IMG/VR virus record: IMGVR_UViG_3300046692_000581
Strand: one strand, 5' to 3'
DNA from: an uncultured virus (IMG/VR IMGVR_UViG_3300046692_000581)
Taxonomy: Duplodnaviria > Heunggongvirae > Uroviricota > Caudoviricetes
DNA: 64,000 nt
Shown: one piece after another, positions 1 through 64,000 of the stretch
Numbering within the stretch: position 1 is the first letter of the stretch
Layout of the letters: every line of letters starts with the position of its first letter
Made by a program: the position numbers and the translations under genes
The notes under the pieces: model-generated
Seen by the model: only the letters and a program-made list of their open reading frames with translations
Told to the model about the DNA's origin: nothing
The model's database searches: none

Positions 1-346
1 TCACGATGAAATTAGGCTCAGCTTCAATCACCAGGATCTTGCCGTCGAATTTTGCACCGGCATTGCGCTCATTGAGATAGAACCAATTCTTGAGTGCGTC
101 AATGGATTCAAAACCGAAAAACCAGTCATCCCCCAGGGCATCGATGTCAATGCCATCATCTTTTGGCAGTGGGCGCCGTTCTTCATAGCCCCGCCATTCG
201 ATGCAGGTGACAGAGCCGATGTCGCTATCAAGCGTGCGCTTGTAGCCGTAACCCTCAGCATCTTCAACGCGATATACAATAGCATTGTTGAAACTGCCGG
301 GATGAATCATGTCCTGAAAAGGACTTTTGCAACGTGAGGAAGCCAT
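1..346 (-). CDS. hypothetical protein, runs off the left edge (phage-type VYRVE...FGFxS...WF motif)
   Basis: Hand translation MASSRCKSPF...NAIVYRVEDAEGYG...WFFGFESIDALKNWF; frame open to position 1. Confidence 0.65.
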   Translation of the reverse strand, partial: MASSRCKSPFQDMIHPGSFNNAIVYRVEDAEGYGYKRTLDSDIGSVTCIEWRGYEERRPLPKDDGIDIDALGDDWFFGFESIDALKNWFYLNERNAGAKFDGKILVIEAEPNFIV

Positions 347-420
347 AATATAAGCCTATATGAATGTAGTTACATTCAGGCCTCCCGCGCATATGATGCG
401 GTGTTCATAAAAACTCCAAT

Positions 421-476
421 AAAAAACCCATCAGCCGCCACTTCCTTCCTGTTATGGAGGGTGTAACGTTGATGGG
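421..476 (-). terminator. intrinsic terminator after tRNA-Thr
   Basis: CCCATCA(A)C...G(C)TGATGGG stem followed by T-run on the minus strand. Confidence 0.6.
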
Positions 477-486
477 CCGTATTGTA

Positions 487-562
<76 letters not shown>

Positions 563-583
563 ATATGTGTTTTGATGGAATCA

Positions 584-612
584 ATTATATTAAGTCGGAA
601 GTAAGAAGTCAA
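584..612 (-). promoter_or_regulatory. sigma70 promoter of tRNA-Thr
   Basis: TTGACT-N17-TATAAT. Confidence 0.8.
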
Positions 613-650
613 TACTTAATTCAACATTTTTATTATTCCGTGCCTTTAAT

Positions 651-766
651 TCGGTGCCCATTACGCCGGGCCAGCGGGCGGTTCCTCGGTACTGTTGCTT
701 CCCTTAATCTCCGTTAGCCGTCATCAAAAATGACGTCGGCCCTTAGAAGCTGGAGACGTTACCGCC
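651..766 (-). ncRNA. candidate structured small RNA
   Basis: Nested helices GGCGGT/ACCGCC, TCTCC/GGAGA, GGCCG/CGGCT, GTCAT/ATGAC, GCCC/GGGC; no credible ORF. Confidence 0.45.
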
Positions 767-782
767 AACTAACTGGTTTAAA

Positions 783-997
783 TTGTAGGCAGTGCAAAAG
801 CGGCCCACTCGGGCGATCTTCAGCGCTCTGCTGATGCGTTAAGCCTCGGCTTGCCTCCCCATGACCTACTCCTAAACCCGTCAAGCGCTCTCAAGGAATG
901 TTTTGGCCATCGAGACGTACAAGCTTACGCAATCCTCATGGGTCGCAATTAACCCCCCCTGGATTAACACTCCGCTACGCTTTTGCACTGCCTACAA
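783..997 (-). ncRNA. candidate structured RNA closed by a 20-bp perfect stem
   Basis: TTGTAGGCAGTGCAAAAGCG (783-802) is the exact reverse complement of 978-997; internal hairpins. Confidence 0.55.
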
Positions 998-1005
998 CTT
1001 ATATA

Positions 1006-1431
1006 TCACTTTGCAACGTGGGTAAAAAACAATTCCACTTCACGACGGATGATGGCGAGTTGATCATCGGTTGGACCTTTGGCCAAAATTTCGGCAATTG
1101 AGGTCCATTCATCTCCATCAGGAAGAAATCTGTCCAGCATAAAGCTGCAAACCGAAATGTCGCTGGCTTTATCCAGCAAAATTGGCATTAGCTCTTCGAC
1201 GTAGGGCAATACAGCTTTATTTGAAATGAGGAAGGCAGGAACCTGTCCATCAAATTCTTTAAGCGCAAAGAGCTTTTTGTCGGCAATCATCATTTTGACA
1301 CTGTCATTCGAAATGCTTAGTTGCTGAGCAACCTCTTTGATGGTCAGAAGGCCTCCATGGTTATCCAGGTAGCTTTGCATAGCCAGCAATGCATCTTTAC
1401 GCTTCTGAAGCTTTTTGGCTTCTAGATCCAT
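1006..1431 (-). CDS. helix-turn-helix DNA-binding protein (excisionase-like HTH, antitoxin-like architecture)
   Basis: LLTIKEVAQQLSISNDSVKMMIADKKLFAL...VPAF. Confidence 0.65.
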   Translation of the reverse strand: MDLEAKKLQKRKDALLAMQSYLDNHGGLLTIKEVAQQLSISNDSVKMMIADKKLFALKEFDGQVPAFLISNKAVLPYVEELMPILLDKASDISVCSFMLDRFLPDGDEWTSIAEILAKGPTDDQLAIIRREVELFFTHVAK

Positions 1432-1545
1432 CTTTCACTCACCTAAATGTTGTTTCACTGGCTGCTACTATGCCACAGGCTGTACCGAAGAAGTTGAAGC
1501 TTGTGCCGACTGTTGATGCATTCACATCAAATCTGCCGAACTGGC

Positions 1546-1809
1546 TTAGGCTTCCGGCAAGCTGCCCAATGGGGTCGTAACGTTCTGAGTCAGGAAATCG
1601 AACTCTTTTTGCTTACCCTGTTTAACCCAGGAGTCCAAACCTAGCCTTCTCAAATCGTCCAGCAATTGATGGCGGCGATTCATCCGAGAGAAAGCGGTAT
1701 CTTTATTGCCGGACTTTACAGATCGACTTGAAACACGCGCAGCTTCACAGCGTTGACGAATTTCGTCTATCGCTGCTGTGTTGCTTGGGCGGATAGCTCT
1801 CACAGCCAT
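1546..1809 (-). CDS. hypothetical protein
   Basis: 87-aa ORF, GGGG SD. Confidence 0.55.
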   Translation of the reverse strand: MAVRAIRPSNTAAIDEIRQRCEAARVSSRSVKSGNKDTAFSRMNRRHQLLDDLRRLGLDSWVKQGKQKEFDFLTQNVTTPLGSLPEA

Positions 1810-1827
1810 TCATTTCCCCTTTGAAGC

Positions 1828-1958
1828 ATGTCCGGAGTTGATTCTCCCTAACTCCCCTTGCCAGAGAGTCACCGCCGTGGGCGATGCCTGTCAATTCAGG
1901 TCCTGTAAAAGTCCTTACGAGACTTTTGGACATATTCGTTTGCAGTTCTCACTGCGAA
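1828..1958 (-). ncRNA. candidate multibranch RNA or structured leader
   Basis: ATGTCC/GGACAT closing five hairpins, preceded by a GCAGT-GAGA-ACTGC GNRA hairpin; TTGACT-N17-TATATT promoter just upstream. Confidence 0.45.
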
Positions 1959-2092
1959 TTCAATATTCAAATAATATAGTCGTGGCGCACATGAAAGTCA
2001 ATATAGTTTTTGATAAAAGCAAATAATGTTTAGTGGTATTGACAAATTGCTCATTTTATGAGAGCATCAGAATCATTTTTTGAGTAATTTTC

Positions 2093-2404
2093 ATGTTGAA
2101 CGGTATCGCTAGTGGGTTTGCCAGCCTGATGGAAGGCTTGGTGGGAATTATGGAGTCTTGTGCGGGGGGCCGCGATGATTACAATCGCATTCTAAAGCAA
2201 AAGTCATGCAAGCCTATGACGGATGCGGAGGCCCTGAATGCCGACGCCAGGGCTCTCGCCGATGACATGGAGGCTATGACGGGCTACCGGCCTACAGGGG
2301 GCTCAGCCAGCTACTGGAAGCCTCGGACGCAGCAACATTACTGGCCAAATGCGCGATCACTTTCGCCGAATCGTGGGCAAATGGACACTCGACATGACGG
2401 ATAA
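2093..2404 (+). CDS. hypothetical protein
   Basis: 103-aa ORF downstream of TTGACA. Confidence 0.6.
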   Translation: MLNGIASGFASLMEGLVGIMESCAGGRDDYNRILKQKSCKPMTDAEALNADARALADDMEAMTGYRPTGGSASYWKPRTQQHYWPNARSLSPNRGQMDTRHDG

Positions 2405-2588
2405 GGATGATTCTTCCAGGAAACAAAAGACTTGGGATGAGCTTAGGCTCGAAATATTGACTGCTGGCTTGCCTAGGTCTCGGATAACAGTGACTATGCC
2501 TCGGCATCCACCGGCCAGTGTTTTTAGATCTACGTGTGACGGTATTTATCCTGTAAGAGATTATTTCGTTGAGCGAAATAAAAGTTAG
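2394..2588 (+). CDS. hypothetical protein
   Basis: ATG overlapping the end of the previous ORF. Confidence 0.4.
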   Translation: MTDKDDSSRKQKTWDELRLEILTAGLPRSRITVTMPRHPPASVFRSTCDGIYPVRDYFVERNKS

Positions 2589-2728
2589 CCCCCTCTCCTC
2601 GAACGGGTTTAGTGTTTCACTCCCGCTAGTTGGCGTAATGGCAACTAGCGTCTCAACTAAGCATTCTCCGCACGTCTGAACTAGTAATGCCGACCTCTTG
2701 GCAACTTATCGAGCATAAAATCTTTGAT

Positions 2729-2896
2729 TTATTCCCCAGCTTTCTCGGTTGTAGCTCGTTTTTTTCTGACTGTAGCATCCTGGGCAAACTCAACAATTTG
2801 CACGATTAGCAAAAACGCTGCAAAAAAGAAAATTCCCAAGGCAATTCCACAGGCTGACGCAACTATCCGCAGAGATAATTTCAATGTTGTCCACAT
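2729..2896 (-). CDS. small membrane protein (55 aa)
   Basis: MWTTLKLSLRIVASACGIALGIFFFAAFLLIVQ...; AAGGA SD. Confidence 0.5.
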   Translation of the reverse strand: MWTTLKLSLRIVASACGIALGIFFFAAFLLIVQIVEFAQDATVRKKRATTEKAGE

Positions 2897-2928
2897 AACA
2901 CATGTCCTTTATTTTTATTTTAGCAAAG

Positions 2929-2966
2929 AAAAACACCGCCAGTCACTAGTCTTGGCGGTGTTTTTT
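2929..2966 (-). terminator. bidirectional intrinsic terminator ending the tRNA operon
   Basis: AAAAACACCGCCA...TGGCGGTGTTTTT. Confidence 0.8.
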
Positions 2967-2968
2967 GT

Positions 2969-3056
2969 TGGCGGAAGCATAGAGATTCGAACTCTAGAAC
3001 CTGTTACAGTTGACGGTTTTCAAGACCGTTGCCTTAAGCCACTCGGCCATGCTTCC
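2969..3056 (-). tRNA. tRNA-Ser(UGA)
   Basis: GGAAGCATGGCCGAGTGG...CTTGAAA...long variable arm...TTCGAATC...GCCA. Confidence 0.97.
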
Positions 3057-3194
3057 ATAAGCTTAGAGCTTCAAATTAGTGAGGCTCTTTATATCTTTAA
3101 GTTGCAAGTTTGTCAGCAACTTAATTGCTCTTACGAGCGTGTAAATCGAGTCTATCTGCTAATCAGCCCATTACTGGTGATAGACTCTAAAAAA

Positions 3195-3269
3195 TGGTGG
3201 AAGGAACGGGGGTCGAACCCGTGCCTTTCGGCTTATGAGGCCGGAGCACTACCTTTATGCTACCCTTCC
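3195..3269 (-). tRNA. tRNA with CAU anticodon (elongator Met or Ile2)
   Basis: GGAAGGGTAGCATAAAGGTAGTGC...CTCATAA...GGTTCGACCCC...TTCCACCA. Confidence 0.9.
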
Positions 3270-3308
3270 ACAGGGGTTAAAACATTAACTAATAAACAAC
3301 TAAGGTGT

Positions 3309-3382
<74 letters not shown>

Positions 3383-3455
3383 GCTATACATCTAAGCGCC
3401 TGTATTGCTCTGTTTCAACAGCCTAAAGCCTCTGCTCTAAGCTGCTACTAAAATC

Positions 3456-3529
<74 letters not shown>

Positions 3530-3586
3530 TTATCTAGTCCGTTTACTTTCTGCTTTCGCTTTCAGTATCTCGCCCTGATGAGAGAT

Positions 3587-3615
3587 ATAATATCCAAAGT
3601 AGCCTACCTTGTCAA
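3587..3615 (-). promoter_or_regulatory. sigma70 promoter of the Gly-Gly-CAU-Ser tRNA operon
   Basis: TTGACA-N17-TATTAT. Confidence 0.8.
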
Positions 3616-3725
3616 CACCCCTTTAGAAATAATTTGCTGAAAAGGTTAAGATTTTTCAGATTTGTTAATTTATAGCTGGATAGTCGATTACTATTGATTA
3701 TTAAGCGAGAAATGGTTAAAATTGG

Positions 3726-3969
3726 GAGGTCGGGGCACTGTGGATCCTGGCCAGACCTCGTCGCCGTGCCAGGAAATTTGTAAGTGGCGGCGTAAGGTGA
3801 GAGCAGTGCCTCTGACACTTCTTTATTGAGACGATTTCGCTCGCCCTCCTACGCCTTTGTGCCTCCTTCATGCCCTGCCCCGCTGCTTTCTGGACTTTCT
3901 TCGAGCGGCCTCATCATTAATTTTCATATTCGCCCATGAAATAAAAAACCACCGGTTGGGGTGGTTTTT
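3726..3969 (+). ncRNA. candidate pseudoknotted sRNA
   Basis: Promoter TTGATT-N17-TAAAAT (3694-3722); four interleaved helices 3726-3812; terminator 3943-3969. Confidence 0.45.
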
Positions 3970-3999
3970 GCGGTGCAATTAGTATTGAGCTGACTGAGG

Positions 4000-4461
4000 C
4001 TACTGGAATTCTTTGGCGTGTTTCAGCAGTCTCTGCATGGCCGTCAAGCCCTCCATCTCTTCTGGCATGTGCGGATTGGCTTCTCGGAGTCCAATCAGCA
4101 GGCGCTCAGCGCGATCTGGCACCTCACGCTTTAGAATGATCAGCGCTTGATCACGGGCATCGTACCAGTGCTTGAGTGAATTTCGTTCGGAGTAAGATGT
4201 GCGGAGGATCGAAGCAAGGCATGGAAAATTGGATTTTACTTCAAGGATGGCCAGAAGCATTTGGTCCATCGCGTCGGCCTTTTTCAACTCCTTACAATCT
4301 TCAAGATAATACACGGAAAGTCGAGAAAATTTCCGACTCGCGTTTGCTTCAGGCGATTGAGCCAAGCGCAAGATCTCGGCGATGACAACGTCATCCGGCA
4401 AATTTTCGTAATCAAATTCGATCAACGGATCGTTCACATTGATCATCGGTTGATGTGCCAA
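4000..4461 (-). CDS. hypothetical protein
   Basis: 153-aa ORF followed by terminator. Confidence 0.7.
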   Translation of the reverse strand: MAHQPMINVNDPLIEFDYENLPDDVVIAEILRLAQSPEANASRKFSRLSVYYLEDCKELKKADAMDQMLLAILEVKSNFPCLASILRTSYSERNSLKHWYDARDQALIILKREVPDRAERLLIGLREANPHMPEEMEGLTAMQRLLKHAKEFQ

Positions 4462-4865
4462 GTGACGGGCATTGGCGCTGTGTTGTTCAGTTCTTTTTCG
4501 TCCTGTTCTTTTGACAGCAGGTAGGCGCAGGAACGCACTCGATGCAAATTGTTTTCAAGGAAGCATTCAATGTCACCCCTAGCATCCATGGCATCGAGAT
4601 CATCCTGAAGTTGTGGGCATGACCAATGATCGTCATTGAGCTTCGCAATCTCTGCGCCAGTCAGGCGGTAGTAAGCAAATACCATTCTATGTTCAGTGCT
4701 GGAATAAAAGGCATTGTGGTGAATCCAGCGAAGGAGCCATGCTTGGCGGGCCTCAGGTGTCATGTAATCTTCGGGATTGGCGAACGCCGTTCCAATTTGC
4801 ATGTCTGGCACGAAGGGGGCGCAAGTCAGACCTACGGCATGACCAGAATTGAGTTGTTGATTCAT
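4443..4865 (-). CDS. hypothetical protein
   Basis: 140-aa ORF, AGGTG SD, promoter upstream. Confidence 0.7.
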   Translation of the reverse strand: MNQQLNSGHAVGLTCAPFVPDMQIGTAFANPEDYMTPEARQAWLLRWIHHNAFYSSTEHRMVFAYYRLTGAEIAKLNDDHWSCPQLQDDLDAMDARGDIECFLENNLHRVRSCAYLLSKEQDEKELNNTAPMPVTWHINR

Positions 4866-5029
4866 TTTTCACCTGAATTGACGCAAACGAACGATTACCA
4901 CATGAGGAAGGCATATTTTTCAGAGTCTTCCCTTGTTTTTCATAAATTATAGTATTGCTATGGAATTTATGATTGTCAATTATTAATGAGGTGGCGAGGA
5001 CCAGTCTCAAAATCAACCCACTGGGCTAT

Positions 5030-5422
5030 TCAATCCCCTTTAAGGGAAATGCGTTCTTCCCTATTCGCAATGGTTTCCAGGGATTTTTGCGACAGATGTT
5101 CTTTGATGAAGACATCAAACCATTCCAGGGCATGATCACTAAAATTATGATCAGAATAATCGGTTGTAATTCTCAGGTGTTTTCGGAAGCCACGGCCTGC
5201 AACCGAAAAGGAGTCAGAAAGCTCATTCAAAAGCCCTACTGGGTCTCCATTCTCCAGTTTTGTAATATTCAGCCCCAGGCACTGGAGAATGCATGTCCGG
5301 ACTTCACATAGATCTTCGCTGACTTTGAGTTGTTTCTTCACCTCTAGGAGTTCAGACTCAAGTTCCTTTATGCGCTTATTTTTATGATTGAACATACCTT
5401 TATCCTTGGGTTTGGTTTTCAT
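5030..5422 (-). CDS. hypothetical protein
   Basis: 130-aa ORF with N-terminal coiled coil. Confidence 0.65.
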   Translation of the reverse strand: MKTKPKDKGMFNHKNKRIKELESELLEVKKQLKVSEDLCEVRTCILQCLGLNITKLENGDPVGLLNELSDSFSVAGRGFRKHLRITTDYSDHNFSDHALEWFDVFIKEHLSQKSLETIANREERISLKGD

Positions 5423-5441
5423 ATATTAACAGACTTAAAAC

Positions 5442-6205
5442 AAAAAACCCCAGCGTCTCCCGACGTTGGGGTTTTTGCGATCAAACGCGGAATTTGCCGA
5501 AACAGCGAATTATCTTTGCTCTACTACTGCGCTGAGGTGGTTTTTACTCATGCCCCGCGTCAATACGCTGGATATCCATGCTCTGTCAAAAGCATGGGTA
5601 GACTCGTGCTGTAGAACGAGCCAGCTCTAGTGGAAGATTTGACGATCTTCAGTAATCTGGCTTTGGTTCACTACACCAAAACTATGTCCTTGCAGTAATT
5701 CAGGCTCATCCTTCGCTTCGGAACATCGCAGGAACTCCATCATAATTGGAGGACCATTGAATACGAAGGTTCTGAGACAGCTTTCGCTGAATCCACCCAT
5801 CGGTGGCTCTCTATTGCACGCCTGAATTGCAGTTTCTGCTCTGAGCCGCGTGGTAGGGATAACGTAATCACCCCCTCACATACACGCGTTATTGATGCTA
5901 TCTCAACCGTCAGCTCCCAATGTGTCGGCATTGAGTAGAGCACGGACTACAGCCCGCCTGCTGACTTGTGCTGCATCCAGGTGACTAGCCTGAATGCTGT
6001 AGTTCGGATCATGCTCGCACCAACAGCACTACCTAGCCCTATTATCACAACCTTTCATCGGACGGGCAGATCCAGATGCTATCACCCCATTCGGGGTGCA
6101 CTGCACAGCTTTGCCGTACAGCCAGTTGCGTGTCGTGAGAATTGGAAATTCTTTCGTGGGCCTTTCACCCATTTAACCGACTTGAACGGCTCGTCAGACG
6201 ACTTG
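5442..6205 (-). ncRNA. candidate large ornate non-coding RNA (~765 nt)
   Basis: Own promoter and terminator, no credible ORF, many hairpins, GNRA loops and long-range helices. Confidence 0.75.
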
Positions 6206-6211
6206 AATTAT

Positions 6212-6240
6212 ATAATAAGCAATGAATTGAATATTGTCAA
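6212..6240 (-). promoter_or_regulatory. sigma70 promoter of the large RNA
   Basis: TTGACA-N17-TATTAT. Confidence 0.8.
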
Positions 6241-6268
6241 CTGTTTTGTTTTCTTTATCGATAAACAT

Positions 6269-6523
6269 TTAGTTGTTGTTGCTGAGTTTCTTGATAGCGG
6301 CTTTGACGTCCTTGCCGATACGTCGCATATCACCATTCAATCCCCCACTATATTGCTCAAAGGGGGGCGCTTTCAGGCTTGAGATTGGGCTCTCCGGCAT
6401 TTCGATCTGCTGTTTCGCATCTGCACTGGCTCGCTCAATAAGCTTGTTCGCCTCATCGAGAGGATTTGTGTTGGGACTAATGCTCAGTAATGAAGAGAAT
6501 GCCTTTAAGAATTCAGCGAGCAT
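6269..6523 (-). CDS. hypothetical protein
   Basis: 84-aa ORF overlapping the stop of the upstream ORF. Confidence 0.55.
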   Translation of the reverse strand: MLAEFLKAFSSLLSISPNTNPLDEANKLIERASADAKQQIEMPESPISSLKAPPFEQYSGGLNGDMRRIGKDVKAAIKKLSNNN

Positions 6524-7244
6524 CTGAATGATTTGCCGTTGTTTTGGAGAGAGTTTCGTAAAAATCGCACACGCTCTTGATGGTGCCGTAATTGGCTTTC
6601 ACCCAAGCCAGCGACTGAGTGATCGCAATTGCAACGAAGCTTCTATAGGCCAGGGAGTCTTCATACGAGAGGGTGTTTGAAATAGATGTTGTTGAAAAGG
6701 AAAAATCTAGGCTGTTCCAAATCGAAACAGGCTTGCCTTCTTCTTTTTCCAGAGCATTGGTTAGGGCATTCAGGGCAACCGGCCCGGCCTCGTCTCCAAA
6801 CTCAGCGATGGGATTTGACTTCAAGGTCATGAGTCTAACGAGTCTATTGCGATGGTTTTTGAGTGAATACTTGATAGAAAGGTGTCGACCATCCACATTA
6901 GTAATCTGAGGAGCCCTTTGCAGAACGGCCTGAAGGATCTGTAGCGTATCTATCATTTTGGAGTTCGATGGCCATGCGCGATGCTCAAGCACAAAATCCA
7001 GTAGTGTTCTGGCTGGTTTCGATATCTCAAGGCGAGCGCGCTCTGCATCTTCTACATGCTGATCGTAGAATTTTTGCAGCTCATCACCAAAATGCATGGA
7101 GACATTGCGGGCTTTGTAAGTCGCTACAACGCACTGAAGCCATAAAATCAGTAAAATTGGGCTCAGATTAAAGGCGTGAGGCGCCAGGGCAAAAACAATG
7201 GCGCCGTTTACATTTTTGTGAGCAAGGAGTTTATCGTCAATCAT
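6513..7244 (-). CDS. hypothetical protein
   Basis: 243-aa ORF. Confidence 0.65.
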   Translation of the reverse strand: MIDDKLLAHKNVNGAIVFALAPHAFNLSPILLILWLQCVVATYKARNVSMHFGDELQKFYDQHVEDAERARLEISKPARTLLDFVLEHRAWPSNSKMIDTLQILQAVLQRAPQITNVDGRHLSIKYSLKNHRNRLVRLMTLKSNPIAEFGDEAGPVALNALTNALEKEEGKPVSIWNSLDFSFSTTSISNTLSYEDSLAYRSFVAIAITQSLAWVKANYGTIKSVCDFYETLSKTTANHSDAR

Positions 7245-7303
7245 CGCGTATGGCTCTGTTTTATTCAGAGAATTTTATCACGCCGACAGGAATGCCGCTC
7301 ATT

Positions 7304-8101
7304 TTAATCGGGTATTGAGCCCATATTGTCGAGGTCAATAACAAAGCGAACGTCGAATTGATCATTCGGGTAGCTTGGCGTTCCCCGTGGGTTATTCAGG
7401 ACCCATTTGTCTGCCAATTTATAAAAAGCACTGTTGTGCATATGACCGTGCGCCCACAGTACAAAATCCTGATAGTGGAAAATTGCATCCAGGTCAGAAC
7501 AAAACATGTAGTTGTGCTCATTCCCTTGAAAATGTTCCGCCACACTGGAATGGGTCGGCGCATGGTGGGTCAGCACCACGGTTTTCCCCTCGAAAGGCTT
7601 GCTCAGTTCGTCCTGAATGAACTGTTTGGATTTCAAGTGCTCAGAGAGAATGAAGTCGGCGTTGATGTGATCATCGCCCTGATCATTTTCAATGTACATG
7701 TAATCCTTTACCACGCCCTGCCCTTGCATCATTTTGAGTGGGCTTTGGTTGAAGAAATCGGTCCACAACGTCGCGCCGATGAAGCGAACGCCTTTGTGAA
7801 TCCACACCTCATTGTCCAAGAAGATAATGTCGCTATTCTTAGCGGCGATCTCGCGCCATTGAGCCCTCACTTTCGCCAAGCTGCTTCCATAGAACTCATG
7901 GTTACCCAAAAGGACGATGGTGGGTCTAACCGAAGACGGACTGAGGATGGGCCTTCCCTTGCAAAGGGTCTCTATGAACTCAAGGCCATTGATTCCTTCA
8001 TGGGTATCACCCAATACAATACTGACGTCCGCATCGATGTCTTGAGGGGCTTCCAGAGGCCAGGAATCCAGGTGCAGGTCGCTGATGATATGAAGCTTCA
8101 T
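7304..8101 (-). CDS. calcineurin-like metallophosphoesterase
   Basis: SDLH, LGD, GNHE, THHAP, HGHMH motifs. Confidence 0.92.
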   Translation of the reverse strand: MKLHIISDLHLDSWPLEAPQDIDADVSIVLGDTHEGINGLEFIETLCKGRPILSPSSVRPTIVLLGNHEFYGSSLAKVRAQWREIAAKNSDIIFLDNEVWIHKGVRFIGATLWTDFFNQSPLKMMQGQGVVKDYMYIENDQGDDHINADFILSEHLKSKQFIQDELSKPFEGKTVVLTHHAPTHSSVAEHFQGNEHNYMFCSDLDAIFHYQDFVLWAHGHMHNSAFYKLADKWVLNNPRGTPSYPNDQFDVRFVIDLDNMGSIPD

Positions 8102-8103
8102 AC

Positions 8104-8562
8104 TTAGTCCGTTCGCAGTGTCTTGTTGATGACTTTGCTCATGAACACGGCCAGATCAGGTGTCTCGTGAACGGAAAAGCCAATTTTATTTTGAATCATG
8201 GCATCTATACTAATGTCGATTTTGCCTTCGTTGAGCGATGCAATCACGCCTTCACTCTCAGGGGCCTGACGACAGTTGAGTGTCAGCAGCTCTATCAACT
8301 CAACCACGTCTTTATTGCGCAGACGATACTGGTTGGTTTGAGGTGGGTTTGTACTCTGGTCAATCGCTATCGAGTATCCAGAAAGGTCGAGTGGCCCAAC
8401 AGCGCTCAGGCAATCATCGCAGGCGACATTTTTATGAGCCATGCCTTTGAAGGTCTGCATTTCCCACATGTGCCCGCCTACATCTTTCCCGCAAAGTGGG
8501 TGACTGAAATCGCCGGGGGTGGAGACCATCAGGTGATTTTTTGCCGCTACGCCACAGCCCAT
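8104..8562 (-). CDS. hypothetical protein
   Basis: 152 aa, GGAGG SD, H/C and CxxC residues. Confidence 0.65.
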   Translation of the reverse strand: MGCGVAAKNHLMVSTPGDFSHPLCGKDVGGHMWEMQTFKGMAHKNVACDDCLSAVGPLDLSGYSIAIDQSTNPPQTNQYRLRNKDVVELIELLTLNCRQAPESEGVIASLNEGKIDISIDAMIQNKIGFSVHETPDLAVFMSKVINKTLRTD

Positions 8563-8607
8563 AAGGCCTCCGCTAATTAAACTGAGTCAATGCGACTGAG
8601 ATTGTAA

Positions 8608-9006
8608 TCAAACCGTACCCGAAATCAGGTGATTCTTCAGGCGCTCTTGCATTTGCGCCTTTTGCTCTTCGGTGAATTTGGCAAAGCTGGCGGCTGAAAC
8701 TAGCAGGGTCAGCCATGAGCCGCGATACTTACCCAGATAGCCTTGGCGCTTGGCGGGTTCGCCTATTGCAAGCTCAGTAATGACCATCGGGTGATCACCA
8801 AGGGCCTGAGTATTAGCTGGCGCTTCAACAGCAGTGGTTGCAACCACAACGGCGGCGTCTTCCTGGGCGATTACTGGAACTTCATTTTTTACGATTTCAA
8901 GATGGGGTTGAGGCTTTACTTTTGACTTTGCTTTTGGCGTTTCTTGAGATTGTGCGATGGCTGCAATCGCAGGTGATTCGAGAAACATATCGAATTGGTC
9001 AAACAT
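8608..9006 (-). CDS. hypothetical protein
   Basis: 132 aa, GGAG SD, promoter upstream. Confidence 0.7.
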   Translation of the reverse strand: MFDQFDMFLESPAIAAIAQSQETPKAKSKVKPQPHLEIVKNEVPVIAQEDAAVVVATTAVEAPANTQALGDHPMVITELAIGEPAKRQGYLGKYRGSWLTLLVSAASFAKFTEEQKAQMQERLKNHLISGTV

Positions 9007-9108
9007 GCTCGAAATCTCCGGTGAGCCTTTTAAAAACGTTCGAATTTGTGCTAATTACTATGACAAGAATACTAACTTATGTCAATAATAATGACGACTA
9101 ATTTGTGG

Positions 9109-9534
9109 TTAGATGCGGCTTACATTGATTATTTGTGTTGCTGGGAGGCTTTTCTGGGAGAAAACGGCATTCACCAGGGCCAATGATTGTTGTGCGGATA
9201 GGCCGGTTTTTTCAATTCCATCGATTTTACGCCACCACTGCCGCATCGCTATTTCAGTGTGCAATTGGTGCTTTTTCTTAATCGGCTTGATCGGATCAAT
9301 AAAGGAGTCGCAATCCCATTCCAAATCCGCCCACGCAGCTTTGATGAATAGAATGCACATCTCACCGCCATGTTTCCGATGCTTTGCACGGGCGTAATAC
9401 AGGGCGGACTCCTGACAATCGGTGAGGTAGACCGACCCCCGAATTTCCTTTGTTTCCAACATTGCCTCATAGGCTTGAATGGTGGTGCCGTGCATCAAAA
9501 CAACGTCCTGCGCTGACACGTCAGCCCAGTCCAA
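9109..9534 (-). CDS. putative ADP-ribosyltransferase-fold protein
   Basis: LMHGT...SVYLT...ALYYA motif spacing; TTG start with GGAG SD. Confidence 0.5.
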   Translation of the reverse strand: MDWADVSAQDVVLMHGTTIQAYEAMLETKEIRGSVYLTDCQESALYYARAKHRKHGGEMCILFIKAAWADLEWDCDSFIDPIKPIKKKHQLHTEIAMRQWWRKIDGIEKTGLSAQQSLALVNAVFSQKSLPATQIINVSRI

Positions 9535-9588
9535 TCGCTCCAGTGGGTGCTTTGTGGTCGCTCGCCTTCCTTTGCTTCAATCAATAGA

Positions 9589-9903
9589 TTATGGCCGTGT
9601 AGCATTGCCGATCAAGTTGTCCAGATGCTCACAGGTCTCTACGCAGGAGGACAGGTCTTTGCGTGTCGCATTACCGCCCTTGGACACCTTGTCGTGAAGT
9701 TCTCGGGCAAAGCTGGTGCCTACGTGCTCGGGAAACGGTGTTCCCTTCAGTGTTGTCAGTTGTGCTTCTTTAGTCAGCAGGGCGTCCAGGCAGTATTGCG
9801 TGTCACGCGGCTTGATTTTTCCACCCTGATTGATGTGATCCCACAGGCGACGTACTTGAGCTGTATTTCCGCGCCAGTCATTTTGTGCAGTTGGAATGTT
9901 CAT
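9589..9903 (-). CDS. hypothetical protein
   Basis: 104-aa ORF with an internal dyad repeat. Confidence 0.65.
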   Translation of the reverse strand: MNIPTAQNDWRGNTAQVRRLWDHINQGGKIKPRDTQYCLDALLTKEAQLTTLKGTPFPEHVGTSFARELHDKVSKGGNATRKDLSSCVETCEHLDNLIGNATRP

Positions 9904-10006
9904 TTTATGCTCTCTTAAGATAATAAGTGTTTAATCTACTGGCTGTGTCAGACACATCGTGGGCGTATTATGCCAATATCGACAAAAATGTCAAATTCAC
10001 AAACTA

Positions 10007-10843
10007 TTATGGCTTATCTGAGCATTGATCTTCGCGAACTGCTCCATCTGTCGTTCTGATTAGCCAGTGAAGCGGTATGGTGCCGTAGACCTTTGTTCGT
10101 GGGGGCTGATCAACGGACCATGGGGCAAAATTAACTTCAAGTTCAGCTCGCCCGATATATGCGATGTTGTTGTCAAATTCGTAGATAGGATAGCAATCTG
10201 CGTCCACAAAGTAAGTGTCTCTACTCGGCGTTGAATCAAAATGGCGAATCGCACGAAACCGCAGTGTTGTTCCACTTTCAATGATCGTTTCCTTATGCGC
10301 ACTTTTCACTATCAAGTGCTCCCCTTCCGGAATGATAGCTTCACCAAACGCTTGACGAAAATGGGCAGATGTCATTTCCCTTTTAAATTTTGAATCACGA
10401 ATAAATGATAGCTCGTAGTAGTCTTCGATCCAACCTTTTATTTGGACAATTCGGTTATCATCATTGGCTCCATACGCAAAGCGCCCACCCAAAAGGCTAT
10501 CCATCACAATCAATGCCTGTACAGTTCTTGACGCCTCAATAAAGTCCATTCCACGCATAAATCGAAGGACACTTTCATAGGCATATTTGAATCCAGAGCC
10601 AGCGCAAAAGGACGCTAGCTTTTGCAATTGATTCGCTAGCAAATCTCTATTCGAGGCGTGAACGATTGGCAGTCCTTCGCGGAGCAGTTGAGACACGAAC
10701 ATGGCGTATTCGATGAAGCTCAATTCCCCAATTTTATTGTGCGGTTTCAGGACATAGTTGTAGAAGTGACCGTCATATTCAACGGCGAGAGAACATTTAG
10801 AAAAATTGAGATGAGTACCGACCTGCATGAATTTATCGACCAT
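10007..10843 (-). CDS. hypothetical protein, paralog of 10901-11713
   Basis: Shared MQVGTHLxFSKCS, LLREGLP, SRTVQAL, LRFRAIRHFDSTP, GRAELEV. Confidence 0.8.
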   Translation of the reverse strand: MVDKFMQVGTHLNFSKCSLAVEYDGHFYNYVLKPHNKIGELSFIEYAMFVSQLLREGLPIVHASNRDLLANQLQKLASFCAGSGFKYAYESVLRFMRGMDFIEASRTVQALIVMDSLLGGRFAYGANDDNRIVQIKGWIEDYYELSFIRDSKFKREMTSAHFRQAFGEAIIPEGEHLIVKSAHKETIIESGTTLRFRAIRHFDSTPSRDTYFVDADCYPIYEFDNNIAYIGRAELEVNFAPWSVDQPPRTKVYGTIPLHWLIRTTDGAVREDQCSDKP

Positions 10844-10900
10844 AATTTTTGCTAAATTGTAGGGATTATATTTAATTCGTCATTCGTGATGCCATCAGTC

Positions 10901-11713
10901 TTAATCATCTGAATTAAAGGCTGGCCCGTCCGTGGTTTTTGTAATCCAGTGCAGTGGCAGGAATCCGAATGCTGTTTTATCGTTTGTCTCACCAAAGCAG
11001 GATGGATCAAAAATCACTTCAAGTTCAGCTCTTCCAAGATAGAATGTGTCTTTATCAAAGTTACAAACAGCATGACAATGCATGTCAACGCCACGAATAT
11101 ATTGGGTTGGCGTTGAATCAAAATGTCGGATGGCGCGAAAGCGTAGCATTGAGCCGCTTTCCAGTTTTGTTACTTTGTCGGCGGCTTCCACCTTTAGATA
11201 CTGACCTTCGGGAATAATGGCTTCGCCGTAGGCTTCATAAAAATGCGCAGTGGTAATTACTGCTTTAAACCGCGATTGGTGAATAAACATTAGATCTCGA
11301 TAATTTTCTCTAAACCCTTTGACTTTTATTCTCCCTCTTATGGTTTCATGGCATTCGTAGGCATAGCCGCCGCGCAGAAGATCCTCCATCACCATCAACG
11401 CCTGGACAGTCCTGGATGTCTCTATGAAGTTGCTATTGCAAGAAAATCGATAGAAGTTATCATCAACGTAATCAAGTCCTGATCCGGCGCTAAAGCAAGC
11501 AAATTTGATCAATTGGCTGGCCAGCAATTCTCTGTCAGCTTCGAGAACGACAGGCAATCCTTCGCGAAGCAATTCAGCCACGAACAAGGCTGATTCGAAG
11601 AAGGTGGCTTTGTCCAAATTATGATGTGGATGTATTGCATAATTATTGTACTTACCGTCATTTTCAACGATGAAAGAGCATTTCGAAAAATCGAGATGAG
11701 TGCCGACCTGCAT
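10901..11713 (-). CDS. hypothetical protein, paralog of 10007-10843
   Basis: Tandem paralog. Confidence 0.8.
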   Translation of the reverse strand: MQVGTHLDFSKCSFIVENDGKYNNYAIHPHHNLDKATFFESALFVAELLREGLPVVLEADRELLASQLIKFACFSAGSGLDYVDDNFYRFSCNSNFIETSRTVQALMVMEDLLRGGYAYECHETIRGRIKVKGFRENYRDLMFIHQSRFKAVITTAHFYEAYGEAIIPEGQYLKVEAADKVTKLESGSMLRFRAIRHFDSTPTQYIRGVDMHCHAVCNFDKDTFYLGRAELEVIFDPSCFGETNDKTAFGFLPLHWITKTTDGPAFNSDD

Positions 11714-11868
11714 GAATTTTCAGCCGTAATGATTGTGGAATTGTCGATATTATATTTAATTTATGGCTTTTGTCAATTGAAATGCGATCCTTGAGATCTT
11801 TGTCGCGAGTGACTTTCCAATGGCAACTTTTTGGGATAGATTACAAGCGATATCAGGGAGGTTTCTCA

Positions 11869-12423
11869 ATGCCACAAGCACAAGCTAAAATCAGCATTAA
11901 AGACAAAATTATAACTGAATACGCGCAGTGGACGGTGTTGTCTGCTGTTCGTCAGGGATGCCCTATTCGTAGCAGAAAGGATGTGTATCCAGCATTGTGT
12001 AAATTGGACTTTTCATCACTCTTTGATGAAAGCAAGGGGGCGATCCTTTCTGATGAGTTTGATGCATGGCACGCATCGGCACTTGAAACCTTGACCAAGA
12101 TTCCGCGTATGGAGTCGCATTTTGGTTGGGCGGCAAAGATGGTAAATGTGTACCTAAAAACGGCGGCGTACATCAGTGGTGCCGGACGCCCCGGACTAAG
12201 TGAGTGCATTCATCCGCCCTTTGACGACGGGCTGTGGAAAGGATTGCGCGCTGAGTTTTCCAGTAGCAATCCCGCCATTGTGGCGCGTAGTCATGCTATC
12301 ACCAAAATTAGTGGCATTCAGTCACTTGATTCCTACAACTCCATGATTGATGCGATGAGAGAGCTGGCCAAGGTGCATGGCTGCTCCCTTATTGAGCTTG
12401 AGCAGTTTTGGTTGAAGGGCTAG
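11869..12423 (+). CDS. hypothetical protein (GxAAKxxNxYLK...HPPFD, HhH-like)
   Basis: GGAGG SD before ATG 11869. Confidence 0.7.
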   Translation: MPQAQAKISIKDKIITEYAQWTVLSAVRQGCPIRSRKDVYPALCKLDFSSLFDESKGAILSDEFDAWHASALETLTKIPRMESHFGWAAKMVNVYLKTAAYISGAGRPGLSECIHPPFDDGLWKGLRAEFSSSNPAIVARSHAITKISGIQSLDSYNSMIDAMRELAKVHGCSLIELEQFWLKG

Positions 12424-13093
12424 TGACGCGTTCAAATCCAAGGGCTTCAAGTTCCGCAATGGCAATTGTGCTGCGCGGATCCAGCGCCCATGTTTTGGAT
12501 TCCTCAATGAAACGTGCCTTTCGTCGACTTGCGTCATACCGATTCGTGTAGGGCACGATAAAATGCACCAGTTTCTTGGGTTCAAATACGCCCAGTTTGG
12601 TAAGTCTTTCAATGACCTTTTCGTCGTTCTCGTCCACCCACAACGACTTTTGAATGGGTGACCATCGGGCCCCTGCTTTTTTGGCGAGCGGAAAATCAAA
12701 TTCGGTCGTTTGAAACAGGCGCCGTCCTGCAAAAGGATCCTCGTGAGGAATGCCTGTAAATTCGGGTGGTTGTACCCAATCCCAATAGTCATCATCGTGG
12801 GTTGATGGGTGGATTGCTTTATTCACCAAAACGCCCTTTTTCAATCGATAGGACGTGCCATCTGCTGTTGTATAGGTATTGGGTGGAGGCCCTTTAGGAG
12901 GCGTCACGCTTGATACGCAAATCACTTCTCTTGCATTGGTTCGGATCCAGAAGTTACTGCGCCGACGCAGCTCATAGGTGATCTGGGCAATGGTCAGATC
13001 GCAAGCAATGACCTCGGTGTCCAGGGAGATTTTTGTGTAATCAGAAGGCGCGATATCACTGATGCTCATTGAGCAGATACTCCGGCAATCCAA
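12389..13093 (-). CDS. DUF5710-like domain protein (two copies)
   Basis: AKKAGARWSPIQKSLWV and VPYTNRYDASRRKARFIEESKTW. Confidence 0.6.
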   Translation of the reverse strand: MDCRSICSMSISDIAPSDYTKISLDTEVIACDLTIAQITYELRRRSNFWIRTNAREVICVSSVTPPKGPPPNTYTTADGTSYRLKKGVLVNKAIHPSTHDDDYWDWVQPPEFTGIPHEDPFAGRRLFQTTEFDFPLAKKAGARWSPIQKSLWVDENDEKVIERLTKLGVFEPKKLVHFIVPYTNRYDASRRKARFIEESKTWALDPRSTIAIAELEALGFERVTSPSTKTAQAQ

Positions 13094-13571
13094 ACAGTTT
13101 AAGGGTTGTTTTCATGCGCTCTTTTACGGCTGGATTGTGCTGTTTGGCATGAGTCGACAAGATCAGTTGCAGCCTTGCCTGTATCGGTTTGTTGTAGAGC
13201 ACCAGCTCGCGGAGGACCTGAGCAACGAGGAAAAACATCGCGTCATCGAGATGCTTGTCGCTATTCTCTGATGGGGGATTTGAGGCAGCTGAACTTATGA
13301 TGTTGGGGCTTTTACTTGCCAAAAGTTTAAACATTTCGACGTCGATCTTCCAATCGAGCAAGACGTCAGGCTCATCGTATACGGACAGCGAGTCAAGCAC
13401 GCTGGGTTTCTGGTCGCTCAGCAGCGATTCTTTGAGCTTATCCAACATGCAGGAAATCATGTACGTCAAGCCGCACGGTGGTAGCGGAGTGAATATGCCA
13501 ATTTCACTTTTCAGATAAGTGATCAGGACGTCACTGGTCGATCTGAGATGGAAGAAATCCGATGCGTACAT
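13056..13571 (-). CDS. hypothetical protein
   Basis: 171-aa ORF in operon. Confidence 0.65.
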   Translation of the reverse strand: MYASDFFHLRSTSDVLITYLKSEIGIFTPLPPCGLTYMISCMLDKLKESLLSDQKPSVLDSLSVYDEPDVLLDWKIDVEMFKLLASKSPNIISSAASNPPSENSDKHLDDAMFFLVAQVLRELVLYNKPIQARLQLILSTHAKQHNPAVKERMKTTLKLFGLPEYLLNEHQ

Positions 13572-13583
13572 GAGCCCCGCCCA

Positions 13584-14120
13584 TTACAAGAGACTGGAGG
13601 CAATAATCAGGCGAGCCAAGTTCTTGGCGTCTACCATAGCGTTGTGCTGCTTGCCTTCGAATTGGAGGTCATATTGATCCATTGCCTTGACCATGCTCAA
13701 TCTGCCGCCGTTATGACGGTGTTTTACCATGAAGACCAAAGCGGCGTTGATGGAGTTGGTGAATGGTGAGAAGAAGTCCTTTGTGGTGCATTCTTCATCA
13801 AGGATTGCGGCATCATTGCCCCAGGCGACGTAAGTTTTATGGGCGCCACCAAACTTGTTCTTGATGGACTCAAGTACCATTTCAAGCGGTTTGCCCTGCG
13901 TATCTACTCGTTCCTGGGTCAGACCGGTGAGCTTAGTGCAAAATTCTGAAACCAGATCGTTCTCTGGTTTTACGATGTGCTCGGCTGTTCGCAGAATCTT
14001 GCCTGTGGTCAGGCACAGTTCGGCCAGTCCAATGGAGATCACCTCTCCCGTACCTTTTTCACGATCATCCCAGCAGCACATTTCAAGATCGAAACAAACA
14101 ACTTTGGTGTAGTCAGACAT
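13584..14120 (-). CDS. DEDDh 3'-5' exonuclease (KapD/ERI-1-like)
   Basis: FDLEM...EVISIG...WGND...HNAMVDA. Confidence 0.9.
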   Translation of the reverse strand: MSDYTKVVCFDLEMCCWDDREKGTGEVISIGLAELCLTTGKILRTAEHIVKPENDLVSEFCTKLTGLTQERVDTQGKPLEMVLESIKNKFGGAHKTYVAWGNDAAILDEECTTKDFFSPFTNSINAALVFMVKHRHNGGRLSMVKAMDQYDLQFEGKQHNAMVDAKNLARLIIASSLL

Positions 14121-14213
14121 GGTTACCACCGGCACTGAGGGGCATGCGCCCCTATAGTCAAAAGCCCGGTTAGGGCCGGGCGTTAATTTAGTTGATTCTC
14201 AAGCCCCATTGGC

Positions 14214-14687
14214 TTACTGCTCAGTGCCATTGGCTTTAGCTTTTTCATCGGCATCGATGATGGCTGCGCCTTGTTTTCGCAGCCAATAAATCAGATCGTT
14301 GCCTGCGCAGAACGAAAGATTGTGCGTCCCCTCCTCGTCTTCTGGATCTTCCTTGGTTTTTTCCTTGAAGATTTCGACGAGGCGAATTTCCAGGTCAACC
14401 GACGATGCTACTTTGCGAGCCTGACGCCCCTCAATCACGTAGGAGCTTCGTTCTTCAGAATCTCCGGGAGTAAATGCAGGGAGTGATTGAATCCACTCGT
14501 AGAAGCTCTCAAGGGCCACAAGACCAAGCACCTCAAAGCAGTTTTGATCATCTGGATCAAGGCGATTGTAATCGCCATAGAGCGTTCTGATCTTCTGATC
14601 TGGACTGACAAAATACTCGACGTGAATGGGTGCTGTTCCGTCTGGGGGCAAGACCCACGCTTTTTCCGATTCTGGATATTCCGTCAT
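14214..14687 (-). CDS. hypothetical protein
   Basis: 157 aa, AGGAG SD. Confidence 0.7.
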   Translation of the reverse strand: MTEYPESEKAWVLPPDGTAPIHVEYFVSPDQKIRTLYGDYNRLDPDDQNCFEVLGLVALESFYEWIQSLPAFTPGDSEERSSYVIEGRQARKVASSVDLEIRLVEIFKEKTKEDPEDEEGTHNLSFCAGNDLIYWLRKQGAAIIDADEKAKANGTEQ

Positions 14688-14688
14688 C

Positions 14689-15039
14689 TTATTGCTCCTG
14701 GCTTATGTTGGTGCCAATGCAGGTCGACGACCCGATCTTGAAGTCCACTACTGCTGCATCTTTCAGGATTTCAGATACGTCAGAAATAGCTTCCAATTGT
14801 GCCTTGAGGTTACGCACTTCCGCTTCGGCCTTATGGCGCATGTATTTTTCGTTGTGAAGCGCATTGCCCATATAAGCCATGACGACTTCAGCGTTCACAC
14901 GATGGTGCTTGATGTTGAACGAAGGGGGGTGGTCACCCGTTGGGCTGTCCACCGTTCCGATGTCGTATAGTCCATCGTCACGGTGCTCTACCCGAATAGG
15001 GTTTGGCAGATCGGGGTCACCATCAATAATACGAGCCAT
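14689..15039 (-). CDS. hypothetical protein
   Basis: 116 aa, AGGAG SD, promoter upstream. Confidence 0.7.
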   Translation of the reverse strand: MARIIDGDPDLPNPIRVEHRDDGLYDIGTVDSPTGDHPPSFNIKHHRVNAEVVMAYMGNALHNEKYMRHKAEAEVRNLKAQLEAISDVSEILKDAAVVDFKIGSSTCIGTNISQEQ

Positions 15040-15136
15040 CTAAATCTCCTGGTTATTTATTTAATATGCCACTAATCATAATAACTGTCAATATCAATGT
15101 CAGTCCGTATAATTTTGGTCCCTTTGAAGGGCTCGA

Positions 15137-15391
15137 TTAGCTAAATCCACACTTAAAATTGTAGAGATCTTGTATCAGTGCCATTCGATCCTTAGGCAGT
15201 TTGTAGTCAATGCTTTCGTCTGCAACCTCAAACGCGATGGGACACATGCTGGCCCCCAAATCACGGATGGCATCTGCCAGCTCATCGGCATTGGGCGTAA
15301 GGACGCGAATGGTGCGCTCCTGGACTCCGTCGTCCTCTGCGTTTTGCCGGGTGTATTCCACCTCAAACACTATTCCTGCGGAATTTATCAT
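15137..15391 (-). CDS. hypothetical protein
   Basis: 84 aa, AAGGGG SD. Confidence 0.6.
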   Translation of the reverse strand: MINSAGIVFEVEYTRQNAEDDGVQERTIRVLTPNADELADAIRDLGASMCPIAFEVADESIDYKLPKDRMALIQDLYNFKCGFS

Positions 15392-15542
15392 TGTTGCCCC
15401 TTATCGGAAAATGAATGTTTTTTCGCAATTTCATATTTCAAATGTCACGAAATTATTGCATATGGCTTCAACCCTCCCACAAGAGCTAGTGGGAGGAGGT
15501 GCTTCATTGGGGGCTGTTCGTTTTCCCACTGCTTGCACCATT

Positions 15543-15841
15543 AAAAAAAGGCGAAGCCACCGGTTAAAGTAATTTCGCCTTCTCGTATCGCCCGCTGGAT
15601 CATCAATATCCTTTTACGCACTGCAATTCCCATTGCTGGAAATTCTGGCGGATTATCTACAAAGATGGGACTCCTACTAGCCCGGTCGGTGTTTCACTTA
15701 AGAAATTCAGCAGCCAGGACGGCTCGATAGAGATGTTCATCATACAGCTGTCGCCGCTAATCTTCAATGATTAGTCTAAATTATCTGTAGCAGTATGGCG
15801 TTTCGTGCACATCCCTCTCTTTTTGGATGACAGCGTATGAT
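15543..15841 (-). ncRNA. candidate structured ncRNA (~300 nt)
   Basis: TATAAT just upstream, 13-bp 5' helix, possible pseudoknot, intrinsic terminator 15543-15581. Confidence 0.6.
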
Positions 15842-15879
15842 CTTCATTATAATATTGCGGTAAATAGGAGTATCACATC

Positions 15880-16044
15880 TTGAAAAAGCCAGAAGTTCTC
15901 GAAAGCACCCCGTTTTCTCGGTTTTTCCGTAGCGCCTCGGAAGAGGAGAAGCGTCGTGTCTACAAGCAGGTAATTGAGCGTTCAATCAAGGCCCAGCTGG
16001 ACGTGATTGAGTGTGCAAAGGCAATGCCTCCTAAGCAAAATTGA
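15880..16044 (+). CDS. small protein of the STPFSxFxRxASxxEKxxVY family
   Basis: TTG start, AGGAG SD; MKKPEVLESTPFSRFFRSASEEEKRRVYKQVIERS (below the ORF-track cutoff). Confidence 0.65.
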   Translation: MKKPEVLESTPFSRFFRSASEEEKRRVYKQVIERSIKAQLDVIECAKAMPPKQN

Positions 16045-16081
16045 ACGCCAATTATAATAACAAATAAAATGGTCACCAAAA

Positions 16082-17380
16082 ATGTCGCAATTAAAACAGC
16101 ATTTTACGGCTTTAGAGTGGCTGCGTTTTGGCCTGGGCCTGTACATCGTTTTTTTTCATACCTTTCATTTTCCAGGCTTGCCTGAGTGGGTGACTAAATC
16201 CACTCAATTAGGTTTTTTTGCCACCAGCACTTTTTTTGTTCTGTCAGGATTTTTGTTGTCTCATGTATACCTTGTGAGAAAGGTAGACCATTCCGTGAAA
16301 ATGAGGGAGTCAACCAGAAGTTTTCTAGTCAAGCGTTTTGCGAACTTATACCCGATACATATTTTCTCCCTGCTGGCGACTTTGGTTATCGTATCTGCCC
16401 TTCCCTTATTCTTGATAAAGCCTGATGATGCGGGCGCAAGCCTGAGATTCGTTGTTTTCGACGTCAATAATTATGCGAATGGACATGCGTTAAGGCATTA
16501 CATGAACAACGCGGAGTTAATTATTGCATTCATCATGAATTTTACCTTGCTTCAGTCACTGAACCCATATTACCTAACGTTCAACGCTCCAGCTTGGACA
16601 GTGTCGACGCTTTTTTGCCTCTACTTATTGTTTCCTTTCTTATCTATCAGACTGAGTAAGTTAAAAAATCCGCTCGGCGCCATGATGTTGATCAACCTAA
16701 TTTACCTAGTTCCGGTCTTATTGGTCATTGGCTTTACTGACTTTGGTTATCCGGAAACGGGGATTTTGCATAGAAACCCCCTTGTCAGGCTTCCGGAGTT
16801 TGCAGCTGGCATTTTGCTTTGCAGTCTTTACCACAGACGTAGCAGCGTGGCTAAGGGTTTGAGTCGGCTTATGGGTATCTCGCTGGCAGCCTTGATTGTG
16901 TTGTCCCTTTACGGTGCCAGTCACCTATTGGCCATTGCTCCACGGATCAGTCAATCAGGAAATGTGCCTTACTACCTTCTTCACAATGGCGCTTTGTTGC
17001 CCGCTCAGTTGGCGCTGATTTATTTGTGTTTGTTCATCCGGTTACCTGATAACGAACGGTTTGTGAGATGGTCCAGGCGGCTTGGAGGGGCTTCGTTACC
17101 GATGTTTGCTTTTCACGTGCCGATCTACATTATTTACTCTAGATTGCAATTGGTGGCAGCTGGAAGTCCTGGATTGTGCTTTACCCAATTCAGAGAGTGC
17201 ATGACTCAGGCAGGCCCTCCCCTAGTGGCTTTCTACCCCGTGTATCTTTTTATCATGATTGTATTCTGCCTATTCTTTCAAGAGAGAGTGGTTGTGGTTT
17301 GTCGGCAAAAAATCATTGAGATTTTGATTGGGAAGGCGGGTCTTTTCGGTAGGAAGATGCCTTGGGTCGCAAGATCGTAG
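16082..17380 (+). CDS. acyltransferase-3 (OafA/YrhL family) membrane O-acyltransferase
   Basis: LEWLRF, FFH, FFVLSGFLL, KRFANLYP, NAPAWT; about 10 TM helices. Confidence 0.9.
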   Translation: MSQLKQHFTALEWLRFGLGLYIVFFHTFHFPGLPEWVTKSTQLGFFATSTFFVLSGFLLSHVYLVRKVDHSVKMRESTRSFLVKRFANLYPIHIFSLLATLVIVSALPLFLIKPDDAGASLRFVVFDVNNYANGHALRHYMNNAELIIAFIMNFTLLQSLNPYYLTFNAPAWTVSTLFCLYLLFPFLSIRLSKLKNPLGAMMLINLIYLVPVLLVIGFTDFGYPETGILHRNPLVRLPEFAAGILLCSLYHRRSSVAKGLSRLMGISLAALIVLSLYGASHLLAIAPRISQSGNVPYYLLHNGALLPAQLALIYLCLFIRLPDNERFVRWSRRLGGASLPMFAFHVPIYIIYSRLQLVAAGSPGLCFTQFRECMTQAGPPLVAFYPVYLFIMIVFCLFFQERVVVVCRQKIIEILIGKAGLFGRKMPWVARS

Positions 17381-17406
17381 CCGAAAGATCTCACGTGCTG
17401 TGGATT

Positions 17407-17433
17407 AAAAAAGGCCCTCAGGTGAGGGCCTTT
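17407..17433. terminator. bidirectional terminator
   Basis: AAAAAAGGCCCTCA-GG-TGAGGGCCTTT between convergent genes. Confidence 0.75.
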
Positions 17434-17479
17434 ATATTCCTTTTATATGGGACTTTCGAGTGAAAGGCTTTTTATTGGT

Positions 17480-19651
17480 TTATCCTCGGCACACCGTGTG
17501 ATTGGTATTTGTTTTACCGTCACCTGAGTAGTACGTGAATCCGCCAACTACTGGGTAGTAGTTAACTCGTGTACCAATATCTCTGAATATTTCTACGCCA
17601 TCCCATACTACGACCATCCATTGAGGGTTGGTTTTACCGCCACCATCAAAGAAGTTCACGTAGTTGGCGCCATCAAATCTGCAACCAGTCCATGGTTTCG
17701 TTCCGTAAGCCGTCTGATAGGTTACTTGTCCGCCAACAGTCTGCCCTTCTGTAACCGCTGCACCATTGTTGATCACCTGTCCGGTTGTTGTCTCATATAG
17801 GCGGTCCTGACGAGAACGGTTTTGGTTAATGTAGCAGCCAGTACCGGTTTGGGTGAAGGCTGTGCCTGAGTTCACTGTGTAAGGATCAGGCGACCACGCC
17901 GAGCAACCGTAAACGCCAGAGGTGTTATACCAGCCGCCATAAACTGGTGGGTAGTAAGCCCAGGTTTGCTTGGTGCCTGTCGCTGACTGATAGCCAGTTT
18001 GACCACCAATGGTTTGTGTTTCAGTGACAACCGCACCGTTGTTACGGATAGCCCCTGTAGTGGTTTCGACCTGACGGTCTTGCCTTGTTCTGCTTTGATT
18101 CACAGAGCAGTTAGTGGCGGTTTGGGTGAAGACTTGTCCAATGGTTACCGAGCTAACGGCGGGAGACCAGTTCGTGCATCCGTAAACGCCTGATGTATTG
18201 GTCCATGCCCCATATGCAGCTGTGGTGGCAACCCAAGTCTCTTTGGTGCCGGTGGCAGTACGAGTGCTGGTGGCAGAGATCGATTGCGATTGAGTTACGC
18301 TGCTGACTTGCACGGTGCTGCCGCTCAAGTGATCGACATAGCTCTCAACGCGATTGCGTGTTTGCGGTTGCAAGCAGTCGGTAGCAGTTTGAGAGAATGA
18401 CTGACCAATGTTCACGGTAGCAGGATCCGGCGACCAGTTGGTGCAGGAAGTAACAGCCCCATTGTTTGCCCAGGAAGCAATGGTGACGGTGTAGTTGCGG
18501 GTAGCTGACTGACTGCTCAGCATCTGCGTTTCAGTGGCAATACTCCCCTTGTTACGAATTTCTTGAGTATTGTTTTCTATTTCGCGATCTTGCCGAGTAC
18601 GGGTTTGATCTGTTTTGCAGTCCGTGGCCGTTTGTTCGAATGTTGCCGACGTGGATTTTGTTGATCCTGCTGGGCTCCAGTTTGAGCACGAGTAGGTGAT
18701 TTTTCCAGGAGTATTCGTCCAGGCACTGTATACCGGAGTGGTGTCCCCCCAGTTTTCTTGTGTGCCGATAGCGGGACGCGTATTTGCCTGCTTAGACAGG
18801 GTTCTCGCTTCATCGGTTTTGGCGACAGTGTTTTTAACGCCTGTTTTATGGTCAACGTAGGACTCATCGCGTGTGCGTTTCTGATCCAGTTTGCAGTCGG
18901 TTGCCGATTGAGTAAATGCAACGCTTTTGCCCACGGTAGATGGATCTGGCGACCAGTCAGAGCACGCATATTTAGCGCTAGCATCAGTCCAGTTGCCTAA
19001 AACCACACTGTAAGGACGGGTGGCCGACTGTTTTGTCAGGGTTTGCTGTTCAACGACAGGCGATCCGCTGTCGCGAATCTCCAAGGTGTAATGCTCCTGC
19101 TCACGATCCTGGCGCAAGCGCTCCTGATCGGTTTTGCACAAATCACTTTTTTGTGTGAATTGCGTGCTCGCAGTATAAATGGCTGGATCCGGAGACCACG
19201 ATGTACAGCCGTACAGGGAATTGGTGTCTGTCCAGCTGGTGTAGGTCGGATCATAGCTCATCCAATTTTCAAGAATGCCGATTGCGTCTCTGTCCTGAGT
19301 ATCGTCAATGGTTCGTTTGTCAATATAAGCAGCATCAGGGACATCTTCAACTAGTCCAGTACGCTGATCTACACGCTGTGGATGAGCCAGACGTTCCTGA
19401 TTTAGCTTGCAGTCAGTCGCTGTTTGGGTAAAGGAAAGGCCCTTGCCAATGGACGCAGTGGATGGAGACCAGTTTGTGCAGCCGTAAAAGGTTCCAACAT
19501 CCTTCCACTCTTCAAAAACGGTTTCTGCGCCTTGCCAGTTGTATGGAACTGATTCAGATAAATTATATCTGTAACGAAATTCAGATGCTTGTGTCGCTCC
19601 GGACGCAAGCGCAATCGAAAGGAGCAAAATACTCCTGTTAAAGTAGCGCAT
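17480..19651 (-). CDS. secreted protein with seven ~80-90-aa Cys/Trp repeats (TSP1-like)
   Basis: Signal peptide; repeat W-x8-CxxWSP-x10-FTQTATDC-x3-QxRxR. Confidence 0.85.
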   Translation of the reverse strand: MRYFNRSILLLSIALASGATQASEFRYRYNLSESVPYNWQGAETVFEEWKDVGTFYGCTNWSPSTASIGKGLSFTQTATDCKLNQERLAHPQRVDQRTGLVEDVPDAAYIDKRTIDDTQDRDAIGILENWMSYDPTYTSWTDTNSLYGCTSWSPDPAIYTASTQFTQKSDLCKTDQERLRQDREQEHYTLEIRDSGSPVVEQQTLTKQSATRPYSVVLGNWTDASAKYACSDWSPDPSTVGKSVAFTQSATDCKLDQKRTRDESYVDHKTGVKNTVAKTDEARTLSKQANTRPAIGTQENWGDTTPVYSAWTNTPGKITYSCSNWSPAGSTKSTSATFEQTATDCKTDQTRTRQDREIENNTQEIRNKGSIATETQMLSSQSATRNYTVTIASWANNGAVTSCTNWSPDPATVNIGQSFSQTATDCLQPQTRNRVESYVDHLSGSTVQVSSVTQSQSISATSTRTATGTKETWVATTAAYGAWTNTSGVYGCTNWSPAVSSVTIGQVFTQTATNCSVNQSRTRQDRQVETTTGAIRNNGAVVTETQTIGGQTGYQSATGTKQTWAYYPPVYGGWYNTSGVYGCSAWSPDPYTVNSGTAFTQTGTGCYINQNRSRQDRLYETTTGQVINNGAAVTEGQTVGGQVTYQTAYGTKPWTGCRFDGANYVNFFDGGGKTNPQWMVVVWDGVEIFRDIGTRVNYYPVVGGFTYYSGDGKTNTNHTVCRG

Positions 19652-19937
19652 AATATATCTCTTATTTTTTATGTCTATCCATTATATACCAATATTTTTG
19701 ATTAATTGTCATCAATAACCACTATAAGAGGTCATTGTTTAAACTTTTCGGATAAGCTGTTTCGAATTGTATGATTGAAGATGATAATCACTCGTGGTTT
19801 TTCACTGTGAGGTTGATTTGAGACCACTGAAACCCCGACTATGCGTCATTCATCACTGCTTCCGTAAAAATTTACTTTTCAAATGCAACTACAGATGGAA
19901 TACAATGACGTCGAAGAAACAATAATAAGGTGATAAT

Positions 19938-20375
19938 GTGAGCCAGTCGCAAAGCGGTAAAAATGGCAAAGAAGATCAGGTCAGTTCACTGCCTGTTGGT
20001 CGATTTTTGTTGGGACTCCTGATGTTGGGTGTGGGCGGATACCTGTTGATGAATGCAATTCAGGTGACCACTGCAATGAGTTTTGGCTCCAGGCTATACG
20101 GTTTCAATGCGATGGGCGGGCAGTACGGCATCACCACTGGCATGATCATGATCCCATTCCTGATTGGCGTTGGTGTTGCTTTTTATGATTACAAAAAGGT
20201 GTGGGGATGGCTGCTGGCTGGAGTCTCGTTGGCATCAATGATAATTGGCGTTATTACCTCCGTTCGATTCGTCATCAGACCCATGTCTTCTTTCGAATTC
20301 ATTGTGATTTTGGTGCTTGTGGTCGGCGGAATTGGCCTAATGATTGGAAAGAAAAAATCAACGCCTCAAGATTAA
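19938..20375 (+). CDS. 4-TM membrane protein
   Basis: Four hydrophobic Gly-rich segments. Confidence 0.75.
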   Translation: MSQSQSGKNGKEDQVSSLPVGRFLLGLLMLGVGGYLLMNAIQVTTAMSFGSRLYGFNAMGGQYGITTGMIMIPFLIGVGVAFYDYKKVWGWLLAGVSLASMIIGVITSVRFVIRPMSSFEFIVILVLVVGGIGLMIGKKKSTPQD

Positions 20376-20565
20376 TCTGATCTGTTATCAAATAAATAGG
20401 GCGAAGACTGATCCCGAAGCCAGTCAGAATACGTAAGTTATGGATTAATCTATTGGGGCTTCTGTTTGATAACTATTTTGACGCTGGCTTAGAAAGAATA
20501 TGTAGAAGTAAATTCGCGTTAATAACAATTTTGCAGTGTAAATTTAAATTGATGGGTATCTAAAA

Positions 20566-21072
20566 ATGTCTGATTCGAGTGATGGGAAAGAAGCGTGTGC
20601 TTTAGCACTAATTGCAATTTTGGCTTTTGGTGTTATTGGAGGGGGTTATTGGTATAACTCTGTGAAGAATAGTCAACTAACTCTAGCAAGTCACGACACG
20701 CAAATTAAGAAAGAGTACATTGAGCGTGGATTCGTCAATCCCCTGAACTATAAAGGAACTGATGAGGAGCAAGCTGCCGTTGTCAGATACATCGATACTT
20801 ACGGGGAAGGCGCCATCGCTCGCACAAGAGGAAAGTCAGAAATTCGAGGTAGCCTGAATGGCCTGGAAGCCTTTAATATCCTTAAAGCATCCAATTACCC
20901 TGAAGCTGTAAACGCTGCGCTAATGCAACAATGCGGTGAGCATTCTCCGCAAGAAAAATGCGTCTACTCAAGTATTTGGTATGCCTATTACAATGAATAT
21001 CTAGATGATGCAATTCAAAAGAAGAAAGACGAAAAAGATTATGAAAGAAATCTGGCTGCATTGAAGCCATAG
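20566..21072 (+). CDS. membrane-anchored hypothetical protein
   Basis: N-terminal TM helix. Confidence 0.7.
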   Translation: MSDSSDGKEACALALIAILAFGVIGGGYWYNSVKNSQLTLASHDTQIKKEYIERGFVNPLNYKGTDEEQAAVVRYIDTYGEGAIARTRGKSEIRGSLNGLEAFNILKASNYPEAVNAALMQQCGEHSPQEKCVYSSIWYAYYNEYLDDAIQKKKDEKDYERNLAALKP

Positions 21073-21084
21073 TGTGGAGGTAAT

Positions 21085-21385
21085 AAAAAAGGAGCCTTTC
21101 AAGGCTCCTTTTTCTTGCCGCTCGAAAGCGAAAGGTCGGCGTCTATTCCGTTGCATTGGGTGCCTTCCTCGCCCGTTGCAAAGTGCAATTTCCTTGTATT
21201 GCCAAAGCACCGAGGGTCATGGCTTCTACGCTTTCGCTCTGCTATCCCCGCTGGCAGGTATCATGATGGCTCAATTGTCCTGGTCGCCAGTCTTGACCAA
21301 TGCATTGATGACAGCGCTTACTCGCCCTGCCTGCCTATACAGCCATAACCGTTACATAAACCCACCACTTTTCAGGTTAATGGAA
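21085..21385 (-). ncRNA. candidate structured ncRNA (~300 nt)
   Basis: GGTTATGGCT/AGCCATGACC and GGCAGG/CCTGCC long-range helices; terminator 21085-21113. Confidence 0.55.
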
Positions 21386-21475
21386 TAATACTTCTGAGCA
21401 TCACTCACTTATAAGAATATTTAATTTAACAAAAGCCACATAAATATTCAACTATAATATGAGGCTTTTGTGTAA

Positions 21476-22021
21476 TTATTCGTTCTGATACGCGCCGACC
21501 CACAGTTTGACATCAGCAGCATTAATGCTGAATGCAACGTTGCCAGTAATCAGGTTTTCTACAGCCAGTCGACGGGCAGAGATTGGATCTTTATCGCCTT
21601 CCTTATCCAGTCGAGCCAATGTTTTTCCGGTGCCATTAACCAGCAAGACCGGGTCAATGCCGAAGCCATCTTCAGTGGCATCACAAATAGTACCTTCGGT
21701 TACACCGAAGAATGTGTCCACTCGTCCCTCCCTCACTACACCTAGTCTTACTTGCCAGTCGATTTTGGTTCCGACTGGGTATTTGCCCTTCAGAATGGCT
21801 TCAATTTGCCATTTCACGTCAATAATAGGCACGCCATCCACCACGATGATGGCGTCTTCGACCACTCTGCCCTCGCCTGCGTCGATAGCCTTGTGCACGA
21901 TGATCTGATCTGGGGTCGAAACGATTTCGCGGATGTCCGGGCCTTCTTGGATAATCAGGCCTGGAATTTTGAAACGTTCGAATTCGCGACGTTTTGAGCT
22001 GTTGGAGGTGACTAGAATCAT
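21476..22021 (-). CDS. Ham1/RdgB-like non-canonical purine NTP pyrophosphatase
   Basis: LVTSNSSKRRE, HKA, VVED, GFGIDP, KDPISARRLA. Confidence 0.85.
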   Translation of the reverse strand: MILVTSNSSKRREFERFKIPGLIIQEGPDIREIVSTPDQIIVHKAIDAGEGRVVEDAIIVVDGVPIIDVKWQIEAILKGKYPVGTKIDWQVRLGVVREGRVDTFFGVTEGTICDATEDGFGIDPVLLVNGTGKTLARLDKEGDKDPISARRLAVENLITGNVAFSINAADVKLWVGAYQNE

Positions 22022-22581
22022 GGTTTGCCTGCTGAATTTAGAATGATTTGACGATAGTGACGAGCCTCGGCGATGGACTCTAGGATGTCATCCAGGGCTC
22101 GGTGAGTTTGCTTTTTTACGGGCTCTACGCCGGGCATGATCACCTTCAGAAATTCTTTGACTGACGAAACATCCAGCTGGCGGTACGTCAGGAAGTTATT
22201 CAACCTTGGCAAATGAGCCTCGGTAAAGATCCGGTCAAATGTAATGCCGTTCCCGGACATGGGAGAGTCTTTGTGCTCGATTCCATGCTTGCGATAAAAG
22301 TTGATAACCTGAGACTCCGCTTCATCAAGCGTGATTACAGAGCGTTCACACTCTGCAAAAAGTCCATTCGCGATGTGCATGTCCAGCACCTTCTGAGCGA
22401 GCAGGTGACTATAATCCTGAAAGCGTTGGTGCACGACCACATTCATGCTGGCGATCACATTAAAATCTGCGTCAGTCACGGCGGCACCAAACTCCAGAAT
22501 GCGATGCTGATAAACCATGCGCTTATCAAGCTCTGTAAAGCCGGTGGTTTCAAGATCAAGCCAGCCACGATTGAAAGACAT
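22018..22581 (-). CDS. orn: oligoribonuclease
   Basis: WLDLETTG, MHIANGL, GNGITFDR, YRQLDVSS, HRALDDILESIAE. Confidence 0.9.
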   Translation of the reverse strand: MSFNRGWLDLETTGFTELDKRMVYQHRILEFGAAVTDADFNVIASMNVVVHQRFQDYSHLLAQKVLDMHIANGLFAECERSVITLDEAESQVINFYRKHGIEHKDSPMSGNGITFDRIFTEAHLPRLNNFLTYRQLDVSSVKEFLKVIMPGVEPVKKQTHRALDDILESIAEARHYRQIILNSAGKP

Positions 22582-22653
22582 AAAAACCTCAGAGAACGAA
22601 GAAACCGCTGGACACCTTACGCGAAGCGTATCCTATCGGAAAAACAGACGGTA

Positions 22654-22995
22654 TCAAAACAAAGAAAGCAAATCCTTCTCGGCTTGATCAAAAAAACCGT
22701 CAAAGCAATCATCTGGAGTACCAGTATCATCCAATCGAATGATATTTGTTTTTCCATGACGATGAAAATGAATCAGCACATGTTCATGAAAAATATGTTT
22801 GGTAGCAACAGAAATTAGCAAGCCATGATAAATATGATCGCTGTTTGCAAATACATGGTGATCTTTAAGTGTTGGAGCCCTGAGAGCTTTACCAATGGCT
22901 GAAAGCTCTGCCCCAGTCATGAGAATCGTGCCCAGCACCTGAGCCTCATTAGGGGCGGAACTGTAGTCACCACAATGAAAATGAAGAGTGTTCAT
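22654..22995 (-). CDS. hypothetical protein
   Basis: 113-aa ORF. Confidence 0.6.
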   Translation of the reverse strand: MNTLHFHCGDYSSAPNEAQVLGTILMTGAELSAIGKALRAPTLKDHHVFANSDHIYHGLLISVATKHIFHEHVLIHFHRHGKTNIIRLDDTGTPDDCFDGFFDQAEKDLLSLF

Positions 22996-23016
22996 GACTT
23001 AACCTGCTTGAAGATT

Positions 23017-23072
23017 AAAATGTCATCTATACGTTACATTTTAACGCTGATGTAACGTATAGATGACATTTT
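23017..23072. repeat. perfect 23-bp inverted repeat with 10-bp spacer
   Basis: AAAATGTCATCTATACGTTACAT-N10-ATGTAACGTATAGATGACATTTT. Confidence 0.9.
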
Positions 23073-23176
23073 TGATGAGTTATTTGCTTCTGTGAGCACA
23101 TTCTACGATCAAATAACCTTAATGTCAATTGCATTGACGTATGATGATGGGATTTTGATGGATTTTGCTTGGTTAG

Positions 23177-23830
23177 CTACACAGATGCACTTCTGAAGGT
23201 TAGGTTGATGCGCCGACTTCCAAGGCGGTCGTGACTGCCTTCCTTAAGGGGAAGGATTCCGTGGAATCGAAGTCGATCTTCACCGCCCCACACAACAACA
23301 TCGCCGTGCTGCAAGATAAACTTGGATGGCTTTTCATTTCGCGTCATGCCGCCAAATTGAAAAACGGCGTCAATGCCCAGGGAGACTGACACAATTGGCT
23401 GATCAAAGCGGCCTTCATCCTTGTCTTGGTGGAGGGAAAGTTTGTCACCGACTCGATAGCTGTTTATCAAGCAGGCATTGGGAGCAAAGCCATCAAATCC
23501 GGCCATTGAAGCGGCCTTAATGGCTAGATCTTTGAAAGCTTCAGGCATGCGTGGCCATTCGTTTTGGCTAAGAGGGTCCACTGTGCTGTAGCCATAACCT
23601 TCGCGGCTAGCAACCCAGCCCTTGTCTCCGCAATTGCTCATCCTGACCGACATGGTATGCCCTTGTGGCGTCTCCATGTTCCTGAATGGCGCCGTCTTGA
23701 TGACATCCCTGAGCGCATTCAGGAGCATTTCTGAAGAGTCTCTGGCAAACCCATGCAGGATAGACGCATTGGCGCCTATGGCTTGTATAGTGGGCGGCAA
23801 GGTGTCGCCGAATAGATCAACGCTGGACAT
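23177..23830 (-). CDS. alkB: DNA oxidative demethylase AlkB
   Basis: APFRNMETPQG, MSVRMSNCG, ACLINSY, LSLHQDKDE, RFHGI, RINLTFR; likely start MSSVDLF. Confidence 0.93.
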   Translation of the reverse strand: MSSVDLFGDTLPPTIQAIGANASILHGFARDSSEMLLNALRDVIKTAPFRNMETPQGHTMSVRMSNCGDKGWVASREGYGYSTVDPLSQNEWPRMPEAFKDLAIKAASMAGFDGFAPNACLINSYRVGDKLSLHQDKDEGRFDQPIVSVSLGIDAVFQFGGMTRNEKPSKFILQHGDVVVWGGEDRLRFHGILPLKEGSHDRLGSRRINLTFRSASV

Positions 23831-24332
23831 TGCTGGAGGCTTCGTAATCATTTCGCGCACAAAACTCAAAAAAGCGAGCAAGAAGGTTATCGATGGCATG
23901 ACCAAAGTCAATTTCTTCCCAGTCAAACTGCGTAGTGCGGGGGTGTTCACCCGTGAGGGTGATGGTGCAGGATCCAACAATTTCCACTGGCTCATCGTTT
24001 TCTTGGGGAATGAACAGTCGTTCCTCAAAAATATCGCTTGTGATCAGGTATTCCTTATCAAAATGATTGGCGTACAGGGAACCGCCTTTCATCAGATGGT
24101 CGCGGATGTTATAGCCGGTATGACCCAGGCGCGTTGATTCAGGCACAAGTGCTGGCGCTACAACTTCAAAGGTCGGAATTGTGCAGGCCTGAACGTTCAT
24201 CACCAGTGTTTTGGGGATCTGGCTGAGTTCAAGCTGTGCGCTTTGCATCGCTGAGGATAGCGTCACATCGCATATGGTTTGGAAGAAAACGGCATCATTT
24301 GTGATATAGGTGACAACAAAATAATCGAACAT
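23817..24332 (-). CDS. hypothetical protein
   Basis: 171 aa, AAGGAG SD. Confidence 0.7.
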   Translation of the reverse strand: MFDYFVVTYITNDAVFFQTICDVTLSSAMQSAQLELSQIPKTLVMNVQACTIPTFEVVAPALVPESTRLGHTGYNIRDHLMKGGSLYANHFDKEYLITSDIFEERLFIPQENDEPVEIVGSCTITLTGEHPRTTQFDWEEIDFGHAIDNLLARFFEFCARNDYEASSNVQR

Positions 24333-24397
24333 GACAGTGCTCCTTCAAGATGAGAGCACTGTAGCATTCAGCATAATATTTGTCAATATCACTGACA

Positions 24398-25201
24398 TTA
24401 CACAAGCTGATCCAGGGTGTAAATGTGGACACCTCCACCCTTGTAGATGCCGTGATCGATTACTCGATTGTTTTCATATCGCAGCGGCCCGTTGCATATT
24501 TCATGTTTGATGGGCGTGTGGCCAGAGATTACGACTGGAATTCCAGGAGTCATTAGTGACATTTTCATGTCATCCGTACGCAGCTCTGGAGGAACTTTTC
24601 TCGCAACTTTGTTTTTGTCGCGGCCCCACAAACAAACGCCTACGGGGCTTTTATGGTCGTCTTCAAGGCTAAATACGTAGTCACTGGGCAGTTTGGAAAC
24701 AATACTGACCAGTTCTTGCCATGACATGCCGATATGCGCCTCTGCGTGAATAAGGCCAGCCAGTGGTTTGCCCTCTTCGTCCTGATATTCGATCAGGATC
24801 GGCAGCTCGGAAAAGGTTCTGATCACTTCATTCAGGGTCGAAAGTGTCTGCATCACAAGCCAGCTTCCACCTTCTGAAATGCACGTCGCAACATCACGGT
24901 CGGTTTCTTTCAAGGGTTTAATGCCCAGCTCTTCACACTGGAAGTGCTTGGCTGTGTGATACACGAAGGCGTCGTGATTGCCCTGAATGGCGATAAACCA
25001 TTTTTGATTTAGGTATTCCGGCGCGAGATAACTTTCAGGACCTCGGTCAGTCAAGTCACCAAGAACAAAGAGTCTATCCTTGGTTTTGTCAAAACCAATG
25101 GCCTTCAACTCTTGTTCGAGTAGGGTGTAGCAGCCATGAATATCGCCAACAAAATAGTCGATGCCGATGTTATTCTTTCTGATTTGAATGAATTTTGACA
25201 T
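24398..25201 (-). CDS. Ser/Thr protein phosphatase (PphA/NinI-like PPP)
   Basis: GDIHG, GDLTDRGPES, GNHD, SGHT. Confidence 0.9.
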   Translation of the reverse strand: MSKFIQIRKNNIGIDYFVGDIHGCYTLLEQELKAIGFDKTKDRLFVLGDLTDRGPESYLAPEYLNQKWFIAIQGNHDAFVYHTAKHFQCEELGIKPLKETDRDVATCISEGGSWLVMQTLSTLNEVIRTFSELPILIEYQDEEGKPLAGLIHAEAHIGMSWQELVSIVSKLPSDYVFSLEDDHKSPVGVCLWGRDKNKVARKVPPELRTDDMKMSLMTPGIPVVISGHTPIKHEICNGPLRYENNRVIDHGIYKGGGVHIYTLDQLV

Positions 25202-25266
25202 TAATCAACACCTGATTATATTCAGTATATTATGCAGGATTTTACCGAAAAAAAGCAATCAAATAA

Positions 25267-26073
25267 TTACACAATTTCAGCGTACGTATAAATTTCTGCT
25301 TTGCCTGAGTCATAAAGGCCATGATCGATAAAACGATGGTTTTTGACTCTCCATGGGCCGTTGCCGGGAGCGACGATGGTGTGCCCCGATATCACCAGTG
25401 GAGCCCCGCTGGTGCTCAATGCACGGCGTTTAAAGACGTTCTTAAGGAGGCTTGTCTCATTGATTGTTCGAGACCAGAGCAAATTGCCAACAGTCGCCAA
25501 CATTGAGCTTGTACGGTTTGCTTTGTTTTCAAGGTCAAAGACGTAGTCAGCAGGAAGTGAATTGAGGTCAGATCGCACCTGATCCCAATGGTCGTTGATC
25601 CCAACTTCGGCATGCAGCACGACCGCTAGCAGTGCGTCAGACTGGTCGACGTATTCAATTGCAATGGGCAGTGACTCGTAGCGGCGAATCAATTCTATTA
25701 GAAAATCGTCGGTCGCATTGAGCATCCATTCGCCGCCGTAATCCAGGAATATCCTGGCATTGGCATTGTTCGATTTCAGATAATCAATATCGTAAGGGCG
25801 TCCTGAAGCAAGAAACAATTTGGCTGTTTGATAGGCCATGGCTTCGTGGTTTCCCAGCACAGGGTGGAACCATGGATAGTCCAGGAATTCGAAAACGCGA
25901 TGGCTTTCTGGGCCTCGGTCTGTCAGGTCGCCCGTTGAAAAAAGGCGGTCCACGAGTGGATTGAAATTCTTGCGGCGCAGCGCGATTACCAAAGCAGAGT
26001 AACAGCCGTGAATGTCGCCTATAAAATAGTCGGTGCCGACAGCATTAATTCGAAGTCGTTTAATTTTACTCAT
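25267..26073 (-). CDS. Ser/Thr protein phosphatase (PphA/NinI-like), tandem paralog
   Basis: GDIHG, GDLTDRGPES, GNHE, SGHT. Confidence 0.9.
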   Translation of the reverse strand: MSKIKRLRINAVGTDYFIGDIHGCYSALVIALRRKNFNPLVDRLFSTGDLTDRGPESHRVFEFLDYPWFHPVLGNHEAMAYQTAKLFLASGRPYDIDYLKSNNANARIFLDYGGEWMLNATDDFLIELIRRYESLPIAIEYVDQSDALLAVVLHAEVGINDHWDQVRSDLNSLPADYVFDLENKANRTSSMLATVGNLLWSRTINETSLLKNVFKRRALSTSGAPLVISGHTIVAPGNGPWRVKNHRFIDHGLYDSGKAEIYTYAEIV

Positions 26074-26130
26074 TTGAAATTCTTTTAATAGTCAATGGGT
26101 TATTATAAACCCCTTGACAAATAATTTCCA

Positions 26131-27117
26131 TCAAATGTGGTTGAGGAATCGCTCAGAATCTTCCTGGAGGCTCTGTATTTTATTTAGCAGTTTTGATAGT
26201 TCAAGTTGGACTTCACGGACCTCTTCGCCGCGCTTTCTTTCAGCCGCTTCTTCCAGCTGCTTTTCAAAATTTCGGATGATGGCCGGAATGTGCATCTGTA
26301 GAAATCCCTCTCGATAACCGGCCCCCGAGTAAATCAAGGATGCCTTGAATGCAAAGCCTATATGGCGAGATGCCTCATTGAGCCAGTGTATTTCATAGGC
26401 TTTTTCCAGAAAATCTACCAGCGATTCTGGTCGTTCTTTGTGGGCATCCAGGTAGTTAACTAGCGAGTCTCCAAAGAGGCATTTCATTTCCAAATGCCCG
26501 CGCAGGCCTGTGGAATACGCCGTGCGCCCCTTGCTCATAAATTCACGGCAAAGGGGCGGCATGCTCAGCCCTGCTCTGTAGAGATCATGTCCCAGCGAAT
26601 CGAAACGCATAACCTCTTTCAGTAGGTCATTGATCTGGGGCTTATCAATGAATGTATCTTTGAGGTAGGTATCGACAACAGCAAGGAAACGCTCAGAAAA
26701 TATGTCTGGGCGGTAACCACCTGCTGTGGAGTAGGCTCTTTTATTTAGCTGGAGGTCTTGCCATGTACTTTCCAGGAAAACCATCATCCCGATGGGGCCT
26801 CGGTCTACATTTTCGAGGCTCCACAGGTGCTTTTGAGCGTGCTCATAGCTTTCAGCTTGTAGCAATTTAGTGAGCATTTCTTGCTCAAAATCACTGAATG
26901 AGTGGGGATTAACAACGCATTCCTCAAAATTCCAGGTGCCGTGCACGGGAAAAAAGACGAATTTGTTTGGCCTGTCCTTGACGTCCGGCATTAGGCCGAA
27001 TTTCTTGTGGTCGGGCAGCTGCGATTCATCGACAAGAATGATTGACACGACATGCTCGCGATCCTTGATGTACTCGCCGGTAATGGCGTCGAAGACGTTC
27101 ATCTTGTTAATGCTCAT
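26131..27117 (-). CDS. hypothetical protein
   Basis: 328-aa ORF. Confidence 0.75.
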   Translation of the reverse strand: MSINKMNVFDAITGEYIKDREHVVSIILVDESQLPDHKKFGLMPDVKDRPNKFVFFPVHGTWNFEECVVNPHSFSDFEQEMLTKLLQAESYEHAQKHLWSLENVDRGPIGMMVFLESTWQDLQLNKRAYSTAGGYRPDIFSERFLAVVDTYLKDTFIDKPQINDLLKEVMRFDSLGHDLYRAGLSMPPLCREFMSKGRTAYSTGLRGHLEMKCLFGDSLVNYLDAHKERPESLVDFLEKAYEIHWLNEASRHIGFAFKASLIYSGAGYREGFLQMHIPAIIRNFEKQLEEAAERKRGEEVREVQLELSKLLNKIQSLQEDSERFLNHI

Positions 27118-27378
27118 GAGCTTTGCATCCTAAGCTATTGATTTATGATAAATCGTTTATATCAAAGGTTTATGCAATCTACCTAAAGTATCTTGCTAAG
27201 AGGCGCTACAAAAAACCTGAACTCATGTGGAACAAAGAACTTCAGGGTTTTGCTCGCAGAATGGCTGAAAAACAGCCTGCACTGAGTGGTTAATGGCGAC
27301 ATAAAAACGGCTATTCTAGAATTCACATTAACTTAACAAATCGTTAAATTACAATAAGTTAAGGCTGTTTTATAGAAA

Positions 27379-28041
27379 TTACATTAAATCGTCATCATCT
27401 TCTGCTGAGAGATCAATTTCCGCATTGCAATGGGGGCAAAATCCATCGTTACGAGAACGTTGAGCGTAGCTCATGGATTTTTTGCAGCTCCAGCAGTCCA
27501 GCCTTCTTTGCTCATCATCAAGCTCTGGTGGTGGCGGTGCACTGTCCTCTTGTGGCAGGGGTGGACGCTCGGCACCAGGGTAAATGTTCAAGTCGATATC
27601 CCCAGGATGGTGGGAGAAACTTATCTCTCCCGCCTTGGCGCATTCTGTCATCGTTGCAAGGCTGCTAAAGCAGCGCTGCAAGCCGTCGACCTGTGCATGG
27701 CCACCCCAGCACGCCAAATCCCAGCGAGGGCCTCTGTAAGCCGGTGGCTGACACCATAGGGTGAGTCCCTCGACTGTCTGAGCTTCGTAATAAGTCAGAA
27801 GCGCAACTTCCACCAATCGCTTTACCTTCAGGGCGGTTTTGCCTTCGCCAATGGGTTTTGAGCGTTTGCGTGGTTTTTTGCCGGTGGCAGTGCCCAGCAG
27901 TTCATCCATCTTGGCATACGCCTGCTCTGCTTCTTCCCGGCTTGGGATTTTTTCACATGCCCAGTGATTGTCTGTAATGCTGTACCTTGGCTGGCCGTCC
28001 ACCACAGGCTCATGGCAAATGGTGCAGAGATGATCGCTCAT
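27379..28041 (-). CDS. zinc-finger-containing hypothetical protein
   Basis: CxxC...HxxC at the N-terminus; CxxC...CPxC at the C-terminus. Confidence 0.7.
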   Translation of the reverse strand: MSDHLCTICHEPVVDGQPRYSITDNHWACEKIPSREEAEQAYAKMDELLGTATGKKPRKRSKPIGEGKTALKVKRLVEVALLTYYEAQTVEGLTLWCQPPAYRGPRWDLACWGGHAQVDGLQRCFSSLATMTECAKAGEISFSHHPGDIDLNIYPGAERPPLPQEDSAPPPPELDDEQRRLDCWSCKKSMSYAQRSRNDGFCPHCNAEIDLSAEDDDDLM

Positions 28042-28340
28042 TGCTGAACGCCCTCTTCGACTCTGGATTTCAACGTCGCTGGGCGCAGGATGACATTCAG
28101 TCCAAGCGATTTTGCTTTGTTGATTCCATCTTCTACGGTTGTCGCGCAGTCAATCCAGAAGCCGGTGCCGTCGTTGACAACAATGGCAACGGGAGGAATG
28201 TCATCCCCTTCACAGTGAAAGCTGATGAAGACATCTGCACCTGCCATCAAATACTTTTCCATTTGCTTTTGGAACACGGGTTCAACACCCTGAACATGTG
28301 ATTTCTGAGCATCGTTAAGTGAGTTGTTCAATTGAGACAT
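28038..28340 (-). CDS. hypothetical protein
   Basis: GGAGG SD; ATGA overlap with the next gene. Confidence 0.65.
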   Translation of the reverse strand: MSQLNNSLNDAQKSHVQGVEPVFQKQMEKYLMAGADVFISFHCEGDDIPPVAIVVNDGTGFWIDCATTVEDGINKAKSLGLNVILRPATLKSRVEEGVQQ

Positions 28341-28351
28341 GGCCATGCCTC

Positions 28352-28765
28352 CTATTGAGTATTTTTGGCCGTGCTTGGTGCTTTCATTTCCATGCGCAAT
28401 TGTAGGCGCAGCATGATTTTGCAGGTATATCCCACGATGAACAGAGCAGAGCAAATCACTATCAGGCTTGTCAGGGCCCGAGGAACCGGAAGCCAGCGTA
28501 GAATCATTTCTACAGCATAGGCACTGATGATGTATGCCAAGACGTAGCAAATGAGGGCCTTCTTGCAGTTTTTTGTCGGAGTGTCTTCAGCCAGATCTAG
28601 GCTCTTGATGTACCCGAACCATGTTCCACAGAACGCTCCGCGAAAGAAGCCAGTGTCGAGGTTCGCTCCTTCAATACGGGCTTGGGCAATAAGGTATTTG
28701 CGGGCCATAAAACAGAGGACTGCGACGAAAAGCGTACAAAAAATCAATGATACGATAGAAATCAT
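28352..28765 (-). CDS. membrane protein
   Basis: Three hydrophobic segments. Confidence 0.65.
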   Translation of the reverse strand: MISIVSLIFCTLFVAVLCFMARKYLIAQARIEGANLDTGFFRGAFCGTWFGYIKSLDLAEDTPTKNCKKALICYVLAYIISAYAVEMILRWLPVPRALTSLIVICSALFIVGYTCKIMLRLQLRMEMKAPSTAKNTQ

Positions 28766-28791
28766 GGGAAACCTCTTTGGGTGATGTGGTT

Positions 28792-29313
28792 TTAGATGCT
28801 GCTGCTATGGATCAAGCAGTTAAGGAATTTTTGTTCGCGATCAGCAATTTCCGCCTCAAATTCGGCATCCAAATTGGCGATCCTTAGGTCTTGACCTTCT
28901 CCTGTGAGGTGAAGCCGACCTTGAAAATACAGATCATGGAATTCAAAACGATCTTCCAGTTGCTTAAAACTGAGGCTGGACGCAAGGAAAGCGATGCGTC
29001 CTCGGCCTCTGAAAAATGTGCAGGATAGGCCGTTCAGGATGTGTTCCTTGAGGAACTGACTATCCCCTGACTTACTGCCGATTCCCAAGGTGTAGCTTTC
29101 ACCAAACGCTTCTACATTCATTTTTCCAGTGTCCTGGTCTCCACTGAATCGAACGAATCCTGCGGAAATTGCCTTAACTTCAACCCTTCCAGGGAACATA
29201 TGGTCAATATGACGAAGTGATTCGTCATGGGCTTGCCACTGATCGAAGATGATGAATTGAGGCTTTTCGAAGCCAGAAATCGAGAATGCGATGTACTTTG
29301 GGCGATTGCTCAT
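28792..29313 (-). CDS. hypothetical protein
   Basis: ISAGFV...FGESYTLGIGS motif typical of phage hypotheticals; promoter upstream. Confidence 0.7.
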   Translation of the reverse strand: MSNRPKYIAFSISGFEKPQFIIFDQWQAHDESLRHIDHMFPGRVEVKAISAGFVRFSGDQDTGKMNVEAFGESYTLGIGSKSGDSQFLKEHILNGLSCTFFRGRGRIAFLASSLSFKQLEDRFEFHDLYFQGRLHLTGEGQDLRIANLDAEFEAEIADREQKFLNCLIHSSSI

Positions 29314-29525
29314 GACTAACGTCCTGATCTGATATGGATAAATTATATCAATTCACGATGTTTTTGTCAATTAAAATGGCATTTCTTAGAGGAAATCCCA
29401 AGAGAAGATTGGTCATCCATTGTTACGCAGGTGTGGCATCTTCTCGGCGTTCATGAGGTGGCCGTCTTGCTTCCGTGAATGACAGACTATATAATTTTGC
29501 CTTATATTTGCGCACTGAAAATTTA

Positions 29526-29888
29526 ATGAATAAGAAGATGACCATGAAAAATAATGTTGAAAAATACCCGGACGCTCAGGAAAAGCCTCTTTCTGTCAAA
29601 AATCAGATTGCAATCCTGTTGTGTTTCAAGGGGGGATTTGAGTCTCACCACACAGCTGAGGTAATCGCATCAAGACTTCATGGTATTCAGGCCTCTATGG
29701 AAAAAAGAAATGTTTGGCACAGCGTTAAAACTGATTTGAGCAATCAAGTGCCACTGCCTCTTGTTCTGATAAAATCTGGTTTTTTTGAGAAAGAGCTAGA
29801 AACGATTTTCCTTGTTCTGGAAGATCAACCTGTTCAAGTCATAAATACTGGGCTCCAGTTCTTGGATTCTTACTTCTCCGCAGTGTAG
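29526..29888 (+). CDS. hypothetical protein
   Basis: ORF upstream of the LexA-domain gene. Confidence 0.55.
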   Translation: MNKKMTMKNNVEKYPDAQEKPLSVKNQIAILLCFKGGFESHHTAEVIASRLHGIQASMEKRNVWHSVKTDLSNQVPLPLVLIKSGFFEKELETIFLVLEDQPVQVINTGLQFLDSYFSAV

Positions 29889-29938
29889 GAATAGTCAAGA
29901 TCTACGTCTACGTGCTAAATATTTCAGAAAGAGGATTG

Positions 29939-30451
29939 ATGATGAACAAGAATGAGGTGCAAGAGCTAATTTTAGACTTGACGGGCCAGCAAATTTCCAT
30001 AGGGAGCTGGTTGGTCTTTCCTGAAAATTTGGATGGAATGCCTATTTTGGTGTTTGCCAAAGTTTCTAGGGTTGATGAACATTTAATGGTGGTCGAGATG
30101 TACTTCAAGAGAGGTTCGTCGGATGCTTGGGTTTGTGGTAAGGACGTAGAAGTATGTTTGAAGTTGCACCCAGGACGTTGGCTGATTCCCTTTGAGTCTC
30201 TACCCAGCGACTTGAAGTCAATGATAAGCCAACCACGAAAAAAGGTACTGACGAAAATTCAGTCCTCTATCTATGCATATTTGTCTGATTTTATGGCTGT
30301 CAACGGCTTTCCTCCTACTCGGGCTGAGATCTCGCAGCGTTTTGGATACAGCTCAAATAATGCCGCAGATCAGCATTTAAGAGCTATTGCTCGCAAGGGA
30401 TTTATAGAGCTGTTGCCAACCTCAAGGAAAGTTCGTCTTCTAGGTGCATAG
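29939..30451 (+). CDS. protein with C-terminal LexA-type winged-helix DNA-binding domain
   Basis: LTKIQ...NGFPPTRAEISQRFGYSSNNAADQHLRAIARKGFIE. Confidence 0.85.
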   Translation: MMNKNEVQELILDLTGQQISIGSWLVFPENLDGMPILVFAKVSRVDEHLMVVEMYFKRGSSDAWVCGKDVEVCLKLHPGRWLIPFESLPSDLKSMISQPRKKVLTKIQSSIYAYLSDFMAVNGFPPTRAEISQRFGYSSNNAADQHLRAIARKGFIELLPTSRKVRLLGA

Positions 30452-30524
30452 TAAAATGATGGGGTTTGTACAAATAAAAAAACAATAGCCCTGGCTATTG
30501 CTTTTTTCTGTCTTGCAGGAAAAA

Positions 30525-30791
30525 CTAACTATATTCACTTTCCACGAAAATGCCTTTTTTGGCATATAGAAAGGCTTTAAGCTCCTGTTCAATCAGTCGT
30601 GCATCGTGCTCTGGATTTCGGGTATTTACGTTCCAGTTGCGGTTAATTGCGGACTGACTGCATCGAAAATCGCGGTTTCGAATTCCTTCAATTACGGACT
30701 TGGCTTCTTCTGGTGTCAAACCGTTGCCATAAAAGGATTCCAGGCTGAGATGCAATGTCTGGCTAACATGATAATTGAAATTCAGAAACAT
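30525..30791 (-). CDS. hypothetical protein
   Basis: 88 aa, AGGAG SD. Confidence 0.6.
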   Translation of the reverse strand: MFLNFNYHVSQTLHLSLESFYGNGLTPEEAKSVIEGIRNRDFRCSQSAINRNWNVNTRNPEHDARLIEQELKAFLYAKKGIFVESEYS

Positions 30792-30800
30792 GTATTTCTC

Positions 30801-31349
30801 CTAAGGTTCCATGATCCATTGGCGAGATGCTGCGAGCCCCATAGCTGCCAGAACCCCCTCTTCATAGGAGATTTTGTGCAAAAGGATCAGGTGGCCTTCA
30901 CCTTCGTTATTGACGATTTCACTCAAGCCTTTTGAATTTCCGTTAATGACGTAGAAATCGCTAAAACGTACTTGTTTGGATTCTTTGGCCATTCCATTCA
31001 TGCCCCGAGCCATGAGGGTAACTTCGGTCTTGTGGATTTTTGTGCTCAAAAAATATCCATAAGATTCTCTTTTGAATGAAAAAGTTTGGCCCATAGCAAC
31101 CAATTGGGCGCTTGTGGGATGATCTTTCATCAAAATGAGATTTACGAAGCTTTTCATGTTTTCTTGATCAGTGATCGACCGTGTTGCGATGTGTTCCAGG
31201 CCTTTTTTCAAGTCGATATGAAAACGACCTTGAGCAAGCAATTTTTCTGGCGAGAAATCGACCAGCTTGCATTCTGGGTCGATGGAGACATTCATTGCCA
31301 TCCCTGCGGCAATGCAATCCAGCATACTCTCGCTATTCGTGTCGTACAT
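30801..31349 (-). CDS. hypothetical protein
   Basis: 182 aa, promoter upstream. Confidence 0.7.
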   Translation of the reverse strand: MYDTNSESMLDCIAAGMAMNVSIDPECKLVDFSPEKLLAQGRFHIDLKKGLEHIATRSITDQENMKSFVNLILMKDHPTSAQLVAMGQTFSFKRESYGYFLSTKIHKTEVTLMARGMNGMAKESKQVRFSDFYVINGNSKGLSEIVNNEGEGHLILLHKISYEEGVLAAMGLAASRQWIMEP

Positions 31350-31446
31350 GACTCAGCCTCAATTTATGTATGGGTGTAGTATAACTTAAAAACACGCAGT
31401 GTCAATGGTGCTGACATTACTGGTTGGGCTAAGACTGTCGCAGCTA

Positions 31447-32004
31447 TTAGAACCAGAGTCCTTTGTTATGAAATACAATTGCTGAGATGAGTAGATCCTG
31501 ATTGTAAAATTTGAATGGATACACCGTTGTCATGTCATCCTGGTCCGTGGCCTCTATGGCGACAGCACGCTGCTGATTGCAGTACAGGGAATGGTGAGTG
31601 GAGAGGCGTATTTCATGTGGTGTGTTGCCCTGCCCTTCGCGTCCGGTGATATACACATAGGAGGTTATACCATCCTCAGTAACCTTGAGGGTTTTGCCAC
31701 CTGTGTTTGAATTGTGAATGTCGCCAAATAGGTATGTTTTCCCTCTGAGGTTCAATTGTGCCTGGGTGGTGCGTGGATCTAGCAGCTGTTCCGCAAAATG
31801 GTAAAGGCTTTGAATCTCATTTGGGTGGTATGTGCCAAAAAGGCGTTTTCCTTCCTCAAGCTTGAGGCTCACAAAACCTGCCCAAAAGACGGTATCGGAT
31901 TGTTCAATGAGGTCGGACGTCCGGGTCGATGGCTGAAGACTGGTGATGATTTTCAGGCCACGGTTGATGCAGTCAACTATAAGTCGAGAAGAATACAGAT
32001 TCAT
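31447..32004 (-). CDS. hypothetical protein
   Basis: 185-aa ORF. Confidence 0.7.
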   Translation of the reverse strand: MNLYSSRLIVDCINRGLKIITSLQPSTRTSDLIEQSDTVFWAGFVSLKLEEGKRLFGTYHPNEIQSLYHFAEQLLDPRTTQAQLNLRGKTYLFGDIHNSNTGGKTLKVTEDGITSYVYITGREGQGNTPHEIRLSTHHSLYCNQQRAVAIEATDQDDMTTVYPFKFYNQDLLISAIVFHNKGLWF

Positions 32005-32058
32005 GCTGTTCTCTTGAGTGGGCTTTCAATTTGGAGGAGATGCGGTATCGATTTCGCG

Positions 32059-32430
32059 TTACTTTGTTGGCTTCAGCAGCTTTAGCAGCTGATCAAGCTC
32101 GCGGTCATTCAGGGACGGCAGCATTCTGGAGAATTCGATAGCCACTCTGTTTCTTTCGGGTTCGGCAGCGTTCAACTTGATAGGTACAAAGCCCTTGGCC
32201 AGATGGCTGGCTTCAATCAGCTGCCACCACGCCTCAGTGTGTTCAATGATGTCCATGTAGGCCGCTATGCGGTTCAGCAGCGGCTCTGGAGCAGCCTTTG
32301 TGTTCAGCTCAATGGCTGAAAGAAAAGCTGCGCTGATCTCAAGGTCAGATGCCATGGACTTTTGGTTTAGGTCATGTTCAATCCGGTAAATTCGGATGAG
32401 CTTTCCAAGTGGACTCAGGCTTTTCGCCAT
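32059..32430 (-). CDS. XRE-family HTH transcriptional regulator
   Basis: LGKLIRIYRIEHDLNQKSMASDLEISAAFLSAIELN. Confidence 0.85.
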   Translation of the reverse strand: MAKSLSPLGKLIRIYRIEHDLNQKSMASDLEISAAFLSAIELNTKAAPEPLLNRIAAYMDIIEHTEAWWQLIEASHLAKGFVPIKLNAAEPERNRVAIEFSRMLPSLNDRELDQLLKLLKPTK

Positions 32431-32435
32431 TCTTA

Positions 32436-32948
32436 TTACTCCGATGATTCTGCGTCAGCCAATTCAATCAGCCCCATGCTTGTGTGTTGTGCCAGGGCCT
32501 TAAGTCCGTTCATGTCGATGTCAGACTCATAGACATTTGGGATTGTCGTAAACTGCCGAACGGCATTCCAAATAGCATCTAGGCGCCCGCGTAGCTCAGC
32601 CAGCGCAACGGCAAACGGGACTGCTCGAAGGGCTGTTGTGTCCAAGCAAAGAATATTACGATATGCCGCTTCAGATTCCCGGATGGATTGAAGTGGTTCC
32701 AACAGTTCCGCTTCCATTACTGTATAGCTCTCACCGCACCAATCCTCCTCTGAGTTTTGATTAAGGTAATCAATCAACTCAGGCGTGTAGGCAAGATACA
32801 CTTCGGTCAGGTGCTGCGCCAATATCAGCAATGGAGCACTTATCTCCAATAGCGTTTCCGCGTTATCATTGGAGGCATTGCATACCTCCATCAATAATTC
32901 CGAAAAGTAAATGACCTCTTTGGAGATTTTGGAGTTGAGCGTATTCAT
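32436..32948 (-). CDS. hypothetical protein
   Basis: Likely start MNTLNSK right after the WYL gene. Confidence 0.65.
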   Translation of the reverse strand: MNTLNSKISKEVIYFSELLMEVCNASNDNAETLLEISAPLLILAQHLTEVYLAYTPELIDYLNQNSEEDWCGESYTVMEAELLEPLQSIRESEAAYRNILCLDTTALRAVPFAVALAELRGRLDAIWNAVRQFTTIPNVYESDIDMNGLKALAQHTSMGLIELADAESSE

Positions 32949-32950
32949 GA

Positions 32951-33784
32951 TCAACGCGATTCTGTCTGCACAAAAAAGCTGGTGATGTCTTGGATGGCGA
33001 AAACCCGGTTGGCTTTTTTGTCCAAATCGAATGCTTCTAGCAGCCATTGCGTTTCATGGTGAAATTCAGTGTTACCCAAGTAAATTCTAATCGGAATGGC
33101 TTTGCGCACCCCGTATTCACCTCGGTAGTTTTTGTAACCAAAGCTCAGTGGCGGTGCATCAGGATCATGAGGCAGACTGCCTACCTGGCTGAAATCAAGT
33201 GGAACATTGCCCAAGCCGTCGATGAAAACAAATTTGCCGTTAGCTGATAGCGGTGCGAGATGATTCCGCAGTTCTGGGTAGATCGATTGAAAGACCAAGC
33301 CGTACTCAAATATGGCAAAGAGTCGGTCATTTTCTTCTGGACTCAAGGCTTGCTGGTTTTTTGGTTGAAAAATGAGGTCAAAAGCTCGCTTGGTGCTCAA
33401 GCTCATTGACTGGAAGTCTACCAGTGCCGGGAACGAAACGCTCAAATCAGAATGGATGGCCAAGAAAGCATTTTCAAGCCGCCCCCAGGCATTGGTGTGC
33501 GCGATAGATAGGCCATGATGGCTTTTATAATCACTGAATTCCGTGAGTTTTAGAACGTGGCGTACAGCTTCCAGCACGCATTCTACAGGCGACGCTGTGC
33601 GTGGCGCAGAAAGTCGGCGCTCTACAGCAATGGACTGTACTAGATCATCTTTAAGCTGCCAGCCAACCCAGGCTGATTCGGTAATGGCATCCTCATATTT
33701 GCCGTCAATCAAGGCAAAATTTGCATCGCGAAAATACTGTGAAAAATGTACTTCGAACTGGGTCTGATTGGCGTCTTTTTGCAT
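32951..33784 (-). CDS. protein with C-terminal WYL-like domain
   Basis: FGYKNYRGE...R...PIRIY...QWLLEAFDLDKKANRVFAIQDI. Confidence 0.8.
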   Translation of the reverse strand: MQKDANQTQFEVHFSQYFRDANFALIDGKYEDAITESAWVGWQLKDDLVQSIAVERRLSAPRTASPVECVLEAVRHVLKLTEFSDYKSHHGLSIAHTNAWGRLENAFLAIHSDLSVSFPALVDFQSMSLSTKRAFDLIFQPKNQQALSPEENDRLFAIFEYGLVFQSIYPELRNHLAPLSANGKFVFIDGLGNVPLDFSQVGSLPHDPDAPPLSFGYKNYRGEYGVRKAIPIRIYLGNTEFHHETQWLLEAFDLDKKANRVFAIQDITSFFVQTESR

Positions 33785-33868
33785 GTTCTATACTCTCTTC
33801 AATTAAATAGATGATAAATATAGATTGCGAAGTTGTCAATTGAATTGTAATTATTTAGATTTCACGCG

Positions 33869-34444
33869 TTAAGCGACTTGAATCCTCACTGCTTCGCTGT
33901 GAGGGAGGATGCCAGTGTATTTGCTTACTCTGTAGGTCGGCTCTGGTTGATCGTCTTCATTCCTGGCAATCATGAATTCGTTGAGTTGTTGCTGTGTATC
34001 GAGACGACGAACCATCCCTTGGTGTTCGACAACAGAAACAAAGTGCCCATTGTGAATAGCTGCTGACAGGCGACAAGCCAAAAAATGTGGCCCGTGCGAT
34101 ACAGCCAACTGGCTGGAATACAACAAATCATATTTGAAATGATCAAGAGCGGTATTCAAAAGATCATCGGTGCAGCCAGAAATCAGGTATTGGTGCTCAT
34201 GATGAGATGATCGCTCAATATTTTTTACCGAAAGCGCCAATGCACCGCGTGTTGCCGGATGAGGTACAGGCTCAAATGTCGCTTCCCACACGCATACTTT
34301 ATGTAGCGGGCTCAACAGTGAGAGTACATACCCAGGTCCATTACTGGTCAAGAACAGTTCGGTAGAGCCTTCACCATACTTCAGGTGGATGGCATCTCCA
34401 TTGGAATTCATGAGGTCATACGTTGATTTCATGGCGTTTCTCAC
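33869..34444 (-). CDS. hypothetical protein
   Basis: 191-aa ORF. Confidence 0.65.
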   Translation of the reverse strand: MRNAMKSTYDLMNSNGDAIHLKYGEGSTELFLTSNGPGYVLSLLSPLHKVCVWEATFEPVPHPATRGALALSVKNIERSSHHEHQYLISGCTDDLLNTALDHFKYDLLYSSQLAVSHGPHFLACRLSAAIHNGHFVSVVEHQGMVRRLDTQQQLNEFMIARNEDDQPEPTYRVSKYTGILPHSEAVRIQVA

Positions 34445-34491
34445 CGCTTACTTTTTTCAAGTGTAACAGAGTTCTTTCGGTAACTCTGAAT

Positions 34492-35151
34492 TCACTTTTT
34501 TGTCAGCAGTTCATTGATCAACCGCAGGGTGCTTTGTACAGAACTGCCATTCAAAGAGCCTGATTCAATGTCGTTTGCAATTGAAGTAAGGAGTTGCTTG
34601 GACTCAGCTTCTTGATACATCTGATTTGAAAATTCAGTCATATCAGACGTCATCGCGCTCATAGAATCGATCAGGTCGTTGAATTTTTTCTCCATAAGCA
34701 TGCCGAGTGCCTGTTTGGTTTCGTCCCGGCACTCAGTGCTGGTCAATTGCAGGGCCCTGGTCATGCCTTCTGCCGTCTTTAGCTCGTCACGTTTTTTAAT
34801 AAACGCGCTCACGGTTTTGAAGCCCAGCATGGACAGCTGATGCTTAATCTGGAGTCTCAGGATGGTGCCGACCATAGTATCAAAATCAACGACACTGACC
34901 TTTTTACCATTCATTTCTACGCTGACTTCAATGGCCTTCGGGCTGTAGCCGGGCTCCTTTGTCAGCTTATAGACAACATCTCGTTTGTGACCATTGAAAA
35001 CAAAATGAGTTAGCGGGGTTTTGTTGTCCATTGCAGCTTTGAAATCGTACAGCTCGGTCGAGCGTGAGCGCAATTGGCGCAAACGCTCAATCTTTTTCGC
35101 TTGGGCAGCGGCTTTCGATGTACCAATGACCTTACGTGCTGTAGTTTTCAA
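34492..35151 (-). CDS. hypothetical protein
   Basis: 219 aa, TTG start with AAGGA SD overlapping the upstream stop. Confidence 0.7.
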   Translation of the reverse strand: MKTTARKVIGTSKAAAQAKKIERLRQLRSRSTELYDFKAAMDNKTPLTHFVFNGHKRDVVYKLTKEPGYSPKAIEVSVEMNGKKVSVVDFDTMVGTILRLQIKHQLSMLGFKTVSAFIKKRDELKTAEGMTRALQLTSTECRDETKQALGMLMEKKFNDLIDSMSAMTSDMTEFSNQMYQEAESKQLLTSIANDIESGSLNGSSVQSTLRLINELLTKK

Positions 35152-35420
35152 AATGTAATCCTTTTCCAGCGAAAGAGTTGAATGGTTTTTTGTTGCGCTA
35201 CTCGATGAGTGTTCACATCGCGATTGCTTTTGCTGATGGCTCTCTCGTACCGCGTAAGCGTTATCGGTTTTGGAGCCGAGAACGCTAGAATTTCGTTAAC
35301 AACCTTGATTCTGGCAGAATAAAGTCGACTGCGCTTAATCTTTGGCGAGCGCTTAACGTCGATGGCCGTACGTTTTACGGTACTGCGAATTTTTGAGTTA
35401 TGTGTGATCGCTGTATTCAT
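35148..35420 (-). CDS. small basic hypothetical protein
   Basis: K/R-rich, follows a long structured leader. Confidence 0.5.
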   Translation of the reverse strand: MNTAITHNSKIRSTVKRTAIDVKRSPKIKRSRLYSARIKVVNEILAFSAPKPITLTRYERAISKSNRDVNTHRVAQQKTIQLFRWKRITF

Positions 35421-35439
35421 GAGCAACGAAACCACCGAT

Positions 35440-35749
35440 TAAAGAAGGTTGATTTCGAGGATTCAGGGAGCGAAGAATATCGAAAGTTTGGATCGTGCAG
35501 TCGGACAAGTGGCAGAGTCATTGAGATCAATCCTGTATAATTTGGGCTTGATCTGATGTGTCCCATGCTAATGCATCGTGGATAAATCAGATCGTTACTG
35601 TATTGCTTGGGTAACGATCCATGTTCGACGAGGCTTTGAGACCCCGGAGGTTAAGAATGTACTTTATGCATCCATGCACCGGGAGCCGGACTTGGCTGCC
35701 TGCCCCCTCATTGTGTGTTTATTATATTCAGTACAGAACCAAATGTCAA
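35440..35749 (-). promoter_or_regulatory. sigma70 promoter plus ~290-nt structured leader with RsmA-type GGA hairpin
   Basis: TTGACA-N17-TATAAT (35749-35721); TGC-ATGGAT-GCA at 35667-35678. Confidence 0.55.
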
Positions 35750-35792
35750 TCACAATGACTTTAATTCTGTGAGGTGATCGACTTATTTGCCT

Positions 35793-36047
35793 TCAATTTT
35801 TAAGGCCAAGCGCTACAAGCCGCTGATCCAGACGCTTGTCGACAAAATCACACAAAATGTTTGAGAATCGTCCTTGGGCATCTTTCAGATTCTGCTCGTA
35901 TTGCCGACCGTAATAGCCCCAATCGCATTCGGTTTCTGCTTCGGCTTTGTCACGTTCGTGGGTTGCTTTCTGAACATGCACCAGGGCATCCATCAAGCGC
36001 TCGGTCAGGTCTTCAAGGGCTACTGTTTCTTCTGTATCAAGGGTCAT
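35793..36047 (-). CDS. hypothetical protein
   Basis: 84 aa, AGGAG SD. Confidence 0.65.
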   Translation of the reverse strand: MTLDTEETVALEDLTERLMDALVHVQKATHERDKAEAETECDWGYYGRQYEQNLKDAQGRFSNILCDFVDKRLDQRLVALGLKN

Positions 36048-36090
36048 GGGAATTCTCCTGTGTGCTGAATCTAGCTTCGGCCAATAGTAA

Positions 36091-36339
36091 TTAGGTTGAT
36101 GCTTTATTGGATGCGACTACAGCATCTTCGTAGGCATTACATGCCTTATTGAAGATTTTTTGCTCGTGGCGATAAAAATGGGCGTCGTCATATTGGGCGG
36201 TGTAGGACGGAACATTTTTGATGGCTTCGTCCAAATCTGATTTGGCAGTAATCAAGTCAAACAAGGCGTTGGCCAAGTTGTTTGCGCTTTCCCTTACCGG
36301 GGATGGAACAAAGGTGTCTTCAGGATCTTGATAGGACAT
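36091..36339 (-). CDS. hypothetical protein
   Basis: 82 aa, GAGG SD. Confidence 0.65.
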   Translation of the reverse strand: MSYQDPEDTFVPSPVRESANNLANALFDLITAKSDLDEAIKNVPSYTAQYDDAHFYRHEQKIFNKACNAYEDAVVASNKAST

Positions 36340-36373
36340 GGGAGCCTCGAATGGGTTGGGGTATCGATTGCAA

Positions 36374-36688
36374 TCAAATGATTCGAAGAGAGACTTTGAG
36401 TTCTACCGCATGCCCTTCCCCGCGCTTGGTCGCGTCTTCCAGTCCGTACGGGAAGCACAGCTCCAGGGTGCGTTTGGAGTCAAACATCATGGAGATCGAT
36501 CCGGAGTTATCCAGCCAGCCCCAATGCGTGCCTTGCTCAGTGGCTTTGATCAGCTCTACCCGGACAGGCACTGCATTATCTGCGCAATTCAGAACTTGTC
36601 GCTTGCTTGGGAAAATGTCATGAAAAATGCCATCATCGTCTTGCGATGCGAAGAGATCCCAGGTTGTTGTAGGGTCGCTTTGATTCAT
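36374..36688 (-). CDS. hypothetical protein
   Basis: HWGW...LELCFPYG...G.G motif seen in phage hypotheticals. Confidence 0.7.
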   Translation of the reverse strand: MNQSDPTTTWDLFASQDDDGIFHDIFPSKRQVLNCADNAVPVRVELIKATEQGTHWGWLDNSGSISMMFDSKRTLELCFPYGLEDATKRGEGHAVELKVSLRII

Positions 36689-36777
36689 GGAGATTGCTCT
36701 GATTTATTCAATCAGGAAATTATACGAATTTTACGTGAATTGTCAATAGAAATGACAATTCACGCGATACGGAAGCC

Positions 36778-36972
36778 TTAGCTTTGGGCGGTTGTTTTTT
36801 TACTGCTGATCGTAAATTGCTTGCTGACAGGCTTGTCGGTCAGGGCGCTATGCCCGATTTCAATTTCCTGTACCTTGCCGCCAGATTTTTGAAATTCAGC
36901 GACTCTTGCGCTCAAGGAGTCCGCAAATTCCTGTTCGCTGATCGGTGCGGCTTCTTTGGATTTTTTCATCAT
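36778..36972 (-). CDS. SutA-like small RNAP-binding protein
   Basis: LSARVAEFQKSGGKVQEIE resembles the SutA core EEFLxRGGKVQEIE. Confidence 0.65.
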   Translation of the reverse strand: MMKKSKEAAPISEQEFADSLSARVAEFQKSGGKVQEIEIGHSALTDKPVSKQFTISSKKTTAQS

Positions 36973-37032
36973 GTGGCCTCTTAGAGAGCAGCAGTGGTTT
37001 GTGACACGGCTGTCTCTTCATGTCATGGCGTA

Positions 37033-37368
37033 TCAGTTATAGAAATACGTGGGATCGTCGTATTGCAAATCACTCTTAAAAAGAGAGTTTATTTCCAGTA
37101 CGGCGAGTTCCAGGGACTTAAGAACTTCCTTTTGGCGAAGTTCAGCACCCACAAAAACGCCCTGATTGAAGGCGCGTCCAGAAAGGGAAATCGACCTCAG
37201 CAAGGTCTCAAGAGTGGTTTCCATGGGAAACCATGCTTTGATAGAGTGATTCTTGCTGCAAATCAGTAGCAGCGAGTCATCTGAGGGTTGTAACGTCCAT
37301 GTGTTATCTGTTGCAGCTTCCAGCTCTACCCTTAACTGTTCAAAGTTTGAGGGATCTGGTTTTAGCAT
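37033..37368 (-). CDS. hypothetical protein
   Basis: 111-aa ORF. Confidence 0.6.
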   Translation of the reverse strand: MLKPDPSNFEQLRVELEAATDNTWTLQPSDDSLLLICSKNHSIKAWFPMETTLETLLRSISLSGRAFNQGVFVGAELRQKEVLKSLELAVLEINSLFKSDLQYDDPTYFYN

Positions 37369-37717
37369 TTACTCAGTCCTACTGAAGAGGCTGATTGGAT
37401 ACGCTTGCTGATTGCAGGCAATTTCTGTGCGTTAATACAAGGAATCATGATGAGATGCTCTTGCGGATTAAAACAGGTGGCGAATACTGGGCTAGCGGGC
37501 TCCTTATTTCAAGCAATCTATCGTAAATCGCGATGCTATTTTTCAGGTTTCGGTATACGCGATTAGGAAGTAGGCCTCGAAACTATTGAGTTAGACGCTT
37601 TACTGCCGTTTAGAGCGCGGAGTTGGCAACAAGTGACTGTTAGGTCTGCTTTTTGATAAATTGGATGATTATGTAAATGTGAAAATTTCGTTTTGTCTAT
37701 AAAATATAGACGACTGG

Positions 37718-38182
37718 TTAGAATGATTGTGGGACGATGAGTCTGATGGGTTTACCTTCAGCCCAATCATTGGCCTGCTTGGTAAAACCAGACAGAGCAA
37801 CAATGAATACTTCCTGATGCTTGTGAGCATGCATTAGGCCAAACATCTCCCTGACAACGGTAACGCCTACCCTGCCTTTCCAGTGCTTGCATTGAACGAT
37901 GGCTTCTCTTCCGTTTTTGGAGATGAGTAAGTCCATTCCGTGGTCCGCCCCGCCCTGCCCCGTAATCTTTACCTTGTAGCCTTGAGCAATGAAGTATCCT
38001 GCGCAATAGCGCTCGAATTCTTGCCAGGACAACCTCTGGACGGCGGCATCGCCCTTGCGCTTGATTGCGTGAAACATCTTTGCTTTATTGTGTTTTGAGA
38101 ATCTATCGAAAAATAAATCAATGAAAAGCAGCAATGGCAGTGACGCCGCAAAAAATACGGACAAAAAGTAAGTCTGGGACAT
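37718..38182 (-). CDS. membrane-anchored Mrr-like restriction endonuclease domain protein
   Basis: SWQEFE, GADHGMDL, IVQCKHW, VVREMFG, SGFTKQA. Confidence 0.88.
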   Translation of the reverse strand: MSQTYFLSVFFAASLPLLLFIDLFFDRFSKHNKAKMFHAIKRKGDAAVQRLSWQEFERYCAGYFIAQGYKVKITGQGGADHGMDLLISKNGREAIVQCKHWKGRVGVTVVREMFGLMHAHKHQEVFIVALSGFTKQANDWAEGKPIRLIVPQSF

Positions 38183-38372
38183 TGTTGTGACTATTATTAG
38201 TGAGACAGCTCAATCATATAATATTCCAGTAACTTCAAACTAACAACGTTTGAATGTTGACTTGCGCTCATTTCACGAAATTAGAGTAGTCCTGCATGAT
38301 CTAGCGTGAATTGGATGGCAGCCTGACAGCTCATTGATGTCTCAGATCTCATTACCATGAAACCTGTATTTA

Positions 38373-39005
38373 TTATCCTGCATTACTTTCCCAAACAAGA
38401 TCCAGATCATTGAGCAGGATATGCAGGACCAAGATATTGTGTTGGCAGGTAAAGCCTTGATTCTTCTGAGTAATCAGGACATCAGGATCTGCCTTTATTG
38501 TTCCGTGAGCCATAAGTTCATTGAAGCTTTGCACATTGTCTCTGACTACTTCCATATAGTCTGTATCGCGAAGATAGGGGTAATCACTGTTCGGACCCAG
38601 CGCGTAAGATATTTGATGGTCCATATTGGCGTCAACGATAGCTACGGGTTTATCGTCATTTCCCCAGGCATTTCGCTGCTTCGCGAGGGGGACGGCATTG
38701 AACATGTTGATCATTAGCAATACATTTGCGAAATATTCGACGCCAATACCAAACAGATGCCCCTTCTCATCGAAATGATGCAAAGCCATTCGTTTTGCTT
38801 GTGTATCACCTAGTGGCAAATTAATCTGATACTTGCTCTTTATGGTGACGACCGACTGTGGTCGCAAGGTGCGAATGATCTTTGCGTGGTGGAGTGGGTT
38901 GAATACAAACTCTTGGAGCGCAACAGGTCCATCATGCAGCAGCCGAATCGCAAGGCTGCTTTTTTCGCCTTTGTCTCTTATTAAAACATTTGCTTGAGAT
39001 GACAT
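38373..39005 (-). CDS. hypothetical protein
   Basis: 210-aa ORF. Confidence 0.65.
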   Translation of the reverse strand: MSSQANVLIRDKGEKSSLAIRLLHDGPVALQEFVFNPLHHAKIIRTLRPQSVVTIKSKYQINLPLGDTQAKRMALHHFDEKGHLFGIGVEYFANVLLMINMFNAVPLAKQRNAWGNDDKPVAIVDANMDHQISYALGPNSDYPYLRDTDYMEVVRDNVQSFNELMAHGTIKADPDVLITQKNQGFTCQHNILVLHILLNDLDLVWESNAG

Positions 39006-39094
39006 GCGGTTACCTTAGTGTGATTATATGCAATGTTAGTAAATAACAAATTTAACTGCAAGGGCTTGAGAATGTGCATTCAAGGTCCGTGCGA

Positions 39095-39343
39095 CTATGC
39101 CCAGTGAAGATCACGGGGATCGACTTCCTCCAAATACCGGGGAACATTCTGTTGATCCAACTCTTCATGGATTTGCTCATCAGTCATTGGTTTACGAAAA
39201 ACCATGAATGACAACTTATTGGTTATCCGAAAGCTCTGACAAACAAAATGCCCGTTGGCTGCTTCTTTGTCTTCTCTACTTTGCTTATTTGCTCGGTACA
39301 ACAGGCGCTCATCAGTGGTTAAAATGGCATTCATGGTTGTCAT
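39095..39343 (-). CDS. hypothetical protein
   Basis: 82-aa ORF. Confidence 0.55.
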   Translation of the reverse strand: MTTMNAILTTDERLLYRANKQSREDKEAANGHFVCQSFRITNKLSFMVFRKPMTDEQIHEELDQQNVPRYLEEVDPRDLHWA

Positions 39344-39358
39344 TCCAGTTGTGTTTCA

Positions 39359-39688
39359 TTATGGAGCGAGCAAGTGCTCGCATGGCCCAGTGTTCGCGCC
39401 TTCGGGCAGTTGTCTGCTGAGCCCTTTGCCGATTCTTGCGACCAACTGCGTGTCCGAGGTGTCGTGATTGAATCTATTGCCCGCCAGCGACCTCAGAATT
39501 TCATTGATGGCATCTTCGAAGCCTGCATCTGTGGATTCAATCCTCTCGATAGTCTCGCCACGCGCTTGAGCGTGGCGCACGTCTTCATCGTTCCACCCTG
39601 GAGGATAGTCGCTGACGGCAGTGCCATCCGCTGCTGTTCAATGTTGTTTAAAGGCCCATGGCTTCACTGGCTTTTGATCAACATCCAT
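39359..39688 (-). pseudogene. hypothetical gene with in-frame TGA at codon 17
   Basis: MDVDQKPVKPWAFKQH*TAADGTAVSDYPPGWNDEDVRHAQ...; TGA at 39638-39640. Confidence 0.5.
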
Positions 39689-39733
39689 TGCCTTGTACCT
39701 CTTTTACCGTTTGGTGGGGCTGCTTGGCGACAC

Positions 39734-39958
39734 TCAAAACTCGTCGGGGAATGGTATGCGCGTGTTCAGGTCAGGCTGTTTGCCTTCAAAACCATCGACG
39801 TAGCTCTGAAAAAGAATGGTTTTGTATTGTGGATATTGTGCCTCCAGTGCTTGGTAGCGCGTGGAGTTAAATGGACGGCATCTGTAGCCTGCTTTTTTAT
39901 CCAGCTTTCCAGCCGATGACGCCTTTTGTGTGATTTCTTGTTTCAATTCTTCAGACAT
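39734..39958 (-). CDS. hypothetical protein
   Basis: 74 aa, GAGG SD. Confidence 0.6.
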   Translation of the reverse strand: MSEELKQEITQKASSAGKLDKKAGYRCRPFNSTRYQALEAQYPQYKTILFQSYVDGFEGKQPDLNTRIPFPDEF

Positions 39959-40077
39959 GAAAACCTCAATGATTTTTGTGACTTATTTTATTTCAGGCGT
40001 GAAAAATTGAGCCGTTCACATCCTCCTTTTTACAGGTTGGGCGAACGACTCAACAAAACAGAGTGTTAAACTGGAAG

Positions 40078-40977
40078 TTACGCCGCTTTGATCAGTGCAA
40101 AACCTTTGGATGCAAACACTTCCATATCGACGATTTCGGATTTTTCCCAGTCGATGCGCTGTTCTGGCTCGGAATCTGTCGCGCCCAGGTACTGAGTACG
40201 CAGTTCGACCTGATGGTTTTCGGCACCCAGGATGGTGACGATGCGCAGTCGGTCACTACGGAGGTCCTGCCAAAGTTGGTTTTTCTTCACGGTAGTGCCG
40301 CTGTGGGCCAGGACGCGTTCAACGATGTACACGTCATCACGAGATACAAACGTCTTCTCAAGCGCGCCTGAGGCCTTCAGGGAGGCTTCAGACTTGGCAA
40401 CAAAGCGGTAGCCACCGGATTTGCCGTTAAAGCGCGAGGACGAGGCCAGGGTTGGCTTGGCGCCGACAACTTCGACTGGCTTGGTGCCGGTAATGGCAGT
40501 GAAATAGCGAGTGACGATCTGTTTTTTGCCACTTTCTACATCAGCGATAATTTCAACGATGCGGGAATGTTTGCCGCACACTTCTTGCCAGAACTCGCCG
40601 ACGACAAGCTCACCGATTTCGATTTTTGGCTGCTTGGCGAGCATTTGGGTAAAGCCGACAACGTGCAGTTTCTTGCGACGGAATTCAAGAATCGAAGAGG
40701 CTGAATACGCATACCCATCAGTACTGCCGTCAAAGCGATCTTCGCGGGCCCAGGAGATTTGTCCATCGGTGACTTCGGTAGGCATGAACCCCGCGCTCAT
40801 AGAGGCGAAAACGGTTTGAATTTTCACCATACCTTCTTCGTTAGCTTCTTGCAGGACTTTCACGTAGCGGTTCTTGCTGGGAGCGTGTGCGTCTTTCCAG
40901 ACTTGCTTATTTTGAGGGCGCTGTTGAGTCACGGTGTATGTACCTTTTAATGAGGTTAATGCTTGATTTATGGGCAT
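40078..40977 (-). CDS. hypothetical protein with three tandem (Q/E)xWxD..R.V.I/V domains
   Basis: QVWKD..RYVKVL, EFWQE..RIVEII, QLWQD..RIVTIL. Confidence 0.75.
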   Translation of the reverse strand: MPINQALTSLKGTYTVTQQRPQNKQVWKDAHAPSKNRYVKVLQEANEEGMVKIQTVFASMSAGFMPTEVTDGQISWAREDRFDGSTDGYAYSASSILEFRRKKLHVVGFTQMLAKQPKIEIGELVVGEFWQEVCGKHSRIVEIIADVESGKKQIVTRYFTAITGTKPVEVVGAKPTLASSSRFNGKSGGYRFVAKSEASLKASGALEKTFVSRDDVYIVERVLAHSGTTVKKNQLWQDLRSDRLRIVTILGAENHQVELRTQYLGATDSEPEQRIDWEKSEIVDMEVFASKGFALIKAA

Positions 40978-41047
40978 ATTATATATCTCGCGATTTTGCT
41001 GTCAATATAAGAAACGTATTCTGGTAAAATTATTGATGGGCGGTATG

Positions 41048-41314
41048 TCAAGCTGATCCAGGTGAAGAATTGATGCTTTCTTGTCGTTTCTTGAAGGCTT
41101 CAAAATACTGTGCAGCTCTACCTGAATAGTCGACGTTTTGATCGCTCAAATCGCCTTCCCATGCCTCTACCAGCACAAGGTTGGTGGCGAGCAGCGCCAT
41201 CATCTGTGGAGTCATCTCGGTCAGCATTTTCTTCGTCTGAGCCGGGCTCTCGCTGACGTTGAAGTCTTCTGGCTTCCAAAAGAAACCGTCAGTCATTTCT
41301 GGGTCGCTGATCAT
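41048..41314 (-). CDS. hypothetical protein
   Basis: 88-aa ORF. Confidence 0.55.
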   Translation of the reverse strand: MISDPEMTDGFFWKPEDFNVSESPAQTKKMLTEMTPQMMALLATNLVLVEAWEGDLSDQNVDYSGRAAQYFEAFKKRQESINSSPGSA

Positions 41315-41447
41315 CAGGGTTTGTCACCAAGGCCAATTTATCGGCAAACGATATAGATAATATCGCCACATGTAAAGGTTATATTTCGCTTCCATCTTTC
41401 ATCTTACCTATATAATATGGCGCAAATTCAAAACAAGACTCGTTGGA

Positions 41448-42287
41448 GTGCTCATGCCGTTGATTCTCAACCCTTTAAATCTGGACATCCTTGATCGCGC
41501 TCAATCCCTTAAGCAGGGGCTGATTTGTCTTTCGGGACCTGCTGGCAGTGGAAAGGCAAAATCCCTTGAGGCCCTGATGGATGCATTGGAGGATTCAGGT
41601 AAGGCTCCGGAATTGATTTCGGTGATTGGTGAGATTCGCACTGAGCGCAACGTATGGGAAATGGACAGCGTTATTGAAACTGGGGTTGTACTGACGACTG
41701 TCATGGCCAATGACGCGCTTGAAAGCATTTTTCAGCTTTTTAAATGTAAGGCTGAACCAGAGACTTGGTCAAAGATCGAAGTCGGCAGTGTTTTCAGTTG
41801 CCAGACTCTGGTATGCAGTCTGCGTGACATGGCAACCGTAAGCTACGCGCAAGTGGCGGAAAATAACGGTGACAATCCAGAATTTGCTGATCTGATGGTT
41901 CGCATTGAAAAAGCAGCGGCGGGCCGCGATACCAGCAAAATCCGTTTTGCAGATGTGATTCAGATCGCTGACGAATCGAGTGCAATCATCCATGGCATCC
42001 TGATGGGAAGTCCGGGAGATGAGGAATCTAACAAGGCCTGGAACGAGTTCACGCGGCGAAATCCTGCCACTGCGCGCATGCTTCGTCCGCATCACTATGT
42101 CGCCTCTGAAGTAATTGTGGTTGATGACCGACTTCATGAACTTCTGATCGCAGGCCGTCTGATCGACATTCGAGATTACGTTCAATCGTTGAATTTGCCG
42201 ACGCAAAAAGATGTGGCCATTGACGAGATGCTCCTTGGCAATATTGACCCTACCGAACTGGAATTGATTTTTGGCCTGCTAAACTGA
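41448..42287 (+). CDS. degenerate GspE/PilB-like secretion ATPase
   Basis: GLICLSGPAGSGKA, VIGEIR, TGVVLTTVMANDA, SEVIVVD, GNIDP. Confidence 0.7.
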   Translation: MLMPLILNPLNLDILDRAQSLKQGLICLSGPAGSGKAKSLEALMDALEDSGKAPELISVIGEIRTERNVWEMDSVIETGVVLTTVMANDALESIFQLFKCKAEPETWSKIEVGSVFSCQTLVCSLRDMATVSYAQVAENNGDNPEFADLMVRIEKAAAGRDTSKIRFADVIQIADESSAIIHGILMGSPGDEESNKAWNEFTRRNPATARMLRPHHYVASEVIVVDDRLHELLIAGRLIDIRDYVQSLNLPTQKDVAIDEMLLGNIDPTELELIFGLLN

Positions 42288-42300
42288 AAAGGGATTGACT

Positions 42301-42621
42301 ATGACGAACAAAGCCTTAAGCGCCGAAGAGGTGCATGAGCACATGATGAATCTGGATGAGCACCTGCGATACCGTTGGTGCTCGGGAAGCTTCTGTGCGT
42401 GCATCGGTGCTGCCAACTGTTCAGGAAGAGTGGCATCAAAGGGTGTGACATATGAGGATTGGGAGCGCTGGAAGGTTGAGTACCCTGATCCAAACCCGCA
42501 GCCGAAAGTGCGAATTGATTTGAACTTCTTTGAACTAAAAAATTTGCCAGGATTCAAGCAATCGGCCATTGAAAGTGCCTCGGCGATAACGGTTGAAGGG
42601 CCTGCGGAAGTAAGGGATTGA
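42301..42621 (+). CDS. Cys-rich small protein
   Basis: WCSGSFCACIGAANCSG. Confidence 0.65.
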   Translation: MTNKALSAEEVHEHMMNLDEHLRYRWCSGSFCACIGAANCSGRVASKGVTYEDWERWKVEYPDPNPQPKVRIDLNFFELKNLPGFKQSAIESASAITVEGPAEVRD

Positions 42622-42749
42622 TTAACGGGGAGTTAACCTCCCCGTTTGCTATTTGATAATCCTGTAGAATGTTAAAAATTTGTCATAATCACACTCGTTG
42701 TTTTGAAATTGCCATTCTCTTGGGTATACTCATCAAAAAGAGAAATAAT

Positions 42750-43580
42750 ATGATTGAATGTATGCGCAAAGGCATTGAAGGCCTATCAAATTATGTTGAC
42801 AATAGAAATCGATTTCCTGTTGCTGAATCTTTCGAGTGGCTACTTCAGAATCATGGCGGAGTTCATCTAACTGCGCAAAGCTATTCGCCCTTCAAAAATA
42901 ACATATTGATTAATAAGCTTATACAATCATATGTCCCCAATGCATGCCTCTCTCTTATTGTGACTGAACTTGCAAAGGGCATGAATTATGAAGATCAAAT
43001 TGAGGCGCTGGGCGGAGAAGCTAAATTAATATCATTGTACGATGTATCTGAATACGAAGATATTATTCTGGATTTCATTGTCAACAACAAAACTGTCATC
43101 CTAACCTACACTGTTGAAAACGAAGTCATTAAAGACGTGGCAGCGTGCCGCGAACAATTTATGAAATTGTTCTGGAGGATCAGTTCGAGTCTCAGGGGGG
43201 ATGGCAATCAAATTACCAATCGTCACCCTAACGGGCGGCGAGCAATAATCGTGGATGGCACCTTCGATCTTTTTGAAGTGAACGTTGCATCAAACATGGC
43301 GCAATTGCGCGCTCTTGGCTTCCAGGTATATGCGGTAATACCAAGCCAAAGCAATGAGCGGAAAACGGCAATTGCAGAAGTAATGGTGGCGAATACGGCT
43401 GATTTTAGGGGTGAAGTGCCGATGGTAAATTCACTGAATATGTATGTGGGCCGTAGCGTGTTCAACCCGCTTAAGCCGGTCTTCAAGCGATTCACCAGCG
43501 ATCAATTACAACAAATGGACATGTGCAACAAATACATATTTTTCTGGAACAATATTGGGTATTTGGTAAAAATAACCTGA
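42750..43580 (+). CDS. hypothetical protein
   Basis: ~276-aa ORF. Confidence 0.65.
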   Translation: MIECMRKGIEGLSNYVDNRNRFPVAESFEWLLQNHGGVHLTAQSYSPFKNNILINKLIQSYVPNACLSLIVTELAKGMNYEDQIEALGGEAKLISLYDVSEYEDIILDFIVNNKTVILTYTVENEVIKDVAACREQFMKLFWRISSSLRGDGNQITNRHPNGRRAIIVDGTFDLFEVNVASNMAQLRALGFQVYAVIPSQSNERKTAIAEVMVANTADFRGEVPMVNSLNMYVGRSVFNPLKPVFKRFTSDQLQQMDMCNKYIFFWNNIGYLVKIT

Positions 43581-43594
43581 TTGATTCAATCAGG

Positions 43595-44053
43595 TTAAAT
43601 CGCGGTGACGCCCTGAGATGAAGAACACGCCAGCGCCGAGAGTGTTTCGCCCTCGGCCCGCATAATAATTTCACTTCTTCCTATAATTCTGCTCATTTCC
43701 ACTTTCTTCTCAGTAATTCTGATGATTTTTCCTTGGCTGGTTTTAAAGTCAATTGAGCATTTCTGATTTGGCATTATGGAGACGAATGACAGTGAGCCTT
43801 CTGAATCTTTCAATGAGGCCGTCAGTCCTTTTGAAGCCTTGGGGTCAAGAATTGTCTTACCTTCAAAGGTTTCGCTCAGAGAAGTTACTGTAAAATCACG
43901 CGAACCAATCACAGTCTCTCTGTAGCTAGTTGAACTGTAGTTCAACGCAACGGCAGTTGAAATGCACGCAAGCAGCCACGGAAAGGCTTTCATTGCATAC
44001 TTTTTGCGTCTGCCCACAACAGATGCTGTATTTAATTGTTTGATGTCGCTCAT
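43595..44053 (-). CDS. membrane-anchored hypothetical protein
   Basis: TM segment near N-terminus, GAGG SD. Confidence 0.6.
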   Translation of the reverse strand: MSDIKQLNTASVVGRRKKYAMKAFPWLLACISTAVALNYSSTSYRETVIGSRDFTVTSLSETFEGKTILDPKASKGLTASLKDSEGSLSFVSIMPNQKCSIDFKTSQGKIIRITEKKVEMSRIIGRSEIIMRAEGETLSALACSSSQGVTAI

Positions 44054-44096
44054 ACAAAAACCTCAATGTGTACCAGTCAGACAAATAATAATGTCT

Positions 44097-44225
44097 TTAG
44101 TTGTGCTTGCTAATATTTTTAGTGTTGTGCCACTTACGAAATGCCTTATGGAGATCAAATAGCATCTTGAATGCCAATAAGGTGGCTATGACAGCGGCAA
44201 TATAGAAATATGTTGTGTCAGACAT
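44097..44225 (-). CDS. small single-TM peptide (42 aa)
   Basis: MSDTTYFYIAAVIATLLAFKMLFDLHKAFRKWH... Confidence 0.45.
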   Translation of the reverse strand: MSDTTYFYIAAVIATLLAFKMLFDLHKAFRKWHNTKNISKHN

Positions 44226-44313
44226 CGCGTGACCTTCATGAAGTAAGTGGGGAGTTTAAATTGAGCCTACCTTGGAATCATGACAAATAAAGTAAGCCAA
44301 AATTCGAGTGTGT

Positions 44314-44517
44314 TTAAGCGAGAATAACTCTGCGGCCTTTGTAGCCTTTTAGCATTTGATCCAGGCGGTCTTTTGCATAGCAGTGTGCACACGCCCGGTC
44401 TTCCCGTGGGAGGCAGCGACCATGTGGTTGTTGCATATCCCGGTAGCATTCCATGGCTTCATGATAAAGTTCAGCGTGGATTGCTAGATTTGGATCTGGC
44501 TTTGTTTGGTGAGTCAT
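44314..44517 (-). CDS. hypothetical protein
   Basis: 67 aa, HxxC...CxHC. Confidence 0.6.
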   Translation of the reverse strand: MTHQTKPDPNLAIHAELYHEAMECYRDMQQPHGRCLPREDRACAHCYAKDRLDQMLKGYKGRRVILA

Positions 44518-44565
44518 TAAAATAATCCTCTTATTTCGGTGATCATTAGTAAATTGCCCGAATTA

Positions 44566-45336
44566 TTAGGTTTTTAGATTGCTGTACTGTCCAATTGGCG
44601 CGAGTACGATATCTGCGGGCGTCAATTCAATCGGATCTGGGTTCCATTTAGGATGCATTGCATCAATCGTGACGCTCCCATAATCAATAATAGCGTTCTC
44701 TGCGTTAATTCCGGCGATAGCCAACTCAATTGATTCTTGTCGCAACCGCTGTTTCGCCAGAATATTTCGGGCGTCGACCTCATCTTGGATCTTCTTATCC
44801 TGGAGATTGCGCGTCTCAGCATCTTGCTGTTGACGAATGTATTCTTCCCTTCGACGTCGTTGATCGTCCAGTTTTTTTGCCTGTTCTTCCGGATCAATCG
44901 CGGTGATGGATATAACCGGCGCTTGGATCGCCGATTCAAATTCCACATGCTCAAAGTCCTCACTTTTAACCAAAGTGGCATCAAGTTCGGCTTCTGGGGC
45001 ATCTTCGAAGACTGCTGCTGTGCTGGCACTGGCCGGAAGGGATTTGTCGTTAGCCATGACACTCAACTCCTCATTGGCGCGACTCACGGACTCGTTTTCG
45101 AATTGCCTTACGTCGCGACGCCATCTGCGCCACAATTGATGATCGACATGACGATGATCGCTGGGTGGTATCCGCTTGTTTCCAACCGAGCAAATTGACC
45201 ACTTAGGTTCAATCAAGATCTTTTTTTCTTGATCTTGCCCTGCACTGTTCAGAGATTTTTTGTGTGAGGCGGTATTCTGAGATGTGGTTTTTTGCTTGTT
45301 ACCAAATAGGGACATGAAACGCTTGAAAAACCGCAT
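44566..45336 (-). CDS. hypothetical coiled-coil protein
   Basis: 256-aa ORF. Confidence 0.6.
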   Translation of the reverse strand: MRFFKRFMSLFGNKQKTTSQNTASHKKSLNSAGQDQEKKILIEPKWSICSVGNKRIPPSDHRHVDHQLWRRWRRDVRQFENESVSRANEELSVMANDKSLPASASTAAVFEDAPEAELDATLVKSEDFEHVEFESAIQAPVISITAIDPEEQAKKLDDQRRRREEYIRQQQDAETRNLQDKKIQDEVDARNILAKQRLRQESIELAIAGINAENAIIDYGSVTIDAMHPKWNPDPIELTPADIVLAPIGQYSNLKT

Positions 45337-45439
45337 TCTTTATACCTTATAGCTGTTTTATTGGATTATGTCGCGCTCATTTTAGCAACCACATCCAGCT
45401 ATAATATCGAAATATGACCAAATATGTCAAGGTATACGG

Positions 45440-45745
45440 CTAGGCGGCTATCTTTATGCTTCTCAAATGAAGGGGGGTTTTTTGTGAGGCAGCCAAATGA
45501 ATTTTCTTTTTCGGCAAGGTGAATTTTCGTTCGTCCGGCACTCGCTCGATCAATCCCATTTTGGTCATCATCCATACGTCGCCGCCTGTTAGAGACAAGC
45601 GTACCCAGGTATCATTGCTTGTGCGAGCATGCCAAGCGGCGGAGCTTGCTTGTGCTTGTGAAAGCTGGTCGCAACCACTGCGTAGAGCAGAGAGGCAGCG
45701 AATTTGACGATGGTTAAGCTGTTTATTTTTCATGGCGCAATCCAA
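45440..45745 (-). CDS. hypothetical protein
   Basis: ~100 aa, promoter upstream. Confidence 0.5.
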   Translation of the reverse strand: MDCAMKNKQLNHRQIRCLSALRSGCDQLSQAQASSAAWHARTSNDTWVRLSLTGGDVWMMTKMGLIERVPDERKFTLPKKKIHLAASQKTPLHLRSIKIAA

Positions 45746-45912
45746 AATCGAAGGGCAATATTATAGGGTTATATTTTATTTTGTCAATAAACATGGTGGT
45801 GTCATTTTGTTGTCTTTACTGGAAGAATTGCTCTATTTCTGTCATGATTCATCACAAAATATGTGCTGATCATTTCAGCTCAAAATGTTCTGCCTCATTA
45901 AAAGGAATTGTA

Positions 45913-46419
45913 ATGTTGCTTGAATCTAAAATTGAGTCCAACACTAGACATCTTGAATCGATCATGGAGCAGGCAGACCTCTATGCTTTCCAGTTCAGCG
46001 ATCTGGGCTTGAACGGGCAATCAATAGATAAGTCCGTCAGCGAGACTCATAAAGTTAAGGCCTTTCAAGAGCTTCAGAAACGAATTGCCCAAGCGCCCTT
46101 CAATGAGAGGGAAAAAGGCTTTGTGCTACAAAAAGCGAATGATTATGCGCAGGCTAAGGCCAGCGTTGATTCGGAGAGCGACCCCGGATTTTGCTTTGAA
46201 GAGGCTCAGGACGCTCGATACGAGCTACGAAAACTGGTCATCACGAGCTTGCTTGCAAAAGGCCAAGGGAATGCTTTTGAGGGGGCTATGAAGGCCGCAG
46301 AGGCGTTTGCAGTCAAGTCGGCAAGCATTGACTCGGCCTCTGACCAAAGAAAGGCGCTTATCGAGGCACATGCAGCCAAAGATGCGTTGGCTGATTCGAT
46401 TATGCGCCTCATAAGTTGA
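45913..46419 (+). CDS. hypothetical protein
   Basis: AAGGA SD before ATG 45913; helical. Confidence 0.65.
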   Translation: MLLESKIESNTRHLESIMEQADLYAFQFSDLGLNGQSIDKSVSETHKVKAFQELQKRIAQAPFNEREKGFVLQKANDYAQAKASVDSESDPGFCFEEAQDARYELRKLVITSLLAKGQGNAFEGAMKAAEAFAVKSASIDSASDQRKALIEAHAAKDALADSIMRLIS

Positions 46420-46434
46420 ATGTTTAGCGCTGCA

Positions 46435-46791
46435 TCAATCCTTCAGATCCATGAAAGTCTCCACCGGGATTTTAAGGTGCTGATGCAGCTTCTGGATCAT
46501 GGCATCTGTCAGGGGGCTCTCGCCCGAGATAATCGACTCAACCTCTGAGGGCGATCCCAGATACTGCCCCATGTCTGAGGCAGACAGATTCAGGCGATCC
46601 ATCTGAAATTGGAGCATTTCATGGGGCTTAGGCTTTTCCATCGGAAACCGAACGGCTTCATACGCATGGACAATGTCGACCAGCGCGTTCAGCTCTTCCA
46701 GTTCCGGGCCGTCTTGAGCGCCGAAAATCTCTTCAACTCGCTTAAGTGCGATATTCAGTTCTTCATCGTTTGTAACGCTGGTAATGGTCAT
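46435..46791 (-). CDS. higA: HigA-type HTH antitoxin
   Basis: NDEELNIALKRVEEIF...ELNALVDIVHAYE...PKPHEMLQFQMD...LGS..V..I.SG..PLT..MI.KLH..LKIP. Confidence 0.82.
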   Translation of the reverse strand: MTITSVTNDEELNIALKRVEEIFGAQDGPELEELNALVDIVHAYEAVRFPMEKPKPHEMLQFQMDRLNLSASDMGQYLGSPSEVESIISGESPLTDAMIQKLHQHLKIPVETFMDLKD

Positions 46792-46814
46792 CGGTAATCC
46801 TAATGTAATTTACG

Positions 46815-47135
46815 TTATCGAAATTCGATCTCGCTGGCGTCAATCTTGGCAATGATTCCACCGTCAAGCATCCGAATCAATCGCCCATCATCAAACTCAA
46901 CAATGATCTGATCGTAAGAGAATGAGCTGTGTTTAGCCCCTTTTTCCGCAGTCGACTTTGTCCATTTGTTGGACTCCATGATCGAAGTCAAGCTCCGCCA
47001 GGAATCTTCTTTTTTGCCGCAGTAATCGCTCCAGTACATGACGGCATAAGCGGTTTTGACGCCTTTCCCCAGCAAGTCCTTCACGATGGCGGTAACAACG
47101 GGCGAACGCTTCGCCAAAAACAAGGAGTCATTCAT
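46815..47135 (-). CDS. hypothetical protein
   Basis: 106 aa, ATGA overlap with the HAD gene. Confidence 0.6.
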   Translation of the reverse strand: MNDSLFLAKRSPVVTAIVKDLLGKGVKTAYAVMYWSDYCGKKEDSWRSLTSIMESNKWTKSTAEKGAKHSSFSYDQIIVEFDDGRLIRMLDGGIIAKIDASEIEFR

Positions 47136-47695
47136 GAATAGGTGCCTTCAGTCTCTTCTATTGGATTGGCTGCTACCAGTACGCGAGCTTCCTTCAATTT
47201 CATTTTTGCTGGAAAGCTCGTCCAGGCATCGAGGGTTTCGTCGTTGTAGATCCCACTCAAATGTTGAATGAACACGATTGCCTCAACAGGCAGCCCATCG
47301 TAATTGGCCTTGATATGATGAATGCCATTGACTTCAACGGGCTCGTCGTCGATGGCAAAATACACCTCGCCCTCTTCGTAGCCGTATTCATCCATCCAGG
47401 CTTGAATTTCTTTTGTGCGCCCATTGCTTTGACCTTCGTCGCAATTTTGTGTGTAGCCAGTTCGCCATACGTGGTGAAAGGTCATGCCGCGCAGGCCGTA
47501 TTTTCTTTCCAACAGCTCAGCGGCGTGTACGGGGTCTTTACAAGCCGACCTCACGGTTGATGCCAACACAAGGCGCACTCCCGGTACTTGCAGTAGATTA
47601 TTGACGACTGCCACGGCAACAGGATCGTATTTCAGGCTCGCCAAGCCGCTTCTCATACTTTGTATTGGGCCGTCGATATCCAAAAACACGATCAT
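47132..47695 (-). CDS. HAD-superfamily phosphatase (RNA-repair-type HAD domain)
   Basis: IVFLDIDG, LVLAST.R, RTKEIQAW, FAIDDE. Confidence 0.8.
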   Translation of the reverse strand: MIVFLDIDGPIQSMRSGLASLKYDPVAVAVVNNLLQVPGVRLVLASTVRSACKDPVHAAELLERKYGLRGMTFHHVWRTGYTQNCDEGQSNGRTKEIQAWMDEYGYEEGEVYFAIDDEPVEVNGIHHIKANYDGLPVEAIVFIQHLSGIYNDETLDAWTSFPAKMKLKEARVLVAANPIEETEGTYS

Positions 47696-47855
47696 AGAGA
47701 AGTATCCTTATTGTTACGTTCTGACAAATTTGTGGGTTTGGAGCAATGCATGACACGCTTTGCGTGAAGGTTCCAGCGGGTGCTAGTCTACTCTTTGCAC
47801 TTTTGATTTGTCAATATAATAAACATAAAAGCCCAGGCATTGGCCTGGGCTTAGA

Positions 47856-48110
47856 TTACAGCAAATGCGCGGATTGCCGGTTCCTGTAGTAGTTTTTCTT
47901 GGCCTCCTTGAACACAACCTCACCTCCGTCTGGTTTAAGGTATGGCACAAGCTGAAGCTTCGATACAGCAAGAAGACGCCATTGCTGGTAGACGTTCAGT
48001 TCGAGCGTGGTCAAGTGCTCGCCATTGCGTTTACGCACAATGATTTCATACAGGTTGATTGGAACCCAACGTTCTTTGCGCTTGTGTTGAATGTGTGACG
48101 TTTCCATCAT
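47856..48110 (-). CDS. hypothetical protein
   Basis: 84 aa, GGAG SD, terminator downstream. Confidence 0.55.
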   Translation of the reverse strand: MMETSHIQHKRKERWVPINLYEIIVRKRNGEHLTTLELNVYQQWRLLAVSKLQLVPYLKPDGGEVVFKEAKKNYYRNRQSAHLL

Positions 48111-48207
48111 GATCTCCAGTTAGACTAGACCCATGAGTACCACCGAACCGCTGGATAGATTCGCCGAAAGGCGGTTACGGGGGAAGTTAAGCCCTCCCCC
48201 GTTCGTG

Positions 48208-49707
48208 TTAGATAATCTGAAACGAAATGCGGCCTTCTCGCAAGTTAAGACTCACGGTATGGAATTGAGTAAGGGTCATCGCCTTTTCCCACATCACCAC
48301 GGGCACATTCATCTCGCGACCTACAACAGCAAGGTGAGCTAGTTTTCCACCTGTGGCGCAGATCAGTGCTGATTTATGCTGGCTCGCAGATCGAAGCGCG
48401 GCATCGTATTCAACCCCTGCATGCGGAATGACCCCGATTTGTCCTTTCTTCAGGGTCTCCCCAGGCTGAAGCAACCGCACTTTGCCGGATACGTACTGCC
48501 GATCAGACTTCGACAGGGGAATGAAGTCAAAGCTTGCCAATTCAGAGACAACTTCCATCCGGTAGTGGTAGCTGCTCAGCTCGATGGCACGCTCTTTATC
48601 GTAAAACGCATCAAGATCAAGCCCGGCACCAATTACCCAATCACTGTGATACGGATTGTCATTTGGCATTTTCATGCCCGTAGGGCAAACAGAACGCCAT
48701 TCATCATGAATACCCAGCTCCACACCCGGCACATTGTCTAGCGACCATTTGTAAAACGCCAGTTTTGGAACCAACAGGAACCGGTCAAATGCCGAGGTGT
48801 CGATTTCAGCTTGCTGACCCTTTTCTTGAGGGCTTTTCAATTTGTAGATAGGCAGCTTCAACCACCCTTCCCCGTCTTGTGGGCCCGCTTTTTCGATAAT
48901 TTCCTTGCGCAATTGCGTAATGCCATCGGCGCGAAGCATATCCTCAACGTCGTACTTGTCTTGCTCCTCTTCAGGAGTCAGGCGATTGGTTCGATCCATC
49001 AGGTAAGCAGCATAGGCTTTAGGATCAGAACGTTTCTTGTCGAGCACTTCGCTCCAGGCGCCCGTTTCCTGAAGGGTGCGGCGTTCCACGTAAGCCTCTA
49101 TGGCTTCATATGGATCGGTATGAGGCGTAATCCATAGTGGATAGTCAGAAACCTGTTTCCAGATCACTGCCATCTCCTCAGGGCGTGTGGCATCGCGAAA
49201 TTCCATGCGAATGGTGTTTCCACGATCAGTCGGGAACGTAGCGAAGCGCGTTTCATTGGCATAGTGCAGGATTCGTGCTTTCAGGAACTGGTCGTCGTAC
49301 CATTCGCACTGCTCGGACAGTTCAAGCAAAGGTTCGTAGTCTTCAGGGCCAAGTACGCCGATCTTGTATTCCGGTTGGTAGACGTTATCGCCTTCGCGGT
49401 ACAGGCCAGCATATTGAAAGCCGAGAGTATCCAGATAGCCCAGGATTTGCGGATTCTTAGGATCAGCCTCGAAAATGCACATGTCAGCATTGGCTGTGGA
49501 GCCTTTCATGTCCAGGCGCCCCTCAAGAAGACCGAGTGCCAGTTCCATGGTGATGTGCTCAGGATCAGTGCCGATCAACAGCTTCAGCGCCCCGCGCCAG
49601 TCCTTGGACAGCACTTGCAGTCGAGCATGCTCGATGATGGCCGAGCTATCAATATTGAAGCTCACACTGACTTGCTTGAGGGCGGCGTTTCTCATTGACT
49701 GATCCAT
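48208..49707 (-). CDS. protein with C-terminal PEP-utilising mobile (phospho-His swivel) domain
   Basis: ALICATGGKLAHLAVVGREMNVPVV. Confidence 0.75.
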   Translation of the reverse strand: MDQSMRNAALKQVSVSFNIDSSAIIEHARLQVLSKDWRGALKLLIGTDPEHITMELALGLLEGRLDMKGSTANADMCIFEADPKNPQILGYLDTLGFQYAGLYREGDNVYQPEYKIGVLGPEDYEPLLELSEQCEWYDDQFLKARILHYANETRFATFPTDRGNTIRMEFRDATRPEEMAVIWKQVSDYPLWITPHTDPYEAIEAYVERRTLQETGAWSEVLDKKRSDPKAYAAYLMDRTNRLTPEEEQDKYDVEDMLRADGITQLRKEIIEKAGPQDGEGWLKLPIYKLKSPQEKGQQAEIDTSAFDRFLLVPKLAFYKWSLDNVPGVELGIHDEWRSVCPTGMKMPNDNPYHSDWVIGAGLDLDAFYDKERAIELSSYHYRMEVVSELASFDFIPLSKSDRQYVSGKVRLLQPGETLKKGQIGVIPHAGVEYDAALRSASQHKSALICATGGKLAHLAVVGREMNVPVVMWEKAMTLTQFHTVSLNLREGRISFQII

Positions 49708-49795
49708 GAAGTTGATTCGATGGAGTGACTATAGCGGAAAATGAATTTGATGTCAATGCAATTGACATCAATGAGCATTTTTGTGTGATCAATGG

Positions 49796-49948
49796 TCAGT
49801 GCCTGGACATCAAAAGCTCAGCGCCCTTTGGACTATCTGGTTCCACTTCAGTGGGTGGTAGGTTGATTGTGAGCACCATAATAACGGTGGCAATAATCAC
49901 AATCGTGGGCATGACATACCACGCCCAGGGCTTATCTTTGTTAGACAT
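49796..49948 (-). CDS. small single-TM protein (50 aa)
   Basis: MSNKDKPWAWYVMPTIVIIATVIMVLTINL... Confidence 0.45.
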   Translation of the reverse strand: MSNKDKPWAWYVMPTIVIIATVIMVLTINLPPTEVEPDSPKGAELLMSRH

Positions 49949-50148
49949 GAATGGGAGCCTATTATTGTGTAGGGCTATGATCTATAATTGGCCAATAATA
50001 TACCGGATATTGGATAAAAAGCCAGCCGACCTCCACTTTTAATTCGTGACAATGCTATTGACATTAATGTGTGTTTTGGCTATATTGAGTTCATTAAATA
50101 CGAACTGGCCAATTTGGCACTCTCCAACGAATAGAAAGGATACTTGTC

Positions 50149-50625
50149 ATGAACAACGGCGCAGCAGTGAAAACGAATGATCTTCTCCAGATCGGAGATG
50201 TGTTTGCTGTAAAGTCTGGGTTGAAAATCATGGTGAAGATCCCTGAGATGTTCATCTTCGATAACAAGCGAACTTCCAAAGAACTTGGAAGCACCATCAT
50301 TTCAGTAGGTGAAGTTAAGGACAACGGTGGCCGCAAAAAATTCAAGACGTCGCAGTTTGAAGGTGAATACTTGGTTGTGGATGCCAAGATGGATGGTGGC
50401 AGTGATTATAATGATCGCGACTACTATCCTCCAGGTCACCATGTGACGGCCAAGAAAATGGGCGCTGATGGCCAACCAGATGAAAATGGCGTGACCATCG
50501 ACTTTTACCAGTCCGGATCGTTTACCCATCGCAATGATCCGCAGACCACGCCTGTCCTGCGTCGTTATACCCGTGAAGTTCAGGTTATTTGGAAATCAGT
50601 TTCAATGCTTTTTCCAGAGGCTTGA
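50149..50625 (+). CDS. hypothetical protein
   Basis: 158 aa, AAGGA SD, TTGACA promoter. Confidence 0.7.
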   Translation: MNNGAAVKTNDLLQIGDVFAVKSGLKIMVKIPEMFIFDNKRTSKELGSTIISVGEVKDNGGRKKFKTSQFEGEYLVVDAKMDGGSDYNDRDYYPPGHHVTAKKMGADGQPDENGVTIDFYQSGSFTHRNDPQTTPVLRRYTREVQVIWKSVSMLFPEA

Positions 50626-50694
50626 TACTCCTAGGCCCCACGAATATTCAATAAAAAGCCCAAGCGCCTGAAGCACTTGGGCTTTTTAATGGCG

Positions 50695-52503
50695 TTAATT
50701 GAAATACTTCAGCGGGACAATTAGTTCGGCCTTGTTGGCATCATGAACTGTTTCAAAGTTGTCCATTGAATATGTCATTACAACATCTTTCAGCCAGTTC
50801 TTGGCAGTGCGATAATCCATTCCCTTCTGAATCTTCATAACAATGGCTTGAAGGCTTAGCTCGTCAAGAGTGAATGAGATTTTATTGCTGACGTCCATTT
50901 CAGAAATGGCGTCTTTGTACAAATTCCTAGCAATTATAGGTGTATCACTGGATTTTGGCTGTTCAATATCAAAGACTCGGATTCGTTTTTTAAGAGCTTC
51001 ATCCAGGCCATTAAGGTGATTGGCCGCGAAAATCCAAGAAACCCTACTTAAATCAACCGGGCATCGTGTGCACCCATCTACGAAGTTTTTTGCTTCTGCG
51101 GGATCTAGAAGGCTATTCAGCGCGTTCTCTGCCGGAATGCCATTAGAGTAGGGTTTGTTTATCAGGCCATGGAACTCATCAATAAACACAATGGGATTGA
51201 TTCTGGATGTGTCGTTGACGAGTTGTGTAACCATGCCTTGACTGGAGGAGTTCCAGGTTTTTTGCAAGCCGGTTAAAATGCTGCCACAAGTAATCTGAGC
51301 GGAATGAATCAAGAGCTTGGGCAGGCTTAAAGTGACCGCTAGCTTTATACAGAAAGCCGTTTTACCCGTGCCACTTGGCCCCTTTAAACAAATTGGAGGG
51401 AAATTAAATGGTTTCTGATTGATAAGCGAGAGTTTTGCTTGTTGCTCAATAAAGCCAAGAACTTCATGGAAGTTCGGAAATTCCAACTTCATGTTTGTTA
51501 TTTTCTGTACTTTCTCCTTCGTCATAAGTTCAAAGAAAATATCTTTGGCCTCATTTTCATCTTTGGTCCAATAGAATTTAAATGTCCCATACAGTTGATT
51601 TGTGTCCGAGACAATGTTTGTTTTAGATAATACTGGAGGGATGATGGGTGTTAATTCAGAGCTGTTATATTCAGCGATTAGTTGCTTTTCTAATTCGCTT
51701 AGTTGCGGATTGGCTTTCATCAATTTGTTTTTGTACATATGAAGTACGAATAGGCCAGCCTGTGGTTTGTGGGTAATATTACTAATCATGGCTGAACAAA
51801 ATAGGCTGGATAGAGCTGTATTGAATTGATCTCTGTCGAAATAAAAATCCATGCCCATGCGGAGTCCAAAACTTTCATCATCTTGCGTGCAGATGGCGTA
51901 GGCTAGCATGAGAAGGTATGCGCTTGCACTGCCTTCAACGGAATGATAGAAAGTTTTCACTTTATCGTCATCAACGATAATCATGATAGTGGACTTGATA
52001 TCTTTGGCGATGGCTATCTTGTTCGCCTGGGATTCTAGCTTGGCGATTTTGTAGGTAATGCATGCCGCCAGGAATGCGGCAGCAGTATCGGTGGTGGCAG
52101 TTGCTTTATATCCTTCAATGGATAACTTAAAGAGAGTGCTTTCTACATGCTTATAATTTTGCTTGAGATTAGTAGGAAGCATCCAATCGAAGTGCTTGAT
52201 AATAAAATTCTTGGCAATATTTTGTGGTCGCTGCCGTTGAGCTTTAATGCCGATATTGAAGTCATGTTTGATGATCTTTTCAGACATGGCCTTAAAATCA
52301 TCGCGATAACCCCAGTTAGATGAGTCGTCATGATTTACTGAGGCGATATAAATATCATTAATGTCTAAAAACACTTGCTTTTGAGAGTTCTGCTCACTGG
52401 CAGTTGAGTTTTCAAGGGATTTTTCATCCATGACCAGCAGTGCCTCAACAAGCTTTTTGATGTCTTCACCCTCATTGGTAATTTCTTTATTATTTTCAGC
52501 CAT
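50695..52503 (-). CDS. Lon-like AAA+ ATPase lacking a protease domain
   Basis: PPICLKGPSGTGKT, NPIVFIDEF, LLDPAEAKNFVD, PVDLSRVSWIFAAN. Confidence 0.85.
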   Translation of the reverse strand: MAENNKEITNEGEDIKKLVEALLVMDEKSLENSTASEQNSQKQVFLDINDIYIASVNHDDSSNWGYRDDFKAMSEKIIKHDFNIGIKAQRQRPQNIAKNFIIKHFDWMLPTNLKQNYKHVESTLFKLSIEGYKATATTDTAAAFLAACITYKIAKLESQANKIAIAKDIKSTIMIIVDDDKVKTFYHSVEGSASAYLLMLAYAICTQDDESFGLRMGMDFYFDRDQFNTALSSLFCSAMISNITHKPQAGLFVLHMYKNKLMKANPQLSELEKQLIAEYNSSELTPIIPPVLSKTNIVSDTNQLYGTFKFYWTKDENEAKDIFFELMTKEKVQKITNMKLEFPNFHEVLGFIEQQAKLSLINQKPFNFPPICLKGPSGTGKTAFCIKLAVTLSLPKLLIHSAQITCGSILTGLQKTWNSSSQGMVTQLVNDTSRINPIVFIDEFHGLINKPYSNGIPAENALNSLLDPAEAKNFVDGCTRCPVDLSRVSWIFAANHLNGLDEALKKRIRVFDIEQPKSSDTPIIARNLYKDAISEMDVSNKISFTLDELSLQAIVMKIQKGMDYRTAKNWLKDVVMTYSMDNFETVHDANKAELIVPLKYFN

Positions 52504-52627
52504 GAAGTTTGCCTTTTAAGTTTGAATTTATTGTACGTGAAAACCATAAAATGACAACTTGAAATCCATGGCTCATTTCGGCGCCAAACGAAAAAAGCCC
52601 CGCAAGCGGGGCTTTTAAGCGGTGACC

Positions 52628-53770
52628 TTAAAGGCCGATAAATGAAAGATAGATGAAGGTCGCAAACAAGACGAAATGCACCCCGCCTTCAATCGCATTA
52701 CTCTCACCGTCAGAAACGTTAAGTGCAGAAATTACCAGGGTTAGGCCGACCATTGCCATTTGAACTGGGGTCAGCGCCATGTCAATCTCATGCCCGGTAA
52801 ACAGAGAGATTAGTTCAATTACCGGGATTGTTAGAATCACGGTAGATAGGCTGGCGCCGAGGGCGATATTGACAACAACTTGCATTTTGTTATCCATTGC
52901 TGCACGCATCGCAGTTAGGATTTCTGGACTTGCGGAAATCAGTGCTACTACCAATCCAGCGAAAATTGGAGGAAACCCGCTGCCTTCCAATCCAACATTC
53001 ATGGCTTTCGACATGACTTCTGCGAGTAGGCCGGTGACAATAATGCCAGCAATAAGCATGACAGCAGAGAAACTGGTGCTTTCGTGTTCTTGTTCCAAAT
53101 CGTGCTGCGCCATTTCTTGTCGGTGTTTCGACTTTTCGTAATTGTACGAGAAGAAATAACTGTGTTCTTTAGTTTGCATCCGCAGAAACAAACTGTACAA
53201 AACGACCATGGAAATGATGGTAAAAACCGAGAAGGATTTCCAATGTTCAATAGTCACGAACTTAGGAATAACCATGGAAATGCCAACCGCCGCCATGATC
53301 ATAATCACATACGAGCGCCCAGAATCATCATTGTAAGGTTGTTCACCATGTTTGAATCCACCAAACAAAGCAGCCAAGCCGATAATCATATTCATATCAA
53401 TTTGGAGGCAAGCGTAAATAGTATCGCGAGCCAGCGTAGGTGATGGATTGTTCATCATCATAATGGCCAGAATTACAACTTCTACAAGCACCGCAGCGGT
53501 TGTAAGTATCATGGTGCCGTAGGGATCACCCACTTTCTCAGCCAGCACTTCAGCATGATGCGCAACACGAATGGCGGTCAGGATAATTGCACCGATGAGT
53601 GCAAAGGTTGCAATCAATGCAGGTACTTGTCCATGGGATACCAGCGTGTGCTCGATAGCGTAAGCCAAAATGGCCATTAGCAGTGCGGCGATGATCAGCT
53701 TCTCACCCTTGATGTTTTGAAGGGTAAAGGCCTTGGTGCCTACATCAAGCGTGGAGCTTCCTACGGTCAT
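52628..53770 (-). CDS. chaA: Ca2+(Na+)/H+ antiporter ChaA
   Basis: HHAEVLAEKVGDPYGTMILT, LARDTIY, SPEIL, NIALGASLST. Confidence 0.9.
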   Translation of the reverse strand: MTVGSSTLDVGTKAFTLQNIKGEKLIIAALLMAILAYAIEHTLVSHGQVPALIATFALIGAIILTAIRVAHHAEVLAEKVGDPYGTMILTTAAVLVEVVILAIMMMNNPSPTLARDTIYACLQIDMNMIIGLAALFGGFKHGEQPYNDDSGRSYVIMIMAAVGISMVIPKFVTIEHWKSFSVFTIISMVVLYSLFLRMQTKEHSYFFSYNYEKSKHRQEMAQHDLEQEHESTSFSAVMLIAGIIVTGLLAEVMSKAMNVGLEGSGFPPIFAGLVVALISASPEILTAMRAAMDNKMQVVVNIALGASLSTVILTIPVIELISLFTGHEIDMALTPVQMAMVGLTLVISALNVSDGESNAIEGGVHFVLFATFIYLSFIGL

Positions 53771-53922
53771 GGATAATTCCTTGAAAATAATTGGTTTGAG
53801 GCTTTTTGCGGCCTTAAATCTTGATGATCACAGGACTCGCCTGCTAAACAAGATGAATTATATTTTAATTTTGAATTTTAGTCAATATAATAAACGATAT
53901 TTAGGCTTTAAATCGTTGTGAA

Positions 53923-54123
53923 TCACTGATCCAGGCACACGCCAATGGCTTGGAATTTGTAATGTTTATCGATGATAAGGGTGTATTTCTCTTCCAATTT
54001 AAGCTTGGCTTGAGAGCATTTCGATGAGTCTGCAAAGGGGATCAGCAATGTGCTTGTGTTGCCTGCTCGGGTAATGCTTTCTACTGGCGTTGCATAGATG
54101 ACTAGACTGAGAATTACGCTCAT
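53923..54123 (-). CDS. hypothetical protein
   Basis: 66-aa ORF. Confidence 0.5.
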   Translation of the reverse strand: MSVILSLVIYATPVESITRAGNTSTLLIPFADSSKCSQAKLKLEEKYTLIIDKHYKFQAIGVCLDQ

Positions 54124-54200
54124 GGATTATACCGATGAACCTCGTTGCACGAGGATTGTCCAGGGTGTTGTGGCCTCCTTCCTGGGAGGCCACTCGCTTG

Positions 54201-54866
54201 TCAGGTGCGCACTTGTTCGTTTTCTGGGATGGTCATGGGTTTGCGCTTGAACACGACGAGGATTGCGCCCTCAGCTCGGCTACCTTGCAGACTGATGCGA
54301 TCATAGGCGCTTAGCTTGAACTTGCCCTTCTCCATTGCTGTGTCGACACCATCGAGGTAATTGCTTGTGCCGGTCTGTTTGCGCTGTGGCTTGATTTCGA
54401 TGGCGTTGGCTGGAATCATGCCCTCAGCATTGCAGGGAACGGCGATGTGACGCGCTGTCGGATTGCCATTCACGTCGCGAGTGAAGTCGTAAATTTTCAC
54501 CAGGACGTACTCTGCCGAGGCGATTTTCTGCGCTTCGTCGCAGACATGCTCCTCGTAGTATTCGGCGAAATACTTGGCAGCCTGCTTACGATCTTCAGGT
54601 TTAAATATCTTGTTCCAGTTGCCTTCTTTATCAAATTGCTTGGCATAGCTTTTGGCTGCTTCATCGGCGAGGTTTTCCCACACTTTGATGGCCTCTTCTG
54701 CCTTGTAGTTGCCAGCAGCGAGATGCTTGCTCAGGTTGATACAGATTGGCATCACTCGCGAATCGTACAGGGTGCCGTCGTTTACGGCAAACAGGGATAG
54801 TTCATTTGCAGCTTCAGACATAGTGGACATGATCGATTCCTGGGTGACTTCGGAGTTTGTTTTCAT
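54201..54866 (-). CDS. phage-type hypothetical protein
   Basis: ANELSLFAVNDGTLY...AAKSY.KQF...F...DR..AA. Confidence 0.75.
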   Translation of the reverse strand: MKTNSEVTQESIMSTMSEAANELSLFAVNDGTLYDSRVMPICINLSKHLAAGNYKAEEAIKVWENLADEAAKSYAKQFDKEGNWNKIFKPEDRKQAAKYFAEYYEEHVCDEAQKIASAEYVLVKIYDFTRDVNGNPTARHIAVPCNAEGMIPANAIEIKPQRKQTGTSNYLDGVDTAMEKGKFKLSAYDRISLQGSRAEGAILVVFKRKPMTIPENEQVRT

Positions 54867-54944
54867 GTGTCCATTATAAGGCGATTTAGAATATTGTCAA
54901 CCATATTGTCATTGCGTAGATGCTCTACTGCAAGAAAAGTGTAA

Positions 54945-55003
54945 ATCGGCAATATAATGCATACAAGAGGCATAAAATGGGAGATTATCGGCAATATAAT
55001 GCA
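54945..55003. repeat. two 17-bp direct repeats, 42-bp period
   Basis: ATCGGCAATATAATGCA at 54945 and 54987. Confidence 0.85.
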
Positions 55004-55056
55004 GATTGTGAAAGGATTGTGGCGAGGATTTGGAGATGGCGCGTTTAGTCGTGAAT

Positions 55057-55209
55057 TCATTTGGCCTGAATGCAAGAAGGCCACGCTTGTTCAGCATGGC
55101 CTTTGTTGTGCTTGCGATAACCGCGCTTATCGTCTTTACGGCGATCACGGTGCACCGCTGCTCGGCTGGTGGAGTGGAGGTTTTTTGCAACCAAATTGCC
55201 CTTTGCCAT
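55057..55209 (-). CDS. small basic ArfA-like protein (50 aa)
   Basis: MAKGNLVAKNLHSTSRAAVHRDRRKDDKRGYRKHNKG...; AAGGG SD; TTGACG-N17-TAAAAT promoter. Confidence 0.65.
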   Translation of the reverse strand: MAKGNLVAKNLHSTSRAAVHRDRRKDDKRGYRKHNKGHAEQAWPSCIQAK

Positions 55210-55331
55210 TTTCCCTTACCTATTTGGTGTGTTGTTGATTTATTTTACCGCAACGTAAAATAGACGTCAATATGATTGACTGAGGTTATGGGGCGTAAGC
55301 GCTGCATACGCCCTGTCGTCTAAATTAGCGC

Positions 55332-56072
55332 TTATTCGCCTTCCTCGTCTACGTCATTCTGGGAGCAGGAATCCAGTCGCCCCCTGAGCATTTCGAGGTC
55401 GTCTTCCAGCTGTTCATCATCATCCAGATTCAGGTCCATCATGATGGCCATGATCATGTCCCCGAGTGACAGTGAGTGTGCGTTGGCCATGAAGATGTGT
55501 AGCTCGCGCCTTTCGTAATCGATATTTGTTCTGTCTTCTGTTGCGTAATTCAGTTCCAGCTTGTATTTGTCGTTCAGGATTTTGATTGGCTGGTAGAACA
55601 CATCCCTGAGCGGCGTATAGGAGAGGCTCTGGTCACCTGCGATGGAGTGCCCGCAGAAGTGCGTTCCCACATTGACCGACATTGATGGGGTGTCGCTCCA
55701 AACCATTCTGAATCCGTTTTCTGGATCGTCGAAGTCCGCGTGCCCGGTGAGTTCGTTTTTCGAGGTGATTCCGTATTGTTGCAGCGTTAGGTACTGTATT
55801 TCGCCTTCGCCCCACGCTTGATCGGCTGGTCGGATGACTCCGACTCTTGCTGGGACTTTTTCTGCGTGTGCCATGAACGAATCTGTCCATGAGGTGAGCA
55901 GTCTTAGCGTTGGGTATTTGGTCAGGAGTCGTTTGACTGACAGGAGGCTGAAATTGCTCTCTGTTCCTGGCGCCAGTTGGAAGATTGAATGTGTATTTTC
56001 GAGTATTTTATCGTCGCATACGAGTTCTTCGTCGCGGAATACTTCGCCGGTACGTGCATTGAATGTGATCAT
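55332..56072 (-). CDS. hypothetical protein
   Basis: 246-aa acidic ORF. Confidence 0.7.
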   Translation of the reverse strand: MITFNARTGEVFRDEELVCDDKILENTHSIFQLAPGTESNFSLLSVKRLLTKYPTLRLLTSWTDSFMAHAEKVPARVGVIRPADQAWGEGEIQYLTLQQYGITSKNELTGHADFDDPENGFRMVWSDTPSMSVNVGTHFCGHSIAGDQSLSYTPLRDVFYQPIKILNDKYKLELNYATEDRTNIDYERRELHIFMANAHSLSLGDMIMAIMMDLNLDDDEQLEDDLEMLRGRLDSCSQNDVDEEGE

Positions 56073-56241
56073 TTTGATGTCTCTTTTCAGTTATAAGATA
56101 AGCATATTAGACATACAGGTCTCTCCCAGTAGCGCTCAGAAGGAAATCAAATATTTAGATTATGCGGCGGGAGCGGAACCACCGCAAAGATGTTTATTAT
56201 GCATGAATGATCATGTTTTGTCAACAATAATAGCTTGTTAA

Positions 56242-56634
56242 TTAAGCACTGCTACTCTGTTCCGTTTTTTTTGCTATTTTCTGTTCATTGAATCGTGTCA
56301 CGGCCTTTTTCCCGGCGCTGGCCAGCCATGGCACCATGAACTCTGGGACTCCAGCTTTCTCTGCAATTTTGGCAATGGCCATGTCGACATATTCCGTTGC
56401 ATCCCCCTCCCCTTTGCTAATATTTTTGAGGTTGGAAAGGTGTGACTTTACCTCTCGATAATCTAGGTACATCAGTACCGGCAAAACGAGAATGATCGTG
56501 CCGATGAATGCAAAAAAGGCAAGGGTTGGAAGCAATCCATCAAAAGACAATGTGGCTAGGATCCAGACCACCAATGAGCCAAATACCCACATGAGGTATG
56601 TTGGGAGATGACGCTTGAGAATCATAAAAAACAT
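56242..56634 (-). CDS. 2-TM membrane protein
   Basis: Two hydrophobic segments; AGGAG SD. Confidence 0.65.
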   Translation of the reverse strand: MFFMILKRHLPTYLMWVFGSLVVWILATLSFDGLLPTLAFFAFIGTIILVLPVLMYLDYREVKSHLSNLKNISKGEGDATEYVDMAIAKIAEKAGVPEFMVPWLASAGKKAVTRFNEQKIAKKTEQSSSA

Positions 56635-56643
56635 GTTTGGCTC

Positions 56644-57270
56644 CTATGCCAGTTGCGGTAGATCGTAAGAATTAATAAGAAGAAAGGACATGCATTTTCT
56701 GGCAATGTCCTGTTGATCATAGTCGGGCTGTAGTGCGGATCCCTTTTCAATCGGATAGGCGGCATGCAGGAATTCGTCAGCCAGCAATACAATCTGTCCT
56801 TTAACAACTGGGGTTTGCGTTCCCCAATTGGTCAAAATTGTACAGCCCTTGGGTGCATCCAATACCATAACCAGGGATCCGATTTGGGCGTCTAGATGAC
56901 GCGACTCATCGGTATGCGCTGACATAAATGAGCATGTCAAAAACTCGAAACACCCTTGTTTCAGGCTCAATAGATGACCCCAGCCTTCGATCAGAGGGGA
57001 AAGGCATGCTGAGTCCATTTCAACGGCCTCAGTCCAGTAGGCGTCCATATCTCCGTCCATATTGAGGTCAGGGTGGTAATTGATGTCGACAGATTTAATT
57101 GCTCCGCCGACGTTTTGTCCTTTCATGAATGCAGGAATGGTTCTTTCAAGGCAGGCCGTCAGCAACCTTGTACGCGCCGAATCACTGAGTTGTCCTATGT
57201 GCAGAATTCCTGTTTCATTCGGATGATCGAAGCCAAGCGTATTGGCCAGAAACGTTTTCTGCGCGATCAT
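56644..57270 (-). CDS. putative 2OG-Fe(II) oxygenase-like protein
   Basis: MSAHTD...SLVMVL...GQIVLL...LHAA (HxD...H triad). Confidence 0.55.
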   Translation of the reverse strand: MIAQKTFLANTLGFDHPNETGILHIGQLSDSARTRLLTACLERTIPAFMKGQNVGGAIKSVDINYHPDLNMDGDMDAYWTEAVEMDSACLSPLIEGWGHLLSLKQGCFEFLTCSFMSAHTDESRHLDAQIGSLVMVLDAPKGCTILTNWGTQTPVVKGQIVLLADEFLHAAYPIEKGSALQPDYDQQDIARKCMSFLLINSYDLPQLA

Positions 57271-57623
57271 TTTCCGCGCTCCAGGATATCGCCATCAATT
57301 CCAATGGCGAAAGTGTAGGGGCTTCCATGATATTTGTTGTCTGGTGGGCAGGTGCGGTACGTTACTGAGCCATCAGTATTAACGCGAATTGGGCTCCGCA
57401 AATTTCCACACATCGGGCATGCAAGTTCCGGATAGCCCTTATGCGGATTAATTTTCAGCGTCTCAACATCAAATTTACCGATGCCTGCTGCATCGCCATT
57501 CAGCTTTTTAAGGTTGATGTACTCTCTCACGCCGTTGGCGGCATCATCCCGAAAAACTCGATTACCATTCAGCAGGTGCTGATAAAAAACGAAGTGTGGT
57601 GAATCTGGCGTGATCGGATTCAT
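57267..57623 (-). CDS. zinc-ribbon hypothetical protein
   Basis: CPMCG...C...H. Confidence 0.6.
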   Translation of the reverse strand: MNPITPDSPHFVFYQHLLNGNRVFRDDAANGVREYINLKKLNGDAAGIGKFDVETLKINPHKGYPELACPMCGNLRSPIRVNTDGSVTYRTCPPDNKYHGSPYTFAIGIDGDILERGK

Positions 57624-57779
57624 GGCTTAACCTTGTGGAAATTCGTCGAGGTGATCTGTGCGAGGCATCTATTATATTATCGAAAGATACACATTAAGTC
57701 GACAGTTGTCAATTTTGATGACATATATTATGGTTGAAACTTGGAGTGTGATATAATATCTGTAAAAAGGAGATCCTAC

Positions 57780-58769
57780 ATGAACCAGCCTTGTTTCAAT
57801 CAGGCATTGTTGTGCGCAAGGGTTAAGGACCTGGACGGTCTGAAGCGTGCGCTTGAGCAATTCCCACCAGCTACTCAAGGGCCAAGAAATTTTTACGTAT
57901 CCTCTGTCGTGACGATTGCGATGAGTGAGGGCTGGGCGCAAGGTCTGGATGCCGTATTGAGTATCAAGCCAACAACATTTCCAGCCTCAAATGAGTTTCC
58001 CAACGCCTCGATTCGCGATGCTTTGCCTGCTTTGATGAAATATAACGAACACTCGAACATGAAGCTTGAAGACACACTTGGTGTCTTGGCCAAACATGCG
58101 GGTAATATGGCCCCTACCTTGAAGGCAGACTTGGCCTTTGAAGTAGGCCCTTATATTCCTGAACAGCTGTATGTCAGATGTCGCTCCGTAGGGCTTCTGG
58201 ATGCTTCCAAGACGACAAGCGTCAGCCACCGTCTGACGGGCGCAGGGCAAAGTAATACGGCCCATCCTGAGCGCGTGGCAACCTTTATTGCCGAAATGCC
58301 TGCCGAGACCAAGGCGAAGCTGTACAACGCCTATTTTACCAATGACAAAGTGGTCAAGACATTTTCTACGAGTTTTCTGGCAGGCGTACTGAATGACCCC
58401 GCCTTTTTCGAAGATAAAAACGTCAACGAAAAGAAATTCAAGATTGATAAGGAATTTATCAATGACCCTGATTTTTCCGCAGTCCTTATCAACAAGGGGC
58501 TTCTAGATCAGGATCGTGCTTTTACAGCTTTTTGGCGGAACCCAGGCCATGTGAAATTGGCGAATGAGCTGGTGGCAAATTTGAATAAAGGCACATCAGG
58601 TAGCCTGGACGTACAGAAAAATGAGGGGTGGTTACGTTTGGTCTCTGATTCTTTGTTGTCTTCAACAGATGCCACAACTCGACTCAACGCCGTCAAAGTT
58701 TTCAATCAGCTGAAAACAAATCTTGGTCTGCCAATTCAAGATAATCAGCTGTCACACAAAATTGCCTGA
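57780..58769 (+). CDS. hypothetical protein, paralog of 58821-59645
   Basis: Shared DGL..AL, MxPxLKA..ExGPY, PxRVA..IxEMP..TxA..YN, EKKF. Confidence 0.75.
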   Translation: MNQPCFNQALLCARVKDLDGLKRALEQFPPATQGPRNFYVSSVVTIAMSEGWAQGLDAVLSIKPTTFPASNEFPNASIRDALPALMKYNEHSNMKLEDTLGVLAKHAGNMAPTLKADLAFEVGPYIPEQLYVRCRSVGLLDASKTTSVSHRLTGAGQSNTAHPERVATFIAEMPAETKAKLYNAYFTNDKVVKTFSTSFLAGVLNDPAFFEDKNVNEKKFKIDKEFINDPDFSAVLINKGLLDQDRAFTAFWRNPGHVKLANELVANLNKGTSGSLDVQKNEGWLRLVSDSLLSSTDATTRLNAVKVFNQLKTNLGLPIQDNQLSHKIA

Positions 58770-58820
58770 TCCATAGGCTTTAGATTCTACCGACACAACG
58801 TAAGTATTTTAAACAGAGGG

Positions 58821-59645
58821 ATGTATATGTCAGGGATACCAAATATGCCGATTTTCAATGCGGAAGTCAGTGCAGAAAACAGAAACATGGATGGTCTTTA
58901 CGAAGCATTGAAAGGCATTGATTCATTGCCGGAACACGATAAATCGGCAGCAGTCTCGGGCCTAGTTCAAACGGCAATGATGGGCAAGTGGGTTGAGGGT
59001 GTTGCAGTGCTCCTTAACGTAAAGGGGGCTGCTTTTCCTGCGGAGAGTATTCGTGACGGCTTGGATAGTTTTGTCACCCCGTACAATGAGGCAAGGGGAG
59101 AAGATTTGTTGAGGGTGCTTTCGTATCACCAGAACAAAATGCCGCCTTCATTGAAGGCCGAAATCGGCATTGAGTTTGGTCCTTACATGAGCAAATCTAA
59201 CTGGGATCGGCACCGCGCAAGTGGCTTGATCAGCGCTGTGGATAATGAAAAAACCACTTTCAGAATGCACGGTGCTACGCCACTACAGGGAGCGTTGGCG
59301 CCAAGCCGCGTCGCCGAACTGATTATGGAGATGCCTGAAAAAACACGCGCCCAAATTTATAATCGACAGTTGACGGCGGGCATTACAGGCGTTGCCCGTG
59401 AAGTGGGGCACTTTTCGGCTGAGTTCATGGCTAAGATCATGAAGGATGACGTCCTTTTCAATAATGACATGACTACTGAGAAGAAGTTTGTAGTCAACGC
59501 CAATCATTTAAAAAACCCGGAGTTTTTCATTGCCGCAGAAGAGCGTGGGATGCTGTCGGAAAAGGACAAGATCTTGACTAAAGGTCCTGGGCCGACGATG
59601 CGAAATGATTCAGGAATTAAATCAATGTTGGGCCTAGGTTGTTAA
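58821..59645 (+). CDS. hypothetical protein, paralog of 57780-58769
   Basis: Tandem paralog. Confidence 0.75.
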   Translation: MYMSGIPNMPIFNAEVSAENRNMDGLYEALKGIDSLPEHDKSAAVSGLVQTAMMGKWVEGVAVLLNVKGAAFPAESIRDGLDSFVTPYNEARGEDLLRVLSYHQNKMPPSLKAEIGIEFGPYMSKSNWDRHRASGLISAVDNEKTTFRMHGATPLQGALAPSRVAELIMEMPEKTRAQIYNRQLTAGITGVAREVGHFSAEFMAKIMKDDVLFNNDMTTEKKFVVNANHLKNPEFFIAAEERGMLSEKDKILTKGPGPTMRNDSGIKSMLGLGC

Positions 59646-59670
59646 CGGCCCATGTGTTTTATTTTAGATG

Positions 59671-59817
59671 AAAAAATAAAGCCTCCGAAGTGGAGGCTTT
59701 ATTCGTTTTACGTTACAGATCTAATCTTTGGCAAGTTTCCCTGCGTATCCTGCTCACGGGCTAGGGGTGTTTCCACCGATATCGCAGACCCCTTTCGGGT
59801 CTCAGTTTCTGCGACAA
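59671..59817 (-). ncRNA. candidate sRNA with three GAAA tetraloop hairpins
   Basis: Promoter TTGCAA-N17-TATCAT (59850-59822); terminator AAAGCCTCC/GGAGGCTTT. Confidence 0.55.
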
Positions 59818-59853
59818 CTGGATGATAAGTATGGCGCTAAGAATTTGCAATTA

Positions 59854-60390
59854 CTAGTTAACAGATTCCGGGGCTTTAAATACTTCGGAAGCGGCCTTGT
59901 AGCTTTTATACAGCTCGTTTGGCGACGTTTCTTTCAGGTGATTGAGAATATGACTTCTGACTTGCTCGTCGGAAAGTTTACCCGGTCCTTCAACCAAAAG
60001 CGCTTTCGCGCAAAAGCCCAGGTGCTTGTCTTCCCAGTCCGCGATAATGATGTGAAGCGCTGGAGAAGCGTGCTTCTCTATGGGGGACTCCCAGATATTG
60101 GAAAGTTTGATCAAATTGACAAAAGAAAAGACCAAAAACTGCTGGCATACGCCTTTCAAAGCTTTTGCAGAATCAGTTTCATTGGTGAGTGCATCGTAAT
60201 GAGCTGCTAGTTTTTCAACCAACTTAACAGGCTCAATATGACCAAATTTTTCACGAACTTCGTTACCAATTCTATGGTGAATTCGTTCATTTCCTTTGGT
60301 GTAAGCTTCGTAATTAAACTTAAGCTTCAGGCGCATGCCGGTCGGAACTGAATGGTTGTACATGAACACGTTTTCGCAAACCAGGGACAT
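59854..60390 (-). CDS. hypothetical protein
   Basis: 178 aa, GGAG SD, TATAAT upstream. Confidence 0.65.
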   Translation of the reverse strand: MSLVCENVFMYNHSVPTGMRLKLKFNYEAYTKGNERIHHRIGNEVREKFGHIEPVKLVEKLAAHYDALTNETDSAKALKGVCQQFLVFSFVNLIKLSNIWESPIEKHASPALHIIIADWEDKHLGFCAKALLVEGPGKLSDEQVRSHILNHLKETSPNELYKSYKAASEVFKAPESVN

Positions 60391-60533
60391 TGACTAGACT
60401 CCGTAACTGAGGGGTCTATTATAGTGTGCCGGGTGAAAATGCCAAGTCAGTTGAGGAAAAGTGCCGGTTTAGACGTTTCGGTCGATGCCGAACTCAATGA
60501 AAGGAGCCCCTATTTTGGGGCTCCTTTTTCTCA

Positions 60534-61130
60534 TTAGATTAGACCTCGATAGGTCAAACTGACTCGGCCCTCACACTCTTGAGAGTGTTTTGGAATTCGA
60601 TGCAAGTGAGTTTGTTGCATCCCAGGAGGCATATAAAAGAGCGAGCCGCTTTCCAACAAGATTTTTTGCGGTTCAGCCTTGTGGTCTTTAATGCCCATCC
60701 GCTCCAGATAATCTGGTCGAGGTTTTATCCAGATCTCTCGCTTTGCACCAAAGCTGTAGACCAAAATAGGTCGTTTAGGATCAATCGAGGGGCTGTCATC
60801 TGCATGCCATCCCAAGTGCTGACGAGGTCCCTCATAGCCATTGCAAAAGCAAGCTTCAAAGCGACTGCCAAACTCAGCTTCAGCCTGCAATTTAATGTCC
60901 CTAACGATTTTGTTCCACTCGGCCAGTGGCGAGACGGGAAAATACTGACGCTCCCCTCGCCCGCTGCCATAGGTATAAGGCAGTCCGGACTCGTTATAGA
61001 ATGCTTCCCGGCGCGGCGCATCCTCCCGCTGCTCCCAATGGAGTTGTGTCCAGAGATGCTGAAAAACAGCCCCTGGGTTTTCAACTGCATTGGGGCGGTA
61101 AAACATGCCGGTGACGATTGCCGGATCCAT
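60534..61130 (-). CDS. AlkB-family (ALKBH2/3-like) 2OG-Fe(II) dioxygenase
   Basis: PRRE, YTYG, CFCNGY, LGWHADD, SFGAKR, HRIPK, RVSLTYR. Confidence 0.9.
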   Translation of the reverse strand: MDPAIVTGMFYRPNAVENPGAVFQHLWTQLHWEQREDAPRREAFYNESGLPYTYGSGRGERQYFPVSPLAEWNKIVRDIKLQAEAEFGSRFEACFCNGYEGPRQHLGWHADDSPSIDPKRPILVYSFGAKREIWIKPRPDYLERMGIKDHKAEPQKILLESGSLFYMPPGMQQTHLHRIPKHSQECEGRVSLTYRGLI

Positions 61131-61156
61131 GGTGCATTCCTTTTGGGGTTGGTGGT

Positions 61157-61363
61157 TTACAAATAATCTTTTTGAGTCCAATTGCCGCTTTTCAGAGCAA
61201 CGACAGCTTGTTCTTCTGTATTGAAATACTCAAGCGATTCACGGCTTACAGGACCGGATGAGTCGGCAGTGCCAATGTAGAATCCCCTGCCACTTTGCAG
61301 GACTTCAATGTGAAGTCTATATCCCGCTTCCAGAGCGAGGACGCCAAATTTTGTAGGTGACAT
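61157..61363 (-). CDS. conserved MGE hypothetical protein
   Basis: EVLQSGRGFYIGT...GPVSRESLEYF...AL.SGNWTQ. Confidence 0.75.
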   Translation of the reverse strand: MSPTKFGVLALEAGYRLHIEVLQSGRGFYIGTADSSGPVSRESLEYFNTEEQAVVALKSGNWTQKDYL

Positions 61364-61591
61364 TGTGCTTACTCCAATTCAATTGCATTTATTATCTAGC
61401 AAGAAATTTATTTTGTCAATGCAGCTATCATTCGTTATTTTTTGATGGCGTTAGGTATGGCGGAACATTAATTATTTATCGTCGCCTGGGTACTTGTCAG
61501 GCTTGAAACTGCCCCACAAGAATCTTTTCTTTTTGACGCATTAACAATTGGCGTCTAGCATTAATCGATCATCGATAACCAATCTGAAGGT

Positions 61592-62205
61592 ATGAAAATG
61601 TCAACTAAAACTATCGTGTTGATCCGAGTTGAACCAGATTTTTCGGATGTGGAGCGCGTACGGTGGAGACGTACCGAGTGAATGTGCCAGATTTGAAATT
61701 TGGTGAGCTTAAGGACTTTTTTGATCAAAATGTGTGCGCTGGGTGCAAGGTAGACTTGAGAATTGCAAACGACTATTTGGATGTTGGCAGCGTAGAGTTT
61801 TCAAAGATTACAGGCCAGCTCATGGAGGGCCTGCTCGCATACTGTGCGAAAGTAGTAAAAGACTCGCCGCCGATGCGAGGCCAAGCAAAGGTTATTGATG
61901 TTTCAAAAGGTTGGAGCGAGGACTTCATCATTCCTGAGCGCCATAATGCGCCACCTCCAGCCGTAATTTTCTTGGAAGCCAGCGCTTCAAGCATCATCAA
62001 CCTTGGACTTTGGATCAATGAGCTTCAAAATCTGTTGGGTGATTCCGAGAAGGGTGTGGAAATGAATTCGGACCTCAATAAATTCCTGCAAAAGTTTTTC
62101 GGTATGCCGTTCAAGCCATGTGCAATGGTCTCTCATCAGTCTTCAGCCACGCCTTCTGATCTTAAAAAGGCTTTAGGTAGAACGATTTTGGGATCAAATT
62201 TTTAG
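61592..62205 (+). CDS. hypothetical protein, possibly frameshifted near 61649-61663
   Basis: ATG 61592 frame stops; the main frame starts at GTG 61663 after an imperfect 14-nt duplication. Confidence 0.5.
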
Positions 62206-62239
62206 ATTTTTGCTGGCGCCTTTCATGCATTGAAAGGCG

Positions 62240-62410
62240 TCACGATTTCACTGTGTTAGTTCTTGAAGCTGATGGGCAATCAAACTCGGTGTTGGATCGA
62301 CAAGGGTGTCTGGCCGTGGTGCCGGGCTTATAGCGTTCTACATGCAGCATGGACATTGGATGCCCTTTGTTCTTTATCAGGACTTGTGCAACATGTCCTA
62401 TCAAGTCGCC
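62240..62410 (-). pseudogene. 3' remnant of an M23-peptidase-like gene interrupted by the IS
   Basis: GDLIGHVAQVL...SMLHVERY, then LVDPTPSL in another frame. Confidence 0.55.
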
Positions 62411-64000
62411 GTTCCTTAAAACTTGTTCAAACCTACTCATGTCTGAACAGACGCCACCCGAACGCGCTTTGGTGGCTTGATGCAACACGCTAGAACGGAA
62501 TCGTTCGACAGGCCCCTGACGTGGCGAGAACGCATTCTCGTACGCGGGAGGCCTGCATCCAGGCGTGTTTCACCCATGTCGCATAGTGCACACTCAGCTT
62601 TTTTAGGCACTGTTCACCTGTTCTGGCATCCGCTGGTGCCACAAAAGTCAATGTCTGCTGACGCACACGGCACGGGCTTGAGCGCGGAACGCGCTCCTTA
62701 AGTCCCATGCCACGACGACCAATCACCCAGGCCGCAGCCTGATGAGTATTAAAATCGGTGTCCCGGTTGTATTTCAGCTTGCCGAGCAAGCTGGTGTAGG
62801 CCGGGTTGACTTGCACCAAGGCCACGCCCTGCTTGAGGCACTGCATGGTCAGGCTTTGGCGAAACAGTCGGTAGCTCAGGCTGCTGAGCATGGCGTTGTA
62901 GCGCGCCTGACCCTGCTCACCTTTTTGCAGCGAGGATTTCTTTCGCGCAAAATCCAGTGATTCGATGACGATTGGTTTTTGTTCGGCGTTGGCCTGATCA
63001 ACGATTTGAATGGCCAAGGCTTGCATCGCGGTTTTGTTCTGCCGGGAAGTGGCCTGAAGGCGTGCATAAGGCCTGTCCACCAGCGACTGCTTGTGGCCCG
63101 AAGGATTCAGGTTTGCCACCGACACGAACCCCGCATTGAAGTCGATGCCGAGCGCGCCCTTACTGAAGTCGGCGTCTGTGGCCTCAAACGGCACGCTGGT
63201 GCTGATCAGCACGCGCCAGCCTTTGCGGTCGCGCACGAAGCGGTAACTCAGGGCTTGGCCCAGTCCTTCAAGAAACTCGGATTCCTTGACCGAAGCGTCA
63301 AGTTCACCGGATTTTTTCTGCGCCAAAAAAGCTTTCTTACGTTCACTACGAAGCTGTTGGCGCGCATGCGCCTGTTCGATCACGTGGCCCTGATAAGAGA
63401 AGCTGATGCCGTCCAGATAGGCGTATTTGCCATGCTCGGCGATCAAGGCTTCGGGCAAGCGCACTTGCAACAGCCACGTACCGTTTTCACCGGGCAGCAG
63501 TACGCAGCCTTGACAGCCGCCGTTTTCATCGCTGGAGCCGAGCACGAAAAATTGATTGGAGCGTGAAGCCTGCCAGTCGTTTTTCCAGGCCTGATGATCC
63601 GCGTAGTCGTTTTTGGCCAAGTGATGTTGCGCGTTGAACAGCCGCTTGGAGCCGAAGCAAATTGCAGTGGTTTTACTCTTGATGCGTTCAGCCAGCTGCT
63701 TGGCTTCACTATGCAGATGCTGGATCTTGCTGCGCATCCCTGGCAGGGAGCGCCAGAGTTTTTGAGCACGGTCCTTTTGACCTTTCGCATCCAGCACCTG
63801 AGCCTTTTCGCGGTTGGCGATCAGGCGCTTTTCCAGGCGCTCAGCTTTCTGCTGGGCTTGCGTCAGGTAGCCGGGCAGGTTGCCGATCTGCGACTGCACC
63901 ATGCCTTCAACACTGACCTTCACGGCGTTAAACTGCCGTGCCGTCAGGCCATGCTCGCGAGAAAACACGGGCTTCTTGGGCGCCTCGCCCTTTTTTGCGG
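62409..64000 (-). mobile_element. TnpB-encoding insertion sequence (IS607/IS605-like); right end at ~62409, left part outside the window
   Basis: Visibly higher GC than the flanks; tnpB followed by two hairpins and terminal AAGGAACGG. Confidence 0.75.
62490..64000 (-). CDS. tnpB: TnpB-related RuvC protein, 5'-truncated by the window edge
   Basis: ICFGSKRLF, ALGIDFN (RuvC-I), IVIESLDF (RuvC-II), VNPAYTS, HQAAAWVIGRRG; frame open to 64000. Confidence 0.88.
   Translation of the reverse strand, partial: AKKGEAPKKPVFSREHGLTARQFNAVKVSVEGMVQSQIGNLPGYLTQAQQKAERLEKRLIANREKAQVLDAKGQKDRAQKLWRSLPGMRSKIQHLHSEAKQLAERIKSKTTAICFGSKRLFNAQHHLAKNDYADHQAWKNDWQASRSNQFFVLGSSDENGGCQGCVLLPGENGTWLLQVRLPEALIAEHGKYAYLDGISFSYQGHVIEQAHARQQLRSERKKAFLAQKKSGELDASVKESEFLEGLGQALSYRFVRDRKGWRVLISTSVPFEATDADFSKGALGIDFNAGFVSVANLNPSGHKQSLVDRPYARLQATSRQNKTAMQALAIQIVDQANAEQKPIVIESLDFARKKSSLQKGEQGQARYNAMLSSLSYRLFRQSLTMQCLKQGVALVQVNPAYTSLLGKLKYNRDTDFNTHQAAAWVIGRRGMGLKERVPRSSPCRVRQQTLTFVAPADARTGEQCLKKLSVHYATWVKHAWMQASRVRECVLATSGACRTIPF

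Follow-up and report, generated by a model that had tools for sequence, protein, structure and literature searches.

Species 1 and 2 of phage T4 (RNAC and RNAD) are stable phage RNAs of about 140 nt, with no known function, that are transcribed with or beside tRNA genes and processed from a tRNA precursor, and ROOL is an RNA at home in the rumen and in Firmicutes. In one account (PMC12286853), GOLLD appears as a large non-coding RNA of unknown function, with many members longer than 800 nt, that is found in phages and prophages, often near tRNA islands; its expression increases during phage lysis, its 3' region is universally conserved and its 5' region less so, and it assembles as a homo-14-mer nanocage. 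The same account describes ROOL (Rumen-Originating, Ornate, Large) as an RNA of phages and prophages that lies near tRNA islands, has no known protein partner and forms an RNA-only cage of eight chains through kissing loops and A-minor contacts, and it states that Rfam contains GOLLD, ROOL and OLE profiles (PMC12286853). OLE and raiA, in two further accounts (PMC3413148, PMC12968392), are large structured RNAs with exceptionally high expression and near-invariant stretches.

The locus considered here lies in a window of 64,000 nt, which is the whole stretch of viral DNA that was analysed. On its minus strand, between a predicted promoter at 6240-6212 and an intrinsic terminator at 5476-5442, stands a unit of 764 nt that an earlier note, made from the letters of the sequence, had taken for a stand-alone, ornately folded RNA, either a divergent member of the GOLLD/ROOL class or the first of a new one. 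We put the probability at roughly 0.8 that this unit is a functional non-coding RNA gene of a new, uncatalogued class. Its carrier is a giant phage-like element of bacteria from soil and freshwater. The RNA resembles GOLLD in length (675-764 nt) and in its very high RNA level and, in part, in its setting, a phage-like region in which tRNAs follow 1.9 kb downstream; it differs in that three protein genes lie between RNA and tRNAs and that the Rfam model does not match. In general size and setting it is comparable to ROOL, but it occurs in soil, peat and freshwater and has no match to that model either. Very high expression and a near-invariant stretch are shared with OLE and raiA, which are chromosomal in Gram-positive bacteria, whereas the present RNA resides in an orphan-rich phage-like element. 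Compared with T4 species 1 and 2, it is five times larger and has a promoter and a terminator of its own.

A scan of the whole window against Rfam at gathering score placed no family on the RNA unit, and a scan of 5300-6400 (1.1 kb) at E up to 10 with permissive filters returned only four matches at chance level, with E 0.37-4.5 and scores far short of gathering; the terminator hairpin accounts for two of the four. ARAGORN found neither a tRNA nor a tmRNA in the unit. GOLLD, ROOL, OLE, raiA, RNase P, tmRNA, group I and II introns, 6S and SRP are excluded as modelled, having no Rfam match; the earlier remark that signatures of RNase P, tmRNA and group I/II introns are lacking agrees with both programs. 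Membership in GOLLD or ROOL, the other half of the earlier proposal, has been dropped, since neither model matches even at E 10, and a new large RNA class is retained as the best reading. It could be argued that the RNA is a GOLLD or ROOL member that has diverged beyond the reach of the Rfam models, because its size, phage-like setting and nearby tRNA genes fit both classes as that account presents them (PMC12286853). We give this very little chance: the permissive search over 1.1 kb covered both models, and it is the 5' part that is invariant here, as judged among close relatives only, whereas that account has GOLLD conserved in its 3' part (PMC12286853). A full-text literature search, which returned mostly listings and abstracts, found no description of the RNA.

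Locus, transcription signals and genomic setting

The features referred to below are as follows.

6212-6240, minus strand: predicted sigma-70-type promoter, TTGACA-17-TATTAT, 11 of 12 consensus matches, the top site within 4500-7500
6117-6205, minus strand: leader of 89 nt at the 5' end of the predicted primary transcript; it includes the 'T-arm-like' letters and lies outside the abundant RNA pieces
5442-6116, minus strand: body of the abundant RNA, about 675 nt, covered by RNA contigs from four metatranscriptomes
5954-6114, minus strand: almost invariant 5' domain, 161 nt, with at most one difference in the peat run X2 and common to all four runs
5697-5828, minus strand: best-supported long-range helix, AAUUCAGGC/GCCUGAAUU, which encloses a multi-hairpin domain; ensemble probability up to 0.96
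5442-5476, minus strand: intrinsic terminator with stem CCCCAACGUC/GACGCUGGGG, loop GGGA and U-run; stem probability above 0.7 in the ensemble
5030-5422, minus strand: next gene downstream, 130 aa, which starts 20 nt past the terminator and has no Pfam or PHROG family
2969-3615, minus strand: tRNA cluster (Gly, Gly, Met, Ser) headed by a promoter of its own at 3615; like the RNA it is on the minus strand, 1.9 kb further downstream

The promoter that the earlier note had picked out is indeed the best within 4500-7500. In the whole window, 22 promoter-like sites have at least 11 of 12 matches, where shuffled sequence would lead one to expect 1.26; 20 of the 22 are on the minus (coding) strand. 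Apart from the one at hand, the sites precede genes and tRNAs, and an identical TTGACA-17-TATTAT stands at 3615, ahead of the tRNA cluster. From the position of the -10 element, transcription is predicted to start near 6205. The two arms of the terminator, 5443-5457 and 5462-5476, are 15 nt long and 93% complementary, and they are followed by a minus-strand U-run that ends at 5442. A simple terminator scan reported the same hairpin on the plus strand only (5458-5471), the minus-strand terminator having been missed probably because its stem contains an A.C mismatch. Apart from the tRNA region, the unit is the window's largest stretch without a credible gene.

The window is otherwise dense in short minus-strand genes, mostly without any family, which a protein database places on a contig of 876,603 bp. 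The genes that do have a family include three metallophosphoesterases, two RNase T-like exonucleases and two AlkB-like oxygenases, beside Ham1, an RNA-repair HAD domain, an AAA ATPase and five tRNAs. Such families are typical of the accessory regions of large phages, and one of the phosphoesterases has its best phage matches, of about 34% identity, in jumbo phages. The window contains neither a capsid nor a terminase gene. The carrier is probably a giant phage, to judge from these accessory genes only, and a plasmid-like megaelement or a chromosomal island is possible as well. The gene at 5030-5422 is given as context only. As to the tRNA cluster, beside which the RNA had been said to lie, the strand is the same, but the RNA is 1.9 kb away and not adjacent to it.

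No relative emerged from the sequence collections that follow. By blastn, the RNA had no match in phages, where at E up to 10 it drew 32 records by its terminator only, and none in plasmids, so that the homologues for which a blastn search had been proposed are lacking there beyond the terminator-only matches. With megablast, 44000-64000 matched nothing in E. coli genomes and plasmids, and 1-20000 matched phages by its tRNAs only. Exact or R/Y-coded words from the conserved parts were matched in none of the viral contigs and gave no true match (four chance hits) among metagenome contigs, and an exact 20-mer from the invariant block, searched in 185,579 species genomes, gave three chance hits, none in an RNA-like context. 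Nor did the proteins help: the flanking proteins found no relatives among viral contigs, a neighbouring protein of 243 aa had no tblastn match in phages and found only itself among 5.8 billion proteins, and spurious ORFs of the RNA region, used as bait for the contigs of relatives, found none.

RNA from natural communities and its conservation

A look-up in public runs returned ten rows from nine studies, of which eight are metatranscriptomes (peat, soil and freshwater) and two are DNA runs, one of them possibly from the source sample. RNA contigs were compared over 4500-7500 at 80% likeness for runs X2, X3, X4 and X8, which come from four studies; runs X5, X6, X7, X9 and X10, with small shares, were left out of the comparison, and no habitat claim rests on them. 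The contigs on the RNA are these.

Run X2, peat: contig of 658 nt, 5473-6114, depth 745
Run X3, soil: contig of 650 nt, 5442-6089, depth 23
Run X4, soil: contig of 231 nt, 5886-6116, depth 2.4
Run X8, freshwater: contig of 151 nt, 5924-6074, depth 3.1

These contigs of the four runs all stay within 5442-6116, each matching part of it, with an identity of about 95% or more. The X2 contig extends for 15 unlike letters within the terminator, and the X3 contig ends exactly at 5442, the terminator's last U; an RNA 3' end at the terminator is thus well supported, and with it the terminator that had been read from the letters at 5442-5476. In X2, the neighbouring gene 4443-4865 is represented by two small contigs of roughly 90% identity and depths of 2.1 and 3.2, from which it follows that a relative of the element was present in that run. 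The RNA is more than 200 times deeper there than this flanking gene, a contrast for which DNA carry-over cannot account, and it is from this pair in X2 only that a contrast in expression is drawn: assembled contigs cannot reveal an RNA's strand, true ends or level, and the stretches without contig cover in all four runs (4904-5408 and 6117-7500) are not taken as evidence of silence. The expectation of a stand-alone RNA of GOLLD or ROOL size is borne out by the four RNA runs, and by its depth in X2 this RNA is highly expressed.

Contigs from two studies end at 6114 and 6116, with no loose ends, and 6117-6205 is covered by none of the four runs. This is a weak hint at a 5' end near 6115, the first 90 nt or so being trimmed or variable between strains, and a break in assembly is also possible. 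The T-arm-like element that had been noticed at the 5' end falls in this part. Its letters are present at 6191-6173, but they form no predicted hairpin, match no tRNA model and lie outside the abundant RNA.

Conservation is higher in the RNA than in the coding DNA next to it, and highest in the first 161 nt of the RNA. It differs from X2 at 31 of 642 nt, as against 28 of 275 in the neighbouring gene (p 0.005). Within the block 5954-6114, at most one of 161 nt differs in X2, compared with 30 of 481 elsewhere in the RNA (Fisher p 0.002) and with the 28 of 275 of the neighbouring gene (p 3e-5).

These observations bear on the proposal that the RNA acts on the genes behind it (from 5030-5422 to the tRNA cluster) as a long leader or attenuator, with the terminator serving regulated read-through and the abundant RNA as a by-product. 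The next gene does begin 20 nt past the U-run, with no promoter-like site of its own in 5423-5500, and behind the promoters at 35749 and 36746, too, the next ORF of at least 70 aa is a few hundred bases away. We nevertheless consider a leader improbable. Coding DNA is less conserved than this RNA, whose depth reaches 745, with no contig on the downstream gene; of the window's other strong promoters, most are followed by an ATG within 30-60 nt; the genes further down could use a promoter-like site at 4979-4951; and neither riboswitch nor T-box models of Rfam matched 5300-6400. To our knowledge, moreover, 764 nt is far longer than known leaders.

Coding potential and predicted fold

The differences between relatives are unlike those of a protein gene. 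By position modulo 3, 30 differences of X2, nearly all of them also found in X3, are distributed 9/10/11, without codon rhythm, and both long contigs (X2 and X3) carry a 1-base insertion after 5813. In the neighbouring gene, by contrast, seven of the eight listed differences fall at third codon positions (p 0.003) and six of the eight are synonymous. The contig differences introduce two stop codons into ORF 5740-5943 on the minus strand and one each into ORFs 5384-5614 and 5466-5630 on the plus strand, so that stops appear in three of the four candidate ORFs carrying differences, a short plus-strand ORF of 30 aa at 5892-5984 (three differences, no stop gained) being set aside. Minus-strand ORFs within the unit reach at most 67 aa, and the earlier description of some 765 nt without a credible ORF can be kept.

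The fourth candidate, a minus-strand ORF of 57 aa at 5627-5800, would be the likeliest product if the RNA were an mRNA for one or more small proteins. It was predicted as a gene by the source pipeline and is open in X2, with four synonymous and three non-synonymous differences; its ATG, however, is ATT in X3, its product has no homologue except itself among 5.8 billion proteins, and it takes up less than a quarter of the transcript, inside predicted helices of high probability. Stops or a frameshift arise in the other ORFs with differences, and the most conserved block, 5954-6114, has no minus-strand ORF above 47 aa. We regard a small-protein mRNA as most unlikely.

On the plus strand, an ORF of 138 aa at 5966-6382 lies antisense to the promoter, across which it extends into the upstream gene. 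It has no match in Pfam, is only half covered by RNA contigs, and its covered piece brought up no relatives when used as a query. An overlapping plus-strand ORF cannot explain near-zero change over 161 nt where adjacent coding DNA changes by about 10%.

The predicted fold of the minus strand is better than that of shuffled controls, a comparison that had been proposed for this RNA. For the whole unit it comes to -274.6 kcal/mol (z -4.91, 20 shuffles) and, without the terminator (5477-6116), to -221.2 kcal/mol (z -3.72), which none of 20 shuffles equalled. Four neighbouring coding stretches of 764 nt, with z of 0.02, 0.39, 0.45 and -0.81, show no such effect, which makes the signal local to the RNA unit. 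Four sub-domains folded alone are unremarkable, with z of -0.23, -0.30, -1.02 and -2.08 (200 shuffles each), the leader fold standing at -0.23 and the invariant-domain construct 5930-6116 at -0.30. The global minimum free energy (MFE) structure is unstable, with base-pair distances of about 200-265 between the MFE structures of the reference and of mutants. In the ensemble, sixteen stems have a probability above 0.7, among them the helix 5825-5820/5705-5700 and five of the seven local hairpins that had been proposed (CACCCC/GGGGUG, CCACC/GGUGG, CAGC/GCUG, GAAGAU/AUCUUC and CCAUGCU/AGCAUGG); the other two, CUCGU/ACGAG and UUUGGU/ACCAAA, occur in the MFE structure only. The complements of all three long-range helices described earlier exist, but just one of these helices is favoured. 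This is 5828-5820/5697-5705, with a probability of up to 0.96 in a construct of 640 nt and 0.37 in the 764-nt unit, and it is also present in the sub-domain fold. The complement 5942-5934/5517-5525 pairs with a probability of at most 0.23 in the shorter and 0.00 in the longer construct, and 6006-5996/5943-5953 with at most 0.01 and 0.12, respectively.

Natural variation says little more about the fold. X2 and X3 share nearly all their differences and were counted as one lineage, at about 5% divergence. Within the favoured helix, the change C5820>U retains a G-U pair. Opposite A5696, at present a C.A mismatch, C5829>U would create a U-A pair and so extend the helix. Both are leads and not proof. 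Where shared differences fall in pairs of probability at least 0.8 (640-nt/675-nt fold), four of seven keep pairing through wobble and three break it, about as expected by chance, and a search among the X2/X3 differences for compensatory double changes found none that is truly compensatory. Compared with 150 random mutants, the natural variant keeps the minus-strand fold slightly better (fractions 0.19, 0.13 and 0.07), which is not significant, and the plus-strand fold no better (0.35, 0.86 and 0.20). That the fold is 'ornate' is still unproven, since the relatives seen, all with an identity of about 95% or more, offer no informative covariation. Within the invariant domain, a predicted 9-bp hairpin carries a 7-nt loop, CUAGUCA, that contains the self-complementary CUAG, likely by chance and of interest as a lead only.

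Since the contigs carry no strand information, we also considered that the abundant RNA comes from the plus strand, as an antisense or convergent transcript, or that it is another organism's conserved RNA that the element has copied. The plus strand, too, folds better than its shuffles (z -4.17 and -2.77), T-runs flank the hairpin 5442-5476 on both sides, and plus-strand frame 2 has only three stops in 265 codons. Without the terminator, however, the minus strand is the more stable of the two (-221.2 versus -208.0 kcal/mol). The minus strand has the promoter with 11 of 12 matches, and RNA contigs end at the last U of its terminator, whereas no suitably placed promoter-like site exists for the plus strand in 4500-7500, where the sole plus-strand site is at 6677. 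On the plus strand, stops arise in ORFs 5384-5614 and 5466-5630, and the 1-base insertion causes a frameshift. A foreign origin is opposed by the 20-mer of the invariant block, which none of the 185,579 species genomes holds in an RNA-like context (three chance hits), and by the pieces of the neighbouring gene, about 90% identical, that place a relative of the element in X2 itself. Taken together, we hold a plus-strand or borrowed RNA to be very improbable.

A probable new class of large RNA and its possible role

The earlier interpretation was right in kind, in that it saw a new large RNA, and wrong in the membership it offered and in several structural details. If the unit is such an RNA gene, then host sigma-70 RNA polymerase would start near 6205 and stop at 5442, yielding a primary transcript of 764 nt. 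The first 90 nt or so would then be removed, or would vary between strains, to leave a species of about 675 nt, which would accumulate as a compactly folded or protein-bound molecule and act as RNA. As for the mode of action, we can offer guesses. One, by analogy with GOLLD and ROOL, is that the RNA may be a structural scaffold or a self-assembling particle during infection; the odds are somewhat against it, though it is possible. A second and unlikely guess, made because tRNA and RNA-repair genes surround the RNA, is that it may, as a decoy or sponge, occupy a host factor that targets RNA.

A more ambitious version of the scaffold idea can be imagined, in which the RNA would be the founding member of a large-RNA class of giant phages or phage-like megaelements in soil and freshwater bacteria and their most abundant transcript, and in which its invariant 5' domain would drive particle assembly in a third architecture beside those of GOLLD and ROOL. 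We think this doubtful as a whole. If it were true, the particle, whether of RNA only or of RNA and protein, might take part in the tRNA and RNA-repair programme of the element.

Large structured RNAs for which no job is known are few, and GOLLD, ROOL, OLE and raiA have recently proved to form RNA-only assemblies that had not been expected. For the present candidate there is already evidence of expression in natural communities of peat, soil and freshwater, in the form of a discrete piece of about 650 nt whose depth exceeds that of the neighbouring gene by a factor of hundreds. At its length, the RNA can be transcribed in vitro and viewed directly. If upheld, it would add a soil and freshwater branch to the large RNAs borne by phages, and it would provide a handle on the role that such RNAs play in an element with many genes for tRNAs and for nucleic-acid repair.

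Sigma-70-type promoters

Across the whole window there are 22 near-consensus sigma-70 promoters with at least 11 of 12 matches, against 1.26 expected from shuffles; 20 lie on the minus strand, and seven match the consensus perfectly (12/12). An ATG follows most of the 22 within 30-60 nt, and in this respect they are similar to the early promoters of lytic phage. Examples of the near-consensus set, together with strong promoters that have no start codon in the first ~60 nt, are listed here:

54900, 45787, 41005, 36746, 35749, 29370, 11776, minus: near-consensus sigma-70 promoters
35749, 56224, 9994, minus: strong promoters without a start codon in the first ~60 nt

Additional small RNAs or long leaders may lie behind the three promoters of the second kind, and minus-strand promoter 56224 is followed by a G+C-rich, hairpin-like stretch.

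The frame opposite the RNA and an sraL-like match

Opposite the 764-nt non-coding RNA, plus-strand frame 2 across 5442-6240 contains only three stop codons in 265 codons. Its translation is not protein-like in appearance, and in the RNA's relatives, contigs assembled from metatranscriptomes, the frame is disrupted by a 1-base insertion and new stops. The scarcity of stops probably just reflects base composition.

The Rfam model for sraL, an Hfq-binding sRNA of enterobacteria, gave a full-length match at 59673-59815 (minus), scoring 41 bits (gathering score 39), with gene 59854-60390 upstream. An enterobacterial sRNA family is unexpected in a soil element. The match ends in a terminator-like hairpin, and may be a chance one owed to that terminator.

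tRNA and nucleic-acid repair genes

The window carries the following genes:

3309-3382 and 3456-3529, minus: two adjoining tRNA-Gly(UCC) genes in the tRNA cluster
487-562, minus: tRNA-Thr, apart from the cluster, with its own promoter at 612
24398-25201 and 25267-26073, minus: NinI-like phosphoesterase pair
13584-14135 and 22018-22581, minus: RNase T-like exonuclease pair
23177-24028 and 60534-61181, minus: AlkB-like oxygenase pair
47132-47695, minus: HAD domain of 'Swiss Army Knife' RNA-repair proteins
62490-63968, minus: transposase-like ORF (PHROG 506, E 3e-6)

Pseudomonas phage PaBG has a tRNA-Thr with 94.9% identity to the one at 487-562. Taken together, the tRNA genes, the three protein-coding pairs and the HAD domain constitute a nucleic-acid repair theme. 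At the window's end, where the transposase-like ORF sits, G+C climbs to 57%, and this region may represent an insertion or the edge of the element.

The carrier

No phage hallmark gene was found within the window. The products of 6513-7244 (minus), the neighbour gene, and of 5627-5800 (minus), the ORF inside the RNA, are each singletons among 5.8 billion proteins, and both are encoded on a single 876,603-bp contig. Should the carrier be a phage, its size would be exceptional.
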